Positions 1 to 64,000 of a stretch of 64,000 nucleotides of DNA are shown one piece after another; the stretch's first letter is position 1, and every line of letters starts with the position of its first letter. The translations under genes were made by a program, and so were the position numbers. The notes beneath the pieces are model-generated. The model had not been told where the DNA came from. It ran no database searches and was given only the letters and a program-made list of their open reading frames with translations. Origin of the DNA: Cenarchaeum sp. (lineage in GTDB: Archaea > Thermoproteota > Nitrososphaeria > Nitrososphaerales > Nitrosopumilaceae); assembly GCA_965242695.1 (NCBI GenBank), contig CBDESU010000002.1:1611136-1675135 (forward strand), read 5' to 3'.

Positions 1-204
1 CGGGGCAGGGAGGAGCTGGCGCGGCAGATCGGGGACGGCCTGTTGCGCGAGCTGGAGGCGGCGTACGCCGAGGATGCGGTCTACGGCCGCATCGAGGCCG
101 AGCTGGACTCTAGGATGTCGCACGTGCGGGACTTTGGGGGGCGGCTAGACGCCTTTAGGGAGCGGTGCGCGGCGAGGCGGGCGCGCGGGGACAAGGCGGC
201 GTAG
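1..204 (+). CDS. 3' end of a hypothetical protein (5'-truncated by window edge)
   Basis: Frame +1 is open from base 1 to TAG at 202-204 and reads as a helical protein (RGREELARQIGDGLLRELEAAYAEDAVYGRIEAELDSRMSHVRDF...). Confidence 0.55.
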   Translation, partial: RGREELARQIGDGLLRELEAAYAEDAVYGRIEAELDSRMSHVRDFGGRLDAFRERCAARRARGDKAA

Positions 205-420
205 GGCATGCGCCCGAACCCGCGCGGGACGGCGCGGAATGTGGGCGCCGGGCGCACCCCGTGCCGTAGGCGTCGATGCGGGAAGGCATGACCACTGGGC
301 CTGCATTTGGGCCGTAGCCGGCTTCGCGACAAGGGCCGCTTTTGAGAAAAATGGGCCGCGATGAGCGCCCATTGGACGGCACACCTCGCACTTTATAAGG
401 AATGCTTGGCGGCCTAATTC

Positions 421-428
421 TTATATAC
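421..428 (+). promoter_or_regulatory. Candidate TATA box for the hairpin RNA at ~450-520
   Basis: TTATATAC AT-island in GC-rich DNA, about 30 nt upstream of the first base of the outer stem (451). Confidence 0.4.
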
Positions 429-448
429 CGCCGTGCCGCCCTAGGGCC

Positions 449-522
449 AACCTCGTATGCGAACCCCTAGGGCGGATGCATTGCATCCGCGACAACCTAG
501 GGCAGATGTGGATACGAGGCCT
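449..522. ncRNA. Candidate structured ncRNA adjacent to the DUF3800-like gene
   Basis: Nested inverted repeats: CCTCGTAT 451-458 / ATACGAGG 512-519; CCCTAGG 465-471 / CCTAGGG 496-502; GCGGATGCA 472-480 / TGCATCCGC 482-490. It ends 3 nt from the gene's stop codon. Confidence 0.5.
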
Positions 523-1098
523 TCATTTAAACAGCTTGAACATGCGCTCTTCCAAGGGCTTGGATATGTCGAGTCGAACGGCGCCCTTGGGCTCTATCCC
601 ACGTCTGTTCGCCCATGCTAGAACGTCGGCTAGACCATGTGCTGAACCCGGGCTCGCACGGTGCCACCCTTGATCATGGACAAAGAACTTGCAGTCGTCG
701 TCGCATTGAAATGCGAGCCGGTGCACCTCGAAGTCGTGCTGCCGCAAGAACTGCTCCACGCGATCGCGTATCAGATTCCACATGAGGGCGTGGTACGTAC
801 GGTACATCTTTTTGTTGGTGACTGGATTGCTCTCTCGCTTTAGTCGATCCCGGAGACTTGAGAATGTGCGATTCTTTTCCAGGCGTATACAAAGCCCCAT
901 ACGGTTTATCCCATCGAAGTTGACTTTGTTGATTATGCCATACTTCGCACTGCGGCCGACGATCCTGTTCATATGAACCGGCTCGGGACCCAAGCGCCTG
1001 GTCAGGGCCTTGATGCTCTCGTTCGTACCAATGACGATTCCCATAAATCTGTGGTTGCCCGACTTGGGGTCGCCTGAGACATCCATTCCTGCAAGCAT
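523..1098 (-). CDS. DUF3800-like (RNase H-fold) protein
   Basis: 191 aa, lower GC than flanks. N-terminal beta-strand with D-V-S-G-D (cf. DESG), internal VHM, and C-terminal GLADVLAW (cf. QxAD..A). AT-rich promoter-like stretch at ~1133-1147. Confidence 0.65.
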   Translation of the reverse strand: MLAGMDVSGDPKSGNHRFMGIVIGTNESIKALTRRLGPEPVHMNRIVGRSAKYGIINKVNFDGINRMGLCIRLEKNRTFSSLRDRLKRESNPVTNKKMYRTYHALMWNLIRDRVEQFLRQHDFEVHRLAFQCDDDCKFFVHDQGWHRASPGSAHGLADVLAWANRRGIEPKGAVRLDISKPLEERMFKLFK

Positions 1099-1398
1099 CC
1101 GATTTACTCCGCCGCCGCAAATTTAGACGCCCATATATGAATATAATCCGTAGCGGCAAGTCGCAAGCAGACGCGCTGTATGGAGCCACGCAATGCCAGC
1201 AAACCGCGAGGCGGCGCCTGGCGACGCCGCCTTGGCTCGTAACGCAGGGCGGCTCAATGCTGTGCTCCTGTCGGGCCCCGCCGCCGCAGACCAATTTTGC
1301 AGGAACTTGTAGATGGGCGTGATCCACTTGCTTGCCAAAAAGGGTGGCTGGAAAGGGGTGCCGCCACGCTCCATGAACTACGGTCGGGGGGACGTGTC

Positions 1399-1425
1399 GG
1401 GGGGGGGGGGGGGGGGGGGGGGGGG
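1399..1425 (+). repeat. Poly-G tract (27 G)
   Basis: Read directly; intergenic. Confidence 0.85.
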
Positions 1426-2441
1426 ATCGCGCGCTCTTCGAATCCTAGAGGCGAGTGCGCCCGCACCTTGGGCCGATGTGCTTGGATCGATGCAGTGCGA
1501 CTCTGGCGATGGCCTTCCCGTCCCTTGCCAGCGGTACAACACGAGTCGTTTTTTTTTGCATGCGACTCCGTCCACAGACATGGCGGATTTGGCGCCGCCT
1601 TTCTCGTTTGACATGGGTCGTCGTTGGGAAGACGGCGGGGGCTGCCTTGCGCATATTGCAATGCCTCCCTTGACCTTTCCGGTCTTTCCACACGGTTGAG
1701 TCGGTCCTTGGTATGATGGACTTGGACCGGCCACGAGGAGCGGGATGCCCATCCGCGGCGTCTGCGCACGATGCAGGCAGCCTAGCTGTACCACCGGCCG
1801 CTGCGTCGATGCGTGCCGTCGGGCCGCGGGCAAGCGCCTCGCGCTGCCTAGGCGCAAAGGCGCTCTGCATCCCTGTCACGGGCGGGGGACTCGAATAAAG
1901 CGGCATGGGGCGCATCGCATGTGGGGAGGGGGAGTGGAGAATGCGAAATGCCGCCAGCGCGGCCGTCACGCCTGGCGACCTGGCGGTGGCGGCTGAGGAC
2001 CTACCGGCATCGCACTGCATGATGGCGCTAGGCGGGATGCGACATGCGACGCCTCTGCCGTATCCTTGGGACGAGCCCCGCGCGCTGGGTATCCTTATAT
2101 GAGCCCCGCCGGGCGGTGTGCTGAAGGCACCGCTCTCCCAGGGGATGCCTTCATTAGAGGCAGGTTGAGGCATTTTTTTGCCCTAACGTGTGGTTTGAGA
2201 CGGGGCGCGCCCTTGACACGGGGCGCGCCCTGCATAACCCCGCTAGCCTGGGGCGGCATGGAGAAAGGCCCTGCAACCGGCGCGCGCAGAATCCCGCTGC
2301 GGCTTGGTGGGGGTGCCGGCAGGCCGCGGCAGGCCGCCCGCCAGCCCACCCTTCCAGTCCACATCCCTCCGCCCGACGCCCCGCTGATGCCGGCCGCGCG
2401 GCAGGGGAGACCGTTATACCTGCACCTTTCGGGGATGCCGC

Positions 2442-2738
2442 ATGGATGTCCCCGCCGGCGATATCAGCGTGGCGGCCGCCTGCGGAGCGGCCATGCACCT
2501 ACTCGAGGCGGGCAAGATATGGCACGCCGAGATATCGGTGCGCACCGGCCTGGGCGCCTCTGCCGTCGGGATCGTGGCCGACGCCGTGTCGCGGCGCGGC
2601 GCGAGGCGGAGGGGGAGGAGGCCGCCGCGACCGGGGCCGCCGCATGGGGCATCGGCTCGCCAGCCGCCGGATGTGCGCGCAACCGCGCGCAAAAAGCTTA
2701 TCTATCTTTTCCGGGCGCGCCGCCGTCAATGGAAATGA
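2442..2738 (+). CDS. Small hypothetical protein with possible HTH motif
   Basis: HAEISVRTGLGASAVGIVA resembles a helix-turn-helix; GTTATAC lies ~25 nt upstream of the ATG. The C-terminal half is low-complexity and uncertain. Confidence 0.4.
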   Translation: MDVPAGDISVAAACGAAMHLLEAGKIWHAEISVRTGLGASAVGIVADAVSRRGARRRGRRPPRPGPPHGASARQPPDVRATARKKLIYLFRARRRQWK

Positions 2739-3517
2739 TGGAGCGGCGCGTCACCGTCGACGGCAACTCCGTCCGCTACCTGGAATCTCCCGGCCGCGGC
2801 GAGGCGCTCCTGCTGGTGCACGGCTTGGGCGCATCGGCCGAGAGGTGGAGCCGCGTCGCGCCCCTGCTCGGGCGGCGGTACCGCCTGATCGTGCCGGACC
2901 TTGTCGGGTACGGGCGCAGCGACAAGCCGGCCGTCGACTACACGCCGGACTTTTTCGTCTCGCTCGTCGGGTCGCTCCTCGGCCTGCTCGGCGTCGAGCG
3001 AGCGCACCTGATCGGCTCGTCGATGGGCGGGCAGGTCGCCGCGCTGTTCGCCGCCGAGAATGCGGGGCGGGTCGGCCGCCTCGTGCTCGTCTCCCCCTCG
3101 GGGCTGATGAGGGATACGACGCCGGCGCTCAACAGGTACATCATGGCCGCCCTCTATCCGCGCAGGGACAGGGCGCGCGAGTCGTTCGCCGAGATGTCGG
3201 CGTCGACCGAGGCGAGCCCGGATATAGTCGACTCGTTCGTCGAGCGCATGGGCGAGCCGAACGCAAAGATGGCGTTCATGTCGTCGCTGCTAGGGCTGAA
3301 GCACTCGGACATTGGCGGCCGACTCAGCGGAATCGCGGCGCCGACGCTCCTCGTGTGGGGCTCGAACGATCCAGTCATACCGATCGGGTACGCGCGGCAG
3401 TTCTTCTCGGCCATACCGCGCTGCAGGTTCTACCGCATGGAGCGCTCGGGCCATACCCCGTTCGTCGACAGCCCCGAAAAGTTCGCCCGGGCCGTGCTCG
3501 ACTTTCTGCCGCCCTAG
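2729..3517 (+). CDS. Alpha/beta hydrolase fold protein
   Basis: LLVHGLG oxyanion motif, PDLVGYGRS, nucleophile elbow GSSMGG, WGSND acid, SGH catalytic His. Start reassigned to ATG 2729. Confidence 0.92.
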   Translation: MEMMERRVTVDGNSVRYLESPGRGEALLLVHGLGASAERWSRVAPLLGRRYRLIVPDLVGYGRSDKPAVDYTPDFFVSLVGSLLGLLGVERAHLIGSSMGGQVAALFAAENAGRVGRLVLVSPSGLMRDTTPALNRYIMAALYPRRDRARESFAEMSASTEASPDIVDSFVERMGEPNAKMAFMSSLLGLKHSDIGGRLSGIAAPTLLVWGSNDPVIPIGYARQFFSAIPRCRFYRMERSGHTPFVDSPEKFARAVLDFLPP

Positions 3518-3909
3518 GCGCCCTGCCCCCGCCCCCGGCGGGCCAGAGGCGGCGGCTCGCAGCCACCTGCCTGTGGGCCCTGCCCCGGGGCGCCCGCCCG
3601 GCGCCGCCCCGGCCCCTCTGCCTAGGGCGCCTTCATGCCCGCCGTGGCCGTGCGCGAGTCCGCGCGGCCACCCCGGGCTCCCTTCTCGGCGCCTGGGATG
3701 CACCTGTCCGCATGCCGCTCCGATTCGGCCGCGTGGGGGGGGAAGGGCCACGCTGCGCCCTGGCTGCGATGCTGCGCAGCATGGGCAGGCTCTTGGCGGT
3801 GCCGCCTCGGCCCCATCCCATGCCAGCACTCCTCCCCTGCGCCCCTCTGCTAGCCACCCGGATGACCTGCCCGCTGGGTATATATGGCGCTCATAACCGC
3901 CCGCCGGCA

Positions 3910-4359
3910 ATGAGTGGTAATCAGTACCCTCCAGATCCAGCGAGGATGCTGGCCGAGTGGATGGCGCGGGCCAGCCAGGCGCAGGGCGAGTTTGCAAAGA
4001 ACATCGGCGGCGCGATGGGCGGCAGTCAGGCGGATGCGGCCGACGGCGCGCAGGCGCCGGCCGGCCCGCTGGCCGAGGCGGCCGGCAAGGCGGCCGAGAT
4101 GCAGGCGGGCCTGCTTCGCATGCTCGGGGCGATGCAGGCGCGCGGCATGGACAAGATGGCCGACATTGGGCAGCTGGCCGCCCTGATGATGCCCAACGTG
4201 TGCAACTGGGGCGCCTACAAGACGGCCGTGGGCAACAACGGGAGGATATCGATACCAGAGGCCGAGCGCAGGGCGCTCGGCCTGTCGGACGGCGACCTGG
4301 TGCAGGTTATCGTCGTGCCGATATCACGCTCGCAGCGCGAACAGGGGGTGAAACAATGA
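3910..4359 (+). CDS. AbrB/SpoVT-domain regulator, PhaR-like
   Basis: C-terminal AbrB signature YKTAVGNNGRISIPEAERRALGLSDGDLVQV after a Gln/Met/Ala-rich helical N-terminus; TATATA at ~3879. Confidence 0.8.
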   Translation: MSGNQYPPDPARMLAEWMARASQAQGEFAKNIGGAMGGSQADAADGAQAPAGPLAEAAGKAAEMQAGLLRMLGAMQARGMDKMADIGQLAALMMPNVCNWGAYKTAVGNNGRISIPEAERRALGLSDGDLVQVIVVPISRSQREQGVKQ

Positions 4360-4793
4360 GCGCAACAGAAGCTACAGGCAAGACAGGAACCGGTTCAAAG
4401 GACGCGTACGCGGCCGTCGAGCAGGGCGCCGACAAGATACTCGACACCGTCAGGCAGTCGGTGCCGCGGTACCACCAGTCGGTCACGAACGTCCAGCAGG
4501 AGTACGTCGAGGCGTGCGAGAACATGCTCCACTCCTCGATCATGATGCAGCGCGAGTACGCCCAGAAGGCGGGCATCGCCGCTAGCGTGCCGGACGCGAC
4601 GCTGAGGATGTTCAACGAGATCGCGGAGGAGGCGGCAAAGGCCATCTCGGTGCAGAACCAGATGACGCTGGCCACCATCGACGCGGCGCAGCAGAACATC
4701 AAGACGTTCAACAGCAACGCCAAGGCGTTTGCCGACCTGAACCGGAACATCCTGCAGTCCTGGATATCAGCCTTTACGGCGGCCCGGAGCTAG
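4356..4793 (+). CDS. Phasin-like (PhaP-like) helical protein
   Basis: ATGA overlap with the AbrB gene and GGGGTG RBS. 145 aa Ala/Gln-rich amphipathic helical protein; gene order mirrors haloarchaeal phaR-phaP. Confidence 0.6.
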   Translation: MSATEATGKTGTGSKDAYAAVEQGADKILDTVRQSVPRYHQSVTNVQQEYVEACENMLHSSIMMQREYAQKAGIAASVPDATLRMFNEIAEEAAKAISVQNQMTLATIDAAQQNIKTFNSNAKAFADLNRNILQSWISAFTAARS

Positions 4794-4801
4794 GCTGAGG
4801 C

Positions 4802-4858
4802 GGCGGGGCTTTTTGCCCGCCCGAGCCTAATCCAAGACCCGCTTTTTTGCTCTCTCTC
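4802..4858 (+). terminator. Candidate terminator after the phaP-like gene
   Basis: GGCGGGGC-T5-GCCCGCC hairpin followed by a T6 / CT-rich run. Confidence 0.35.
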
Positions 4859-5248
4859 TGGCCCGCGGCGGCCGCGCGGCGCCGCGGCTAGGGCCCGGGC
4901 CGGCGGACCACGCAGCCTTCCGTTCCGCGAGCAGCTGACCGCGGAGGAAAAGGCGGCCGTGGCTGCGGCGTTCCGATGCGGATATCCGTCCCGCAGCGGC
5001 CCTGGCTGATCTGGCCTCGGCGAGCCTGCCGCCCGGCTCTACAGATGTCCTGCATCCCGTCCGTGCGCCTTGGGCGCATCTGCCCCGCGCCGCAACACGC
5101 GGCCCTTGGAGATGCGGCACTCTGGCTTTCGGCTCGCCCGTGGCGAAGACGGGGGCAGCATGCCGGCGCAACCAGGCCTGCCGGCACAGGTGGCGCCTCC
5201 AGACATCCGATGACTCGCGGCGGCCCTGCACGCGCGCATGCCCACGGC

Positions 5249-5269
5249 GGGGGGGGGGGGGGGGGGGGG
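5249..5269 (+). repeat. Poly-G tract (21 G)
   Basis: Read directly; intergenic, upstream of PINA. Confidence 0.85.
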
Positions 5270-5581
5270 TGGGGGTGGGTGCAAGGCCGGCCGGGACCGC
5301 ACACATGATCGTGGCGCCTTGTCCGGCCCGCCAGAGCGCGCGCCGGTGGGAGCGACTCCTGTGGAACCTTCCGTGCTTGGAAGCGCCAGGGGAAGGGGCC
5401 AGCTCCGGGTGATCCGCCGCCGGATCTGCGACCGCATCGCACCGGAAGGCCCCGCGCCGCGGCGGGCGCCATGCGGGGGCCCGCCGGCGCATGCCTCCCC
5501 GCCCCCGCCACCTGCGCTCCCGGGGCGCCTGCGCGCCGGCCCTGCCATGATTAAAAAGGCCCCGCGAGGGCGCCGCGCCGA

Positions 5582-7609
5582 TTGGGAGACCGCATCGTAC
5601 TCGACACAAGCATCATTGTCAACGGCGAGACCGTGCGGATGATCGACAGGGGCATGTTCGACGGCGCAGAGGTAGTCATACCAGAGGCCGTCGTCGACGA
5701 GCTCCAGTCGCAGGCGTCGCAAAAGCAGGAGCAGGGGTTCGTCGGGTTGCGCGAGATCAAAAAGATCCGCGACCTTGCGCCCAACCGCGGCATGACCGTC
5801 CGCTTCGAGGGGTCGCGCCCGACGGCCGACGACATACTGCTCTCCGACAGGGGGCGCATCGACGCCGTCATAAAGGACGCCGCGCGCGACGGCGGCTCGA
5901 CCCTGTACACGTCCGACAGGGTCCAGGCGATGGTCGCCGAGGCCGAGGGGATCGAGACGCAGCTCGTCAGGCAGCGCGGCAGGGAGAGGGAGCTCGAATT
6001 CACGGGGTTCTTTGATGCCACTACGATGAGCGTCCACCTCAAGGAGGGCCTGCCCCCAAAGGCCAAGCGGGGCAAGCCCGGCGCGTTCACGCTCGACGAC
6101 ATCGGCGATGCGCCGCTCACGAGGGACCGCATGCGCGGGATCGCCGCCGAGATACTAGAGGCGTCCAGGTCAGAGGGGGCCGACACCGAGATATCGCGCC
6201 CCGGCGCGCTCGTCGTCCAGTACGGCGACTACCGCATCGCCATGACGCAGCCGCCATTCTCGGACGGGCACGAGATCACCATAGTCCACCCGATCGTAAA
6301 GATGTCGCTCGGCGACTACGGCGTCTCGGAAAAGCTCATGGCGCGGCTCTCGGAAAAGGCCGAGGGCGTGCTTATATCCGGCCCCCCCGGGTCGGGCAAG
6401 AGCACGCTCGCCTCGGGCCTTGCAAACTTTTACCACTCGCGCGGCCGCGTCGTAAAGACGTTCGAGTCGCCGCGCGACCTCCAGGTCGAGCCAGGGATCA
6501 CGCAGTATACAAAGCTCGACGGCAGCTTTGAGAATACGGCAGACATACTGCTGCTCGTGCGCCCTGACTACACCATATTCGACGAGGTGCGGCGCGTCGA
6601 GGACTTTGCAGTGTTCTCGGACCTGAGGCTCACCGGGGTCGGCATGGTCGGGGTCGTCCACGCCAACGCGCCGCTCGACGCCGTCCAGCGGTTCATCGGC
6701 AAGATAGAGCTCGGGATGATACCGAGCGTGCTAGACACCGTCGTGTTCGTAAAGGACGGCGCGATAGAAAAGGCGTACGAGCTAGAGCTGATGGTAAAGG
6801 TGCCCTCTGGGATGACAGAGCAGGACCTTGCGCGGCCGGTCATCGTGGTGAGCGACTTTGAGGCGGGCGTGCCCGAGTACGAGATATACACGTTCGGCGA
6901 GGAGAATGTCATCGTCCCCGTGCAGGATTCGGGCAAGGGAGGCAAGGGCGGCGGCGAGAAGAGCGGCATGGCGCGGCTAGCCGAGCAGCGCATCGGCGAG
7001 ACGTTTCGGCGGTTCGACCCGGGGGCCCGCGTCGAGATAGTCTCGGACGGCAGGGCCAAGGTCACGGTCGCCAAGAGGCACGTGGCAAGGATAATCGGCA
7101 GGGGCGGCTCGAACATCGCCGAGCTTGAAAAGGCGCTCGGCGTGCGCCTCGACATCGACGGCGTCGAGGGCGGCGGCGAGGACGACGGCGGCGGGCCGAT
7201 CACGCTCGGCGGCTACGCGGGGCGCGACGGCGGCGGCAGGGACAGGGGCCGCGGCAGGGGGCGCGGCCGCGGCAGGGACAGGGACAGGGGCCGCTACGGC
7301 GACGAGTACGGCGGCGGCGACGGCGGAGACGACGGCGGCGGCGACGGGGAATATGGCGATCCCGGCGCGGACCGCGGGCCAGAGATACAGTTCACATTCT
7401 CGGAGACCCGCATGGGAACGGTGCTGACCGTCGGCCGCGAGCACATCGGCAGCCGCGCGTCCGTGTTCGTCGGCGGGCAGTACGTCGACTCGCCAAAGAT
7501 CACGCACAAGGGGCAGCTAAAGTTCCCGCGCCACTCGCCGCAGGGCCGCCGCTTCGCCGAGATGCTCACCTCGCCTGGCGACATACGCGTGTACCTCAGA
7601 GCCTCCTGA
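5582..7609 (+). CDS. pina: PINc/VapC-family ATPase (PIN + P-loop ATPase + KH; PINA)
   Basis: IVLDTS PIN start, GPPGSGKST Walker A, FDEVR Walker B, VGVVHA, and KH motif IIGRGG. Confidence 0.93.
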   Translation: MGDRIVLDTSIIVNGETVRMIDRGMFDGAEVVIPEAVVDELQSQASQKQEQGFVGLREIKKIRDLAPNRGMTVRFEGSRPTADDILLSDRGRIDAVIKDAARDGGSTLYTSDRVQAMVAEAEGIETQLVRQRGRERELEFTGFFDATTMSVHLKEGLPPKAKRGKPGAFTLDDIGDAPLTRDRMRGIAAEILEASRSEGADTEISRPGALVVQYGDYRIAMTQPPFSDGHEITIVHPIVKMSLGDYGVSEKLMARLSEKAEGVLISGPPGSGKSTLASGLANFYHSRGRVVKTFESPRDLQVEPGITQYTKLDGSFENTADILLLVRPDYTIFDEVRRVEDFAVFSDLRLTGVGMVGVVHANAPLDAVQRFIGKIELGMIPSVLDTVVFVKDGAIEKAYELELMVKVPSGMTEQDLARPVIVVSDFEAGVPEYEIYTFGEENVIVPVQDSGKGGKGGGEKSGMARLAEQRIGETFRRFDPGARVEIVSDGRAKVTVAKRHVARIIGRGGSNIAELEKALGVRLDIDGVEGGGEDDGGGPITLGGYAGRDGGGRDRGRGRGRGRGRDRDRGRYGDEYGGGDGGDDGGGDGEYGDPGADRGPEIQFTFSETRMGTVLTVGREHIGSRASVFVGGQYVDSPKITHKGQLKFPRHSPQGRRFAEMLTSPGDIRVYLRAS

Positions 7610-8195
7610 ACTCGGCGAGCACGTCCGGGTGCGACCGCAGGTAGGTCGTGAACTTGCGCAGCTGCCTCGTCGTCTTCTCGTCGAGGTGGTGCTCGATGCC
7701 CTCGGCGTCGCGGTCGGCCGCGTCGCGCGCCACGCCGAGCACCTCCAAAAACTCGAGGAGTATGCCGTGCTTTTGGCGGACCGCCTCGGCCAGGCGCGCG
7801 CCGGCCGCGGTGAGGCGTATGCCGTGGTACTTTTCGTACTCTAGGTGGCCGTTCTCGTCGAGGCGCTGCAGCATCCTCGTGACGCTCGGCGCGCTCACCC
7901 CCATATGCCTCGATATGTCCAGGGTCGTCGCGTACCCCTTGAGCTCGACGAGCTCGGCGATGACCTCTAGGTAGTCCTCGGTGCGCGTCGTCGGCTTTCT
8001 GCTCTCGGACTCGTGGACGGCCCTGATGGACTCTAGGCGCGAGCCGCCGCCGCTGTCTCCGCCGCCGTCGGAGCCGCGCCGCGCCCTGCCGCGGCCTCTG
8101 CCCGCCCCGGGCTCTCCAGCCGCGGTCCTGGCGTCCCCGGGGCCGCCCCCGCGCCCCTGCCGACCCCTCGGCCCGCCCCGAGCGCCCGCTCCCAT
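7596..8195 (-). CDS. DtxR/MntR-family metal-dependent transcriptional regulator
   Basis: EDYLEVI..., DISRHMGVSAPSVTRML HTH, KHGILLEFL, DAEGIEHHL. Has a Gly/Arg-rich N-terminal extension. Confidence 0.92.
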   Translation of the reverse strand: MGAGARGGPRGRQGRGGGPGDARTAAGEPGAGRGRGRARRGSDGGGDSGGGSRLESIRAVHESESRKPTTRTEDYLEVIAELVELKGYATTLDISRHMGVSAPSVTRMLQRLDENGHLEYEKYHGIRLTAAGARLAEAVRQKHGILLEFLEVLGVARDAADRDAEGIEHHLDEKTTRQLRKFTTYLRSHPDVLAEFRRL

Positions 8196-8330
8196 GCCGA
8201 CGGGGCCGGCGAAGGGGTATAATTTGCTGCCCCCGCGGCCGTCCCCCGCGCCCCTTGTCAAGGGCGCTGGACGCGCAGGCCAAAAGATCCTGACAAGCGC
8301 CCTCTACCCCATGCGCGGCGGAATGGGGGC

Positions 8331-8690
8331 ATGCCAGACGAGATGAGGGAGCGCCTGGACGCGATGCGCGCCTACTCGGAGTCGCTGCGCCGGCGCGCCG
8401 GCCTGTACAGGGAGATGGCCGAGATGGGCGGCGAGGGGACGGCCCGCTCGCTCGGCGCGCTGCAGCGCGCGCCCGCCCCGGGTCGCAAGCTGCAAAAGAT
8501 CGGCTTCATCATGCTCTGGATACCCGAGCCGACGGGGGCGACGATAGCGGCCGGTGCGCCGATGATCCTGGCCGGCCGCTACCTGGACAAGAGGTACAAC
8601 GGGGCCACCATAAAGGACATCGGGGAGCAGGCGCGGAGCGCCGGCGCCGAGATGTCCAGCTTTAGGGACACGGCGATGCGGCGGCTGTAG
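8331..8690 (+). CDS. Hypothetical protein with hydrophobic hairpin
   Basis: 119 aa with coding-like composition; KIGFIMLWIPEPTGATIAAGAPMILAG segment. Confidence 0.7.
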   Translation: MPDEMRERLDAMRAYSESLRRRAGLYREMAEMGGEGTARSLGALQRAPAPGRKLQKIGFIMLWIPEPTGATIAAGAPMILAGRYLDKRYNGATIKDIGEQARSAGAEMSSFRDTAMRRL

Positions 8691-8848
8691 GGGCCACCGC
8701 CGTCCCTCCCCGTCCGCTTCGGCCAAGGGGGCGCCGGTGCGGGGCCCTGCACGCGCCGCCCGCGTAGCCGCCGGGGGCCACCGGGCGGGCATCCCGCCCG
8801 GGCCGCCCAGAGGCTTGGATATTATACGGCCGGTGCGGCCCCGCCCGC

Positions 8849-9730
8849 ATGGCCACGCGCCTGCAGGTGCTCGTACCGATCTCGGCGGCCGCGGTGATCG
8901 TCGGCGTGGCCGGAATCCTGACGATACCGAGCGACTCGAAGCTAGAGTCGACCGAGTTCCCGCGCGGCACGGTACTGGTCGACGGCAGCGCGATCGAGGT
9001 GCAGGTGGCAAGCACTGCGCCGCAGCGCGCAAGGGGGCTCATGTTCCAGGAAGAGCTGCCGCCGGGCGAGGGCATGCTGTACATTCACGACGAACCGGGC
9101 GAGCATGCAAGGTGGATGCTCAACATGCAGTTTGCCGTCGATGCGGCCTGGTTCGATGCGGACGGCCGCGCCGTGCACGTCGAGCGGGACGTGCAGCCGT
9201 GCAAGTCGGCGCTCGAGCAGGCCACGTGCACGGCCGTCAACCCCGCCGCCGAGGCGCTGTACATACTGGAGGTGCCGGCCGGCCGCGCCGCCGAGCTCGG
9301 GATCGAAATAGGCTCGCGCCTGGATGTAGTCGAGGATGCGGCGTTCCCGCGCGGGACCGTCAGCGTCGGCGGGGTCGTAATCGAGGTGCAGGTAGCCGAC
9401 ACGCCCGAGCTGCGCTCGCGCGGCCTCCAGTTCCAGGACGCCCTGCCCTACGACGAGGGCATGCTGTTCGTCCACGACCGGCAGGGCGCGTACTCTATGT
9501 GGATGCCGAACATGAGGTTTGCACTAGACATGATGTGGTTCGACGCCGACGGGCGCGCGGTGCACATCGAGCGCGGCGTGCCGCCGTGCGGTCCCGACGT
9601 GTCCTCTACGGGGCGTTGCCCGTCGTACGGGCCGGGCGATGCGGCCCTGTACGTACTGGAGGCGACGGCCGGCTTTGCCGACATGCACGGGATCGACGGC
9701 TCCTCGCGGCTCGAGATCATCTCTGTATAG
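8849..9730 (+). CDS. Tandem DUF192-domain protein with N-terminal membrane anchor
   Basis: Two copies of EVQVA.T...R.RGL.FQ..LP..EGML....H.....WM.NM.F..D..W.D and YILEV/YVLEA. Confidence 0.88.
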   Translation: MATRLQVLVPISAAAVIVGVAGILTIPSDSKLESTEFPRGTVLVDGSAIEVQVASTAPQRARGLMFQEELPPGEGMLYIHDEPGEHARWMLNMQFAVDAAWFDADGRAVHVERDVQPCKSALEQATCTAVNPAAEALYILEVPAGRAAELGIEIGSRLDVVEDAAFPRGTVSVGGVVIEVQVADTPELRSRGLQFQDALPYDEGMLFVHDRQGAYSMWMPNMRFALDMMWFDADGRAVHIERGVPPCGPDVSSTGRCPSYGPGDAALYVLEATAGFADMHGIDGSSRLEIISV

Positions 9731-9938
9731 GCGGCGCCCTGCAGGGGGCGGGGACATGGCGCCGCGCGCCGGCGATCGCGCCCGCTTGTGATCGGGACCG
9801 CGGCCTGCCGGTCCTGCCGGATTTTTCGCACCTGCAGGCCGGCGCGGGCGCGCCAGCAGCGCGGCGGGCTGAAGCGGTCGGCTCGCATTTGCGGGACGCC
9901 CGCGCCTGCGCTCCGTTGCCGGCCCCCTGCGCCTAGAA

Positions 9939-9945
9939 TTTTATA
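9939..9945 (+). promoter_or_regulatory. TATA box of the tRNA gene
   Basis: TTTTATA ending ~23 nt upstream of the tRNA 5' end. Confidence 0.6.
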
Positions 9946-9967
9946 GCGCCCCCGCGGGCGGCCCATA

Positions 9968-10041
9968 GGGCCCGTAACTCAGCTTGGTAGAGTAACCGAC
10001 TCATAATCGGTGAGCCGTGAGATCGAAGCTCGCCGGGCCCA
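9968..10041 (+). tRNA. tRNA with CAT anticodon, probably tRNA-Ile2 (agmatidine type) rather than Met
   Basis: Cloverleaf: acceptor GGGCCCG/CGGGCCC+A, D arm ACTC-AGCTTGGTA-GAGT, anticodon arm ACCGA-CTCATAA-TCGGT, T arm GTGAG-ATCGAAG-CTCGC. The GGGCCC acceptor is typical of archaeal Ile tRNAs. No intron and no encoded CCA. Confidence 0.9.
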
Positions 10042-10098
10042 CCTCCTTCCCCTGCCGCGCCGGGCGCCGCCGGTGCCGATCTTGGGCGCGCGCCGCCT

Positions 10099-12270
10099 TC
10101 AACTCTTGGCCTTGCTGTACTGCAGCGCCCTCAGGACCTCGGTGTAGTCCTCGTCGCTGTACAGCTCTTTGACCGCGGCCTTTTTGTCGAGCACCCTTGC
10201 CGATCCGTCGAGCATCGACACGATCCACCTGGCATCGGCCGGCCCGAGCACCATGGTGACATGGCCGCACTCTGACTTGTCGATGCCCTCGCGCCATATC
10301 GGGAACGCAAAGAAGTCGTAGTCGTTCGCTAGGAGGATGGATGCCCGCTCCTCGGACTCCTTCATGGCTATGGCCAGTATCTGCTGGTCCTTGTCCGCCG
10401 CCGATCTGAGGTGGCGCAGCAGCTCCTTCAGGTCCTCCTCCCCTCCATCCCCTCCGTGCCTTGCGATGGCGCCCCTCGACGTGCGCCTTCCCTTCGTCCC
10501 GTCCACCTCTTCCTTCCGGGGCATTCCCATCTTGTCCAGTATGGCGCCGATCCTGGCCCCCTCCGCATCGCCCGCACGCTCGGGGTCGGCCCACCTGAAC
10601 TTCCTGTCGATCCACCTGATCGACTCGTCGCTGAGCGGGTCGTCGACAAGCTGCCCCCTGAGGTCGTCAATGGCCTTTTCGTACCCCTCGTACCCGTATA
10701 CCGTCTCAAACGCCCTCAGGCTCGCGCCGGCATATTCCTTGGTCCCCTGCCATACGCTGTCGCGCTCGGGGAGAAGCAGGTCGTCCCTGCGGAGGTCGAC
10801 GTAGTCTAGCTGCGGCCCGTAAAAGCCGGGGTTTTCCAGCTCGCCTTTGCTTCGCTTCTTGTGGTTTAGGACCACGCTCGTGTCCAGTACCACGCGCATG
10901 CCGCCGCGCGCCGCGCGGCGCGGCGCGGCGGCCGGCGGCTTGGGTGCGCGCCGGGAAGCGGCCGCACCCGCGGGAGCGCCGGCCGGCGGCACGGGCACGG
11001 CGCCTGCACCGGGAGCCTTCGGCCTGCGCGCCACGGGCCTGCGCGCCACGGGCCTCTTGTCCTCTACGGGACGGCTCCCTTTCGAGCCAGACGCCCTCCG
11101 CACTGCAACTGCGACGACGACCGCAACGACCGCCGCCACGGCGACGGCCGCCGCCAGCACCATGGCGGTGTCTAGGCCCGTGCTTGGATATGCTTGCCCA
11201 CCTGCGGCTTCTTCCCGGGGCGAATGCGCGGCGCTGGACGGTGCGCCCCTTTCCGCCCCTTCAGACTCCCGCGGCGCGGCATCCGGCGGCCCGGGCTCGC
11301 CGCCGGGCGCGGGGACTGCAGGGCTGGCCGGAGCGGACGCTGCCGGCCCCTCGACCTGTCGCCGATCCTCCGATGGTGCGGCCTCGACCTCCCGCTCGGG
11401 CGCCTGCATCGCCGCGCCGCCGCCCGCATCGCCAGACTCGACCCAGAACGGGGCGCGCGCAAGCTGGCCGGCTCCGGTGACGACCGCCGTGTACTCGCCA
11501 TCGCCGCCCCACCGCCCGCCGGGGGGCATTATGGTCGCCGAGTAGGTGCCCGCGGTGCTGGTCGTGAGCACCCCCGAGTACACAACGCCGGCCGACGGGC
11601 CGGCGACGTCGATGCGCAGGCGCACCCCAGCGCCTGCGCCCTCGGCGGTGCCGTGCACCGTGACGGCCGCATCGGGCGAGTAGATGGGCCTTGACACGCT
11701 CGCCGACAGGCCCAGGATGGAGCCGGACGCATCTGCTGCGCCGGGATCATCCCCGGCAGCCTCTCCGCGCGCCGGCGCGGCCGCGGCGGGAACCTGCGGG
11801 GGGCGCACGACCTCAAAGTACACGGTGCCCAGGGATGCGCCCCCGTGCGATGCCGACACCTTGTACCTGCCGGGCCTCGAGTCGGCCCCTGTGGGGAACG
11901 GCTTGTCGAGCTGGTACGGGACGGCAAAGTGGCCGCCGCGCGTGGCCAGTGCGGACTGCTCGGACCTGGACGAGTCGGGCAGCGTCACGACGACGTCGAC
12001 CTGCCTGCGCTCGCCGGACTCGGCGAACATCTGGCCGGTTATCCTGACCGTGACGGGAGTGTGCCTCTCGAGGACATAGATGGTCTCCTCGACGGCTAGC
12101 CTGCCGTGCCGGGTCTCGTCGTGCCCCTGGGCCCAGGCCTGGTGCGGCGCCGCGGCGGCCACCATTCCGAGTACTGTCGCGAATGCGACGGCGGCGAACA
12201 GGGCCGGTAGCAGTGTGTGCATCGGCGCCTGGCGCGGCGCGCCGCGGCCGACTGCGCCGATCCTGCCCAT
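10099..12270 (-). CDS. Membrane-anchored Ig-like / PIN-domain fusion protein (alternative start 12222)
   Basis: Signal peptide ending AWA-Q, two Ig-like beta-sandwich domains, Pro/Ala linker, TM helix (11101-11166), then a PIN-like domain from 10899 (RVVLDTSVV ... DQQILAIA ... ILLANDYDF). Confidence 0.75.
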   Translation of the reverse strand: MGRIGAVGRGAPRQAPMHTLLPALFAAVAFATVLGMVAAAAPHQAWAQGHDETRHGRLAVEETIYVLERHTPVTVRITGQMFAESGERRQVDVVVTLPDSSRSEQSALATRGGHFAVPYQLDKPFPTGADSRPGRYKVSASHGGASLGTVYFEVVRPPQVPAAAAPARGEAAGDDPGAADASGSILGLSASVSRPIYSPDAAVTVHGTAEGAGAGVRLRIDVAGPSAGVVYSGVLTTSTAGTYSATIMPPGGRWGGDGEYTAVVTGAGQLARAPFWVESGDAGGGAAMQAPEREVEAAPSEDRRQVEGPAASAPASPAVPAPGGEPGPPDAAPRESEGAERGAPSSAAHSPREEAAGGQAYPSTGLDTAMVLAAAVAVAAVVAVVVAVAVRRASGSKGSRPVEDKRPVARRPVARRPKAPGAGAVPVPPAGAPAGAAASRRAPKPPAAAPRRAARGGMRVVLDTSVVLNHKKRSKGELENPGFYGPQLDYVDLRRDDLLLPERDSVWQGTKEYAGASLRAFETVYGYEGYEKAIDDLRGQLVDDPLSDESIRWIDRKFRWADPERAGDAEGARIGAILDKMGMPRKEEVDGTKGRRTSRGAIARHGGDGGEEDLKELLRHLRSAADKDQQILAIAMKESEERASILLANDYDFFAFPIWREGIDKSECGHVTMVLGPADARWIVSMLDGSARVLDKKAAVKELYSDEDYTEVLRALQYSKAKS

Positions 12271-12319
12271 CGGCGGGCCCCGCCGAGGCGGCTAAAAACC
12301 TTGCCGGCCGCACTCGCAC

Positions 12320-12339
12320 GGGGGGGGGGGGGGGGGGGG
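12320..12339 (+). repeat. Poly-G tract (20 G)
   Basis: Read directly; 50 nt upstream of the Ig-PIN gene start. Confidence 0.85.
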
Positions 12340-12919
12340 CGCAGCCATGGGCAGGCGCTGCGAGATCTCCACCGCGTATCTTGCAGGACGGCGGATGCGC
12401 CTGCGTGGCGCGGCCGCGGACCGTCGGGATGGGCGTCCCGCCGGTGCGGGCGCACCCGCAGCATCCATCGACCCTGCGCCCCCCGCGGCCTGGGACGGGC
12501 CCTTCCTGGATGCTGCGCCGCCGACGGTTTAAAGGCGCCTGCGGTGCGGCCCGCCCGCGGCGCGATGAAGAATCAGAGTTATGCCTGACGCAATGATGAA
12601 AAGGCATTTGACCGAGCTGCCGCAACCGCCGCCCCGATGCGCCCGCAACCGCCGTACGGCGCGGCCCGGGCGGGCTCGCGCAACGGCGGAGACTGCGCGC
12701 GGCCGCTGCAGCCGGGGAGTGCGCCGGATGCATGCGCCCGCATCTGCGACTTCCTACGGCCGAGGGCCCGCCGAACGCAACGGGCCGAAGAGGCGGGGCC
12801 AGGCTGCGCGCGCCGCACCGGGCGCGGCGGCTGAGCTCTTCCGCGGGCCTGGGCCTGGATGCCAGCATGCGCATGCGCGACTTTCTCACGCCTACGCGAA
12901 GGGTATATGGCCAACCGGT

Positions 12920-13120
12920 ATGCGGCACTTCTTGATGATGAGGGAGGTCAAGCCGCTCAGCGACCGGCAGTGGACCATGGTCATAGAGCAGCTGAGGGAG
13001 GGCCCTACACCCGAGATGAGGCGCACCCTCCAGATGGCTAGGGAGCAGGCCAAGTACGTGAAGGAGATCGATCATGAAGAGGTTGAAAGGCGCCGCAGGC
13101 GAGCAGCGGAAGAGTCCTGA
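12920..13120 (+). CDS. Putative small antitoxin (DUF1778/TacA C-terminal-like)
   Basis: VKPLSDRQWTMVIEQLREGPTPEM resembles the C-terminal L-S-x3-W/F-x6-L-x2-P-x-P segment of DUF1778. It overlaps the GNAT gene and has a paralog at 42753. Confidence 0.6.
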   Translation: MRHFLMMREVKPLSDRQWTMVIEQLREGPTPEMRRTLQMAREQAKYVKEIDHEEVERRRRRAAEES

Positions 13121-13640
13121 GATTTCTCTGGTGCGCGCCGGCACTGATCCCGACCCAAACTTCGATTGCCGAAACCCCGAGTTCAACGACTACTACAGGG
13201 TCGCTTCCTATAGTGACATGGAAGAGGGCCTGAACCGAACATGGCGGCATATTGGCGACGAGGGGGCCGCGCTCGTCCACATCTCGGTCGCGGCGGCGCA
13301 CCTGCGCCCCGGCCGCGACCCTGCCCTGCGGGGGATGGGCTACGGCAACATCCCCGCACCCCTCGCCGGCTGCCTTGCCACGGACAAGGGCCACGAGCGG
13401 CAGGGGGTGGCCGCCAAGCTTTTGCTGTGGTCAATCGAAGAGGCGATGCGCCTGTCGGAGAGGATCGGATGCCGCATCGTCATGCTCAACCCCCTCGACG
13501 ATCCCGACACCATGCGATTCTATCGCAACCTTGGCTTTAGGTACATGCCAGCTGGCAATGGCGAGGATGATGTATTCTATATTGATATACAGGACAAGAT
13601 TAGGGCTGACGCCCGCCCCCTGCCGGCCAATACGGCCTAA
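13074..13640 (+). CDS. GNAT acetyltransferase, TacT/AtaT toxin-like
   Basis: FDCRNPEFNDY (cf. FDCG...LN.YL), IPA...LATDKGHERQGVA acetyl-CoA motif, IGCRIVML, FYRNLGF. Confidence 0.8.
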   Translation: MKRLKGAAGEQRKSPEISLVRAGTDPDPNFDCRNPEFNDYYRVASYSDMEEGLNRTWRHIGDEGAALVHISVAAAHLRPGRDPALRGMGYGNIPAPLAGCLATDKGHERQGVAAKLLLWSIEEAMRLSERIGCRIVMLNPLDDPDTMRFYRNLGFRYMPAGNGEDDVFYIDIQDKIRADARPLPANTA

Positions 13641-14034
13641 CCATGATCACCAGCTTTCCGGCGCGCCTCGACATCCGTGCCTGCCTCTGACCTGTTGTGC
13701 GGTTGACCTACGGCGCTTCGCCGGTGCAGGCGTATGAAGTGTGGGCGGGCAAAGAAGGGCATTGGAAGTTGCCCTGCCGTTCGTAGTCGCAGCCGTAGCC
13801 ATGCCGGCTTGGCACCTGCATGGAGTCGATCGCACTGACACTGGACGCATCAGCGCCGTGGCGAGCCGCGCCGGCTCGCCCCCGGGCCACGCCCCGTGCA
13901 TATTCCGGTCTCTGGCAAACGACGCGCTCGCCTAGGGCGGACAGGGCGAAGTTGACGCTGGAGACCTGAATGTCTACGCATGCGGCATCGGACTCCCCCG
14001 TTGGGTTTATTTTCAGAGCGGCGCGCCCCCCGCC

Positions 14035-15183
14035 GTGCCCGAGATCTGGCTCAACTACGGCTCGTCGAACGTCGTAGTCGACGTGAGGGCCGAGAACCTG
14101 GGCGAGACGATATCGGGGGGGCCCGCGGGTGCGCTAGAGGGCGAGGCGCTCGAAAAGGAGATCGACGGCATGATCGACCTCTCTGCACCCGCCGAGATGG
14201 CCGTCCTGCACAGCACGCCGGCCGTCCATGCGCTGCTCAACTCCGTTCTCGGCATGTGCGAGCGCAGGTCGGTTGCGCCGCCGCGGATCGTCGCCGACCG
14301 GTGGGTGGCAGCGCCCCTGCGCGCCGCGCTCGCAGAGGGGGCGCGCGTCGAGTCCGGGGCGGTCCCGCAGGTCGGCGGGGATGCCGGGGGCGGGGGCCGC
14401 GACGGCGGCGGGGGCGGGCAGCCCTCGCGCACGACCTACTTTGTCGCCGAGGCCGAGCTCGACGGGCTGTTCGGGTACGAGACGGTCGCCACGCGCCTTG
14501 CGCGCCGGTTCGGCCGCGACGACGTAATGCTAGCGGCGTACGCAAAGCGGCGCGGCCCGGCGCCCGCCCCCGGCGAGGACGCGGCAGCGGCCGGCGAGGC
14601 GCGGCAGTTTGCCGACCGGTTCGAGGTTCGCGCGCTAGACATAGTGGCCGGGCCGGCGGGGATATCGCACGTGAGGGCGGGCCACCCGTCCGAGACGTCG
14701 CGCGAGGTGCCGCGCCTGCTAGAGGCGGCCGCCGTGCGCGACGGCGCGGCCGGAAGGCACCGGTCGCTCATTGCAAGCACGGGCAAGGCGGCAAGCAACG
14801 ACACGCTTGCGCGCTCGCTGTCGTCGCTGTGGAACTGCCGCGCGGCCGTCCCAAAGGGCGGCCTTGTCGTCCTGCTCGCCGAGTGCGGGCGCGGGACCGG
14901 CGCCGAGGCCGTGCAGCGGTTCGTCGAGGGGCGCCTCGACGTGGCCGACCTGCGCCGGCCGTCCCGGTACATCGACGGGATGGAGTCGCTGCTGTTCCTG
15001 GAGGAGGCGAAGCGGGACATCCAGGTCGGAATAGTCTCGGTCCTGCCGGACCTGTACACGAGGCGGCTCGGCCTCGTGCCGCTCGCCGGCGCCAGGACCG
15101 CACTCGAGTACACCCTGTCGACGATGGGGCAGAGGCACAAGGTGTCGGTCCTGCCGGATGCGGCCCGCTCGCTGCTGCGGTAG
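14035..15183 (+). CDS. Lactate racemase (LarA/DUF2088)-like protein
   Basis: GTG start MPEIWLNYG; DGLFGYE, ASTG, LLAECGRG motifs resemble degenerate LarA-fold proteins. Confidence 0.6.
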   Translation: MPEIWLNYGSSNVVVDVRAENLGETISGGPAGALEGEALEKEIDGMIDLSAPAEMAVLHSTPAVHALLNSVLGMCERRSVAPPRIVADRWVAAPLRAALAEGARVESGAVPQVGGDAGGGGRDGGGGGQPSRTTYFVAEAELDGLFGYETVATRLARRFGRDDVMLAAYAKRRGPAPAPGEDAAAAGEARQFADRFEVRALDIVAGPAGISHVRAGHPSETSREVPRLLEAAAVRDGAAGRHRSLIASTGKAASNDTLARSLSSLWNCRAAVPKGGLVVLLAECGRGTGAEAVQRFVEGRLDVADLRRPSRYIDGMESLLFLEEAKRDIQVGIVSVLPDLYTRRLGLVPLAGARTALEYTLSTMGQRHKVSVLPDAARSLLR

Positions 15184-15185
15184 GC

Positions 15186-16313
15186 CTAGAGGAACGGTAT
15201 GCTCAGCGACGAGGGCAGCGGCGCGCAGAGGACGGCAAGCCCGACTATCGCGGCGTACGCATACGCGCGGCTGCGCGGAAGCGGAGATACGTCGTCGAGC
15301 GGCCTTGCCGACATGCCGCGCATGCTCAGCGCGAGTATGAGTATGGCCATGAACCAGTAGCCGAGCACGACAAGGACTCCCATGCTCGCGTACGTGGCGT
15401 ACCTGTGCCGGTCGTGGCCGAGCAGCGTGCGGGCCATGTGACCGCCGTCGAGCTGCCAGGCGGGCAGCATGTTGAGGAACGTGACGAGGAACCCGATCCA
15501 CGCGGCGAACAGGACGGGCGTGAGGAGCACCTCGCTTCCGGGGCCGCCCTTGCCGAACGCGGCGAGCGCCGCCGTCATGAGCAGCGGCTCGCCCTGCCCC
15601 CACTCCTGCAGGGCCGCCCGGCCGTCGGGGCCCGGGGCGGACAGCTCTGGGGGTATGACGGGCGCCTCGTACGCGCCGTACAGGGCGACCAGCACGGCGA
15701 CGGCAAGGCCGGCGACGGGCCCCGCGATCGCAATGTCGAAGAGTATTACCCTGTTGACGGTGAGGCCCCTTGACCGTATGAACGCGCCGAACGTCGGTAT
15801 GCCGTACACGGGTATGCCGGGTATGAAGAACGGCCAGGACGTCCTGACGCCGTGCCACCTAGAGGCGGCAAGGTGCCCCGCCTCGTGGACGCCGAGTATG
15901 CCGAGCAGCGAGGCGGTGTACACGACGGCCGACCCGAGCGGATCGCCGATGTGCAGCACGGTGTTTGCGGCGACCGTGCGGTAGTACCCGTCGACCATTA
16001 CGAACGCGACGACGGCGGCAAACAGCAGGCGCGCCACGAGCGACTCGGACATGCCGAGCCAGCGGTGGGTCTTCCTGGGCACTACGTACGCCATCACGTA
16101 CAGGCTGCCGCCGCTCACGGCCGTGCTGCATGCGACGTCCATTCGCTCCAGGCGGCGGGCGAGCGCGGCAAAGTCGTCCCTAAAGCCGGGGCCGGGCCGG
16201 TCGGGCGTGCCGGCGAGCCTGAACTGGATGACGTCGGGGCGCGGCTTTACCTCTTCGACGTCGAGGGCGGCGGTGACGATCTCTACGACCTCGTCGGCCG
16301 ACGGGTCGCTCAC
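15186..16313 (-). CDS. Site-2 protease (peptidase M50)
   Basis: HEAGH zinc motif, PFFIP, AIAGP, NMLPAWQLDGG, multiple TM helices. Start uncertain (16313 or 16376). Confidence 0.93.
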   Translation of the reverse strand: MSDPSADEVVEIVTAALDVEEVKPRPDVIQFRLAGTPDRPGPGFRDDFAALARRLERMDVACSTAVSGGSLYVMAYVVPRKTHRWLGMSESLVARLLFAAVVAFVMVDGYYRTVAANTVLHIGDPLGSAVVYTASLLGILGVHEAGHLAASRWHGVRTSWPFFIPGIPVYGIPTFGAFIRSRGLTVNRVILFDIAIAGPVAGLAVAVLVALYGAYEAPVIPPELSAPGPDGRAALQEWGQGEPLLMTAALAAFGKGGPGSEVLLTPVLFAAWIGFLVTFLNMLPAWQLDGGHMARTLLGHDRHRYATYASMGVLVVLGYWFMAILILALSMRGMSARPLDDVSPLPRSRAYAYAAIVGLAVLCAPLPSSLSIPFL

Positions 16314-16505
16314 GGGAGGCGCCCCCTGATGCGGGATCCCTGCGGCGGCGCCGGCCCGCGGGCCTCTGGCGCCCATGCCGCCGGCCGCCCTCCAGCCCCG
16401 CGCACTCCCATGACGGCCGGCCCCAAAGAGGCCCTATTCAAAATGTAGTGGTTTGCGGGGCCGCCTGCCCGCCCGGGGCGCGGCACGGGAATCGCGCGCC
16501 AAGAA

Positions 16506-19500
16506 ATGGTTATAGGCAAGTGCATGCGCCGCGGTGCGATGGCGGGCGCCCTCGTGCACGCGGCCGGCGTTGCCGCCCTTGCATGCCTTGCGGCGCTGGC
16601 CGCCGCAGCCGCGCTGCCTGATGCGGCGCATGCCCAGGGACCGCCGGACTCGGATGCGCCGTCGATCGTCTCGGTCGACGCGACAAGGGTCTTGACGGGG
16701 CCGGACTCGTCGGCCGTGTACGTCTCGGTCATGTTCAACGAGACGGTGCGCGTGCAGCCCGATCCCGACTCGGCGCCGCCGGCAGTGCGGGTTGTGGTGG
16801 CGGGCGAGCCGGCGGAGGCCGCATACGCGTCGCTGTCAAGCGACAACAAGACGGTCGTGTTCAGGTACGACTCGAACCAGGCAGGGAGCGGCCCGGCCGC
16901 CGGCTATGTCACGTACGCCTCTGCCATGCCGTTTGCGCTCAACAACGGCTCGATCACGGATGAGGCAGGCAACGCCGCCGACTTGGAGATGCCCCGCATA
17001 GCCGCCAGGCTGGACTCTGCCGCAGTCACGGCCGGCAACGAGATGCTCGTAGCGTACTCGATGCCCGCGTATGCATCGCCGTCGGACTATGCGAACCTGA
17101 CGCTCGTGCCGGGCGGGCCGCGGACGGTCACGGCGGTGGCCGGCAACGGGACGACCGAGCATGTCCTTACGTTCGGCGGCGCGCCGGCGCCGATCGGCGC
17201 GACCGCAACAATGGACGTGGCCGAGCTTGGCGACCGCCCGCCCGCGTACTTTGCCGGCGCGTCCGGCGTGCGGGTGGACGACGGCCGCGAGGGGTTTACA
17301 ATCGCCGGCTACATCGGGGATCCATTCCCCGTACCACTCCAGTCGCCGTCCGGCCTGGCCGAGGGGGCGGACGGCACGATCGTAGTCGCCGACACGCTAG
17401 GAGGCCACGTTGCCGTGTACCGCGAGGACGGCACGTTCGTCAGGGAGATGGGGACAAAGGGATACATCGACACCAGGCTGGTCGCAGACCCGGCCGACCA
17501 GGGCAAGATATACAGGGACCTGGGAACGCAGGGGTATGTCGACGACTCGTCGCTCGGCTTTGAGTTTTTGTCGTCAAACCGGGGGCACTCCGCCAGCCGC
17601 AGGGAATCGACGTGAGGAACGGCACCGTGTACGTCGCCGACATGCGCAACCTCCGCGTGCAGGCGCTAGACGAGGTGACCGGCAGGAGCACTCAGACGTA
17701 CCAGGTGTGGGCCAATCCGTACGGCGTGGCGCTGTCCCCCGACGGCGCCACACTGGCCGTGGCCGCCTCGCCGTGGAACATAGTCAGCCTGGTCAACACG
17801 AGCGCGGCGCTGCCGACCGAACGGATTGGCGGCGGCAACGCGTCCCCCGGTAAGCCCCACTGCCCTCCCCGCCTCATGTGCGATCCGGGATTGGGCAACA
17901 ACGAGCTCCGCTTCCCGCTTTCCGCCGCATTCGCCGCCAACGGCACAATGTACGTAGCCGACACAATCAACGAGCGCATCCAGGTGTTCGCCCCGAACGG
18001 CACGTACCTGTCGTCGATTATGATGCCGCCGCTCCCGGGAGGCGAGGCCAACTCGACGGAGCGCGGCCAGCCGAACCGCCTAGACGTCATCGACGCGTCG
18101 GGGACGATACTCGTAAGCGACGGGCTTGGAAGGGCGGTCTACGAGCTCGACGGCGCCGGCGGCATCGTCCGCCAGTTCGGCGGCCCAGACCTCTACGACC
18201 TGCCGCGGGGCGTGCTCGCGCACAGCAGCGGCATGGTCTACGTGGCAGACGGCGGCACCGACAGCATAATCGCGTTCAACGCCGACGGCACGCTCAACGC
18301 GACGATCGTCTCTGCGCTGCACGGCCCGCTAGAGTTCGGGGCGCTGTTCGGCATTGCGGTCGAGCCCGACGGCCGGATCGTCGTCGTCGACGGCGGCAAC
18401 GACCGCGTCCAGTTCGTCAGGCGGGCCGACAACGGCACGTACGTGCACGACGGGTCGTTCGGCGAGCGCGGATCGGGCGACGGCCAGATGTGGTTCCCCG
18501 CCGGCACCGCCATTGCGCCCAACGGGGACATACTCGTAGCCGACCACACCAACAACCGTGTGCAGCGGTTCGATGCCGACGGCGCGTACAAGTCGCAGTT
18601 CAACGTCACGACGGCGGACGGCCGGCAGGTGCCCCCGCGCGGGATTGCAGTGGACTCGGACGGCTCGATCTACGTCGCCTCGATCCGGATTGGCGCCATA
18701 CTAAAGTTCTCGCCCGACGGCAGCCTTGTCCAGTCGCTAAACGCATCGGGCCAGCTCCGGGCGCCGACCAGCCTGGACCTGGGGCCCGACGGCTCGCTGT
18801 ACGTCGTCGACGCGGACGCGGGGACGATCCGCGTCATTGATGCCGACGGCTCGCTCCTGCTCAACGCCGGCGTGCCGGCGCAGCCGGGCTTTTACTTCCG
18901 GCCCGGGTGGCTCCAGGGCCCGCACGATGTCGCAGTCGACTCCAACGGCAGAATAATCGTCGCCGACACGGGCCACGACCGCCTGCAGGTATTCGACCAC
19001 GCCGGCGGGTTCGTCATGTCCGCCGGCACGTTCGGGTTCTGCCCGCACCCCGACTGCCTGGGGCACGGCATCCAGTTCGACCAGCCGTTCGGGGTGGTGA
19101 TGGGCCCCGACGGCCTAGTATACGTCGCCGACACGCGCAACCACCGCGTCGTCGCGCTAGAGCCGCGCGACGCCGCCGCGCCGTCCATAGTGTCCGTCGA
19201 TACGACAAGGGTACTGACAGGGCCGAGCATGTCCAGCGTGTACGTCTCGGTCGTATTCGACGAGCCGATGCGCGTGTACGAGCGCCCCGACTCGGCGCCG
19301 CCGGCCGTCCGGATAGCAATCGCCGGCGAGCCCGCAGAGGCCGCGTACGAGTCGGGGTCGGGCACCGAGACGCTCGTGTTCCGCCACGCCTCGGGCCAGC
19401 CCGGAAGCGGCCCTGCGGACGGCTATGTCACATACGCCTCGGCCATGCCGTTTGCGCTCAACAACGGCTCGATCACGGATCTGGCCGGCAACAGGGCCGA

Positions 19501-22500
19501 CCTGACAGTGCCCCGCATCGATGCAAAGATGGACTATGCGGCCCTCACGGCCGCCAACGAGATCACCGTGGCGTACTCGATGCCCGCGTACGCCTCTCCC
19601 GCGGACTATGCGAACCTGGCACTAGAGCCGGGCGGGCCGCGCGCGGTAGTGTCGGTGGCCGGCAGCGGGACGACCGAGCACGTCGTCGCGTTCGGCGGCG
19701 CGCCGGCGCCGATCGGCGCGACCGCAGTGATGGACGTGGCCGAGCTCGCCGGCCGCCCGCCCGCATACTTTGCCGGCGAGTCCGGCGTGCGGGTGGCCGA
19801 CGGCCGCGAGGGGTTTGCGATCGTCGGCCACGTCGGGGATCCCTTCCCCGTGCAGCTCCAGGCGCCGACGGCCCTGGCAGAGGGGGCGGACGGCACAATT
19901 GTAGTCGCCGACACGCTCGGAGGCCACGTTGCCGTGTACCGCGAGGACGGCACGTTCGTAAGGGAGATGGGGACAAAGGGCTACATCGACACCGCCCTGG
20001 TCGCCGACCCTGCCGACCAGAATGCGATATACGGGGAGCTGATAGGGCGCGGGTACGTCGGCGCCTCGTCGCCGGGACTAGACTTTCTGTCGTCGAACCC
20101 CGGGGCGTTCCGCCAGCCGCAGGGGGTCGACGTTCGGGACGGCGTCGTGTACGTCTCCGACATGCGCAACCTCCGCGTGCAGGCAGTCGACGAGGTGACG
20201 GGTCGTCATATTGAGACGTACCCGACATGGTTCAACCCGTACGGCATGGCCCTGTCCCCCGACGGCGGCACCATGGCAGTGACCTCGCCGATCTGGAACC
20301 TGGTCAGCCTGGTCAACACGACCACGGGGCTGCCGCACGGCATGATCGGAGGCGGCGGCGCGGCCGGCGCCGTCCACTGCCCTCCCCGCCTTGCATGCCC
20401 GCCGGGATCGGGCGATGGCGAGTTCTGGTTCCCGCTGTCCATAGCCGTGGCCGGCGACGGCACAATGTACGTCGCCGACACGTACAACGAGCGCATCCAG
20501 GCGTTTGCCCCGAACGGCACGCACCTGTCGTCCATTCCGATGCCGCCGCTCCCTGTAGGCGATGCCGACTCGGCGGCGCGCGGCCAGCCGTACCGCCTGG
20601 ACGTCAACGACGCGGCCGGGACGATACTTGTAAGCGACGGGCTTGCAAGGACGGTCTACGAGCTGAACGGCACGGGCGGCATCGTCCGCCAGTTCGGCGG
20701 CCACGACCTCTACGACCTGCCGCAGGGCGTGCTCGCGCACAGCAGCGGCATGGTCTACGTGGCAGACGGCGGCGCCGACAGCATAATCGCGTTCAACGCC
20801 GACGGCACGCTCAACGCGACGATCGTCTCGGCACTGCACGGCCCGCTCGAGTTTGGCTCGCTGATTGGAATCGCAGTCGCGCCCGACGGCCGGATCGTCG
20901 TCGCCGACAGCGGCAACGACCGCGTCCAGTTCGTCCGGCGGGCCGGCAACGGGACGTACGTGCACGACGGGTCGTTTGGCGAGAGCGGCTCGGGCGACGG
21001 CCAGGTGTCGTTCCCCGCCGGCACCGCCATTGCGCCCAACGGCGACATCGTCGTAGCCGATTATCTCAACGACCGCGTGCAGAGGTTCGACTCGGCCGGC
21101 GCGTACAAGTCGCAGTTCAACGTCACGACGGCCGACGGCCGGTCCGTGCCCCCGCGCGGGATCGCCATGGGGACCAACGGCTCGATCTACGTCGCCTCGA
21201 ACCTGGCCGATGCGGTGCTGGAGTTCTCTTCCGACGGCTCCCTGGTGCGGTCGCTCAACGCCTCGGGCCTGTTCCAGGCGCCGACCAGCCTCGACATTGG
21301 CCCCGACGGCTCGATCTATGTCGTCGACGCCGACGCGGCGACTGTCCGCGTCCTTGATGCCGACGGCTCGCAGCTGTTCAGCGTCGGAGTGCCGGCGCAG
21401 CCGGGCTTTTTCTTCCGGCCCGGCTGGCTCCAGGTCCCGGACGACGTGGCAGTCGACGCCAACGGCAGAATAATCGTGGCCGACACGGGCCACGACCGCC
21501 TGCAGGTCTTCGACCACGCCGGCGGGTTCGTCATGTCTGCCGGCGCGTTCGGGTTCTGCCCGCACCCCGACTGCCTGGGCCACGGCATCCAGTTCGACCA
21601 GCCGTTCGGCGTGACGACGGGCCCCGACGGCCTCGTGTACGTGGCCGACACGCGCAACCACCGCGTCGTCGTCCTAGAGCCGCGCGATGCCGATGCACCG
21701 TCGATAGTATCCGTCGATGCGACAAGGGTGTCGACCGGCCCGGATGCGTCATACGTGTACGTCTCGGTCACGTTCGACGAGCCGATGCGCGTGTACCAGC
21801 GCCCCGACTCGGCGCCACCTGCGGTCCGGATATCCATTGCCGGCGGGCCCGCAGAGGCCGCATACGCCTCGGGGTCGGGCACCGAAACGCTCGTGTTTCG
21901 CCACGCCTCCGATCAGGCCGTGAGCGGCCCGGCGGACGGCTACGTCACGTACGCCTCGGCCGAGCCGTTTGCGCTCAACAACGGATCAATCACGGACGCG
22001 GCCGGCAACCGCGCCGACCTGTCGATGCCGCGCATAGAGGCACGGCTGGAGTCGGCCGCCGTCGCGTCGGGCAACGAGGTCCTCGTCGCGTACTCGAGGC
22101 CGGCCTACGCCTCGCCCTCGGACTATGCGAACCTGACGCTCATGCCGGGCGGGCCGCGGACGGTCACGGCGGTGGCCGGCAATGGGACGACCGAGCACGT
22201 CCTCGCATTCGACGGCGCGCCGGCTGCGATCGGCGCCACTGCTTCCATGGACATTGCAGAGCTCGCGGACCGCCCGCCGGCATACTTTGCAGGCGCATCC
22301 GGCATGCGGGTCGACGACGGCCGCGAGGGGTTTGCGATCGCCGGCCATATCGGGGATCCCTTCCCCGTGCAGCTCCAGTCGCCGTCCGACCTGGCAGAGG
22401 GGGCGGACGGCACAATCGTAGTCGCCGACACGCTCGGAGGCCACGTTGCCATGTACCGCGAGGACGGCACATTCGTAAGGGAGATGGGAACAAAGGGCTA

Positions 22501-25500
22501 CCTTGACACCTCCCTGGTCGCCTACCCTGCAGACCAGAATGCGATATACGGGGAGCTGGCAAGGCGGGGCTACGTCGGCCCCTCGTCGCCGGGCCTCGAC
22601 TACCTGTCGTCAAACCCCGGGGCGTTCCGCCAGCCGCAGGGGCTCGACGTTCGGGACGGCGTCGTGTACGTCGCCGACACGCGCAACCTCCGCGTGCAGG
22701 CCGTCGACGAGGTGACCGGCAGGCACCTTCAGACGTACCAGGTGTGGTCCAACCCGTACGGTGTGGCGCTGTCCCCCGACGGCGCCACCATGGCAGTGAC
22801 CTCGATCTGGAACCTGGTCCTCCTGGTCAACGCGACCACGGGGCTGCCGTACGACATGATCGGCGGCGGCGCGGCCGGCGCGACCAACTGCCCTTCCCGC
22901 TTGGCATGCCTGCCGGGCTCGGCCGAGGGCGAGTTCCGGTCCCCGCTGTCCATCGCCGTGTCTGGCAACGGCACGATGTACGTCGCCGACACGTACAACG
23001 AGCGCATCCAGGCGTTCGCCCCGAACGGCACGCACCTGTCGTCGATTCCAATGCCGCCGCTCCCTGGAGGCGATGCCAACTCGACGGCGCGCGGCCAGCC
23101 GTACCGCCTGGACGTCAACGAGGCGGCCGGGACGATACTCGTAAGCGACGGGCTCGCAGGGACGGTCTACGAGCTCGACGGCGCCGGCGGCGTCGTCCGC
23201 CAGTTCGGCAGCCCGGGCCCCTACGACCAGCCGCAGGGCGTGCTCGCGCACAGCAGCGGCATGGTCTACGTCGCCGACGTCGACTCGGACATGATAATCG
23301 CGTTCAACGCCGACGGGACCCTCAACGGGACGATCGTCTCGGACGCGCACGGCCCGCTAGAGTTCGGCGAGATATTCGGCATTGCGGTCGAGCCCGACGG
23401 CCGGATTGTCGTCGCCGACGGCGGCAACGACCGCGTCCAGTTCGTCCGGCGGGCCGGCAACGGGACGTACGTGCACGACGGGTCGTTCGGCGAACGCGGC
23501 TCGGGCGACGGCCAGATGTGGTTCCCGACCGGCACGGCCATTGCGCCCAACGGCGACATACTCGTGGCCGACTATGTCAACGACCGCGTGCAGAGGTTCG
23601 ACTCGGCCGGCGCGTACAAGTCGCAGTTCAACGTCACGACGGCGGACGGCAGGTTGGTGCCCCCGCGCGGGATCGCCATGGGGACCAACGGCTCGATCTA
23701 CGTCGTCTCGAACCTGGCCGGCGCGGTGCTCGAGTTCTCGCCCAACGGCTCCCTGGTGCGGTCGCTCAACGCATCGGGCCTGTTCCGGGCACCGACCGGC
23801 CTCGACATCGGCCCCGACGGCTCGATCTACGTCGTCGACTCGGACGCGGCGACTGTACGCGTCCTTGATGCCGACGGCTCGCCGCTGTTCAGCGTCGGCG
23901 AGCCGGGGCAGCTGGGATTCTTCTTCCGGCCCGGGTGGCTCCAGATCCCGGGCGACGTGGCAGTCGACGACAACGGCCGCATCATCGTAGTCGACACGGG
24001 CCACGACCGCCTGCAGGTCTTCGACCACGCCGGCGGGTTCGTCATGTCCGCCGGCACGTTCGGGTTCTGCCCGCACCCAGACTGCCTGGGCCACGGCATC
24101 CAGTTCGACCAGCCGTTCGGCGTGACGGTGGGGCCCGACGGCCTCGTCTACGTCGCCGACACGCGCAACCACCGCGTCGTGGCGCTCGAGCCGCGCGATG
24201 CCGATGCGCCGTCGATCGTGTCGGCCGCATCCGCCGTCAACGCCACGACGGGGTCGGCGACCGTCTCGGTCGTATTCGACGAGCCGATGCGCGTGTACCA
24301 GCGCCCCGACTCGGCGCCGCCGTCCGTCCGGATCACAGTTGGCGGCGAGCCCGCAGAGGCCGCGTACGCGTCGGGGTCGGGCAGCGCAACGCTCGTATTC
24401 CGGCATGTTCCGGCGCAGGACGGCGGCGGCTCTGGGGGCGGGAGCGTAGGGTACGCCTCGGCAGAGCCGTTTGCGCTCAACAACGGCTCGATCACGGATG
24501 CGGCCGGCAATCGCGCCGACCTGTCGATGCCGCCCATGCCGGATCCGGAAGAGGGCGGCGCGCGGGATGCAGAGCCAGTTGTAGTAGTGGTCCCGCCGCC
24601 GGCGCCCGGCCCGGCCGCCGGGCAGTTCTTCGGCGGCGGCGGAGGGGGCGGCGGAGGGGGCGGCGGCGGCGGAGGCTCCTCCGTACTTGCCCCGTCCACA
24701 TCCGGCGCAGTCTCTGTCGATTCCGTCTCGTGGGACTGCGACGAGGGGACGATGCGGATCGCGGTCGGCGTGGCGGGCGGATCTGGCGCGTCCGTGCGGC
24801 CGGACGTCGAGGTCATGTCTCCGGCCGGAACGGTGGCGGCAAGTGCGGCCGATCGGCAGGCACCAGGCAGCAGCACGTTCGCATACGAGGCGTCCCTGCC
24901 GGAGGACACGCTCCTGCTGATCCGGGCATCGCTTGTCGACGGGCGCACCGTCCATTCCGTATCCGAGACCGTCCGCACGGACGGGAGGTGCACCGGCGAG
25001 GTGGTCTTTGCGCAGGCCGGAACGGACGCCCCGGCGCCGCCAGAGGCGCCGCCAGAGGCGCCGCAGGCCGGCGCTGATGCCGCAGCCGGCGACGACGTGG
25101 CCGAGGCCGAGGCGGGGATGGACGAGGCGGAGGAAGAGGATCACCCGCACCCGCACCCGCACCCGCACGAGCCTGCCGATGCTGCGCCAGGCGGAGAGAT
25201 GCCAAGCGCAGAGATGCCGGGCGAGGAGACGGCGGGCGATGCGATGCCCCCGATGCCGCCGCCGGCCGAGCCCGCGGACGCTCAAGATGCGCCGCCGGCC
25301 GAGCCCGCGATGCCTGTAGGCGGCACACCTGCCGGGGACGACGGGGATGCTGCGCCGTCCGACGCCGCCGCCGGGCCGCCGGCTGCCCAGCCGGACGCGG
25401 AGGGCGGCGGCTGCCTGATCGCAACTGCCGCCTACGGGACCGAGCTTGCCCCGCAGGTGCAGGCGCTGCGCGAGTTCCGCGACGGCCAGCTGCTCTCGAC

Positions 25501-25777
25501 GGGCGCCGGCTCTGCGCTCATGGCCTCGTTCAACACGGCGTACTATGCCGTCTCCCCGCAGATGGCCGACTTGGAGCGCGAGCACCCGGCCCTTCGCGAC
25601 GCCGTCCGCCTTGCAATCGCGCCCGTGCTGCACGCAGCCCACGCCGCCTCGCAGGCCGTGGAGGCATCCGTAGACGGCGCCGCCTACGCGGCCGCCTTTG
25701 CCTCGCTGCTTGCCGCCGCGTGCGTTGCCGCCCCGTCCGCCGTTGCCTCCCGCCATGCGCGCCGGCCCTCCTCGTGA
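16506..25777 (+). CDS. Giant NHL-repeat surface protein with CFI-box-CTERM anchor; reading frame broken once at ~17580
   Basis: Signal peptide (AAHA-Q) and many NHL repeats (P.GVAV.PDG.IYVADT.N.RVQ.F), then poly-Gly, an acidic Pro linker, GGGCLIATAAYGTELAPQVQALREFRD and a TM helix. ORFs 16506-17615 and 17612-25777 join if one base is restored in AAC-CGG (other copies read AAC CCC GGG). Confidence 0.88.
16653..24540 (+). repeat. Three tandem ~2.52-kb units plus a partial fourth
   Basis: Unit starts (x-APSIVS) at 16653, 19175, 21692 and 24203; periods 2522, 2517, 2511. Confidence 0.9.
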
Positions 25778-25902
25778 GGGGGCCTGGCACCCGGCCGCAT
25801 CCGTCCCCGCACGCACGCCCGCCCGCCGGGCGGCTGATCCGCGCCACACGGCTGTCGCCCGCCCGGAAACACAGATAACGCCAGCGCCGCGCCGCCGCGC
25901 GC

Positions 25903-26409
25903 ATGGGCGGCTCCGTCGAGGGCGGCGCGGGCGCCGAGCAGTTCTCCGTGCGCGGCGTCACACCGGGCGACCTGATCTCCGTCATCGAGATCAACCTAAA
26001 GACGCTGCCCGAGCACTACTCGGACTACTTTTACGAGAGCCTGCTCGCCGAGCTGCCCGAGGCGTTCCTGCTCGCCGAGGCCGGCACAAAGGCTGTAGGC
26101 TACATCATGTGCAAGACCGAGTACGGATTCTCGAACTTTAGAAAGCTCGGCTTCGTCAAGAAGGGCCACCTCGTCTCGGTCGCCGTCGTGCGCACCCACA
26201 GGGGCATGGGGGTCGGCAAGGCGCTCGTGTGCAGGGCCGTAGAGGGCGTGCGCTCGCGCAAGTGCGACGAGCTGTACCTGGAGGTGAGGTGCAGTAACAC
26301 GATCGCCGTGCGCATGTACGAGGAGATGGGGTTCTCCATACGGCAGCGCCTCGGCACATACTACAAGGACGGCGAGGACGCATTCCTCATGTCGATCGAG
26401 CTGCGGTAG
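25903..26409 (+). CDS. ard1: N-terminal acetyltransferase Ard1/RimI
   Basis: INLKTLPEHY, GYIMC, KGHLVSVAV...RGMGVG, LYLEVRCSN, YYKDGEDA. Confidence 0.92.
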   Translation: MGGSVEGGAGAEQFSVRGVTPGDLISVIEINLKTLPEHYSDYFYESLLAELPEAFLLAEAGTKAVGYIMCKTEYGFSNFRKLGFVKKGHLVSVAVVRTHRGMGVGKALVCRAVEGVRSRKCDELYLEVRCSNTIAVRMYEEMGFSIRQRLGTYYKDGEDAFLMSIELR

Positions 26410-26721
26410 GGGGCGCGCCTAGACGGGGCCGGAGCAGGAGGCCGCAGATGCGGGCTGCCGCGCAGTGCCTGCAGTGCGCGCCGGGACGGGACGGCGGCCT
26501 GCACGCTCGCCGCTAGGCCCTGTTCGGGGTGCCGACGCCGTTGCTACCGCCGCTGCCGGCCACGCTCTGCAGGCGCTCGTCGTCGGGGGCCTCGTTGCCG
26601 AGTATGCGCAAAAACTCTTCATACCCTGCCCGAGCTGGCGCATCCATGTGACCCTTGTGCATGCGCCCCTCCCCTGCGCATCCTGCCTAGACTAATAACG
26701 CGCGCTCCCCGCGCCACTGCG

Positions 26722-27096
26722 ATGGGGCGGCGCAAGGCGGTTGGCGCGGCGATCTTTGCGCTGTCCATGGTCGGGTTCGTCGCGTACGCCTACCTCCTCA
26801 TGCTATCCGAGTGGAGCCCGATCGTGCTCCAGCTGTCCGTCATGATGATCGTCGGCGGCATACTCGGCGTCATCTCGTGGATAGGGTACACGATGGCCAC
26901 CACGCGCCCGTCCTCTTCGCTCGTGTACTTTGATCCCGCCGCGGCGTTTTCGCCCCCGCCGCAGGGCCCCGGCGCCCCGCGGGCCGGCGGCGAGGGTGCC
27001 GGCACGGATGGCGGCAAGGCCGATGCCCCCGGCCCGCCGGGCGGACCGCCGCGCCATCCCGGCGGCGGCCACGCCGCCGCGGGCGATGTCGCCTGA
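26722..27096 (+). CDS. Small two-TM membrane protein
   Basis: Two hydrophobic helices ending WIGYTMATT, followed by a low-complexity tail. Confidence 0.75.
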   Translation: MGRRKAVGAAIFALSMVGFVAYAYLLMLSEWSPIVLQLSVMMIVGGILGVISWIGYTMATTRPSSSLVYFDPAAAFSPPPQGPGAPRAGGEGAGTDGGKADAPGPPGGPPRHPGGGHAAAGDVA

Positions 27097-27110
27097 GTCG
27101 CCGCTCCGGC

Positions 27111-27971
27111 CTACTTTGAAATGACGGCGTCGACGACGGCCTGGTAGTACCTCGGGCCGATCGCCCTGACCACCTTCGAGCATGCGATCTCGGCGGGCAC
27201 CGGCGATGCCTCCCTGAACCGCCGCTCGGCCTCGGCCGGGGCGCCGGACTTTTTGTCGGCGTGGACGTGTGCATAGTAGTGGATCGTCCCGCCGTCGGCC
27301 GTGGCCCCGACCGCATCGGACAGGAACTCGTCGGATCTCTCGGGCAGCAGCATGAGGGTCCGGTCGGCCCGGAGGCGCGGCCCGTCCCCCACGCCGAACA
27401 TGGATGCGGCCACCTCCCTGGCATCGCCGTGCACGGACACGACGCTCCCCCTCATCCTCCTTGCGTTGCGCGCCGCGTTGGCCTCGCACAGCCGCGCGGC
27501 CACGGGGTTTACGTCGACGCTGTACACGGCGCACCGCTCGGCCATGGCGGCCACTATCGAGAACGCGCCGACGCCGCCGAACATGTTCAGGATCGTCTCG
27601 CCGCCGGCAACGGCGCCGGCCACGCGCTGCCTCTCGGTCGCAAGCCTCGGCGAGAAGAACGCCTCGCGCACGTCGACCTCTAGGCGGCACCCGTGCTCTA
27701 CGTACAGTGCGACGGGCTCGTCGACGCCGGCGATCAGCTCCAGTCCCCTCGTCCGGTGCTCGCCGGACACGTCAGTCGACTGCGCGTACACGCTCCTTGC
27801 CGGCTTTACGGCGGCGAGCAGCGCGGCGCCGATCTCGGCGCGCCTGTGTTCAAGCGCGCCCGGCACCCTGACCACTATGACGTGGCCTATCTGGTCGAAG
27901 GCCGAGTACGCGAGGGCCGCCTCGCCGTCCCCGATCGCGCCGCGCAGCGCGGCCCTGAGCATGCGCGTCAT
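27111..27971 (-). CDS. trm5: Trm5/Taw2-family SAM-dependent tRNA methyltransferase
   Basis: SAFDQIG, EHGCRLEVD, FFSPRLATER, NMFGGVGAF, DVNP. ATGA overlap with the ABCE1 stop. Confidence 0.85.
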   Translation of the reverse strand: MTRMLRAALRGAIGDGEAALAYSAFDQIGHVIVVRVPGALEHRRAEIGAALLAAVKPARSVYAQSTDVSGEHRTRGLELIAGVDEPVALYVEHGCRLEVDVREAFFSPRLATERQRVAGAVAGGETILNMFGGVGAFSIVAAMAERCAVYSVDVNPVAARLCEANAARNARRMRGSVVSVHGDAREVAASMFGVGDGPRLRADRTLMLLPERSDEFLSDAVGATADGGTIHYYAHVHADKKSGAPAEAERRFREASPVPAEIACSKVVRAIGPRYYQAVVDAVISK

Positions 27972-29794
27972 GCCTGCGCGTAGTACGTGCCGGCCCCCTT
28001 TTGTTCCTTGTCGAGCCGGCTGCCGGCCTTGTTGACGCGCGGCCTTGACGACCTCTCGTCGCGCCGGAACGTCATGTCCAGCGACCTGAGGAACGCGTTC
28101 ATGGCCTCGCCCTTGGGCATCGGCCCGGACGCCTCCCCCGACCGCCCTGGCTCGCCGTCGAACATTACGATAGAGTCGGACACGAGGTCGACGAGCTGTA
28201 TGTCGTGGTCGATGACGACCGCCGCCCTGCCTGCCGTGCGAACGAACTTTTTCATGAACCTGGCAAGGGCGATGCGGTCCTCTACGTCGAGGAACGCCGA
28301 CGGCTCGTCCAGGGCGTACACGTCGGCCTCGCGCAGGAGGCATGCGGCGACGGCGACCTTTTGCAGCTCGCCGCCCGAGAGGGCCGAGATGCGCCTCGGA
28401 TACAGCCTCTTGACGCGCAGGTGGTCGACTATCTGACCCTCGCCGATGCTGCCGGCGACGGGCGCCCCGTTGGCGCGGCTCAGGACGGACTCTACGTCGG
28501 CGCCGCCGCCCTCTTCGTCGCCGCCCCTCCCCTCGCCGGCCCTCAGGTACTGCGGCTTGTACGAGACGCGCGCCTTCTTGAGTACACTCCCAGAGTCGGG
28601 CTCGTCCACGCCGGCGAGCATCCTCATCATCGTGGTCTTGCCGAGGGCGTTGGCGCCCGCCACGCCGAGCACCTCGCCGCGCCGCACCTCGCCGGCGCCG
28701 GCCGACAGGGAGAACCCGGGGTGCGACTTGGAAAGGGCGTTCCACCCGACGAGGGCGTCCTCGGATGCGAACTCGTCGACTCCGCCGCCGGGCGCCGATG
28801 CCGACGCGTCGAGCGTGAACGCCTTGTCGCGAAAGCGGACGTTGTCGCCGGGCAGGTACCCGTCGAGGAACGCATTGATGCCGATCTTTGTCGACAGCAT
28901 GCCCGACACGATGCCGTACGCGGCAGGCTCGCCGTAGAGGACCTCTACGTAGTCGCTCATGTAGTCGAGCAGCGTGAGGTCGTGCTCGACGACCATGACG
29001 CTGCGCCCCTCCTCGGCGAGCGACCGCACGACCCGCGCGACGGCGGCGCGCTGGTACGCGTCGTTGTACGACGACGGCTCGTCGAAAAAGTACAGGTCGG
29101 CATCGCGCGCGGCCGCGGCCGCGACGGCCACCCGCTGCAGCTCGCCGCCGGACAGCTCGGAGACCATGCGGCCCGATGCGCTGTCCAGGCCCAGGTCGCC
29201 GACGAGCCTGTTGCCGGCGCCCCTCTCGTCGTACTTTGAGATGAGGTCGGCCGCCGTGCCGTCAAAGGCCGACGCAATGCGGTCGACGCGCTGCGGCTTT
29301 GTCGAGGTGCGCACGCCGCCGTCGCGGACCGCCTCGAAGTGCGCCTTCATCTCTGTCCCCGAGTAGTAGCCGAGCACCTCGTCCCATCCGGGCTCGTCGT
29401 CGTACCTGCCGAGGTTGGGCCGTATGCGGCCGGCGAGTATGTCCACCACGGTGCTCTTGCCCATGCCGTTGCGGCCGAGCAGCCCGACGACCTGGCCGGC
29501 CTTGGGGGCGGGCAGCCTGTACAGCCGGAACGAGTTGCGGCCGTACTGGTGGACCTTGTCCGAGGACATCTCGGATGCGAGGTTGACGATGCGGATGGCG
29601 TCGAACGGGCACACCTTCACGCAGATGCCGCACCCGTTGCACAGGTCCTCGTCGATGCGCGCCTTTGCCGTCTCCTCGTCGAGCGCGATGCAGTCGGCGC
29701 CTGACTTGTTGACGGGGCAGTACTTTATGCACTCTAGGCCGCACTTGCGCGGCTGGCACGCCTCGCGGTCGAGCACTGCCACGCGGTGGGTCAT
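27968..29794 (-). CDS. rli: Ribosome recycling ATPase ABCE1 (RLI)
   Basis: N-terminal two-[4Fe-4S] Cys motifs and two ABC domains (GRNGMGKST, GANALGKTT, LSGGELQ twice). Confidence 0.97.
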   Translation of the reverse strand: MTHRVAVLDREACQPRKCGLECIKYCPVNKSGADCIALDEETAKARIDEDLCNGCGICVKVCPFDAIRIVNLASEMSSDKVHQYGRNSFRLYRLPAPKAGQVVGLLGRNGMGKSTVVDILAGRIRPNLGRYDDEPGWDEVLGYYSGTEMKAHFEAVRDGGVRTSTKPQRVDRIASAFDGTAADLISKYDERGAGNRLVGDLGLDSASGRMVSELSGGELQRVAVAAAAARDADLYFFDEPSSYNDAYQRAAVARVVRSLAEEGRSVMVVEHDLTLLDYMSDYVEVLYGEPAAYGIVSGMLSTKIGINAFLDGYLPGDNVRFRDKAFTLDASASAPGGGVDEFASEDALVGWNALSKSHPGFSLSAGAGEVRRGEVLGVAGANALGKTTMMRMLAGVDEPDSGSVLKKARVSYKPQYLRAGEGRGGDEEGGGADVESVLSRANGAPVAGSIGEGQIVDHLRVKRLYPRRISALSGGELQKVAVAACLLREADVYALDEPSAFLDVEDRIALARFMKKFVRTAGRAAVVIDHDIQLVDLVSDSIVMFDGEPGRSGEASGPMPKGEAMNAFLRSLDMTFRRDERSSRPRVNKAGSRLDKEQKGAGTYYAQA

Positions 29795-29908
29795 TGCGCC
29801 GCCGCGCCGCCGCGCTGCACATTAACCCTTTGAAGGGGGGTGACGCGGCCCTAACCGCCGCGGCCGGGCGGGACCGGGCGGTAGCGCCGCGCCGCGCCCG
29901 GGCGGCCT

Positions 29909-29974
29909 TTTGCCGCCCGTGCCACTCGGAGGCCTACTTCCCCGGGCACAGGAGCCGATTTGCCGCCCGTGCCA
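29909..29974 (+). repeat. 16-bp direct repeat TTTGCCGCCCGTGCCA x2
   Basis: Copies at 29909-29924 and 29959-29974, immediately upstream of TTAATA (29978). Confidence 0.75.
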
Positions 29975-30007
29975 AGGTTAATAGGCGGGCCGCCGGGCGC
30001 CCCTTCA

Positions 30008-30124
30008 AGCCGGCCATAGCGTCAGGGTGCGACCCAATCCCATTCCGAACTTGGAAGTCAAACCTGGCGTCGCTGTCGTGCTACTAAGATGCGAGAGCTC
30101 TTGGGAAGCGGCAGTGCTGGCATC
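30008..30124 (+). rRNA. rrf: 5S rRNA (not linked to 16S/23S in this window)
   Basis: GCCGGCCATAGCG...GACCCAATCCCATTCCGAACTTGGAAGTCAAACC...GTGCTGGC with terminal helix pairing; ~117 nt, ends approximate. Confidence 0.93.
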
Positions 30125-30171
30125 ATTCATCACACCTCTGTTGCCGCCTGTCCGGCGTGGTACTCGTGCCT

Positions 30172-30277
30172 GGGGATGGCGCGCATCGGACGAGGCACTG
30201 CGACTGCGGCATTGACTGGGCCGGCGGCGGCGAGTCCGCCACTCGGGGATGGCGCGCATCGGACGAGGCACTGCGAC
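30172..30277 (+). repeat. Perfect 33-bp direct repeat x2 with 40-bp spacer
   Basis: GGGGATGGCGCGCATCGGACGAGGCACTGCGAC at 30172-30204 and 30245-30277. Confidence 0.9.
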
Positions 30278-30388
30278 CCTGTGTGGCGCGACGGGGGCGG
30301 TGGATTGGACCCGCGGGCTGTGCGGGACAGCGGTGGCCTGGCGACGCACAGCTTATAACCTACTCGCCGATACCCGCATTGGGGCGCC

Positions 30389-31468
30389 ATGGCGGGGCAA
30401 GAGTATGCAGAGATGCTGTACGGCGGCAGGGGCCTGCAGGGCCTTGCCAGGGCGGCCGACGAGGCGGCCTCTGGGGGCAGTGCGAGGATCAACGCGCTAT
30501 TGCTCCATTCTCGCAAGGATCCCGCAAGGGAGATGCGAGAGTGGGCCCCTGACGACGACATGCGCCCCGACGTGTCCCGCCGGAACGGCAAGGCGGTACT
30601 GACGCTCAGCGAGCGGGGCAGGGATCCCATCCGCATCGCGGTCGTGAAGAGCGGCAGGCAGCCGGATGTGTACTATGCATTGAGCGACTGTTCCTCCGCA
30701 GAGTTCAAGACACGGTTCGTATCTATGTTGGACAGGCATGTCCCCACGATCTCGAGGGTATACCTTTCAAACGCAGAAATGTGCAGCATCGTGGAGGCAG
30801 CTGCAGAGATCTGCAGTGCACGGGTCAAGCTTGTGACGACCAGGTCCCGGCACCCCGGCCGAGAAAAGTTTGACTCGCGCACAGATCGCGTCGACACGCC
30901 GGCAGAGGAGTTCGCCGGCGCGGCCGACGGGGTGGGCTGCGAGATCAGGACGGTGGGACTGGCCTGCAGGCCCGCCGCTTCGGACGGCGGCGATGCCGCG
31001 GGTGGCCCTTGGATGCTGACCGTGTACAGGGACTGCCGCTTTTCGGCAAGGCGCGGGACGGGGATCCTGTTTGGTGCCATACTCCCCCGGGCCGCGGACC
31101 TGGCGGCCGGCAGGGCAGAAAAGCTTCTGGCGTGCGCTAAAACGTCGGAGAGGCGGACCCCCGAGTCACTGATCGTGAGGTTCAAAGATCGTGTGTTTGC
31201 CGATCCTAGCAAGAACCGTTCACGCGTCGATGCGATCGGGGCAATGCCCTATACGGCCATAATCGACCATCCCAGCGATCCGTTTATACACATAACGCTG
31301 GTAGACTACGGCGACGGCTCGTCGTACGGCATCTGGGCACTGGGCAACGATCGGCTTGCAATCATACCTACTATTTTTGCAAGCGGCGCATCCATGTCGA
31401 GGCTGGTCAACCACGTAATGGAAAAATTCGGCGATGCCACTGTCGAGAACTGTGACGGTGGATCATAG
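30389..31468 (+). CDS. Hypothetical protein, first gene of a lower-GC cassette
   Basis: 359 aa globular protein; CTTATAA ~30 nt upstream. Its stop overlaps the next GTG start by 1 nt. Confidence 0.8.
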   Translation: MAGQEYAEMLYGGRGLQGLARAADEAASGGSARINALLLHSRKDPAREMREWAPDDDMRPDVSRRNGKAVLTLSERGRDPIRIAVVKSGRQPDVYYALSDCSSAEFKTRFVSMLDRHVPTISRVYLSNAEMCSIVEAAAEICSARVKLVTTRSRHPGREKFDSRTDRVDTPAEEFAGAADGVGCEIRTVGLACRPAASDGGDAAGGPWMLTVYRDCRFSARRGTGILFGAILPRAADLAAGRAEKLLACAKTSERRTPESLIVRFKDRVFADPSKNRSRVDAIGAMPYTAIIDHPSDPFIHITLVDYGDGSSYGIWALGNDRLAIIPTIFASGASMSRLVNHVMEKFGDATVENCDGGS

Positions 31469-32169
31469 TGGCTGGCATCAGTGCGAAAAACGCCGAGATA
31501 CGCGCGTACGAGTTTACAATAGAGGCGATTGTCTGCCTTGAAAGGGCGTTCAAGGACCTTGCCGGCGCGGGGTTCCGCCAGGGCCCGAAGATGCGCACGG
31601 CGGACGGTGTGGTCGTCACCCCCGACATGGCCTTTGAGTCGGGGGGAGGGCAGGGCGGCGCAGGCTACCGTGCGGTGGGCGAGATCAAGTCGTCGTTTCC
31701 GCAGTACGAGAGTGCCGTCGATCAGATGGTTCGGCAGGTGCGTCACTACGACAGCGGACTTGGCGGATGGAAGGGAGAGGCGTCGTCTTGCGGCGGCGGT
31801 CAGCTCGGCGATCATGACATCGTGATCGGGGTTAGATCCAACCACGCGCACGACTTTGCAGTTAGACTCCCCGTCGCACTTAGGGCGAGGGAGGTGGAAA
31901 TCAAAAGCCCACTCTCGATCATAGGAATCATCCGCAATAAAAATAACAACGGTAACGACCGGTTCCTCCTAAAGAGATCGTTTGGGAGAATCTCCCACAA
32001 AAAGACACATGACGCATTTGGAAAGGGATGGTCGATCAACGCATCTGAGATGACGAATGGGCTCAACAACACGAAGTTTTACGATTCACGCCCTCCGCTG
32101 CCGTACGTCATGTCTGTGCTGTGGGTCAACGTGTTTCTAAACCTTGCCACGGCAAAAAACTTCGTATGA
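31468..32169 (+). CDS. Putative PD-(D/E)xK nuclease-fold protein
   Basis: VTPDMAFE...RAVGEIKSS followed by QMVRQVRHY matches the PD...E-x-K...Q-x-x-x-Y pattern. Confidence 0.65.
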   Translation: MAGISAKNAEIRAYEFTIEAIVCLERAFKDLAGAGFRQGPKMRTADGVVVTPDMAFESGGGQGGAGYRAVGEIKSSFPQYESAVDQMVRQVRHYDSGLGGWKGEASSCGGGQLGDHDIVIGVRSNHAHDFAVRLPVALRAREVEIKSPLSIIGIIRNKNNNGNDRFLLKRSFGRISHKKTHDAFGKGWSINASEMTNGLNNTKFYDSRPPLPYVMSVLWVNVFLNLATAKNFV

Positions 32170-32435
32170 ATGCACAAGTCACCATGGATGTCGAGGTCGG
32201 CAGGATACACCGGCTGGCCTCGAGGCTTGCCCCTCAGTCGAATCCTGGGTGCGTCAAAAGGGCGTGGATAAAGGATTCGATGGAGGAGTTTGTAAGGATC
32301 GGCCTGGCGGAAAGGACGGGCATAGACAAATACAAGATCTTCTATACCATGCACAAGTCACGGCCGCTAGAGTGGCTGGCGGGAATGACGGCCTCTGGAG
32401 CGGACACTCCGAATGGATCCGAGAATTACCTATAG
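32166..32435 (+). CDS. Small winged-helix-like ORF: a separate coupled gene, or the -1 frameshift extension of the nuclease
   Basis: ATGA overlap at 32166-32169; this frame is also open through the A6C run at 32154-32160. WIKDSMEEFVRIGLAERTGIDKYKI resembles a wHTH recognition helix and wing. Confidence 0.55.
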   Translation: MNAQVTMDVEVGRIHRLASRLAPQSNPGCVKRAWIKDSMEEFVRIGLAERTGIDKYKIFYTMHKSRPLEWLAGMTASGADTPNGSENYL

Positions 32436-33166
32436 TGCCCTGCGAACGCCCTCGATATCCGACGGCGGAATCCTAACATGATCGTCACTTGGGACCGCAA
32501 AATTTTTGACGTGAGGCCGCTTCTGGCCGCGCCAGAATGATGCGGCGTAGACCCCCTGCCAATCAAGGACGGGGGTTCTGACGCGGTGCCGCGCCGCGCC
32601 GAGTAGATTGACGCGAACGCCACCCCTGGCCGCGCCGCGCCGGCCAATGTCCGACAGCCCCGATCATGCGCTCGGGGGAGGGCATCGCGCGCCTCTCGAT
32701 CGCACCTTCTGCACTGCACCGTCCGGATCCCGCAATGCGGGGAGACGCTCGGGGAAGGGGAGGCGGGAGCATCCGGATGGCAATGTCTATCCCAGCGAAC
32801 GGAGCCCTCGGGATCGACAGCGGGCGCGCGGCAGGGCAGGGCACGCTGGCGTGGCATCGTGCCGCCCATCAGACTGATGCCGTATCTGCGCCCTTGTCAC
32901 CGGCCTGTGCACGGCGGGAATCTGGACCACCGTAATTCGGCCGGTTCGGCTGCGGCGGCGTGGTCCATACCGCGGCAAGCCCGTGAATGCAACGCACAGG
33001 ATGACAAAATGCCGTCGACACGATGCGGTGACAGGAGTGGCGGCCGTGCGCGAGGCGGCCCGCGCGCATGTGCGGGCCCATCTGTAGCCCCTTTTCATGA
33101 AAAATCCGCCCTTCCGCAGTGCCGCAGCAGAAAACGAATATACCGCGCCGCCGCCGCGGCCCTGCG

Positions 33167-33322
33167 ATGGCGGGCATGCGCGGTGCCGAGTCCAGGACGT
33201 GCACCGTCTGCGGCCAGGCCGTCGAGGGCGACGACATACGGCTGCTCAACCACATGATGGAGCGGCACGGGTTCCGCAACCCAAACGTCGGCAAGCCGGA
33301 CAGGAACAGCCGCGGCTACTAG
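33167..33322 (+). CDS. Small C2H2 zinc-finger protein
   Basis: CTVC-x12-H-x4-H; AATATA ~25 nt upstream. Confidence 0.65.
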   Translation: MAGMRGAESRTCTVCGQAVEGDDIRLLNHMMERHGFRNPNVGKPDRNSRGY

Positions 33323-34917
33323 GGGGCGCTCTTGCGTCGATCGCCGCCGCCGGCCGGCCCGCACAGCCCCGCAAGGTAGTCGAGGATCAGCCTCACCCCG
33401 AACCCCGTCGCGCCCGCCGGGTTGTACGGCCTCTTTGCGGTGCCGACCTGCGTCCATGCGGTGCCGGCAATGTCGATGTGCGCCCACGGCGTCGATTTGA
33501 CCGCCGCGCGCAGGAATGCCGCCGCCGCGGCCGCGCCGGCAGCCCTGCCCGTCCCCATGTTCTTGACATCCGCCACCCTTGAGCGGATCATGTCCATATG
33601 CTCGTCGCCGAGCGGCATCCTCCAGACTGCCTCTGCAGTGCGGGTCGAGGACTCTAGCAGGCCGCCTGCCAGCCCGTCGTCGTTGCTGAACAGGCCGGCC
33701 GTATTGGCGCCGAGGGCCACGACGCACGCGCCCGTGAGGGTCGCCAGGTCGATGATCCCGCGCGGCTCGTACTCGGACTCGGCGTACGAGATGGCGTCGG
33801 CGAGCAGGAGCCTGCCCTCCGCGTCCGTATTGAGTATCTCGGCGGTGCGCCCGCCGTGAAGCCGTACGATGTCGCCGGGCCTGTACGACTCGCCGCCTGG
33901 CATGTTCTCGGCCGACGGTATGATCCCGGCTACGTCGATGGGAAGGCGCATGGCGGCCGCGCCGGCCATGATTCCCAGTACTGCGCACCCGCCGCACTTG
34001 TCGAACTTCATCTCGTCCATCTTTTCGCGCGGCTTTAGGGATATGCCGCCGGTGTCGAACGTCACGGCCTTTCCGACGACGACGACGGGGCGGCGCAGCC
34101 TGCGGTTTCGGCCGGCCGCCCCGCCGCTCCTGTATTCGATCGTGATCAGGCGCGGCCCGTTGGCGCTGCCGCCCCCGACGGCGAGTATGCCGCCGAACCC
34201 GCCCCTCTTCAGGGCCGCGCCGGACATGACGGAGCAGCGCAGCGCGGGGCTGGACGAGCATACCGAGCGTGCCGCGCTCGCCATGCCGGCCGGGGGGCAC
34301 TCGTTGGGCGGCATGTTGCCCGTGTCCCTTGCAATGATTGCGCCGTCGGCCCCGGCGTTTGCCTGCACCACGGCGCGCCGCATGCGCGCAGAGCGCGACT
34401 CGCCGGAGCCGCGCACGACGACGGTGAGCGAGCGCGGAACGGCGCGCCCCCTGCCCGACTTGTAGCGGTCGAACGAGTACAGCGCCAGCCTTGCCCCCTC
34501 TATAATGCGCGCGGCCGACAGGGCGGCATCGGCGCCAGGCGGCACCACGACGGCCAGGCCGGAGCAGCCCGCGTCGGCCGCGGCCCTTGCGGCCGCGCCG
34601 GCCGCATGCCTGACGGCATCGCTTCCAGAGGCGCCGCCGCCCGGTGCCGGGCGCCCCCTGCCCCCTGTCCATGCGAGTATGATCATCCGCGCGGCTGCCA
34701 TTCCCATCGTGTCTATTGCGGCCGTGTAGCCGAGGCGGGCCCGCCTGCCGCTAGCGGCCCTCTTCACCGCATCCGCCACCGCCCTGTCGACCCTCTCGTT
34801 TTCCGTGCCGCCGAGGCCGAGGACGGACTCTGAAGCGGCGGGGTCGACAAGCGCGCACAGGGCCGGCGTGCGGACGGACGCGGCCGGGTTCGAAGCCTCC
34901 CTTACGGCGACCCTCAT
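33319..34917 (-). CDS. pepA: Leucyl aminopeptidase (M17)
   Basis: VGKAVTFDTGGISLKP, MKFDKCGG, NTDAEGRL, DLATLTGA, WAHIDIAGT. Confidence 0.96.
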   Translation of the reverse strand: MRVAVREASNPAASVRTPALCALVDPAASESVLGLGGTENERVDRAVADAVKRAASGRRARLGYTAAIDTMGMAAARMIILAWTGGRGRPAPGGGASGSDAVRHAAGAAARAAADAGCSGLAVVVPPGADAALSAARIIEGARLALYSFDRYKSGRGRAVPRSLTVVVRGSGESRSARMRRAVVQANAGADGAIIARDTGNMPPNECPPAGMASAARSVCSSSPALRCSVMSGAALKRGGFGGILAVGGGSANGPRLITIEYRSGGAAGRNRRLRRPVVVVGKAVTFDTGGISLKPREKMDEMKFDKCGGCAVLGIMAGAAAMRLPIDVAGIIPSAENMPGGESYRPGDIVRLHGGRTAEILNTDAEGRLLLADAISYAESEYEPRGIIDLATLTGACVVALGANTAGLFSNDDGLAGGLLESSTRTAEAVWRMPLGDEHMDMIRSRVADVKNMGTGRAAGAAAAAAFLRAAVKSTPWAHIDIAGTAWTQVGTAKRPYNPAGATGFGVRLILDYLAGLCGPAGGGDRRKSAP

Positions 34918-35033
34918 GCGGCGGGGCCGCGGCGCGACCCTAACTTATACCCGGCGCCCTGTACCGCAGTTCCCCCGCGGCAGCGAGGCGCGCCCTGCCT
35001 GCCGCGCCTGCCTCTGCGGCCCGCCTGCCGGCC

Positions 35034-35474
35034 CTAGCCCTCCACGTCGAGCCTGATGCGGTCGCCGTTGCTGTTCCACGCGTAGATGTCCCCGTCGCCG
35101 TACGGCGCCTTTACTATCAGCGATATGACGCCAAAGAAGTTGTGCAGGTCGGCAAGCGAGGGCCTTGCCGACCCGCTCGGGTGCGAGTGGACGATGCCGA
35201 CGTAGCTCAGGTCTAGCGGCAGAAAGCTGTGCGGAAACCACGCGAACGCGGGGCCTGCCTCGGAGAAGGGCGGGACGACGAGCCCGTCGATGCGCACGTC
35301 CCCGCCCTTGGCCTTGCCCTTGAGGACGAGTATGCCCTCGTTCGGGTGCTTCATGCGGCAGTACGTCAGTATGCCGTCGTGCGCCTCGCGCGTGAGGGTG
35401 ACGACCCTCCTGCTGTCGTCCCTTCCGGCCTTCTTCTGCCCGCCCTTGGCCTTTCCGCGCCCGAACAGCCTCAC
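35034..35474 (-). CDS. JAB/MPN (JAMM) metalloprotease
   Basis: PNE...HSHPSGSARPSLAD JAMM motif. Confidence 0.9.
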   Translation of the reverse strand: MRLFGRGKAKGGQKKAGRDDSRRVVTLTREAHDGILTYCRMKHPNEGILVLKGKAKGGDVRIDGLVVPPFSEAGPAFAWFPHSFLPLDLSYVGIVHSHPSGSARPSLADLHNFFGVISLIVKAPYGDGDIYAWNSNGDRIRLDVEG

Positions 35475-35496
35475 GCCCAGCTCATCTCCAGCCCGC

Positions 35497-36888
35497 TCAC
35501 GCCCCGTCGTCGGGGCGCACCGTATACCTCACGCCGGTAATCTCCGAGACGGCCCCCTCGATGCGCTTGAGGATTCCGGGTATGCGCCCGTCGGCCTCGT
35601 CGGCCTCGGCCCTCATCTGCCGCACCTTGGACTCGGTGTCGTCCGTCTCTGCCCTGTTCCTAGCCAGGTCGGCCTCGAGCGAGCCGAGCCGGCCGGTGTC
35701 GGCCTCGGCGATCCTGCCCTCGATGGCCTTTTCCTCCCGCGCCATGGACCTGGCATCCTCCTCGTACGAGGCGAGCCGCCCCATCTCGTCTCCGAGCAGG
35801 TTCACCGCCTTTGCCTTGTCCTTTACGGTGACCGATCCATTCTCGACGGCCTTCTTGGCGGCGCCGAGTATCTCCGAGACGGCGCCGGCGCCGGCCGACG
35901 TGATGGCCTTGAACGGGTCGTCGATGACGGCGCGCAGCAGGGCCATCTTTTCCTTGTCCATGGCCGAGACGTACTCGTACCGGGACAGGGGCTTTGATAT
36001 CTTTGTGAACCTGTCGGACACGGCGCGCCGCGCCGCGGCCCGGCGGCCCCGCACCGCCTCGATCTCTTCGCGCAGCCTCCCGAGGGCGCCGTACTCTGGC
36101 GAGGCCTTTACCGCCTCGATCTCGCCGGATATGTCCTCGCCGCGCATGCGCAGCCGCACGAGCTTCGAGTCGAGCTCGACGGCCCTGGCGCGCAGCCTCT
36201 CGGCCGACTTGCCGGACCTGTCCATGCGGTCGACGTCTGCCAGCACGCGCTCGGCCGCCTCGGCCGTGTACCTCCGCCCCACGGTGAGGGCCAAGAGCTC
36301 CTTGTAGTCTTCCCCCGTGGACTCTAGTATGGGCTTCATGCGGCCCGCGTACCTTTTGGCGAACGCGTCCATGAACCGCGTCTGCCTGCCGAGGACGTCG
36401 CCGGCCTTCTTGAGCATGCGGCCCGTCGCCTCGGCAAGGGCCACCGCATCGTCGGCCGTCTCCACGTCGGGCAGCGCCGCGCGCGCCTCCTGCCCTATGA
36501 TCGAGATGATCTGGCGCTTGCCGCGCTCGACGATGGCCTGCACCCGCCTGTCGGCGTCCTCGGTGTCCAGGTCGTCCTCCTCGAGCTCGTCGAGTATGTC
36601 GCAGAGATCCTCTAGGCGCGGCATCAGGGCGTCCCTGAGGGACGCGGCGCCGGCGACAAGGGCCCTGTCGCGCACGGCGGCCACCTCTTCGAGGAGCATG
36701 GGCACGTCCGAGACGGATATGTTGGCCGGGTCGATGCGGCCGGCCTGCTCGTCGTCCTCCTCAACGAGCTGCGAGCTCGCCCCGCCGTCGCTTCTCTCCT
36801 CGGCAGCCGCGACGGCGGCGGCCTCGGCGGCGGCCGCAACCTGCGACTCGTCGGGCCTTTTCTTCTTCCTGCCCCAGCCGAATACCAC
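35497..36888 (-). CDS. Long coiled-coil hypothetical protein
   Basis: Heptad-rich helical sequence. Start is probably the GTG of VVFGWGRKK; the ORF extends to 36933. Confidence 0.8.
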   Translation of the reverse strand: MVFGWGRKKKRPDESQVAAAAEAAAVAAAEERSDGGASSQLVEEDDEQAGRIDPANISVSDVPMLLEEVAAVRDRALVAGAASLRDALMPRLEDLCDILDELEEDDLDTEDADRRVQAIVERGKRQIISIIGQEARAALPDVETADDAVALAEATGRMLKKAGDVLGRQTRFMDAFAKRYAGRMKPILESTGEDYKELLALTVGRRYTAEAAERVLADVDRMDRSGKSAERLRARAVELDSKLVRLRMRGEDISGEIEAVKASPEYGALGRLREEIEAVRGRRAAARRAVSDRFTKISKPLSRYEYVSAMDKEKMALLRAVIDDPFKAITSAGAGAVSEILGAAKKAVENGSVTVKDKAKAVNLLGDEMGRLASYEEDARSMAREEKAIEGRIAEADTGRLGSLEADLARNRAETDDTESKVRQMRAEADEADGRIPGILKRIEGAVSEITGVRYTVRPDDGA

Positions 36889-37052
36889 AGCGGCATGCTC
36901 GGCGGGCCGATTAAATGTGTGTTGGGGGCGCATGCGTCCTGCGGCGGCGCCGGGGCGCCGCCCATGCCCGCCCTGCCCGCCCGCGGCGCCTGTTGGGGGG
37001 GGGGGGATCGCGGCGCGATCGACGTAAATACGCCCGGCGCGTGCCGCGCGGC

Positions 37053-37421
37053 GTGAGCGACACGCGCCTGACGATCGCCGGCATCGGACTCGTCTTTGCG
37101 GGGTTCATCATGCTCGGCGTGTTCGGCGGACAGTACGCCGGCCCGTCGATCGAGGCCGAGCAGTTCGGCGACTGCCACCTGTACTCTGACGATGCGCCGC
37201 CCGTCAAGGTGCCGTGCGAGGATGCGGTCGGCTCGCAGACGGCGTTCTTTGCCCTGGTCGTCGGGCTCATAGCGGCCGGAATCGCCGCCCTTGCGCTTGG
37301 CGTGCGCGGCAGGTGGGATCAAAAGGTCAGGCCCGAGGATATGGTGGGCCCCGGAGGCGGCGGGGGCGAGGCGGAGGGCGGCGCGAGCGGGGGCGCGGGG
37401 CGGGGCCCCGGCGGGGCCTAG
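37053..37421 (+). CDS. Two-TM membrane protein
   Basis: Two hydrophobic helices around a Cys-containing loop; RGRWDQKVRPEDMVGPG tail. Confidence 0.75.
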   Translation: MSDTRLTIAGIGLVFAGFIMLGVFGGQYAGPSIEAEQFGDCHLYSDDAPPVKVPCEDAVGSQTAFFALVVGLIAAGIAALALGVRGRWDQKVRPEDMVGPGGGGGEAEGGASGGAGRGPGGA

Positions 37422-37537
37422 GAGCAGGGCGCTCGGATGCCGCTGCCCAAGGCTGGGATCGCCGATCGTGCCTGATCCGCGCCGCCCGGCGCGCCCCGAG
37501 TGGCCTTAAAATATGCCCCCCGCACCGCCGTGGTGAA

Positions 37538-37888
37538 GTGTCTGCCAACTCGCAGCCGATCGTGCCAGAGATCAAGTCCGACACGTCCGACGCGCACAGG
37601 CGCATAGTGGTGGCCGGCGTGTTCGGGGGAGCCCGCTCGTACGGGCTGGAGGTCACGGTGTACTCGGAGCAGGGCGACTACGAGCGCGTCCTGGAGTCGC
37701 AGCCGCCCAACCCTGCCCGCAACATCCTGCGCCGGACGATCGAGACGACGCTTGTGATCGATCCCATGCAGATGAAGAGCATCCACGAGTGGCTCGGCAA
37801 GAACATGGCCGAGTACGAGCGCATGTTCGGAAAGATACCGTCGCCCGAAGAGGTGCGCAACAGGTCCATGCGCGATCCCCTGCAGTAG
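37538..37888 (+). CDS. Hypothetical protein (DUF3467-like, tentative)
   Basis: GGTGA RBS with GTG start; beta-rich region then IDPMQMKSIHEWLGKNMAEYERMFGKI helix. Confidence 0.7.
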   Translation: MSANSQPIVPEIKSDTSDAHRRIVVAGVFGGARSYGLEVTVYSEQGDYERVLESQPPNPARNILRRTIETTLVIDPMQMKSIHEWLGKNMAEYERMFGKIPSPEEVRNRSMRDPLQ

Positions 37889-38115
37889 GCCGCTCCGGCG
37901 CGCCGGCCCAGCCGGCCATGCGGCCCTTGAGCGCCGCCCGCCTCGCCCGCACCGGTGCCGGGCCGGCGCCTCCCGCTGCGCGACGCGGCCCGCCCGTCTT
38001 GCCGCTGCCGCCGCGGCGCCCTGCGCCCTCCCCGCCCCTACGGCTGCCGCCGCGGCGCCCGCGTGCGGCGATCGCGGTGATTATCCTTAAATTATGAGCG
38101 GGGCGCGGCGCGCCG

Positions 38116-38457
38116 TTGGCAGACGACGAGGCACCCGCGAACGAGCCGGCCTCCCCGGCCGCACTGCTCGAGGGCGAGTCGATCGTGTTCAAGGATCCGG
38201 ACGCCGTCTCGGACGCGGCGGCTCCTGCCGAGCCGGACGCCCCCGCGGCCGACGAAGAGGCTGGCGGCGCCGACGACGGCCTCGGGATGGATGACGATCG
38301 CCCCGAGCAGTTCGACGTGCACTATACGTGCCTACGGTGCGGCACGGACGTGAGCAACGAAGAGCTGGGCCGCCTGCCCGAGATCAAGTGCATCTGCGGC
38401 TACAAGGTGTTCATCAAGGTGCGGCCCCCGATCGTAAAGACCGTCCGCGCCGTCTGA
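38116..38457 (+). CDS. rpoP: DNA-directed RNA polymerase subunit P (Rpo12) with acidic N-terminal extension
   Basis: YTCLRCG...IKCICGYKVFIKVRPPIVKTVRAV. Confidence 0.9.
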   Translation: MADDEAPANEPASPAALLEGESIVFKDPDAVSDAAAPAEPDAPAADEEAGGADDGLGMDDDRPEQFDVHYTCLRCGTDVSNEELGRLPEIKCICGYKVFIKVRPPIVKTVRAV

Positions 38458-38477
38458 GCGCGCCGGCGGGCCTCGGC

Positions 38478-38900
38478 CTAGCCGTACTTTGCCTTTTGCG
38501 AGTCCCAGCAGCCGCGGCACAGCTGCAGCCTCGGGTTCATCTTCCACTTGGGCTTGGGCCTGTACCTCAAGAGGCCCATCTTTGCGCCGCACACGCCGCA
38601 AAAGTTCTTGCCCCTCTCGTGGGACGACTCCTTTTCGTCAAAGCACGGCTTGCACAGCAGGCCGTCGGTCTCCCACTGCCACCGCGGCTCCCACATGTCC
38701 GTGATCTTGAACGTGCCGCCGCACTTTGCGCACCTCTGCCTGACCTTGCCCTCGTAGTACTCCCTCGACTTGTCCAGGTGGCACTCGCCGCACAGGACGG
38801 CGCCGGCGTCCATCCCCCACTCCCTCTTGGGCCTGTGCCTGTGCTTGGCCTCCTTCTTGCAGACGGCGCAGTATGCAGGCTTGCGGCGGAACAGGCCCAT
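38478..38900 (-). CDS. Cys-rich multi zinc-ribbon protein
   Basis: Three internal repeats of CxxC...P...W...LCxxC. Confidence 0.85.
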   Translation of the reverse strand: MGLFRRKPAYCAVCKKEAKHRHRPKREWGMDAGAVLCGECHLDKSREYYEGKVRQRCAKCGGTFKITDMWEPRWQWETDGLLCKPCFDEKESSHERGKNFCGVCGAKMGLLRYRPKPKWKMNPRLQLCRGCWDSQKAKYG

Positions 38901-39034
38901 TGGCGGCGCGCGGGGCGGGGGCTAAAAGTGCCTTGCGCGCGGCGCGCGGAGGGGGGGGGGCGCGGCAACCTGCCTGCGCGCAGGCGAAAAAGGCGCGGCC
39001 TTTGGGGCCTGCCGGCCTCGTGCAGCCGGGACGG

Positions 39035-39160
39035 TCAGTCCGCCCTGAGCATCTTCTCGAGGGCCTGGCTTGCGTTGAGCATGCCGTGCTCGCGGGCGTA
39101 CCGCTCGACGGCCGCGTACTGGCCGGGCGTAAAGCATACGGGCATTGAGCGCCGTTCCAT
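39035..39160 (-). CDS. 41-aa RHH/CopG-like protein (below the ORF track cut-off)
   Basis: MERRSMPVCFTPGQYAAVERYAREHGMLNASQALEKMLRAD; palindromic GGTTATAACC TATA element ~25 nt upstream. Confidence 0.6.
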   Translation of the reverse strand: MERRSMPVCFTPGQYAAVERYAREHGMLNASQALEKMLRAD

Positions 39161-39408
39161 GGGGCGCCGCCCCGCGATGTGGTTATAACCCTGCCGCCAC
39201 GCGGTGCCCGCGCGGCCTTGCGCGGCGCCTGCGGCCGGGAGGACGGCGCTCCCTTCGGCCCCGAAAGGTTGATTGGCGGCCGCGGCCGCGGCCGGGCGTG
39301 CAGGGCGATAGCGGCGGACAGGGCGGCGAAGGCGGGGTGCAGGCTGGCGGGGCGCCGGGCGCGCCGGGCGCGCCGGCCCCAGCCGGCGCCGGCCCCCGGC
39401 GCGGCCGC

Positions 39409-39957
39409 ATGCGGCAGATACTCGTCATCGGGCACAACGAGGGCAGGCACTGCACGCGGCTGCACGAGGACGCCGCGTACGATGCCGGCCTTGCGATTGC
39501 GCGGTCCGGCTCTGTCCTGCTCACGGGCGGACTCGGCGGCGTGATGGGGGCGGCCAGCCGCGGCGCGCGCGACGGCGGCGGCCTGACCGTCGGCATCATA
39601 CCGCAGGACGCCCACCTGCACGCCAACGACGCATGCGACATCGTAATTCCGACGGGGATGGGGCTCACGCGCGACTTTGTCAACGCCCTGTCGGCCGACG
39701 GCGTCGTCGTGATCGGCGGCGGGGCCGGGACGCTCTCCGAGATGTGTGCCGCGTACATGCACCGCCGCCCGATGGTCGCCGTCCGCGGCACGGGCGGGAC
39801 GGCCGACGCGTACGCCGGCCGGTACATGGACGCGCGCCGGACGGTGCGCGTCGGGGCGGCCGACTCGCCGGCCGAGGCCGTTCGCATGATAGTCTCGCTC
39901 ATAGACGCGGGCAGGGCAGCTGCCGCTGCCGCGTCCGGCGCGGCCCCCGATTCCTAG
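39409..39957 (+). CDS. TIGR00725 / LOG-family protein
   Basis: TGGLGGVMGAA, TVGIIP, IPTGMGLTRD, GGGAGTLSE. Confidence 0.9.
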   Translation: MRQILVIGHNEGRHCTRLHEDAAYDAGLAIARSGSVLLTGGLGGVMGAASRGARDGGGLTVGIIPQDAHLHANDACDIVIPTGMGLTRDFVNALSADGVVVIGGGAGTLSEMCAAYMHRRPMVAVRGTGGTADAYAGRYMDARRTVRVGAADSPAEAVRMIVSLIDAGRAAAAAASGAAPDS

Positions 39958-41111
39958 GATGCCTGCCCGTCTCCTGCCATCTCGACGAGGCGCGGGTCGG
40001 GCTCGTACGCCGCGCCGTGCTCGGCGGCAAGATTTCGAAGCTCGGATACGATGCGGCCCAGCCCCATCGACCTTGCGGTGTCGAACAGCGGCTTCTTCAG
40101 GCCAAGCCCGAGCCTTGCCGCCGTCTCGATCTCGCCTATGTCGCTTGCCCCGTTCGAGACGAGCCAGGCGGCGTTGTTGGCGGCAAACGCGACGAGCGGC
40201 ATCGGGTCGCATTTTGCGGCCAGCTCCTTGGACAGCCCGACCCTCTCGTAGTGGCCCTCGCCGTACTCGTAGAACCCGGATCCAGACTTCTTGCCGAGCT
40301 TGCCGGCCACGGCCATCTCGGCCACTAGCGGGTGCGGGCGGACGACGCCCCCGTCGCGCATGTGCATCTCCTCGGTCGCCTTGTGCACGACGTCCATGCC
40401 CGTAAAGTCTGCCAGCTCGAATATGCCCATGGGGAACGAGGCCCTGAACCTCACGGCCGAGTCGATCTCCTCGAGGGACGCGCCGGTGCGGTCGCGCAGG
40501 TGGCACGCCTCGTGGACCATCGGTATGAACAGCCTGTTGACTATGAACCCGGGCACGTCCTTGCGGCACACGACGGCGTGCTTGCCGGCCGATGCGACGA
40601 GGCCCTTTGTCGCCTCCAGAGTCTCGGCCGACGTCCTCGCGCCGGGTATGACCTCTACAAGCTTCATGAGCTGCGGCGGGTTGAAGAAGTGTATGCCGAT
40701 GAACCGCTCGGGCCGCGACGTGGCAGACGCGATCTCGGTTATGGGCAGAGTGCTCGTATTCGACGCGAATATGGTGTCGGGGCGGGCCGCCGCGTCGAGC
40801 TCGGCGTACACGCGCTTCTTGAGGTCCATGACCTCGGGGACGACCTCTATGACCAGGTCTGCATCGCCGGCTGCCTCGCATAGGTCGATGACCGGCGTGA
40901 TCCTGGACAGTATGTCGTCGCGGCCGCCGGCCGTGATCTTTTCGCGTTCGACCATCTTGTCGAGGCTCCATCGTATCTTGCCCATGCCCCTGTCGAGGAA
41001 CTCTTGCCGTATGTCGCGCATCGAGACGCGGTAGCCGGCAGTCGCGAGCACCTGGGCTATGCCGTGGCCCATGACGCCGGACCCGAGGACTGCGACCCTC
41101 TCTACCGCCAT
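39954..41111 (-). CDS. hbd: 3-hydroxyacyl-CoA (3-hydroxybutyryl-CoA) dehydrogenase
   Basis: VLGSGVMGHGIA, IEVVPE, ASNTSTL, HFFNP, KDVPGFIVNR, G.LGKKSG.GFY. Start reassigned to 41111. Confidence 0.95.
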   Translation of the reverse strand: MAVERVAVLGSGVMGHGIAQVLATAGYRVSMRDIRQEFLDRGMGKIRWSLDKMVEREKITAGGRDDILSRITPVIDLCEAAGDADLVIEVVPEVMDLKKRVYAELDAAARPDTIFASNTSTLPITEIASATSRPERFIGIHFFNPPQLMKLVEVIPGARTSAETLEATKGLVASAGKHAVVCRKDVPGFIVNRLFIPMVHEACHLRDRTGASLEEIDSAVRFRASFPMGIFELADFTGMDVVHKATEEMHMRDGGVVRPHPLVAEMAVAGKLGKKSGSGFYEYGEGHYERVGLSKELAAKCDPMPLVAFAANNAAWLVSNGASDIGEIETAARLGLGLKKPLFDTARSMGLGRIVSELRNLAAEHGAAYEPDPRLVEMAGDGQAS

Positions 41112-41331
41112 GCGACCGGCCGGGTTGCGATGCGCTTTATACTTTTGCGCGGCCGCCGGGCGGATCCGGCGCGCGCGGCAGGAGGCGGAGCCGCCGCAGG
41201 CGGCGCTCTGGCGCGGCCGGCGGCCGTGGCCTGCGGGCCGCCGCGCCTGCCGCGCGACGCATTCGCTATCCCGCACCGCCGCATGCGACGCTCTGGAAAC
41301 ATCTAAAGCGGGGGCGTCATGCCGGTGTGGC

Positions 41332-42255
41332 ATGCGGCAGCGCGAGAATGCCTCCTTCGCAGGGGCCCCCGCCACGGCAGGGCGCAGGAAGGCGGCCCCG
41401 GCCCCCTCCGCAGGGGCCTCCGCCACGGCAGGGCGCAGGAAGGCAGCCCCGGCCCCCTCCGCAGGGGCCTCCGCCACGGCAGGGCGCAGGAAGGCGGCCC
41501 CGGCCCCGACAAGGGCCGGAGGGGGCGCCGGCCGACTGCGGGGCGCCCCTGGCGCAAAGGCCAAGCGCCCTGCAGGCCTCTCGGCCTCTGCCCTCTTGAA
41601 GCTGGTAAACGCCGTGCCGGCGCAGGATCTCAAAAAGTTTGTCGTAGCGGAGCTGCGCAAGGACAAGGATCTTCTCGGCCGGTTCTCGGCCGTCTTTTCT
41701 AGGACGCAAAAGGCAAAGGGCGGCAAGGACTTTAGGGCGATGGTGCAGGCCAGGTTCGACAGGGCCAAGGGCAGGAAGGGGTACGTCGACCGCCTTACGA
41801 CGCGCGACGTAAAGTTTACGGACGTCATGGGAGAGGCAAAGGCCAGCGAAAAAATCCACGACTATGCGGGGGCCGCCCGCATATACTCGGAGGTGTCCGA
41901 GTCGATCGAGTACAACATGTCGTGGGTGTACAGCGGCACCGGCCGCCTTTACAACATGTCTGATCGGTGCCTTGAGCGCATGGCGCTGTGCGCCAAGAAG
42001 TCGCGCGGGGCGGACGAGCGCAGAAAGGTGCTGTGGTACATCCTGCGCGGGTGGGCCTCGCAGGGCACCGGCCTGTCCGACTACAGATACGAGCGCGTCG
42101 TGGAGTCGGCGGCATCCGGGAAAGACGACTACCGCGCCATGGTAGAGATGCTGGACGACGGCATGCCGGTCGTCTATGACGTAAGCCACAGGGGGGACGC
42201 CAAGGAGCACTTGGAGAGCATGCGCAAGAAGGTTGCACGGCGCGTGAGGGGCTAG
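41332..42255 (+). CDS. Hypothetical helical protein with repetitive basic N-terminus
   Basis: Lys-rich helical body that resembles the helical region found after SWIM zinc fingers; no SWIM motif is visible. Confidence 0.7.
   Translation: MRQRENASFAGAPATAGRRKAAPAPSAGASATAGRRKAAPAPSAGASATAGRRKAAPAPTRAGGGAGRLRGAPGAKAKRPAGLSASALLKLVNAVPAQDLKKFVVAELRKDKDLLGRFSAVFSRTQKAKGGKDFRAMVQARFDRAKGRKGYVDRLTTRDVKFTDVMGEAKASEKIHDYAGAARIYSEVSESIEYNMSWVYSGTGRLYNMSDRCLERMALCAKKSRGADERRKVLWYILRGWASQGTGLSDYRYERVVESAASGKDDYRAMVEMLDDGMPVVYDVSHRGDAKEHLESMRKKVARRVRG
41358..41507 (+). repeat. 51-bp in-frame tandem repeat x3 (AGASATAGRRKAAPAPS)
   Basis: Units at 41358, 41409 and 41460, nearly identical. Confidence 0.9.
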
Positions 42256-42752
42256 CCTGACCGGCGCGCCTGCCCTGTTTCGGCCGCGCCTTGGCGCGCC
42301 CTGACCCGTCCTCGCCGCTAGCGCTTTCTCATCTCGAGGACGACCTCGCGCCGGATGCGCCCGTCTAGCGCGCCGGCCCGCGGCGGAGCAGGCGGCGGCG
42401 GTGGCGGCGACAAGTGCAGTCGCGAAGCGGCCGGCGACCGCCAGTGATCGGGGCGGTGCCGCGCAGCAGATGCCGCATGCGCGCAGCTCGGCCGCCCGAC
42501 CTGCGTTGACGTCCACAACCTAAAGCGGTTCATACGCGGCATTGATCGCGCTCTGCGAGCCCTGATCCGCCTTGATGCTGCTAGGCCAACCCGTACGGCG
42601 CATGTGAGGCCTGGGCCATGGCGCCCTGTATGCCCTGAAAAGATTGTACTCCCTGTGTGCACTATGGGTGGGGCCGTTCTAGTCGGGGCCACGCCAGACT
42701 GAGCGGATGAGACCGTTTTTTTTTGGAGGGGTGTGGGCGGGCCAAGGGGGAG

Positions 42753-43016
42753 ATGACATATTGGCCCCCGTCTGCGCACGGAGCCGTGACACTGAGGTAT
42801 GTGAGACCGCTAGACGATGAGTCGTGGAACCGGGTAGTGGCCGCACTCAAGCGCGGTCCCACCCCTGACCAGGTAAAGGCAAAGGAGCGGCTCTTGGAGA
42901 TCGCCCGGCAGATAAGGTCAGACGACGATGGTGCCTCCAAGCAGGTGTACGCGGGTGATCCAAGTGATGCGGTTTTTGCCCCTGTGCAATCAGAACGTGC
43001 CGATCGACGACCATAG
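42753..43016 (+). CDS. Putative small antitoxin, paralog of 12920-13120
   Basis: RYVRPLDDESWNRVVAALKRGPTPDQ aligns with REVKPLSDRQWTMVIEQLREGPTPEM. Confidence 0.6.
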   Translation: MTYWPPSAHGAVTLRYVRPLDDESWNRVVAALKRGPTPDQVKAKERLLEIARQIRSDDDGASKQVYAGDPSDAVFAPVQSERADRRP

Positions 43017-43055
43017 CGTGGGAGGGTTTTAGCATGACCCCGTGCAGCATACCCT

Positions 43056-43549
43056 ATGGGGGACATACTTGTGAGGTCTGCCGGCTGGGAAACGCCCGCC
43101 GACTTTAGGTGCCGGAAGCCGGAATTTGCGGCCTACCTTGATGCCAACGCAGCGTACGATCAGCGACAAAGAATGGAGAAAATGTACTGGGCCATTCACA
43201 ACAAACGTATAGTGGGGTATATGGTCCTGACCATGGACAGCATGGGAAGGGAAAAACAATCTCTCTTGGGAATAGACTCGTATGGAAACATACCTGCCCT
43301 TTTGGTCGCCAGTCTGGCGACCGACGCGCGATATGAAAGGCGCGGCATTGCCACCTCTTTGCGTCGCACGCCACGAAGATTGCAGACGGGCTGGCCTCGA
43401 AGGTTGGATGTCGTGTAGTGCTCTGCAACGCAGAGCACGACGTAGTGGAGTTTTATGAAAGGCGCGGCTTCGTCAAGATCACCGAGGATGCAGACTATGT
43501 GCCCATGTATTTCGACCTCGGGGCGGCCAGCGACACCGCCATCGCCTAG
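43056..43549 (+). pseudogene. GNAT toxin-like acetyltransferase with a frameshift at ~43355-43361
   Basis: FRCRKPEFAAYL...YGNIPALLVASLATDARYERRGIA in one frame continues as ASHATKIA...VGCRVVLCNA...FYERRGF...MYFDL in the -1 frame, to TAG 43547-43549. Confidence 0.8.
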
Positions 43550-43877
43550 CGCGCAATGCCCTGTAGCATGCCTTGCCTGCCCCTCCCCGCGCACCGCGTA
43601 GGGCAGAGGATGCAAGGCCCGCCAGCTACCGCGCCCGGGATCGCGGCGCCTCCGCCGCCCGTCGAGGTCCTCAGCCGCCCGGCCCCGCGGCCGGCCGGAC
43701 AGCGGGGCAAAGGAGCATGCGGGCGGGCGGCGCCGGCGAACCTGCCGCCGCCCGGCCTCGCCGGCGCATTTGGCGCCTCCGGGCCCGCCGGCCCCCCTGT
43801 GCGGCGGGCGGCCCGCATGCGCCGCGCCGGGCCGGCGGCCGGAATGGCTTATAATCGGCCCGCGGCGCACGCCCGGC

Positions 43878-44048
43878 ATGCTCGGCTTGGGCAGGAAGAG
43901 CAAGGGCGGCCAGGCACGGACAAAGTGCGAAAAGTGCGGCGCCGAGCTGTACTATCCCGATCGCCTCGAGAGGCACATGAAGAAGGCGCACGGCAACGTG
44001 CCTGCCAAGAAGCCTAGCGCCCAGGGCGGCGACGGGGGGCTGTGGTAG
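43878..44048 (+). CDS. Small C2H2 zinc-finger protein
   Basis: CEKC-x12-H-x4-H; CTTATAA ~25 nt upstream. Confidence 0.75.
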   Translation: MLGLGRKSKGGQARTKCEKCGAELYYPDRLERHMKKAHGNVPAKKPSAQGGDGGLW

Positions 44049-44051
44049 GGC

Positions 44052-44375
44052 ATGGAGCTTACCGACGGCCAGCGGTACGGCGCGATATTCGGCGGCGCCC
44101 TCGTCGTGGCCGGACTGGTGCTCGCCACTGTGGTGTTTCCGTTCTGGAACCTCATCCGCGAGGACGTGACCGAGCAGGCCGTCATACTCTCGAACGAGGA
44201 CGGCGTCTGCTTTGTCGAGACGTCCGACGACATACCAAAGACGATCGACGGATGCGAGGCCGCGCCCGGCGACACGGTCGTCGTCCGGTTCGGCGAGGGC
44301 CTTGCGTGGGCGGCCGTCGTCGGGGATGCCGCCCCGGCCGCGCCCGGCGATGCGATGCCGGCCGGCCCACCGTAG
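44052..44375 (+). CDS. Hypothetical membrane-anchored protein
   Basis: N-terminal TM followed by a small beta domain with two Cys; operonic spacing. Confidence 0.75.
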   Translation: MELTDGQRYGAIFGGALVVAGLVLATVVFPFWNLIREDVTEQAVILSNEDGVCFVETSDDIPKTIDGCEAAPGDTVVVRFGEGLAWAAVVGDAAPAAPGDAMPAGPP

Positions 44376-44388
44376 GGGGGACGGCAGG

Positions 44389-44829
44389 ATGGCCGGCGGC
44401 GGGTGCGTCTTTTGCGGGATAGTCGCCGGGTCGGTGCCGGCCCGCATCGTGTCCCGCACGGCCCTGTCCGTGGCGTTCCTTGATGCGTTCCCGGTCGCCA
44501 GGGGGCACGTGCTGGCCGTTCCGCGAGCGCACCGCGAGCGCGTCCAGGACCTGGCCGGCGACGAGGTGGCCGACCTGTTCGGCCTGGTCGCGCGGCTCGC
44601 GCCCCGGACGGACGCCGTGGGCGGCGGCGCCACCCTGATTGCGGCGCACAACGGCAGGCAGAGCGGCCAGGAGGTGCCCCACGTGCACGTCCACCTGATA
44701 CCGCGGCGCGAAGGCGACGGGGCGGGGCCCGTCCACTCCATGTTCGGAAAGGGATCGGGCGGGCTCGGCCCCGACGACGAGGTGCACGCCCTGCTCGCCG
44801 ACGGCGGCGCCGGGCCGGGCGGGACCTAG
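44389..44829 (+). CDS. HIT-family hydrolase
   Basis: CVFCGI, FLDAFP, GHVLAVP, GQEVPHVHVHLIPR histidine triad. Confidence 0.95.
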   Translation: MAGGGCVFCGIVAGSVPARIVSRTALSVAFLDAFPVARGHVLAVPRAHRERVQDLAGDEVADLFGLVARLAPRTDAVGGGATLIAAHNGRQSGQEVPHVHVHLIPRREGDGAGPVHSMFGKGSGGLGPDDEVHALLADGGAGPGGT

Positions 44830-44840
44830 GGCGCGCCGGC

Positions 44841-45524
44841 CTAGAGCGGGTACAGCCGCCTCTTTGCGTCCGTGTCGTCGACCGATATAGCCTTTGTGGG
44901 GCACGTCTCGGCCGCGTTCATGATCTTGTTGAGGCCGGCGCCGCGCATGTTGATCACGCGCGACTTTGGGTTGAGGTTCGACTTTTTGTCTATGGAAAAG
45001 ACCGACGGCGCTATGGTCTCGCAGCTCTGGCAAGCGATGCACAGGGACGGGTCGACCTCGACGAAGAGGTTCGGCTGCTCGCGCGGCTCCCTCGCCTTGT
45101 CGCGCTCGCCGTTGCGGCCGTCGGCGTTTACGGTCCGCTCGTACTCCTTCCAGAACTTCCGCTCGTACTCCTTCCAGAACTCGGGGTTTGACTCCTCGAA
45201 CTCGGACGTGTACTTTGACCAGTCCTGCTCGGGGGGCCTGCCGGCCGACGGGCCGCCGCCGCGGGGGCCCCGCCGCCCGGGCTCGGGCCTCCTCTGCGCC
45301 GGCGGCTCCTCCCGCTCCGGCCGCCCCCGCGGCGCGGCCGCCCCCGCGGCGCCGTCCTTGAGCACGCCGTACGCCTCGCTGATGGCCTGGAAGCGCCGCC
45401 CGCCGTCGGACGACCCCCTGTCGGGGTGGCACTCGAGCGCGAGCCTCCTGTAGGCGGCCTTTACCTCCTCCCTGGTCGCGCGCGGCCCCACCTTGAGCGT
45501 CGCAAGGGCCCTTTGCACGTCCAT
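44841..45524 (-). CDS. DnaJ-ferredoxin fusion (DnaJ-Fer)
   Basis: J domain with HPD, plus C-terminal ferredoxin CIACQSC...CPTKAI. Confidence 0.93.
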   Translation of the reverse strand: MDVQRALATLKVGPRATREEVKAAYRRLALECHPDRGSSDGGRRFQAISEAYGVLKDGAAGAAAPRGRPEREEPPAQRRPEPGRRGPRGGGPSAGRPPEQDWSKYTSEFEESNPEFWKEYERKFWKEYERTVNADGRNGERDKAREPREQPNLFVEVDPSLCIACQSCETIAPSVFSIDKKSNLNPKSRVINMRGAGLNKIMNAAETCPTKAISVDDTDAKRRLYPL

Positions 45525-45573
45525 GCGCGGCGTGGCATGCGGCTGCATAAAAGTCGAGCGCCCCGCCGGCGCC

Positions 45574-46086
45574 CTAGTCCACTATTCCCGTCACTCTTGC
45601 CTTGAGGTCGGACTCGTACCAGGTCGTGCGCATCTCGCCGCCGCCGGCCTCGGCAAGGTTGACCGCCGTGTGCGAGAACGGCGCGCGCGATCCGGGGGCC
45701 GACCCGTGCGAGTGCAGCCTGCCGGCCGGTATGTACGCGGCCGTGCCGGGCGAGAGCTCGACCGTCCCGTCCGGCTCTATGGCAAACGACCTGGCGCCGC
45801 GGCCCCTCTTCCTGTAGTACGACAGGATTCCGGTCCCGCGCGTGGCCAGCAGCATCTGGCCGCCCGTGTGGACGTGCAACTTGGTCGTCGAGCCGGCCGA
45901 GAATCTTACGTGGTACACGCGGCATCCGGCGGCCCCGAGGGCCCCGGTCAGGTCGGACAGGACGGTCCTGCCGGTAAAGTAGTCGGGGTTGACGGGCATG
46001 GGCGAGCCGTCCCTGAGGATGCTCGCCGACCGTATGGCGCCCGACGCCGGCATCGGGGCGGCCGCGCCGCGGCCCTTTCCGGCCAA
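45574..46086 (-). CDS. Cupin-domain protein
   Basis: YFTG, LHVHTGGQ.L....G.G, IPAG.LHSHG. Confidence 0.85.
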   Translation of the reverse strand: MAGKGRGAAAPMPASGAIRSASILRDGSPMPVNPDYFTGRTVLSDLTGALGAAGCRVYHVRFSAGSTTKLHVHTGGQMLLATRGTGILSYYRKRGRGARSFAIEPDGTVELSPGTAAYIPAGRLHSHGSAPGSRAPFSHTAVNLAEAGGGEMRTTWYESDLKARVTGIVD

Positions 46087-46087
46087 C

Positions 46088-46480
46088 TCATACCTCCTCG
46101 AGAAGCTTTGCCTTTTTCTCCTTGAACTCCTTTTCGGTGATCACCCTGGCCTTGCGGAGCTCGCCTAGCCTTGCAAGCGCCTCTAGCGCGTCCGCGCGCG
46201 ACCCGCCGGCGGGTTCGGCGCCGCGCCCGCCGCTGGACCGCGCCTGCGCCTGCGGCTCCCCCGCCGCCGCTGCCGCCTTGCCCTCTGCGACCCTCTTGCG
46301 CAGCGACTCGCTGGCCCTCTTGGCCTCGGCCGTCGTGATCTTGCCGAGCGACACGGCCGTGTCAAGGATGTCGTCGGCCTTTTTGACGCCCTGATCCACG
46401 GCCGAGTCTAGGGCCTTGTCGGCCTTTTCAAGAAAGCTCTCGATGTGGCCCTTTCGGGCCCTTCCCCTTGCGCCTGCCAC
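46088..46480 (-). CDS. SHOCT-domain protein
   Basis: C-terminal LARLGELRKARVITEKEFKEKKAKLL. Confidence 0.85.
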   Translation of the reverse strand: MAGARGRARKGHIESFLEKADKALDSAVDQGVKKADDILDTAVSLGKITTAEAKRASESLRKRVAEGKAAAAAGEPQAQARSSGGRGAEPAGGSRADALEALARLGELRKARVITEKEFKEKKAKLLEEV

Positions 46481-46988
46481 GGGGGGCCGAGAGACGGCCC
46501 CCTTTTATCCGTGCCGGGCGCGGCCCCTGCGCCGCGCCGGCGCGCAGGGGGGCCGCGCATTCGCCGCAGCCGTCCCGCGCCCTGCCACGGTTGCGGCCGC
46601 CGCGTAGCGGGCCGGACCTGCGGTACCGGGTCTCGCGGGCCGCATGCCCTCTTCGCCGGACAGGCCGCCTGGCCAGCAGGCTGCGACCGCCCGCGCCCTG
46701 CGCGCCTCGAGATGCTGCCCGAACGCTCCCCTGCACGCCGCAGTTCGCGCGCACCGGCAGGCCCCTCCCGCATTCTTCAGGCTCCGGCGATGCGCGCATG
46801 GGCTGGCGCGCCATGGGCCGCGCGCCGCGCAGGCGCGGGGCTGCTGCGCGCCGCGCCGCAGTTGTGCCGCCTGCCTTGGATATCCCTGCCGTCCTTGTGC
46901 TGCAGGCCCCGCCGCGCGCAGGCCGGCGCGCCGCCCCCGCCTGCCGCCCCCGCGGACTCCTTATATTGAGGCCGCAGGGGGGCGCGGC

Positions 46989-47786
46989 ATGGCGGGCCGT
47001 TCAGGGGCGGGCAAGGGCAAGGGCGCCCGCGCCGCCGCCGCCGGAGGCAGGCGCAGGGGCGGCGCGTCCAGGGCAAGGGCCGCCGCGCCGGAGCCGGACC
47101 TGGCCGTGCTGCGCCCGCGCCTCACGGCCGATGCCGCGCGCGAGATGATCGAGCGCAAAAAGACCGACAAGTTTCGCACCATGTTCATACGCAAGCCAAA
47201 GCGGGAAGCGGTGCGCGTAGAGTCCGTCGAGATGTACTACGAGGGGATACTGGCCGCATCGGCCAGGTACACGGCGGACTACTACCGCAGGGCGGTCCAT
47301 ACCATCCGCGTCGAGCGGGCCGTGCGCGAGGTCGTCGTTGCGGGAACGGTGTTTGCCGCCAAGGAGTCTGACGGCCTGTCGGGCATGATCGCGCGGCGCG
47401 GCCGCGGCAGCGTCGATGTCGAGCTCGACGAGCACGTGTACGTGGACAACTCGGCGACCGTCTACCTCGACGCGGCCGGCTCAGAGGTCGACGCCCCCTT
47501 CAAGGGGTCGCTGGAAAAGTCGTCCGAGCCGAGGCCCGAGGACGTCCTGGACGATGCGGCCGGCAGGGTTCGGGGCCTGGAAAAGGGCGCCGCCGCGGCG
47601 GCGGTCGACCTCTTGAGGGGCCGCCTGCAGGAAAAGATAGAGGGGGATGCGCGCGACCTGAACGACGAGTTTACCGTCGAGCGCCTCGCCGAGGTGTACG
47701 TGCCCGTGTACGAGGCGCGGCTCGTCGGCCCGCGCCGCAAGGCGGCCGTAATGCGAATCGATGCAGTCCGCAGGTCGGTACTCTGA
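46989..47786 (+). CDS. Hypothetical protein
   Basis: CTTATAT ~25 nt upstream of ATG 46989; globular sequence ending EVYVPVYEARL...RIDAV. Confidence 0.8.
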   Translation: MAGRSGAGKGKGARAAAAGGRRRGGASRARAAAPEPDLAVLRPRLTADAAREMIERKKTDKFRTMFIRKPKREAVRVESVEMYYEGILAASARYTADYYRRAVHTIRVERAVREVVVAGTVFAAKESDGLSGMIARRGRGSVDVELDEHVYVDNSATVYLDAAGSEVDAPFKGSLEKSSEPRPEDVLDDAAGRVRGLEKGAAAAAVDLLRGRLQEKIEGDARDLNDEFTVERLAEVYVPVYEARLVGPRRKAAVMRIDAVRRSVL

Positions 47787-47801
47787 CGGCGGCCCGCCGG
47801 G

Positions 47802-48659
47802 CTATCCGAGCACCCTTGCAAACCGCTCGTCGCCGGCGTACCTTTCGAACTCCTTTTCGCCGCGCGCCCACGCGCGTATGGTCTTCTTGTCCATGCTGTA
47901 CGCGCGGCCGAGCGACTCGGCGGCCTGGCCGGGCCGGCCCTGGGCTGCAAGGCTGCGCGCCCTTGCGTACAGGAGGCTCGCGCTCTCGCCGCGCCTGCCG
48001 AGCAGCCTCTCGAACGCGGCGAGCGCATCGCCGTGCCTGCCGGTCTCGGCGAGCTCGATGCCGCGGTGGAACTGCGCATCGTCGTGGCCGGGGTGCCCCG
48101 CGCACACTCTCTCGAAGCAGTTGAGCGCCTCTTCGTGCCTGCCCATCTTGCCGAGTACGATGCCGCGGTAGAACTGCGGCGCGGCGCCTGCGGGGTCGAG
48201 CCTTGCGGCCTCGTCGAGCTCGGCAAGGGCCCTGTCGCGCTCGCCGAGCCGGTCGCACAGCACGCCAAGGTTGAAGCGCGCCGCCGAGTACGACGGGTCG
48301 GCCTCGACGGCCCTCTCGTACCCGGCAAGGGCCGACTCGGTGTCGCCGAGCTCGGCCAGCGCGATGGCCTTGTTGTTGTGGGCGGCCGCGTCGCCCGCAC
48401 TGCCGCCGCCGCGGCCGGATGCGAGCACGCCGTCAAAGCACGTGATCGCATCGCTGTACCTGCCGAGGATGTTGAGGGCGAGGCCCTTGCGGTACAGCGC
48501 CTCGGTGCTTCCGGGGTCAGCCCTGAGGGCCTCGTCTAGCACCTTTACGGCCGCCTTGGCCTCGCCGCGCCCGATCAGCGCGACGGCCCTGTGCACCATG
48601 TCCTCGGTGGCCGTACCGGACTTTGCGCCCCCGCCGGCGATGCGCGAGAAAAAGCCCAT
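47802..48659 (-). CDS. Tetratricopeptide repeat protein
   Basis: About 7 TPR units (A.Y..G..L..LG...A...F/Y). Confidence 0.92.
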   Translation of the reverse strand: MGFFSRIAGGGAKSGTATEDMVHRAVALIGRGEAKAAVKVLDEALRADPGSTEALYRKGLALNILGRYSDAITCFDGVLASGRGGGSAGDAAAHNNKAIALAELGDTESALAGYERAVEADPSYSAARFNLGVLCDRLGERDRALAELDEAARLDPAGAAPQFYRGIVLGKMGRHEEALNCFERVCAGHPGHDDAQFHRGIELAETGRHGDALAAFERLLGRRGESASLLYARARSLAAQGRPGQAAESLGRAYSMDKKTIRAWARGEKEFERYAGDERFARVLG

Positions 48660-48724
48660 GCCGGAGGGCGCGCGCGGCCGCTAAAAAGGGCTTTTGCGGA
48701 CGGCGCGGCCTCGCCAGCGGCCCG

Positions 48725-50077
48725 CTACGCTAGCGCGCGCTGCGCGAACCGCCCGGCGGCCTCGACGAGGGCGCCTATGTCGCCGTCGCCGTGCGCCGCC
48801 GACAGGGCCCCCATCTTTCCGGGCAGGAAGAATATGCCATCGCCGGCGATCATCTCAAAGTGGTGCCTGCGCAGCATCTCCGTGTCGCACGCGGCCGCAT
48901 CGGACGCGCTCCTCACGGCGGGCCGCCCCTTCCCGCCGCCGGCAGGAGCAAAGTGCGCCATGAACAGCGAGCCGGTCCCCGTCACGGCTGCCGACTCGCC
49001 TAGGGCGCCGGCGAGCCCGTCGCGCGCGCGCCTGCCCATCGCGCCGAGCCGATCGTACAGGGATCCGCTCCTGCCAAGCTCGCGCAGCGTCGCCGCGCCG
49101 GCTGCCATCGTGACCGGGTTGGCCGAGAACGTGCCGCCGCCGATGTACGAGCGCTCCTCGCGCGGGGGCCCCGCCGGCCCAGTGTCGCACGCGCGCATCG
49201 CCGCATCCGTGCCGCATATGGCCCCGATGGGAAACCCGCCGCCGGCTATCTTGCCGAGCAGGACTATATCGGGGTCGAGGCCCATCTCTTCGTACGCGCA
49301 CCCGTACCGCAGCCTGAACCCCGTCACGATCTCGTCGAGGATGAAGAGGGCGCCGCTGCTGCGCGCAAACTCCTGCAGGCCCCTCAGGTAGTCCGGCTCG
49401 GCCGGGATGCCGCCCCCGCCGCCGAGGACGGGCTCTACGACGATGCAAGCCAGGGTATGGCGGACGGACTCTAGCGAGGCGAGCGCCGCGTCCAGGTCGT
49501 TGTACGGGACGGACACTACGTGCCCAGAGTCGACGAGCCCCGAGCTCTCGGGCATGTCGTACGGCCAGTTGACGGTCTTGAGCAGCTCGGACGCGTACCC
49601 GTGCCAGCCGCCGTCGACCTTTGCGGCCGTCGGCCGCCCTGTAAGGGACCTTGCCAGGCGGACGGCGTACATCGCCGCCTCGGTCCCCGTAGACGTGTAC
49701 CTGATCTTCTCGGCGGCCGGCACCGCAGACCGTATGGCCTCGGACAGGGCCATCGTCGGCTCGCTTACGGTCCCGTGCATCCACCCCCTCCCGATCTGGT
49801 CCGAGACGGCATCGGCGACCTGGCGCGGGGCGTGCCCGAGTATAAGGCTCCAGTGGCCCATCCAGTAGTCTGTGTACGAGTTGCCGTCGACGTCCGTGAT
49901 GCGGCTGCCCGACGCGGACCTGGCCACGAACGGGTGCGGCTCGAAGAAGCGTATGTTGTGGTGCACGCCGTTCACGTGCAGCTCGCGCGAGCGGGCGAAC
50001 GCGCGGGCCGACAGCGGCGTGCGCCGCGCGTACTCCGAGGCCGCCTCACCGCCCGCCGCCTTCCCGATGCCGTCCAT
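48725..50077 (-). CDS. hemL: Glutamate-1-semialdehyde 2,1-aminomutase / class III aminotransferase
   Basis: [43 protein letters not shown]. Confidence 0.88.
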
Positions 50078-50259
50078 GGGCGGCGGCCGCGCCGCCGCAA
50101 TTTATTCGGCATGTGCGGCCATTCCTCCGCGGCCCACCGCCCGCCCGCCATCTGCGGGCCGCGCGGATGCCGAGCCTAGGCGCGCCCCCGCCCTGGCCCG
50201 CCGCCCGCTCCTACCGAGGACGCGGCTGCACGGCGTCGGGGGCCGCGAGCCCGCCCCCG

Positions 50260-50975
50260 CTATGCGTAGTAATAGCGGTAGCCGCACATTCCCATGCGCG
50301 GGGAGTTGGCGACGGAAAGAAGGTGCGTCTCCTCGCCGTTGTCCCCCTCTGCGTGGCTGTGCTTTTTTGCGCACGATGCGCACATTAGCGTCTCCCTGTC
50401 CTCCCACGAGCAGTTGACGCACAGGCATACGGCCGTCCCCCTGCCGCCGCATACGGTGCAGTCGTACGGGATGTCGTCGTTCCTTGCCACGAGCTCGACG
50501 TCTCTGGGCTTTATGCCCGCGGCGGGGCACATCGACGCCATCTCGACGAACAGCTCGGTCGTCGTGCCGTAGTCGTACTCGTAGCGGAGCGAGCCGTACT
50601 CTGACACGACCCTGGCCGCGCCGACGTCCATCGTCGCCGTCTCGCGGTCGTCGTAGCCGAAGTCGTCCATGGTTGGGGACGACTCGTACGACGTATCGCC
50701 CGAGCTGAACGAGCTGAGGTGGCCGCAGCAGTCGACCCAGACGTCCCTGAGCAGGCCGTCGAGCGAGGCAGCGTCGCGCGCGGCCCGATGCGGACGTAGA
50801 GCCAGTGCCGTATGGGGCTGTACCCGGTGATCCGCACAAGGCAGGCGCCGCCGCCTGCGGACGGCGCGGCCCCCTTCTTGCCGGCCTTTTCCCCCAAGTG
50901 GCCGAGCAGGTGGCCGCGCATCCTGCGCAGCGTCATGGACTGGCCGCACAGCAGGCAGCTGCCGTCGGTTGGCAT
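50260..50975 (-). pseudogene. pRiA4b ORF-3 / IS1096-passenger TnpR-like Zn-binding protein, frameshift at ~50769
   Basis: MPTDGSCLLCG...WLYVRIGPRATL in one frame continues as ASLDGLLRDVWVDCCGHLSSF...YEYDYGTTTEL...NSPRMGMCGY in another; the 716-nt span is one base short of a whole number of codons. Confidence 0.75.
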
Positions 50976-51221
50976 GGGCCGGCGCCAAGATGCTTCAGTA
51001 ATAAGCATCGCGCGGGGCGGCGGCGATGCCTGGCATCAGGACGGGGCGGATCGAGGCCGCGCCCGCATCTGACCGCGCCCGGACCTGGGCCGGCCACATG
51101 GAGGAGAACCTTGTGGGCTGCGGTTCAGGGTGCCGCGTAGCGGAACCTGATGCTGGCGATCGGGGCGGCCCGGCCGCGCCTGCCACCGCTGCCGGCGGGC
51201 CACCGCCTGCCGCGATCCGGA

Positions 51222-51830
51222 TCACGTATGTCGCCTGCCGAGGTCGACCACGCGGACGCCGAACACCTTGAGGATCATATCTGCAAACGACACAAAGTCG
51301 TGGTCGAACGTGAGCAGCTCGACCGCAACACCCCGTTCTGCCCAGTATGCCGCCGTCGAGAGTATGAGATGGTCCCCCTCGTTTGCCTCCAGGGTGGGCC
51401 GCGTTGCCTTTTTCTCGCGCTTTTCCTTGACGCGACGCCATGCGCCTACCGCGTCGGCCATCCGCGGGTCGTCCCATGCGGTCTTGTACGTGTCGCCGAC
51501 CTTCCCTGCGTACTCTCCGCGGTCTTCAATTCCGAAGCGCCCGTGTAGCGATTCGGATATTTCCAGCACCGCCTTTACGACTTCTTCCCTTGCGTAGTGC
51601 GGGGCGTTCGCCGACCTTGCCGCCGACTCGACGGCCCATGCCGCGTTCTCGCGAACCTCGGCTGCGACCCTATCCGGGATCGCCAGCGCTCCCGACTCTG
51701 CCGCGCCGTCCACAGCGGCCACCGCGGCCTCCCGGTTGTGGCGCCGCACCCTGACGATCTGCCCGTCCTCCCTCCTAGCGTCAAAGTCGATAGCGTACGT
51801 GAGGATTACATTCGCATCTGCGATTTTCAC
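51222..51830 (-). CDS. PIN-domain protein (putative toxin)
   Basis: KIADANVIL ... IPDRVAAEV ... EGDHLILSTA ... LLTFDHDF gives the full acidic PIN tetrad. GTGA overlap with the upstream gene, with a GGTGA RBS. Confidence 0.78.
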   Translation of the reverse strand: MKIADANVILTYAIDFDARREDGQIVRVRRHNREAAVAAVDGAAESGALAIPDRVAAEVRENAAWAVESAARSANAPHYAREEVVKAVLEISESLHGRFGIEDRGEYAGKVGDTYKTAWDDPRMADAVGAWRRVKEKREKKATRPTLEANEGDHLILSTAAYWAERGVAVELLTFDHDFVSFADMILKVFGVRVVDLGRRHT

Positions 51831-53239
51831 GACTCCGATATCACCTTGAGCATGTCGCGGGCAGCTTTTTCGGCCTCTACCCTGTCCCACTTGAAGTTCG
51901 GTCCATCCTCCCTGGCCTCTGCTATGCCCCTTGACCTGCAGTATCCGACGAACAGCGCGTACATGTCCTGGATGTCGGGGTACGGCGGGCCCAGCGCATA
52001 CGTCCTCGGATGCGGCCTCTGGTCGAACACGACGAGCGAGCACAGAGACAGCATGTCCCCCGCCAAGGCGGCCGCGACGGCCCACTGCTCGCCTGGCGCA
52101 TCGCGCGCCTGCGAGAGCATGTCGGGTATGCGCCTGGCCATGTGCACTGCCGGGATCGCATGCACTTCGCCGAACGCAATGCCGTTGCCGATCTCGCGCT
52201 TTATGCGCTCGGCCGTCCCCTTCAGCCCCTCCAGCACTGCGGCGCGTCCGCCGCCTCCGCCTCCATCGCCGTCGAACGCGGGCGCCGCGCCCGCGCCGCA
52301 GGCCTCTTCCAGGGCGGCATACGCGCCGATCCGGGCCACGCGGCGCGACGATGCGGCGATGCGGGATGAGATGCCGCCCTCCTTGTCCAGCCGCTCGCCT
52401 AGCCTGCCGATCATGTCGATTCCCCTGTCGGTAAGGTCGTAGTAGTAGGGCCGCTCGCAGAGGATGCTGTAACCTAGGATGACATCTTCGACGACAAGGT
52501 GGTGGAACCTCTCCATGTCTGCCCCCAGCCCCGCGCAGCCGGGCAGGCGCGACCCCGACGGCGCGTACAGGTCCAGCCCGCACTCGGCCTGCACGAGCAG
52601 CGATGCGGCGCCGAGCTCGGCCCTCGAGCGCACGGTCCCAGATGCCGAGATCACGGACATTGGAAGGATCAGGCGGAGGGGGACGGTGGCGGGATCGAGC
52701 TGCCGCGGGTCCGGCCGCATGCCGGCCTCGAGCGCGCGGGGGACGTGGTAGGGATCTAGCTTGCATGCCCGCGCCCGCGCCTCTGCCGACTCTTCGCGGC
52801 GGCCGAGGTGATCTAGCACCCTTGCCATGTCGAGCTGGGAGCCGGAATGCCCCGGCTCCTCGTCGGCCAGGTCGCGGTACAGCGCCTCCGCCTCTTCGTA
52901 CCTGCCCAGCCGCTCGAGCATGCGCGCGCGGTTGTCGGCGCGGCGGCCTCCGAAATGGTCGCGCGGGGGCGGGTTGGGGAGGAGCTTTTCAAGGGCCCTG
53001 CGGTACCCGCCGTACTCGATGCCCTCGCGTATGCCGTACAGGTTGTGCCTGGGGTCGTACCTGCTCAGTATGTCGTGAATGGTGGTCAGGAAAGGGACGG
53101 ACATGTAATCGTCGACCAGATCTTGGTCGAGTAGACTGCGCGAGCCCGCGTCCTCGCGCTCCTGCCCCTGCCGAGTCGCCGTAGCCGACCCGCCTTTCTT
53201 GGCCTCTGTCTTGCGCACCTGTTCTACCTCTTGTGCCAA
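51827..53239 (-). CDS. TPR + winged-helix protein (putative antitoxin/sensor)
   Basis: Two TPR-like units (RARMLERLGRYEEAEALY; MARVLDHLGRREESAEA), then a region ending YYYDLTDRG typical of wHTH wings. TTG start ~25 nt downstream of CTTAAG. Confidence 0.65.
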   Translation of the reverse strand: MAQEVEQVRKTEAKKGGSATATRQGQEREDAGSRSLLDQDLVDDYMSVPFLTTIHDILSRYDPRHNLYGIREGIEYGGYRRALEKLLPNPPPRDHFGGRRADNRARMLERLGRYEEAEALYRDLADEEPGHSGSQLDMARVLDHLGRREESAEARARACKLDPYHVPRALEAGMRPDPRQLDPATVPLRLILPMSVISASGTVRSRAELGAASLLVQAECGLDLYAPSGSRLPGCAGLGADMERFHHLVVEDVILGYSILCERPYYYDLTDRGIDMIGRLGERLDKEGGISSRIAASSRRVARIGAYAALEEACGAGAAPAFDGDGGGGGGRAAVLEGLKGTAERIKREIGNGIAFGEVHAIPAVHMARRIPDMLSQARDAPGEQWAVAAALAGDMLSLCSLVVFDQRPHPRTYALGPPYPDIQDMYALFVGYCRSRGIAEAREDGPNFKWDRVEAEKAARDMLKVISES

Positions 53240-54293
53240 CGCGCTGCCCCCTGCACCTCCCCCCTTAAGTCTTTTCGTGAAGGCCGCGGGCGTGCGCGGC
53301 CCACCGCGTGCAGCGGCCGCCTCCGCCAGCATGCCGGTCACTGTCCCCGCCCGCCGGCCGCTGCGGCCCCGCCCTCATGCCTGACCGCCGAGGCCTTGGA
53401 CGTCCCTGCCGAGCACCTGTGTCGGACATGCACTACAGCGCATGCCGTCCTGCACTCCGCGGAGGACGGCTGCAGGTGGCGGGTGCGGGAACGGACGGAT
53501 GCCTCCTACCTGCGATCCTCCCGGCCGCCGGCAAGACTCCTGTGGCGGCACTTGGCCGCACTGCGGCGTCTGCCCTGTAGGGGGCGGATGAGGCCCGCCG
53601 ACCTCTTGGCGCCGCGGCACACCGTGCCACTCCATCGGCCGCCGCCGCAGGATCCTGCCTCTCCCTCCTCCGATTGCCTCCGTTGGAAGTCCACTGAATG
53701 GCTGCCCAGATGTTGCCGCGGCGCCCCCTAGCTCCTGCGGGCGGCGCGACCGCGCCGCCACACGGGTGTGTCGTGGGTCTGCCGCCGACGAATTGCAAAG
53801 GCCTTTATCGTAGCGCCGTTTAAGGCACGGGCGTGAGCATGCGCCGCCCGTTCCGCGCCGCGCAGGGAAGGGTGGCCAGATCGGCCGCGGCGCGCATCCT
53901 GCCGCGCGGCCCGTGCACAGGATCGGATGAGCACTGCGGCGGCGCGGGCCGGGAGGCGGGGGCGCCGCATATCGGCGCGAGACGGGGCGGCCACACGGCT
54001 GGCCATGCTCGGGGACGGGCGGGCTGGCCGCGCGGCCCGCCACGTGACGACGCCCGCCTCGCAGCGGGCGGCCTGCAAGTCCGGTGCGGCATCGGGTGCA
54101 TGCGCACGGACATCCTGGTGGGGGGGGGGGGCGGCGGCGCCCCGCGAGCGGCAGGGCCGCGGCGCGCCGCGTCTAGGGCCGCGGCGAAAGCAGGATTTCC
54201 AGGCTGCCTGCGCGAGGGATGCTGCGCGAGCGGCAGGGCCGCGGCGCGACGCGGCCGCAGCGGATGCGAAGGCGGGCGCTTTCGACGAGGAGG

Positions 54294-57200
54294 ATGGCTA
54301 GCATGGTAGAATGCTGGGCCGTAGCCCGCGCGGCGCATCGCAGCTCGCTCCGCACAATCCTCGTCCTGTCCGCCGCTGCCGCAGTCGCCGCCGCCGTCTC
54401 GTGCCTTTCGCCGCCGCCGTATCTGCCGGGCGCCGACCATGCCGGCCCGCATGCAGAATTCGGCCTCGCCTTACATGGCATGGATCCGTACCTGCCCGCG
54501 GCCGCGGGCCAGGTTACTCCCCCGCCTCCGCTACTCCCGGAGCAGGGCACGTATGGAAACTATACCGTGCACGTCTCATACGACGACGCGTTTCGCTTCG
54601 ACCTGCCGCTCGAGTGCGGCGCTGCGCCGGCGGGCGACAACCGCCAGCCGAACCCCTACGATGTCGCCGTCGGGCCGTCGGGGCTGATCCACGTCTCCGA
54701 CACCGGCTGCCAGGCCATCCACGTGTTCCACCGCAACGGCTCGCTCTCGCACCGGTTCCAGATGAACAACGTCACGGTGAACGGCACGTCGACGGCCGTC
54801 CGCCCCCTGGGCATTGCCGTCGACACGTCGGGCCACATATTCGCGGGCATCGGGCAATGGGTTCGACTCTTCCCCTGGCAGACCACGGTCCGCGACGTCG
54901 ACGCCCTGCAGGTGTACCACCCCAACGGCTCGTTCGACCGCCTGTTCCCCATACCTGACATGAATAGGATCACGCGCAGCGTCGACGTAGGCCCAATGGG
55001 GCAGGTGGCGATCACGGATTTACCTCGCGACGACCACGAGACGGTGCGCGTCTACCACCCGAACGCATCGCTCGCGTTCGTGCCCGAGACTCCGGTCTCT
55101 CGCATACCGTGGTTGGGCGAACACGTGCACACGCCCACGCGGTGGCACATCCCGGTGAGCCTAGACTATGGCCCCTCAGGCCTCCTCGCCGTCTCGGAAG
55201 ACACCGGCCCCACCTACCACGACTACTACATTACGGTGCACAACCCCGACGGAACGCTTGCATTTAACATACTGAATAATCGCACGATCGAATTCGAGAA
55301 ACAGAGGGGGGTGGCGTTCGGCCCGTGGGGGCGCATAGCGCTGGTAGATCTTACCAACCGCGCCGTCCACGTATACTACATGGATCCACCCGAAGTGGGG
55401 CCGCTCTGGCGCCAGATCCTCGACAACGGCATCTGGCCGACTCCCTACTGGAGTACCCCCGATTGGACTGCCTACCGGAATACCCGCGCAATGTACGTCG
55501 ATCCTCCCCCGCTGCTCTACCCCGACGCCAGCCCCGCCTTCATCCTGAGCAACGGCACGGGCGGGGGCGGCGACGGGGAGTTCAGTCCGATACGCGTGGA
55601 GATGGAAGACTCGGGCCTCATGCTCGTCGTCGACGAAAGGAGCGGCCGCGTAATGGTCTTCGAGATCGACACGGCGACCGTGTCCGGCGTCGACACCAGG
55701 CTGGTCGGCCTCGGCGCCCTGGGCGCGCCGGGGACGCCGCCGCTCAGCACGGGCCAGACGGTCGTCATCGACGTGAACTTTACCCGTCCACTCAGCATCA
55801 ACACCACGGGCGGCACTCCGTACATGATGCTCGGCGACGGGACAGCATCGCCGCCACGCTACGCGCGGCTCGCGACCCCCGACGGCGCCGCAGACCTCCT
55901 CTCGTTCTCGTACACGGTGCGGCAGGGCGACACGCTCGCCGACATGTCGTATGCCGGGGCCGGCGCACTGGCCCTGAACGGCTCGTTCATCACCGGCGGG
56001 TCGCTCGGCCTGCCGGTCCTGGCGCGCCTGCCCGAGCCCGAGATCTTTGGGATCAGCCCGCTGCGGGCCTACTCGCCTAACGCGAGCGGCGCGTACGGCG
56101 AGGGCTCGCGCATAGCAGTGCACGTAGAGTACCCCGAGGAGGTGACGGTGCATCCCGATCCTCCGGGCTCGGAGATCGGGCTGGAGCTCGGCGTGCCGGC
56201 CCCCGGCGGGGGCCCCAACCGCGCAGCCGCCTACGCCTCGGGCAACGGCAGCAGCACGCTCGTGTTCGTCTATACGGTGGGCGGCGGCGAGAATGCGGCC
56301 GACCTGGACTATGCGGGGACGGAGCCCATGAGGGGTGTCCTCGTGCTGGACGGGCGCGGCAACGTGGCGAGCCTCGAGCTCCCTCCCCCCGGCCGGAACG
56401 GCTCGCTCGGGCACTCGAGCGACTTGGAGATCGACACGGCCGCGCCGCGCGCCATACGCGTGCACTCACCGGATGCGCCTGGCGCGTACGGCGCCGGCTC
56501 GAGGATCAACGTCACGGTCGCGTTCAGCGAGCCCGTCTTCCTTGCCGGCGGCGCCAACCCGCGCCTCGAGCTGGAGACGGGCACAACCGACCAGCCCGCC
56601 GTATTCACGTCGGGCAACGGCACGGCGCTGCTCAACTTTACGTACGCGGTGCAGGCAGGCGACAGCACGCCCGACCTCAACTACACGACAGAAAACGCCC
56701 TGACCCTCCTGGGCGGCACCGGAACGATCCGCGACGAGGCCGGCAACGGCGCGATCATGGAACTTCCGGGCCCGAGCACGACGAGCTCGCTCGGCGGCAC
56801 GTCCGACATTGCAGTCGACACGGAGCGGCCGCGGGTGCTGCGCGTGGGCTCGGAGGCCGACAACGGAGTGTACCGCGCAAACCAGATAATCGACATAGTC
56901 GTCGCCTTTGACGAGGACATTTTTGCGGCAAGCGGAGCGGGCGGCGGCGCGCCGCGGCTCGAGCTCGCCGCGGGGCCGGACAGGCGCTACGCCGAGTACC
57001 ACTCGCCAGGCGCGGCGGCGAGTGAGCTGGTGTTCCGATACGCGGTGCAGCTCGGCGATGCCGCGTCCGACTTGGAATACGCGGGGCGGAGGGCGCTGGA
57101 ACCCAACGGCGGAACGATCGCGGATGCCGCCGGAAACCCGGCCAACATGACGCTTCCACCCACCGGCCAGAGCGGCTCGCTGGGCCACACCAAGGACATC

Positions 57201-60200
57201 CGACTCGACACGTCCGCCCCGTCCGTAACCGGCGTAGATTCGCCGAACTCGACGGGCACGTACGGGCCGGGATCCGAGATACACATAGAGGTCTCGTTCA
57301 GCACCGCGGTCTCGGTCACGGGTACGCCGCGCCTCGCACTTGGCACGGGCAACAGCCCTGCCGGAGCCGCTACATACGCATCGGGCGGAGGCACCGCCAC
57401 GCTGACGTTCAACTACACGGTGAGGGTGGGCGACCTGTCGGACGGCCTGGACTACGCGGGGCCGGATGCGCTGGACCTGGGCGGCGGGAAGATAACGGAT
57501 GCCATCGACGGCCGGAACGCGAGCCTCGCGCTGCCCGGGCCGAGAGGGCCCGGCTCGCTCTCGCACTCGGCGGGCATAGCGGTGGACGGGGTCGCCGCCC
57601 GCGTAAAGGCCGTCAACTCCACGACGCCCGACGGGGCGTACTCGGAGGGCCGAAAGGTACTCGTCGCGGTGAACTTTGACGAGCCGGTGCTGCTGTCGGG
57701 GCCACCGCCACCGTCGCTGGAGCTCGGGCTGGACGGAGGCGCGCGGCAGGCCGGGTACAAGTCGGGCAACGGCTCACGCGCGCTGGTGTTCGAGTACGAG
57801 GTGGCCGGCGGCGACACTGCTGCGGACCTGGACTACACGGGAAACGGCTCGCTGAGCGGCGGCGGCGGCGTAGTGGATGCCGTCGGAAACGCGGCCAACC
57901 TGACGCTTCCGCAACCCGGCCAGAACGGCTCGCTAGGCGGCACATCCGACATCCGCATCGACACCGACGACCCGACCGTATCCCGCGTATACTCGCCTGA
58001 CCGGCCGGGCCCGTACGGCGCCGGCTCGAGGATCAACGTCACGGTCGCGTTCAGCGAGCCCGTCTTCCTGGCCGGCGGCGCCGACCCGCGCCTCGAGCTG
58101 GAGACTGGAACGATCGACCAGTCCGCCGTATTCACGTCGGGCAACGGCACGGCGCTGCTCAACTTTACGTACGCGGTGCAGGCAGGCGACAGCACGCCCG
58201 ACCTCAACTACACGACAGAAAACGCCCTGGCCCTCCTGGGCGGCACCGGCGCGATCCGCGACGAGGCCGGCAACGGCGCGATCCTAGAGCTTCCGGATCC
58301 CGCCTCTGCGCTGTCGCTAGGCGGCACATCCGACATCCGCATCGACACCGACGACCCGACCGTCCTTCGCGTGCACTCGCCTGACCGGCCGGGCCCGTAC
58401 GGCATCGGCTCGAGGATCAACGTCACGGTCGCGTTCAGCGAGCCCGTCTTCCTTGCCGGCGGCGCCAACCCGCGCCTCGAGCTGGAGACGGGAGCGACGG
58501 ACCGCAACGCGACCTTTGTGTCCGTGCACGACTCGGCCAGCCTCAGGTTCGAGTACGCGGTGCAGGCAGGCGACAGCACGCCCGACCTCAACTACACGAC
58601 AGAAAACGCCCTGGCCCTCCTGGGCGGCACCGGCGCGATCCGCGACGAGGCCGGCAACGACGCCGACCTTGATCTCCCGGATCCAGCCTCTGCGCAGTCG
58701 CTCGGCCAGACGTCGGACATCGAGGTCGACACGGCCGGGCCGCGCGTCATACGCGTGCACTCGCCGGATCCGCCCGGCCCGTACCGCGAGGGATCGGCGA
58801 TCCGCATAGCCGTCTCGTTCAACGAGCCCGTCTTCCTTGCCGGCGGCGCCAACCCGCGCCTCGAGCTGGAGACTGGAACGATCGACCAGTCGGCCACGTA
58901 CGACGCGGGCAACGGCACGGCGCTGCTCAACTTTACGTACGCGGTGCAGGCAGGCGACAGCACGCCCGACCTCAACTACACGGGCACAGGCGCCCTGGCC
59001 CTCCTGGGCGGCACCGGAACGATCCGCGACGAGGCCGGCAACGGCGCGATCCTAGAGCTTCCGGATCCAGCCTCTGCGCAGTCGCTCGGCCAGACGTCGG
59101 ACATCGAGGTCGACACGGCCGGGCCGCGCGTCATACGCGTGCACTCGCCTGACCGGCCGGGCCCGTACGGCATCGGCTCGAGGATCAACGTCACGGTCGC
59201 GTTCAGCGAGCCCGTCTTCCTTGCCGGCGGCGCCAACCCGCGCCTCGAGCTGGAGACGGGAGCGACGGACCGCAACGCGACCTTTGTGTCCGTGCACGAC
59301 TCGGCCAGCCTCAGGTTCGAGTACGCGGTGCAGGCAGGCGACAGCACGCCCGACCTCAACTACACGACAGAAAACGCCCTGGCCCTCCTGGGCGGCACCG
59401 GCGCGATCCACGACGAGGCCGGCAACGGCGCGATCCTAGAGCTTCCGGATCCAGCCTCTGCGCAGTCGCTCGGCCAGACGTCGGACATCGAGGTCGACAC
59501 GGCCGGGCCGCGCGTCATACGCGTGCACTCGCCTGACCGGCCGGGCCCGTACGGCATCGGCTCGAGGATCAACGTCACGGTCGCGTTCAGCGAGCCCGTC
59601 TTCCTTGCCGGCGGCGCCAACCCGCGCCTCGAGCTGGAGACGGGAGCGACGGACCGCAACGCGACCTTTGTGTCCGTGCACGACTCGGCCAGCCTCAGGT
59701 TCGAGTACGCGGTGCAGGCAGGCGACAGCACGCCCGACCTCAACTACACGCGCACGGGCGCACTGACCCTCCTGGGCGGCACCGGCGCGATCCGCGACGA
59801 GGCCGGCAACGGCGCGATCCTAGAGCTTCCGGATCCAGCCTCTGCGCAGTCGCTCGGCCAGACGTCGGACATCGAGGTCGACACGGCCGGGCCGCGCGTC
59901 ATACGCGTGCACTCGCCTGACCGGCCGGGCCCGTACGGCATCGGCTCGAGGATCAACGTCACGGTCGCGTTCAGCGAGCCCGTCTTCCTTGCCGGCGGCG
60001 CCAACCCGCGCCTCGAGCTGGAGACGGGAGCGACGGACCGCAACGCGACCTTTGTGTCCGTGCACGACTCGGCCAGCCTCAGGTTCGAGTACGCGGTGCA
60101 GGCAGGCGACAGCACGCCCGACCTCAACTACACGCGCACAGGCGCCCTGGCCCTCCTGGGCGGCACCGGCGCGATCCACGACGAGGCCGGCAACGGCGCG

Positions 60201-63200
60201 ATCCTGGCCCTCCCGGATCCAGCCTCTGCGCTGTCGCTCGGCCAGATGTCGGACATCGAGGTCGACACGGCCGGGCCGCGCGTCATACGCGTGCATTCGC
60301 CGGATCCGCCCGGCCCGTACGGCATCGGCTCGAGGATCAACGTCACGGTCGCGTTCAGCGAGCCCGTCTTCCTTGCCGGCGGCGCCAACCCGCGCCTCGA
60401 GCTGGAGACGGGAGCGACGGACCGCAACGCGACCTTTGTGTCCGTGCACGACTCGGCCAGCCTCAGGTTCGAGTACGCGGTGCAGGCAGGCGACAGCACG
60501 CCCGACCTCAACTACACGCGCACGGGCGCACTGACCCTCCTGGGCGGCACCGGCGCGATCCACGACGAGGCCGGCAACGGCGCGATCCTGGCCCTCCCGG
60601 ATCCAGCCTCTGCGCTGTCGCTCGGCCAGACGTCGGACATCGAGGTCGACACGGCCGGGCCGCGCGTCATACGCGTGCATTCGCCGGATCCACCAGGCCC
60701 GTACCGCGAGGGCGCGGCGATCCGTATAGTCGTCTCGTTCGACGAGCCCGTCTTCCTGGCCGGCGGCGCCGACCCGCGCCTCGAGCTGGATATCGGCGCA
60801 GCCGGCCGCAACGTTACGACGCCATCGGGCAGCGGCACGACAAGTCTTGAATTTGTGTACACTGTGCTGGATGACGACAACACAGCCGACCTAAACTACA
60901 CATCTGCCTACGCCCTTACACTTCCGACCGGCACGATCCGCGACGAGGCCGGCAACGATGCGATCCGGACACTTCCGAGCCCTGACTCGCCTGAGTCACT
61001 TGGCTCGACTTCGGGCATCATATTGGACACCAATGTACCGGGTGTCACAAGCGTGCACTCGCCGGATCCGCCAGGCCCGTACCGCGAGGGCGCGGCGATC
61101 CGCATAACCGTCTCGTTCGACGAGCCCGTATTCCTGGCCGGCGGCGCCGACCCGCGCCTCGAGCTGGAGACCGGAACGATCGACCAGTCGGCCACGTACG
61201 ACGCGGGCAACGGCACAGCGCTGCTCAACTTTACGTACACGGTGCAGGCAGGCGACAGCACGCCCGACCTCAACTACACGGGCACAGGCGCACTGACCCT
61301 CCTGGGCGGCATCGGCACGATCAGGGATGCGCAGGGCAACGACGCCGCCCTGGCCCTGCCGGATCCCAACTCGACGCAGTCGCTCGGCGGCACGTCCGAC
61401 ATCCGCATCGACACCGACGACCCGACCGTCCTTCGCGTGCACTCGCCTGACCGGCCGGGCCCGTACGGCACCGGCTCGAGGATCAACGTCACGGTCGCGT
61501 TCAGCGAGCCCGTCTTCCTGGCCGGCGGCGCCAACCCCCGCCTCGAGCTGGAGACCGGCACGATCGACCAGTCCGCCGTGTACGAATCAGGCGACGGCAT
61601 GCCCCTGCTCAACTTCACATACACGGTGCAGGCGAACGACAACACGCCCGACCTCAACTACACGCGCACGGGCGCCCTGACCCTCCTGGGCGATATCGGC
61701 GCGATCCGCGACGAGGCCGGCAACGATGCCGACCTTGATCTCCCGGATCCCGCCTCTGCGCAGTCGCTCGGCCAGACGTCGGACATCGAGGTCGACACTG
61801 CCGGGCCGCGCGTCATACGCGTGCACTCGCCGGATCCGTCCGGCCCGTACCGCGAGGGCGCGGCGATCCGCATAACCGTCTCGTTCGACGAGCCCGTATT
61901 CCTGGCCGGCGGCGCCAACCCCCGCCTCGAGCTGGAGACCGGCACGATCGACCAGTCCGCGACGTACGAATCGGGCGACGGCACGCCCCTGCTCAACTTC
62001 ACATACACGGTGCAGGCGAACGACAACACGCCCGACCTCAACTACACGCGCACGGGCGCCCTGGCCCTCCTGGGCAACATCGGCACGATCAGGGATGCGC
62101 AGGGCAACGACGCGATCCGAACCCTGCCGGATCCCGCCTCTGCGCAGTCGCTCGGCGGCGCGTCCGACATCCGCATCGACACCGTTTCCCCGTCCATATC
62201 GCGCGTATACTCGCCGGATCCGCCGGACGCGTACGGCATCGGCTCGAGGATCAACGTCACGGTCGCGTTCAGCGAGTCCGTCTTCCTGGCTGGCGGCGCC
62301 AACCCCCGCCTCGAGCTGGATATGGTCGCGACGGACCGCAACGCGACCTTTGTGTCCGTGCACGACTCGGCCAACCTCCGGTTCGAGTACACGGTGCGGG
62401 CCGGCGACAACACGCCCGACCTCAACTACACGCGCACGGGCGCCCTGACCCTCCTGGGCGATATCGGCGCGATCCGCGACGAGGCCGGCAACGATGCCGA
62501 CCTTGATCTCCCGGATCCCGCCTCTGCGCAGTCGCTCGGCCAGACGTCGGACATCAAGGTCGACACGGCCGGGCCGCGCGTCATACGCGTGCACTCGCCG
62601 GATCCGCCAGGCCCGTACCGCGAGGGCGCGGCGATCCGCATAACCGTCTCGTTCGACGAGCCCGTATTCCTGGCCGGCGGCGCCGACCCGCGCCTCGAGC
62701 TGGAGACGGGCGTTAACGACCAGTCCGCCGTGTACGACTCGGGCGACGGCACGCCCCTGCTCAACTTCACATACACGGTGCAGGCGGACGACAACACGCC
62801 CGACCTCAACTACACGACTGCGATCGCCCTGACCCTCTTGGGCGGCGCCGGCACGATCAGGGATGCGCAGGGCAACGACGCCATCCTGGAGCTTCCGGCC
62901 CCCCATGTGGAGACATCGCTAGGCGGCACGTCCGACATCATAGTCGACACCGATGACCCGTCCGTAACCCGCGTATACTCGCCGGATCCGCCGGACGCGT
63001 ACGGCATCGGCTCGAGGATCAACGTCACGGTCGCGTTCAGCGAGCCCGTCTTCCTGGCTGGCGGCGCCGACCCGCGCCTCGAGCTGGATATGGTCGCGAC
63101 GGACCGCAACGCGACCTTTGTCTCGGGGGATGCCTCGGCCAACCTCCGGTTCGAGTACACGGTGCGGGCCGGCGACAACACGCCCGACCTCAACTACACG

Positions 63201-64000
63201 ACAGAAAACGCACTGACCCTCTTGGGCGGCGCCGGCGCGATCCGCGACGAGGCCGGCAACGATGCCGACCTTGATCTCCCGGATCCCGCCTCTGCGCAGT
63301 CGCTCGGCCAGACGTCGGACATCAAGGTCGACACGGCCGGGCCGCGCGTCATACGCGTGCACTCGCCGGATCCGCCGGGCCCGTACCGCGCCGCCTCGGT
63401 GATCAACGTCACGGTCGCGTTCAGCGAGCCCGTATTCCTGGCCGGCGGCGCCGACCCGCGCCTCGAGCTGGAGACGGGCGTTAACGACCAGTCCGCCGTG
63501 TACGACTCGGGCGACGGCACGCCCCTGCTCAACTTCACATACACGGTGCAGGCGGACGACAACACGCCCGACCTCAACTATACGACCGAAAACGCCCTGA
63601 CCCTCTTGGGCGGCGCCGGCACGATCAGGGATGCGCAGGGCAACGGCGCGATCCGAACCCTGCCAGATCCCGCCACTGCGCAGTCGCTAGGCGGCACGTC
63701 CGACATCCGCATCGACACAGATGCCCCGTCCATATCGCGCGTATACTCGCCGGATTCGACGGACGCGTACGGCATCGGCTCGAGGATCAACGTCACGGTC
63801 GCGTTCAGCGAGCCCGTCTTCCTGGCCGGCGGCGCCGACCCGCGCCTCGAGCTGGAGACGGGCACAACGGACCGCAACGCGACCTTTGTGTCCGTGCACG
63901 ACTCGACCAACCTCCGGTTCGAGTACACGGTGCGGGCCGGCGACAACACGCCCGACCTCAACTACACGACAGAAAACGCACTGACCCTCCTGGGCGGCGC
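54294..64000 (+). CDS. Giant repeat surface protein, >3200 aa, 3'-truncated by window (absent from the ORF track)
   Basis: Frame +3 from ATG 54294/54303 after GAGGAGG. Hydrophobic signal (ILVLSAAAAVAAAVSC), NHL-like repeats (PYDVAVGPSGLIHVSDTG), then ~128-aa Ig-like repeats in the same frame. No stop found at the positions checked, and the track lists no terminated ORF in this frame. Confidence 0.88.
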   Translation, partial: MASMVECWAVARAAHRSSLRTILVLSAAAAVAAAVSCLSPPPYLPGADHAGPHAEFGLALHGMDPYLPAAAGQVTPPPPLLPEQGTYGNYTVHVSYDDAFRFDLPLECGAAPAGDNRQPNPYDVAVGPSGLIHVSDTGCQAIHVFHRNGSLSHRFQMNNVTVNGTSTAVRPLGIAVDTSGHIFAGIGQWVRLFPWQTTVRDVDALQVYHPNGSFDRLFPIPDMNRITRSVDVGPMGQVAITDLPRDDHETVRVYHPNASLAFVPETPVSRIPWLGEHVHTPTRWHIPVSLDYGPSGLLAVSEDTGPTYHDYYITVHNPDGTLAFNILNNRTIEFEKQRGVAFGPWGRIALVDLTNRAVHVYYMDPPEVGPLWRQILDNGIWPTPYWSTPDWTAYRNTRAMYVDPPPLLYPDASPAFILSNGTGGGGDGEFSPIRVEMEDSGLMLVVDERSGRVMVFEIDTATVSGVDTRLVGLGALGAPGTPPLSTGQTVVIDVNFTRPLSINTTGGTPYMMLGDGTASPPRYARLATPDGAADLLSFSYTVRQGDTLADMSYAGAGALALNGSFITGGSLGLPVLARLPEPEIFGISPLRAYSPNASGAYGEGSRIAVHVEYPEEVTVHPDPPGSEIGLELGVPAPGGGPNRAAAYASGNGSSTLVFVYTVGGGENAADLDYAGTEPMRGVLVLDGRGNVASLELPPPGRNGSLGHSSDLEIDTAAPRAIRVHSPDAPGAYGAGSRINVTVAFSEPVFLAGGANPRLELETGTTDQPAVFTSGNGTALLNFTYAVQAGDSTPDLNYTTENALTLLGGTGTIRDEAGNGAIMELPGPSTTSSLGGTSDIAVDTERPRVLRVGSEADNGVYRANQIIDIVVAFDEDIFAASGAGGGAPRLELAAGPDRRYAEYHSPGAAASELVFRYAVQLGDAASDLEYAGRRALEPNGGTIADAAGNPANMTLPPTGQSGSLGHTKDIRLDTSAPSVTGVDSPNSTGTYGPGSEIHIEVSFSTAVSVTGTPRLALGTGNSPAGAATYASGGGTATLTFNYTVRVGDLSDGLDYAGPDALDLGGGKITDAIDGRNASLALPGPRGPGSLSHSAGIAVDGVAARVKAVNSTTPDGAYSEGRKVLVAVNFDEPVLLSGPPPPSLELGLDGGARQAGYKSGNGSRALVFEYEVAGGDTAADLDYTGNGSLSGGGGVVDAVGNAANLTLPQPGQNGSLGGTSDIRIDTDDPTVSRVYSPDRPGPYGAGSRINVTVAFSEPVFLAGGADPRLELETGTIDQSAVFTSGNGTALLNFTYAVQAGDSTPDLNYTTENALALLGGTGAIRDEAGNGAILELPDPASALSLGGTSDIRIDTDDPTVLRVHSPDRPGPYGIGSRINVTVAFSEPVFLAGGANPRLELETGATDRNATFVSVHDSASLRFEYAVQAGDSTPDLNYTTENALALLGGTGAIRDEAGNDADLDLPDPASAQSLGQTSDIEVDTAGPRVIRVHSPDPPGPYREGSAIRIAVSFNEPVFLAGGANPRLELETGTIDQSATYDAGNGTALLNFTYAVQAGDSTPDLNYTGTGALALLGGTGTIRDEAGNGAILELPDPASAQSLGQTSDIEVDTAGPRVIRVHSPDRPGPYGIGSRINVTVAFSEPVFLAGGANPRLELETGATDRNATFVSVHDSASLRFEYAVQAGDSTPDLNYTTENALALLGGTGAIHDEAGNGAILELPDPASAQSLGQTSDIEVDTAGPRVIRVHSPDRPGPYGIGSRINVTVAFSEPVFLAGGANPRLELETGATDRNATFVSVHDSASLRFEYAVQAGDSTPDLNYTRTGALTLLGGTGAIRDEAGNGAILELPDPASAQSLGQTSDIEVDTAGPRVIRVHSPDRPGPYGIGSRINVTVAFSEPVFLAGGANPRLELETGATDRNATFVSVHDSASLRFEYAVQAGDSTPDLNYTRTGALALLGGTGAIHDEAGNGAILALPDPASALSLGQMSDIEVDTAGPRVIRVHSPDPPGPYGIGSRINVTVAFSEPVFLAGGANPRLELETGATDRNATFVSVHDSASLRFEYAVQAGDSTPDLNYTRTGALTLLGGTGAIHDEAGNGAILALPDPASALSLGQTSDIEVDTAGPRVIRVHSPDPPGPYREGAAIRIVVSFDEPVFLAGGADPRLELDIGAAGRNVTTPSGSGTTSLEFVYTVLDDDNTADLNYTSAYALTLPTGTIRDEAGNDAIRTLPSPDSPESLGSTSGIILDTNVPGVTSVHSPDPPGPYREGAAIRITVSFDEPVFLAGGADPRLELETGTIDQSATYDAGNGTALLNFTYTVQAGDSTPDLNYTGTGALTLLGGIGTIRDAQGNDAALALPDPNSTQSLGGTSDIRIDTDDPTVLRVHSPDRPGPYGTGSRINVTVAFSEPVFLAGGANPRLELETGTIDQSAVYESGDGMPLLNFTYTVQANDNTPDLNYTRTGALTLLGDIGAIRDEAGNDADLDLPDPASAQSLGQTSDIEVDTAGPRVIRVHSPDPSGPYREGAAIRITVSFDEPVFLAGGANPRLELETGTIDQSATYESGDGTPLLNFTYTVQANDNTPDLNYTRTGALALLGNIGTIRDAQGNDAIRTLPDPASAQSLGGASDIRIDTVSPSISRVYSPDPPDAYGIGSRINVTVAFSESVFLAGGANPRLELDMVATDRNATFVSVHDSANLRFEYTVRAGDNTPDLNYTRTGALTLLGDIGAIRDEAGNDADLDLPDPASAQSLGQTSDIKVDTAGPRVIRVHSPDPPGPYREGAAIRITVSFDEPVFLAGGADPRLELETGVNDQSAVYDSGDGTPLLNFTYTVQADDNTPDLNYTTAIALTLLGGAGTIRDAQGNDAILELPAPHVETSLGGTSDIIVDTDDPSVTRVYSPDPPDAYGIGSRINVTVAFSEPVFLAGGADPRLELDMVATDRNATFVSGDASANLRFEYTVRAGDNTPDLNYTTENALTLLGGAGAIRDEAGNDADLDLPDPASAQSLGQTSDIKVDTAGPRVIRVHSPDPPGPYRAASVINVTVAFSEPVFLAGGADPRLELETGVNDQSAVYDSGDGTPLLNFTYTVQADDNTPDLNYTTENALTLLGGAGTIRDAQGNGAIRTLPDPATAQSLGGTSDIRIDTDAPSISRVYSPDSTDAYGIGSRINVTVAFSEPVFLAGGADPRLELETGTTDRNATFVSVHDSTNLRFEYTVRAGDNTPDLNYTTENALTLLGG
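55670..64000 (+). repeat. Tandem ~384-bp (128-aa) repeat array, about 21-22 units visible
   Basis: Period is exactly 384 from 58208 to 60512 and from 61274 to 63961; units before ~57830 are diverged. Confidence 0.93.

Follow-up and report, generated by a model that had tools for sequence, protein, structure and literature searches.

The open reading frame at 10099..12270 (minus strand) of the 64,000-nucleotide stretch of Cenarchaeum sp. DNA analysed here (the window) encodes a single-pass protein predicted to place two Ig/macroglobulin (MG)-like domains outside the cell and a PIN-like nuclease domain inside. PIN/VapC nucleases are known as soluble toxins with a separate antitoxin or as RNA-processing enzymes. 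The receptor-PIN protein is an architectural variant of these nucleases in an arrangement that was not found described, and its novelty lies in a nuclease built into one chain with an extracellular Ig-like module and a single transmembrane (TM) helix, with no antitoxin. Its gene is accessory, occurs in a few ammonia-oxidising archaea associated with sponges and sits in a variable site at tRNA-Met. The features of the gene and of its upstream region are as follows.

12320..12339, strand not assigned: G20 homopolymer (C20 on the sense strand of the gene), upstream of the TATA-like box and within the inserted segment
12293..12298, minus: TATA-like TTTTTA box, 22 nt before ATG 12270
12130..12270, minus: signal peptide or N-terminal anchor, aa 1-47, with a basic n-region, a core at aa 16-43 and AWA/Q
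11791..12129, minus: extracellular beta-sandwich domain 1, aa 48-160, Ig/MG2-like (AF2 strands, VIA, weak Pfam MG2)
11716..11790, minus: inter-domain linker, Ala/Gly/Asp-rich, aa 161-185, variable, pLDDT <50 in the model
11431..11715, minus: extracellular beta-sandwich domain 2, aa 186-280, MG-like (VIA and Foldseek)
11176..11430, minus: acidic Pro/Ala/Glu-rich low-complexity stalk, predicted extracellular, aa 281-365
11095..11175, minus: predicted single TM helix, aa 366-392, hydropathy peak 3.05, ending in the basic stop-transfer VRR
10900..11094, minus: basic Arg/Pro/Ala-rich juxtamembrane linker, predicted cytoplasmic, aa 393-457
10102..10899, minus: putative cytoplasmic PIN-like (VapC-type) nuclease domain, aa 458-723 (266 aa; AF2, VIA, hhalign, invariant Asp)
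10882-10884, 10759-10761, 10387-10389, 10321-10323 and 10315-10317, minus: codons of the invariant D463, D504, D628, D650 and D652
10399..10716, minus: aa 519-624, helical insertion of about 100 aa that separates the S3 region of the PIN domain from helix H4
10102..10245, minus: C-terminal extension beyond PIN strand S5, aa 676-723, with two extra predicted strands and two helices

Gene, start and sequence continuity

The frame is single and uninterrupted (723 aa plus stop), as originally predicted, and is a real gene, judging from its coding-like GC content by codon position (0.72/0.56/0.84, matching real genes nearby) and from the Ka/Ks against the orthologue in genome G004. The stretch 10900-11100 is bridged by assembled contigs: one from run X1 spans 10589-11683 with 0 differences, and those from X5 span 10000-10963 and 10942-12307. 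The only indel within the frame in contigs of four runs is an in-frame 3-nt deletion at 11746, seen in contigs from two runs of two studies; it lies in the inter-domain linker, which is 21-25 aa long in homologues and tolerates in-frame indels.

The TTTTTA box is the only AT-rich run of at least 5 nt upstream of any start in the gene region, and GTTTTTAGCCGC is kept ahead of the G004 orthologue at equal spacing (23 nt). Its position 22 nt before ATG 12270 would give a leaderless or near-leaderless mRNA and supports the start at M1. A G20 tract had also been pointed out in the promoter region. The tract is present, but it is one of 39 G/C runs of at least 14 nt in the genome (three of them in the window), and the region upstream of the G004 orthologue has none; the tract is not specific to the promoter of the receptor-PIN gene.

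Topology and linkers

A hydropathy scan (19-aa window, cut-off >1.6) yielded exactly two segments, aa 16-43 and aa 363-396. The first had been assigned to a cleavable signal peptide. The hydrophobic segment itself was recovered, and AWAQ was found in all 11 family proteins spanning the region (18 were examined; the other seven do not contain it); from these two features we infer that cleavage probably takes place. The second segment contains the TM helix, which is conserved in every homologue covering the region (Ka/Ks 0.25 against the G004 orthologue) and is directly followed by VRRASGSK. The stalk before it has six K+R against 14 D+E, and the linker after it 15 against two. This charge split, acidic before and basic after the helix, follows the positive-inside rule and points to an N-out, C-in orientation, so that the TM helix, basic stop-transfer and type I-like topology of the original prediction are supported by hydropathy and charge signals.

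The stalk varies from 88 to 112 aa among homologues measurable by regex, and the juxtamembrane linker from 56 to 86 aa, always in frame. In the latter, RPVAR occurs twice through a 15-nt tandem repeat (11021-11055, period 15, 2.3 copies), and this repeat is expanded in the homologue P0006. Since both linkers vary in length yet stay in frame, the fusion is likely to be under selection.

Ectodomain

The AF2 model of the ectodomain consists of two all-beta domains, and an Ig/MG-like beta-sandwich fold is supported for both, in agreement with the two Ig-like domains first proposed. Domain 2 (model residues 139-231) matched an MG domain of human alpha2-macroglobulin (2p9r_B) in VIA with Z 12.0, rmsd 2.1 and 90 of 97 residues, as well as invasin 1cwv_A (Z 11.1), and in Foldseek C3b 2wii_A (E 4.4e-8) and RbmA (E 2.7e-8). 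Domain 1 (model residues 7-109) matched the Ig-like 5vi0_A in VIA (Z 10.6, rmsd 2.6, 97 residues aligned); its Pfam MG2 (PF01835) match at aa 88-154 (E 0.0011, 19.7 bits) lies under the cut-off of 32.8, and the best MG2 match of any family member has E 1.3e-4. The ectodomain as a whole gave Foldseek E values of about 1e-8 to RbmA and to C3 and A2M MG domains and of about 1e-7 to C3, A2M and TEP1, and VIA also matched it to the Nitrosopumilus S-layer 8c8k_A (Z 9.7) and to 7ptp_A (Z 10.7). Sequence similarity indicating internal duplication was undetectable between domains 1 and 2 (BLASTP E 19).

The ectodomain is the most conserved part of the protein. Its identity across the family is 79-99% versus 51-98% for the PIN domain, and its Ka/Ks against the G004 orthologue is 0.34 for domain 1 and 0.18 for domain 2 versus 0.54 for the PIN domain. 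The strongest purifying selection thus falls on the ectodomain, which is the opposite of what an arms race over virus attachment would predict and goes against the earlier suggestion of virus attachment as the outside signal. The faster evolution of the PIN domain fits relaxed constraint as well as adaptation.

C-terminal PIN domain

The AF2 model of the C-domain (pLDDT 87.0, pTM 0.86) was built from a shallow 14-row alignment. In a wide VIA search its best match was VapC2, 3zvk_A (Z 9.2, rmsd 2.9, 115 of 134 residues), which modestly exceeds the stated background of Z 7-8. All of the best 12 matches were VapBC, FitAB or toxin-antitoxin (TA) entries (Z 9.2-7.7, rmsd 2.7-3.5, 105-121 residues aligned), and the seven chains at Z of at least 8 came without exception from VapBC/TA-complex entries, with 115-121 residues of chains of about 130 aligned at an rmsd of about 3; Nob1, the RRP44 PIN domain, the SSO1118 PIN domain and 3ix7 appeared lower down. 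Foldseek against PDB gave no match at E of 1e-3 or below, and its top match was the PIN-like RNase P HARP 7e8j_A (E 9.7e-3, prob 0.90). The best match in the viral library BFVD was a flap endonuclease (E 0.015). In hhalign, the C-domain aligned with the PIN domain (PIN_4-type) of PIN-ATPase-KH orthologues (prob 71.8%, P 3.5e-5; controls P 0.11-0.49). A second colinear local match placed D628 opposite the third PIN acid and D650 opposite the fourth (P 0.0097), and the ATPase and KH controls gave P 0.06-0.6.

Sequence families were nearly silent. Pfam gave zero matches for the C-domain of the window at E up to 10, PIN_4 being weakly matched in two of 14 members (best E 0.065), and NCBIfam, PADLOC and PHROG gave no significant family. 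A PF01850 search over the own genome did not report the locus. An HMM of the C-domain found the gene itself only among 34,672 stop-to-stop ORFs of the same genome (next E 3.8), hhalign found no match to the VapC-with-insert paralogues encoded there (P 0.17), and the A1 profile had one spurious match to PDB sequences (E 7.2). In the ESM Atlas, the family protein P0013 retrieved archaeal or viral clusters without a name at the top (score 0.90) and PIN_halo at rank 27 (0.86), which is a lead only; full-length P0003 retrieved nothing usable. Based on the AF2 model and the weak profile matches, a VapC-type PIN fold of the modelled domain, with three alpha/beta/alpha layers and the parallel sheet S1-S5, is confirmed at fold level, and the PIN assignment of the original prediction stands at that level, not at the level of Pfam. 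A two-copy complex prediction of the C-domain scored 0.00, which counts neither for nor against a homodimer.

The acidic motifs named in advance, LDTS, D..IL..A and NDYD, are present where they had been placed, as LDTS (aa 462-465), DQQILAIA (aa 628-635) and NDYD (aa 649-652), with M458 corresponding to ATG 10899. According to the 2017 PIN catalogue (PMC5499597), active-site acids are placed behind strands S1 and S4 and at the start of helix H4, and a fourth is generally found behind S2. In the model, D463 follows S1, D504 follows S2, D628 opens the helix that precedes S4, and D650 and D652 follow S4; judged relative to these predicted strands and helices, all four canonical catalytic Asp positions are kept. 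The five Asp residues are invariant in every alignment row covering each, and E640 is likewise invariant, over rows of 45-98% identity.

Two parts were added to the core. The helical insertion (helices at C-domain residues 71-86, 91-101, 106-109, 112-124 and 135-167 in the model) carries an invariant PLSDESIRW motif (E549, S550, W553, K557); VapC chains of about 130 aa accordingly stretch over model residues 1..221, yet only about 115 residues are aligned. The C-terminal extension has strands at C-domain residues 223-229 and 234-237 and helices at 240-246 and 249-260, and its sole matches were weak chemokine-like ones (beta-beta-beta-alpha; Foldseek E 0.4-1).

Family and locus

The family is tiny, with six true matches among 1.84 billion representatives, and the gene is carried by one of 40 relatives. 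A phylum-wide profile search of 400 other genomes gave five marginal matches (E 0.002-0.007, 14-16 bits, 35-80 positions), which are read as chance, and a related-locus search of genome and metagenome contigs gave pattern matches only and no relatives. The same architecture, sought in other genomes, was found in 11 of 20 family proteins, from different strains, whose ectodomain, TM helix and PIN domain share a single frame; in none is the TM helix split from the PIN domain. Split metagenome gene calls break in the stalk, five having TM helix and PIN domain only and two the ectodomain only (P0021 and P0022 end in the stalk; P0006, P0012 and P0014 begin in it), and two split forms sit on contigs of 47 and 72 kb. 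The link to the ectodomain may be dispensable, or the split copies may be decaying.

The features surrounding the gene are as follows.

5582-7609, strand not given: PIN-ATPase-KH neighbour gene
9968..10043, plus: tRNA-Met(CAT) (ARAGORN; Rfam 57.8 bits), convergent; 55 nt separate it from the stop codon of the gene
12550..12621, plus: C/D-box sRNA-like element (Rfam sR14 match), right border of the inserted segment
13074..13640, plus: GNAT gene of a TA-like module, also inserted relative to G001; divergent upstream neighbour

The position directly behind a tRNA gene and divergent from a GNAT gene agrees with what was first noted. The tRNA-Met(CAT), the sole (cat) tRNA that ARAGORN finds in the genome, bounds the variable site on the left, and in G004 it is conserved together with the gene. 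At the right border, sR14 matches 12561-12617 with 27.6 bits (gathering score 38; E 1.8e-4). In G001 and G002, which belong to the same genus, the site is empty and tRNA-Met is followed directly by the C/D sRNA-like element: by blastn, 1610-1682 of the G001 locus (L039), 33 nt after the tRNA, corresponds to window 12550-12621, and 1645-1760 of the G002 locus (L037) to window 12561-12687. These empty sites argue that the receptor-PIN gene is accessory.

The block common with G004 (window 9922-12311) contains the tRNA and the receptor-PIN gene alone, with no antitoxin or immunity gene, and the downstream neighbour is the tRNA. The annotated flanks hold no integrase and no defence genes (restriction-modification, CRISPR), and the first and last 20-30 nt of the tRNA have no exact repeat elsewhere in the genome that would mark integration. 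No PADLOC-DB 2.0 family was matched by either the whole protein or its C-domain at E up to 10, and PHROG had no match for the receptor-PIN protein.

Comparison with known systems

The VapC and FitB toxins are the closest by structure (3zvk_A Z 9.2, 6a7v_A 8.7, 4chg_A 8.6, 2bsq_A 7.9) and agree with the C-domain in the order of strands and helices and in the four acidic positions. However, the archaeal protein has no adjacent antitoxin, is predicted to be membrane-tethered behind an ectodomain, adds the helical insertion and the C-terminal extension of about 48 aa, and leaves PF01850 silent. A VapBC type II module was rejected, as there is no adjacent co-oriented antitoxin, the upstream neighbour being divergent and the downstream one a tRNA.

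By profile, the closest domain is the PIN_4 of the PIN-ATPase-KH neighbour, with which it has in common the motifs VLDTS(I/V)(I/V) in beta1 and (L/I)(L/I)(L/I)P in beta2. The receptor-PIN protein differs in having neither ATPase nor KH domain and in its large insertion and membrane context, and paralogy of the two was undetected in the own-genome HMM search. Both ectodomain modules have the fold common to MG/Ig proteins such as alpha2-macroglobulin, C3, invasin/intimin and archaeal S-layer proteins; in contrast to these, the receptor-PIN protein has two such domains only, lacks both a thioester and a bait region, and continues into a TM helix and a nuclease domain.

That PIN domains are normally soluble, as the original prediction assumed, needs qualifying: a membrane-anchored PIN-TRAM group, PIN.COG4956 (YacL-type), had already been catalogued, the one transmembrane PIN group that the 2017 catalogue names in its main text (PMC5499597). 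As described there, it has four N-terminal TM helices, a TRAM domain and no ectodomain, and is nearly all bacterial (PMC5499597). The likeness consists in a membrane-anchored PIN domain facing the cytoplasm; the archaeal protein differs in its signal peptide, two Ig-like ectodomains, one TM helix, absence of TRAM and archaeal host. Membership was rejected on the two hydrophobic segments only, one being the signal peptide, the missing TRAM match and a Z of just 5.3 to 3ix7_B. DUF4935 (PIN_12), which according to the same text combines a PIN-like core, a long insert of helices and, at the C-terminus, an additional alpha/beta part of unassigned fold (PMC5499597), resembles the layout of the C-domain by that description. 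It is soluble, however, and its PF16289 gave no match to the C-domain at E up to 10.

Proposed function and alternative explanations

The explanation preferred here, given roughly an even chance of being right, is a membrane-tethered VapC-type PIN nuclease that has no separate antitoxin, is restrained in cis and is switched by its ectodomain. The protein would be a single-pass N-out/C-in molecule in which two Ig/MG-like domains stand on an acidic stalk and the TM helix and Arg/Pro linker lead to a PIN domain inside, acting as a metal-dependent RNase. The tether, the Arg-rich linker and/or the helical insertion would restrain it, ligand binding by the ectodomain, for example through clustering, would switch its activity, and local cutting of tRNA, rRNA or mRNA would change growth or translation. 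The nuclease activity, the RNA substrate, the outside-inside coupling and the physiological role are parts that we infer. In ordinary terms this would be a toxin-type nuclease tamed by tethering and in-cis elements. If the ectodomain does control the RNase, the protein would be a transmembrane receptor of a prokaryote that responds by cutting RNA, a receptor class not found described in full-text literature searches or in passages of the 2017 PIN catalogue. It would then also be a concrete candidate for host or envelope sensing by an uncultured sponge symbiont.

Rather unlikely, although better placed than the explanations that follow, is a constitutive membrane RNase or surface protein with no signalling, whose ectodomain fixes or positions it within the S-layer or envelope, or attaches to host matrix, while the PIN domain constantly processes RNAs near the membrane. 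High ectodomain conservation suits a structural or self-ligand contact, S-layer proteins and adhesins of archaea typically contain arrays of Ig-like domains, and both the S-layer matches (8c8k_A, 7ptp_A) and the TM-PIN forms without ectodomain on long contigs fit it. However, as known from VapBC systems, a free VapC-type nuclease without antitoxin is expected to be toxic when unregulated, a rare accessory gene is ill-suited to housekeeping, and 11 of 20 proteins keep the ectodomain fused in frame although their linkers vary.

Outside-in signalling resembling that of Ire1 is considered unlikely. Ire1 is a eukaryotic type I membrane protein with a far-side sensor and a kinase plus KEN-domain RNase on the cytoplasmic side, switched on by oligomerisation. 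The likeness is an analogy of logic only, i.e., a far-side sensor and a cytoplasmic RNase in a type I protein, as Ire1 has no PIN domain and no sequence or fold relation to the archaeal protein. The ectodomain would bind a ligand of the sponge host or of the envelope and cluster, displacing a built-in 'antitoxin' (the Arg-rich linker or the helical insertion) and freeing the PIN domain to cut tRNA or rRNA, and the symbiont would adjust its growth or go dormant in response to its host. Some VapC toxins cut initiator tRNA, and the pairing with tRNA-Met(CAT) could then be more than a hotspot effect.

An antiviral abortive-infection sensor in one protein, in which virus contact with the ectodomain triggers the RNase, seems improbable. 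The abortive-infection or signalling role originally offered was pure conjecture and found no PADLOC or PHROG match. The gene is accessory, occupies a variable site at a tRNA next to a TA-like GNAT module that is also inserted relative to G001, and encodes a toxin-type PIN domain with no antitoxin; sponge symbionts are described as heavily phage-exposed (PMC7848895). Against this, purifying selection within the protein is strongest on the ectodomain, the annotated flanks are free of restriction-modification and CRISPR genes, and the same paper reports sponge Thaumarchaeota as not enriched in defence or TA genes (PMC7848895).

Equally improbable is an adhesin or host-interaction protein in which the PIN-like domain serves as a non-catalytic scaffold or RNA/protein-binding module. 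The invariance of the four canonical acids, D652 and E640 would be hard to explain without catalysis or metal binding, even though Pfam PIN models miss the C-domain, which has a large insertion, an extra tail and a higher Ka/Ks (0.54). Inactive PIN-like domains such as SMG5 are known, and SMG5 is among the VIA matches (2hwy_B, Z 4.5).

That the gene represents two proteins, the PIN domain being translated alone from ATG 10899, or a chance fusion or lost stop, is very doubtful. The 263-aa gene calls P0013 and P0018 begin exactly at Met458, which is present in most homologues. P0018, however, is identical in sequence to the C-terminal end of P0012 (383 aa), a member of the same 90% cluster, and thus an alternative gene call; Met458 is replaced in three of 13 readable proteins (Thr in P0006, Leu in P0010 and P0014); neither a stop codon nor an AT-rich promoter element occurs in the 630 nt preceding ATG 10899; and 11 proteins from different strains keep one frame, with contigs bridging the junction. 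The earlier counter-possibility of homologues that are always two genes thus fails, as does that of a C-terminus with another fold than PIN.

Least probable of all, to the point of being far-fetched, is a secreted or contact-dependent polymorphic toxin whose surface part delivers the nuclease to neighbours: the signal peptide, surface Ig-like domains and better conserved N-terminal part would suit it, but the TM helix and strongly basic linker predict a cytoplasmic C-terminus, the C-domain is homologous across all members with no swapping, and no immunity gene lies downstream, where the tRNA begins 55 nt after the stop. Apart from the function of the protein, the small variable site beside tRNA-Met illustrates how accessory genes come and go within one archaeal genus.

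Integrity of the gene

The window has a G+C content of about 70%, and long open reading frames are therefore common by chance. The ORF at 10099..12270 on the minus strand comprises 723 stop-free codons, and its G+C by codon position (0.72/0.56/0.84) resembles that of the adjacent genes. Judged from Ka/Ks against the 729-aa orthologue in G004, a genome of the same genus, the gene is under purifying selection (0.34 and 0.18 in the two ectodomain modules, 0.25 in the TM helix and 0.54 in the C-terminal domain), with the low-complexity linkers hardly alignable. These observations show that the gene is real. The original prediction had taken the frame to be uninterrupted, and the junction at 10900-11100 was indeed unbroken in Logan contigs. 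Over 10000-12400, contigs of four runs, drawn from four studies, departed from the window in substitutions and, at 11746, in a single 3-nt deletion that keeps the frame, and in nothing else. A contig of sequencing run X1, possibly the source sample itself and not an independent one, spans 10589-11683 with 0 differences, and contigs of run X5 span 10000-10963 and 10942-12307.

The C-terminal domain

No family was found at significance for the C-terminal domain in Pfam, NCBIfam, PADLOC or PHROG, and PF01850, searched over the organism's own genome, recovered 12 other PIN loci and not this one. The PIN fold proposed in the original prediction nevertheless stood, on the evidence of a structural model, VapC-type structural matches and profile comparison. 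The AlphaFold2 model, built from a 14-row alignment, was confident, with a pLDDT of 87.0 and a pTM of 0.86. Foldseek gave no match in PDB at E 1e-3 or better; HARP, a PIN-like RNase P, ranked first (7e8j_A, E 9.7e-3, prob 0.90) and VapC11 eleventh. An independent VIA-align search of 48,161 chains returned 7 chains with Z of at least 8 and 25 with Z of at least 5, where Z 7-8 is common background, and the weight of this result lies in the fact that one family tops the list with nearly full target coverage. The 12 best rows were without exception VapBC, FitAB or toxin-antitoxin entries. Z was 9.2 for 3zvk_A (rmsd 2.9, 115/134 residues), 8.7 for 6a7v_A, 8.6 for 4chg_A and 7.9 for 2bsq_A. Lower rows included PAE0151 and AF1683, which we take to be PIN proteins, as well as VapC20, Nob1, the PilT N-terminus domain of SSO1118, RRP44 PIN, 3ix7 and AF0591.

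In hhalign, the family alignment matched the PIN domains of PIN-ATPase-KH proteins (n=13, the window's own copy and 12 orthologues) with a probability of 71.8% and P 3.5e-5; as controls, the ATPase and KH regions of these proteins gave P 0.11 and 0.49. The N-terminal 70 residues of the domain alone gave P 2.1e-6. Residues 140-215 alone aligned colinearly (P 0.0097), with D628 and D650 paired with the third and fourth PIN acids. Moreover, Pfam PIN_4 was weakly matched by 2 of 14 members (best E 0.065), and a PIN_halo cluster appeared in Atlas at rank 27 with a score of 0.86, as a lead only. These sequence comparisons are independent of the fold predicted by the model and agree with it.

In the parts of the PIN domain catalogue drawn on here, invariant acids follow S1, stand at the N-terminus of H4 and follow S4, and a fourth usually follows S2 (PMC5499597). 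In the model, S1 (aa 459-462) is followed by D463, S2 (aa 498-501) by D504 and S4 (aa 644-647) by D650 and D652, while a helix at aa 626-638 begins with D628. All of these residues are invariant in every family row covering them (45-98% identity). By position along the modelled strands and helices, the predicted acidic tetrad is intact. The domain carries two additional elements:

aa 519-624: inserted helices, roughly 100 aa in all, separating the S3 region from H4 and bearing an invariant motif of their own, PLSDESIRW
after S5: C-terminal extension of two strands and two helices, as modelled

Ectodomain and membrane topology

The original prediction of two Ig-like domains in the ectodomain is correct: AlphaFold2 renders aa 48-285 (9-row alignment, pLDDT 73.1) as two all-beta domains joined by a disordered linker, with Ig and MG domains among their structural matches. 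By sequence, Pfam MG2 remained sub-threshold (E 0.0011, 19.7 bits against a cut-off of 32.8); it was matched by 8 of the 14 rows of alignment A2, in which the ectodomain-bearing rows also number 8, the matching rows being given as a count and not by identity. Foldseek matched RbmA (E 2.7e-8) and the MG domains of complement C3b (4.4e-8), with further matches to A2ML1, TEP1 and E. coli alpha2-macroglobulin. In VIA-align, the second module matched an MG domain of human alpha2-macroglobulin (2p9r_B, Z 12.0, rmsd 2.1, 90/97 residues) and invasin (Z 11.1), and the first an Ig-like domain (5vi0_A, Z 10.6). Archaeal S-layer proteins were among the ectodomain matches (7ptp_A, 10.7; 8c8k_A, 9.7). Between the two modules themselves no sequence similarity was detectable.

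By hydropathy the protein has just two hydrophobic segments (aa 16-43 and aa 363-396). The first is preceded by Arg residues and followed by AWAQ, which is present in 11/11 family proteins covering the N-terminus (18 examined), and from this sequence we infer signal-peptide cleavage between AWA and Q; an uncleaved segment would leave the ectodomain outside and the C-terminal domain inside all the same. The stalk preceding the TM helix is acidic (K+R 6, D+E 14) and the linker following it strongly basic (K+R 15, D+E 2), so that, by the positive-inside rule, the N-terminal part is predicted outside and the C-terminal domain in the cytoplasm. The start is accompanied by one candidate promoter element, whose placement fits a leaderless archaeal mRNA beginning at M1:

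22 nt upstream of ATG 12270: TTTTTA, AT-rich element, the only one before any start, with the same spacing in G004

Conservation of the fusion

Twenty distinct family proteins were found, including the window's own, P0002 and P0019 being known as table rows only. Eleven have the ectodomain, TM helix and PIN domain in a single frame, and 9 of these are complete from N- to C-terminus; P0005 starts about 90 aa late and P0011 is truncated C-terminally. Five calls begin in the stalk and contain the TM helix and PIN domain (P0006, P0012, P0014, P0017 and P0019), those of P0006 and P0014 on contigs of 47 and 72 kb. Three are PIN only (P0013, P0018 and P0015), and two are ectodomain only (P0021 and P0022); both stop within the stalk, carry unrelated tails and come from 2-3 kb contigs. 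The sequence of P0018 is the C-terminal part of P0012, and thus at least this PIN-only form is a gene-calling variant. Linker lengths vary, 88-112 aa in the stalk and 56-86 aa in the basic linker, with the frame kept. In these sequences the link between TM helix and PIN domain is universal wherever upstream sequence is present, and that between ectodomain and TM helix is the majority state, breaks being limited to the low-complexity stalk. The splits in the acidic stalk (P0006, P0012, P0014, P0021 and P0022) may be genuine, through decay or splitting of the gene, or may be frameshift errors arising where the DNA is GC-rich and of low complexity.

Possible function and comparison with known systems

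The analyses show a membrane protein that is accessory and present in one copy, carrying MG/Ig-like modules outside the cell and a PIN fold of VapC type within it. In the module conserved with G004 (window 9922-12311) no antitoxin gene was found. The protein could act as a membrane-tethered RNase and, because an antitoxin in trans is lacking, would be controlled in cis, with the ectodomain supplying the input. Control in cis might come from the Arg-rich linker, beside an acidic active site, and from the helical insertion, which is conserved; in the part of the catalogue consulted, the equivalent cleft in VapC takes an antitoxin helix (PMC5499597). We give this general outside-in RNase model about an even chance.

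A constitutive tethered RNase, or an anchor, seems rather unlikely. An antiviral sensor, in line with the virus attachment considered in the original prediction, is improbable: the ectodomain is the best-conserved part of the protein, and this speaks for a ligand that is itself conserved (the cell's own envelope, a molecule of the host, or homophilic contact) and against a virus that evolves fast. A non-catalytic scaffold is about as improbable. Two separate proteins are very improbable, since Met458 (ATG 10899) is replaced by Thr in P0006 and by Leu in P0010 and P0014, and the TM-PIN link is kept wherever upstream sequence is present. An exported toxin is hardly credible.

Compared with VapC-type toxins, the outside-in RNase candidate has a VapC-like fold, but it is without an antitoxin, which sets it apart from TA modules, and is not recognised by the Pfam models. 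The main text of the 2017 catalogue, in the parts drawn on here, names a single membrane PIN group, PIN.COG4956, and describes it as almost entirely bacterial, with four N-terminal TM helices and a TRAM domain and without an ectodomain (PMC5499597). The group's representative 3ix7_B matched the C-terminal domain with a Z of 5.3 only. Among the portions of the literature covered on PIN domains with a transmembrane, single-pass, extracellular or receptor layout, none described such an architecture. The nearest functional analogy is Ire1, whose likeness is one of function, the fold being unrelated. The architecture is unusual and cleanly supported, in a tiny family from an uncultured symbiont, and its function is one that we infer.

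Distribution and genomic context

HMMER with the C-terminal domain against 1.84 billion representatives yielded 7 proteins at E 1e-3 or better, including a spurious repeat protein, and the ectodomain search found nothing beyond the same family. Among 40 relatives the gene was present in one, G004, and among 400 additional genomes from the phylum the profile matches were all marginal and at chance level. The own genome has a single copy, together with archaeal amoA. Of the 12 runs holding the stretch, 6 are labelled 'sponge metagenome' and the remaining labels are coded.

The block common to the window and G004 is limited to 9922-12311 (tRNA-Met(CAT), gene and promoter), both flanks being different; the tRNA noted earlier beside the gene is confirmed. 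In G001 and G002, same-genus genomes without the gene, the same tRNA is followed after 33 and 68 nt, respectively, by a homologue of 12550-12621, and in G001 a homologue of 14027-14101 lies further downstream. Set against these two genomes, the receptor-PIN gene (~10044-12520) and the GNAT module (~12.65-13.95 kb) form two distinct indels at a single small variable site, each of which may be a gain or a loss. Neither an att-like repeat of the tRNA (in the genome) nor an integrase (in the annotated flanks) was found. The neighbouring features are:

12550-12621, plus strand: C/D-box sRNA-like element; Rfam sR14 matches with E 1.8e-4 and 27.6 bits, short of the gathering score of 38
12923-13117, plus strand: small ORF upstream of and overlapping the GNAT gene, TA-like layout
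13074-13640, plus strand: GNAT acetyltransferase

The sRNA-like element has its own TTTAAA box and is kept directly behind tRNA-Met in G001 and G002. In the supposed GNAT TA pair, the GNAT assignment held (Acetyltransf_7 E 5.4e-6, Acetyltransf_1 E 6.1e-5), and the pairing remains an arrangement-based guess because the small ORF has no family. GC3 in the module (~12650-13950) is below that of its neighbours, and G001 has no GNAT module between the sRNA-like element and its homologue of ORF 14035.

The G20 tract in the promoter region is real, but it is not special to this gene: 39 runs of G or C of at least 14 nt occur genome-wide (about 230 of at least 10 nt; longest 34 nt), and no homopolymer tract is present in the promoter region of the G004 orthologue. 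It should not be taken as a dedicated switch. Three of the 39 lie in the window:

1399-1425: G27
5249-5269: G21
12320-12339: G20

Across the genome, the strand polarity of such G or C runs flips in blocks, with G-runs to ~0.97 Mb and C-runs at 1.06-1.95 Mb on contig C1, and C-runs to ~0.45 Mb and G-runs from ~0.76 Mb on C2, which may be a replication-strand signature. Upstream of the G004 orthologue (its locus L015, ~11600-11720) there is a ~57-nt tandem duplication including a TATA-like GTTTTTAGCC box.

The gene directly upstream of the tRNA, at 8849-9730 (+), encodes an apparently secreted protein in which DUF192 occurs twice in tandem (E 2.8e-60); nothing in the G004 region matched it at a threshold of E 1e-10. 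The conserved archaeal PIN-ATPase-KH protein of the window, at 5582-7609 (+), has a long Gly/Arg/Asp low-complexity stretch (RGRGRGRGRDRDRGR...) past the KH domain. Elsewhere in the genome, VapC-like PIN paralogues with a ~45-aa internal insertion occur at C1:679549-686827 (three near-identical copies within 7 kb) and at C2:58774, 894671 and 1472962; by hhalign they are unrelated to the receptor's PIN domain. Eukaryote-like repeat proteins are often reported from sponge symbionts. The window encodes a giant protein of this type, a 2737-aa NHL-repeat/beta-propeller protein at 17564-25774 (+; NHL E 1.9e-123), and G004 has a different giant of 2320 aa and an IS66 transposase near its receptor-PIN copy.
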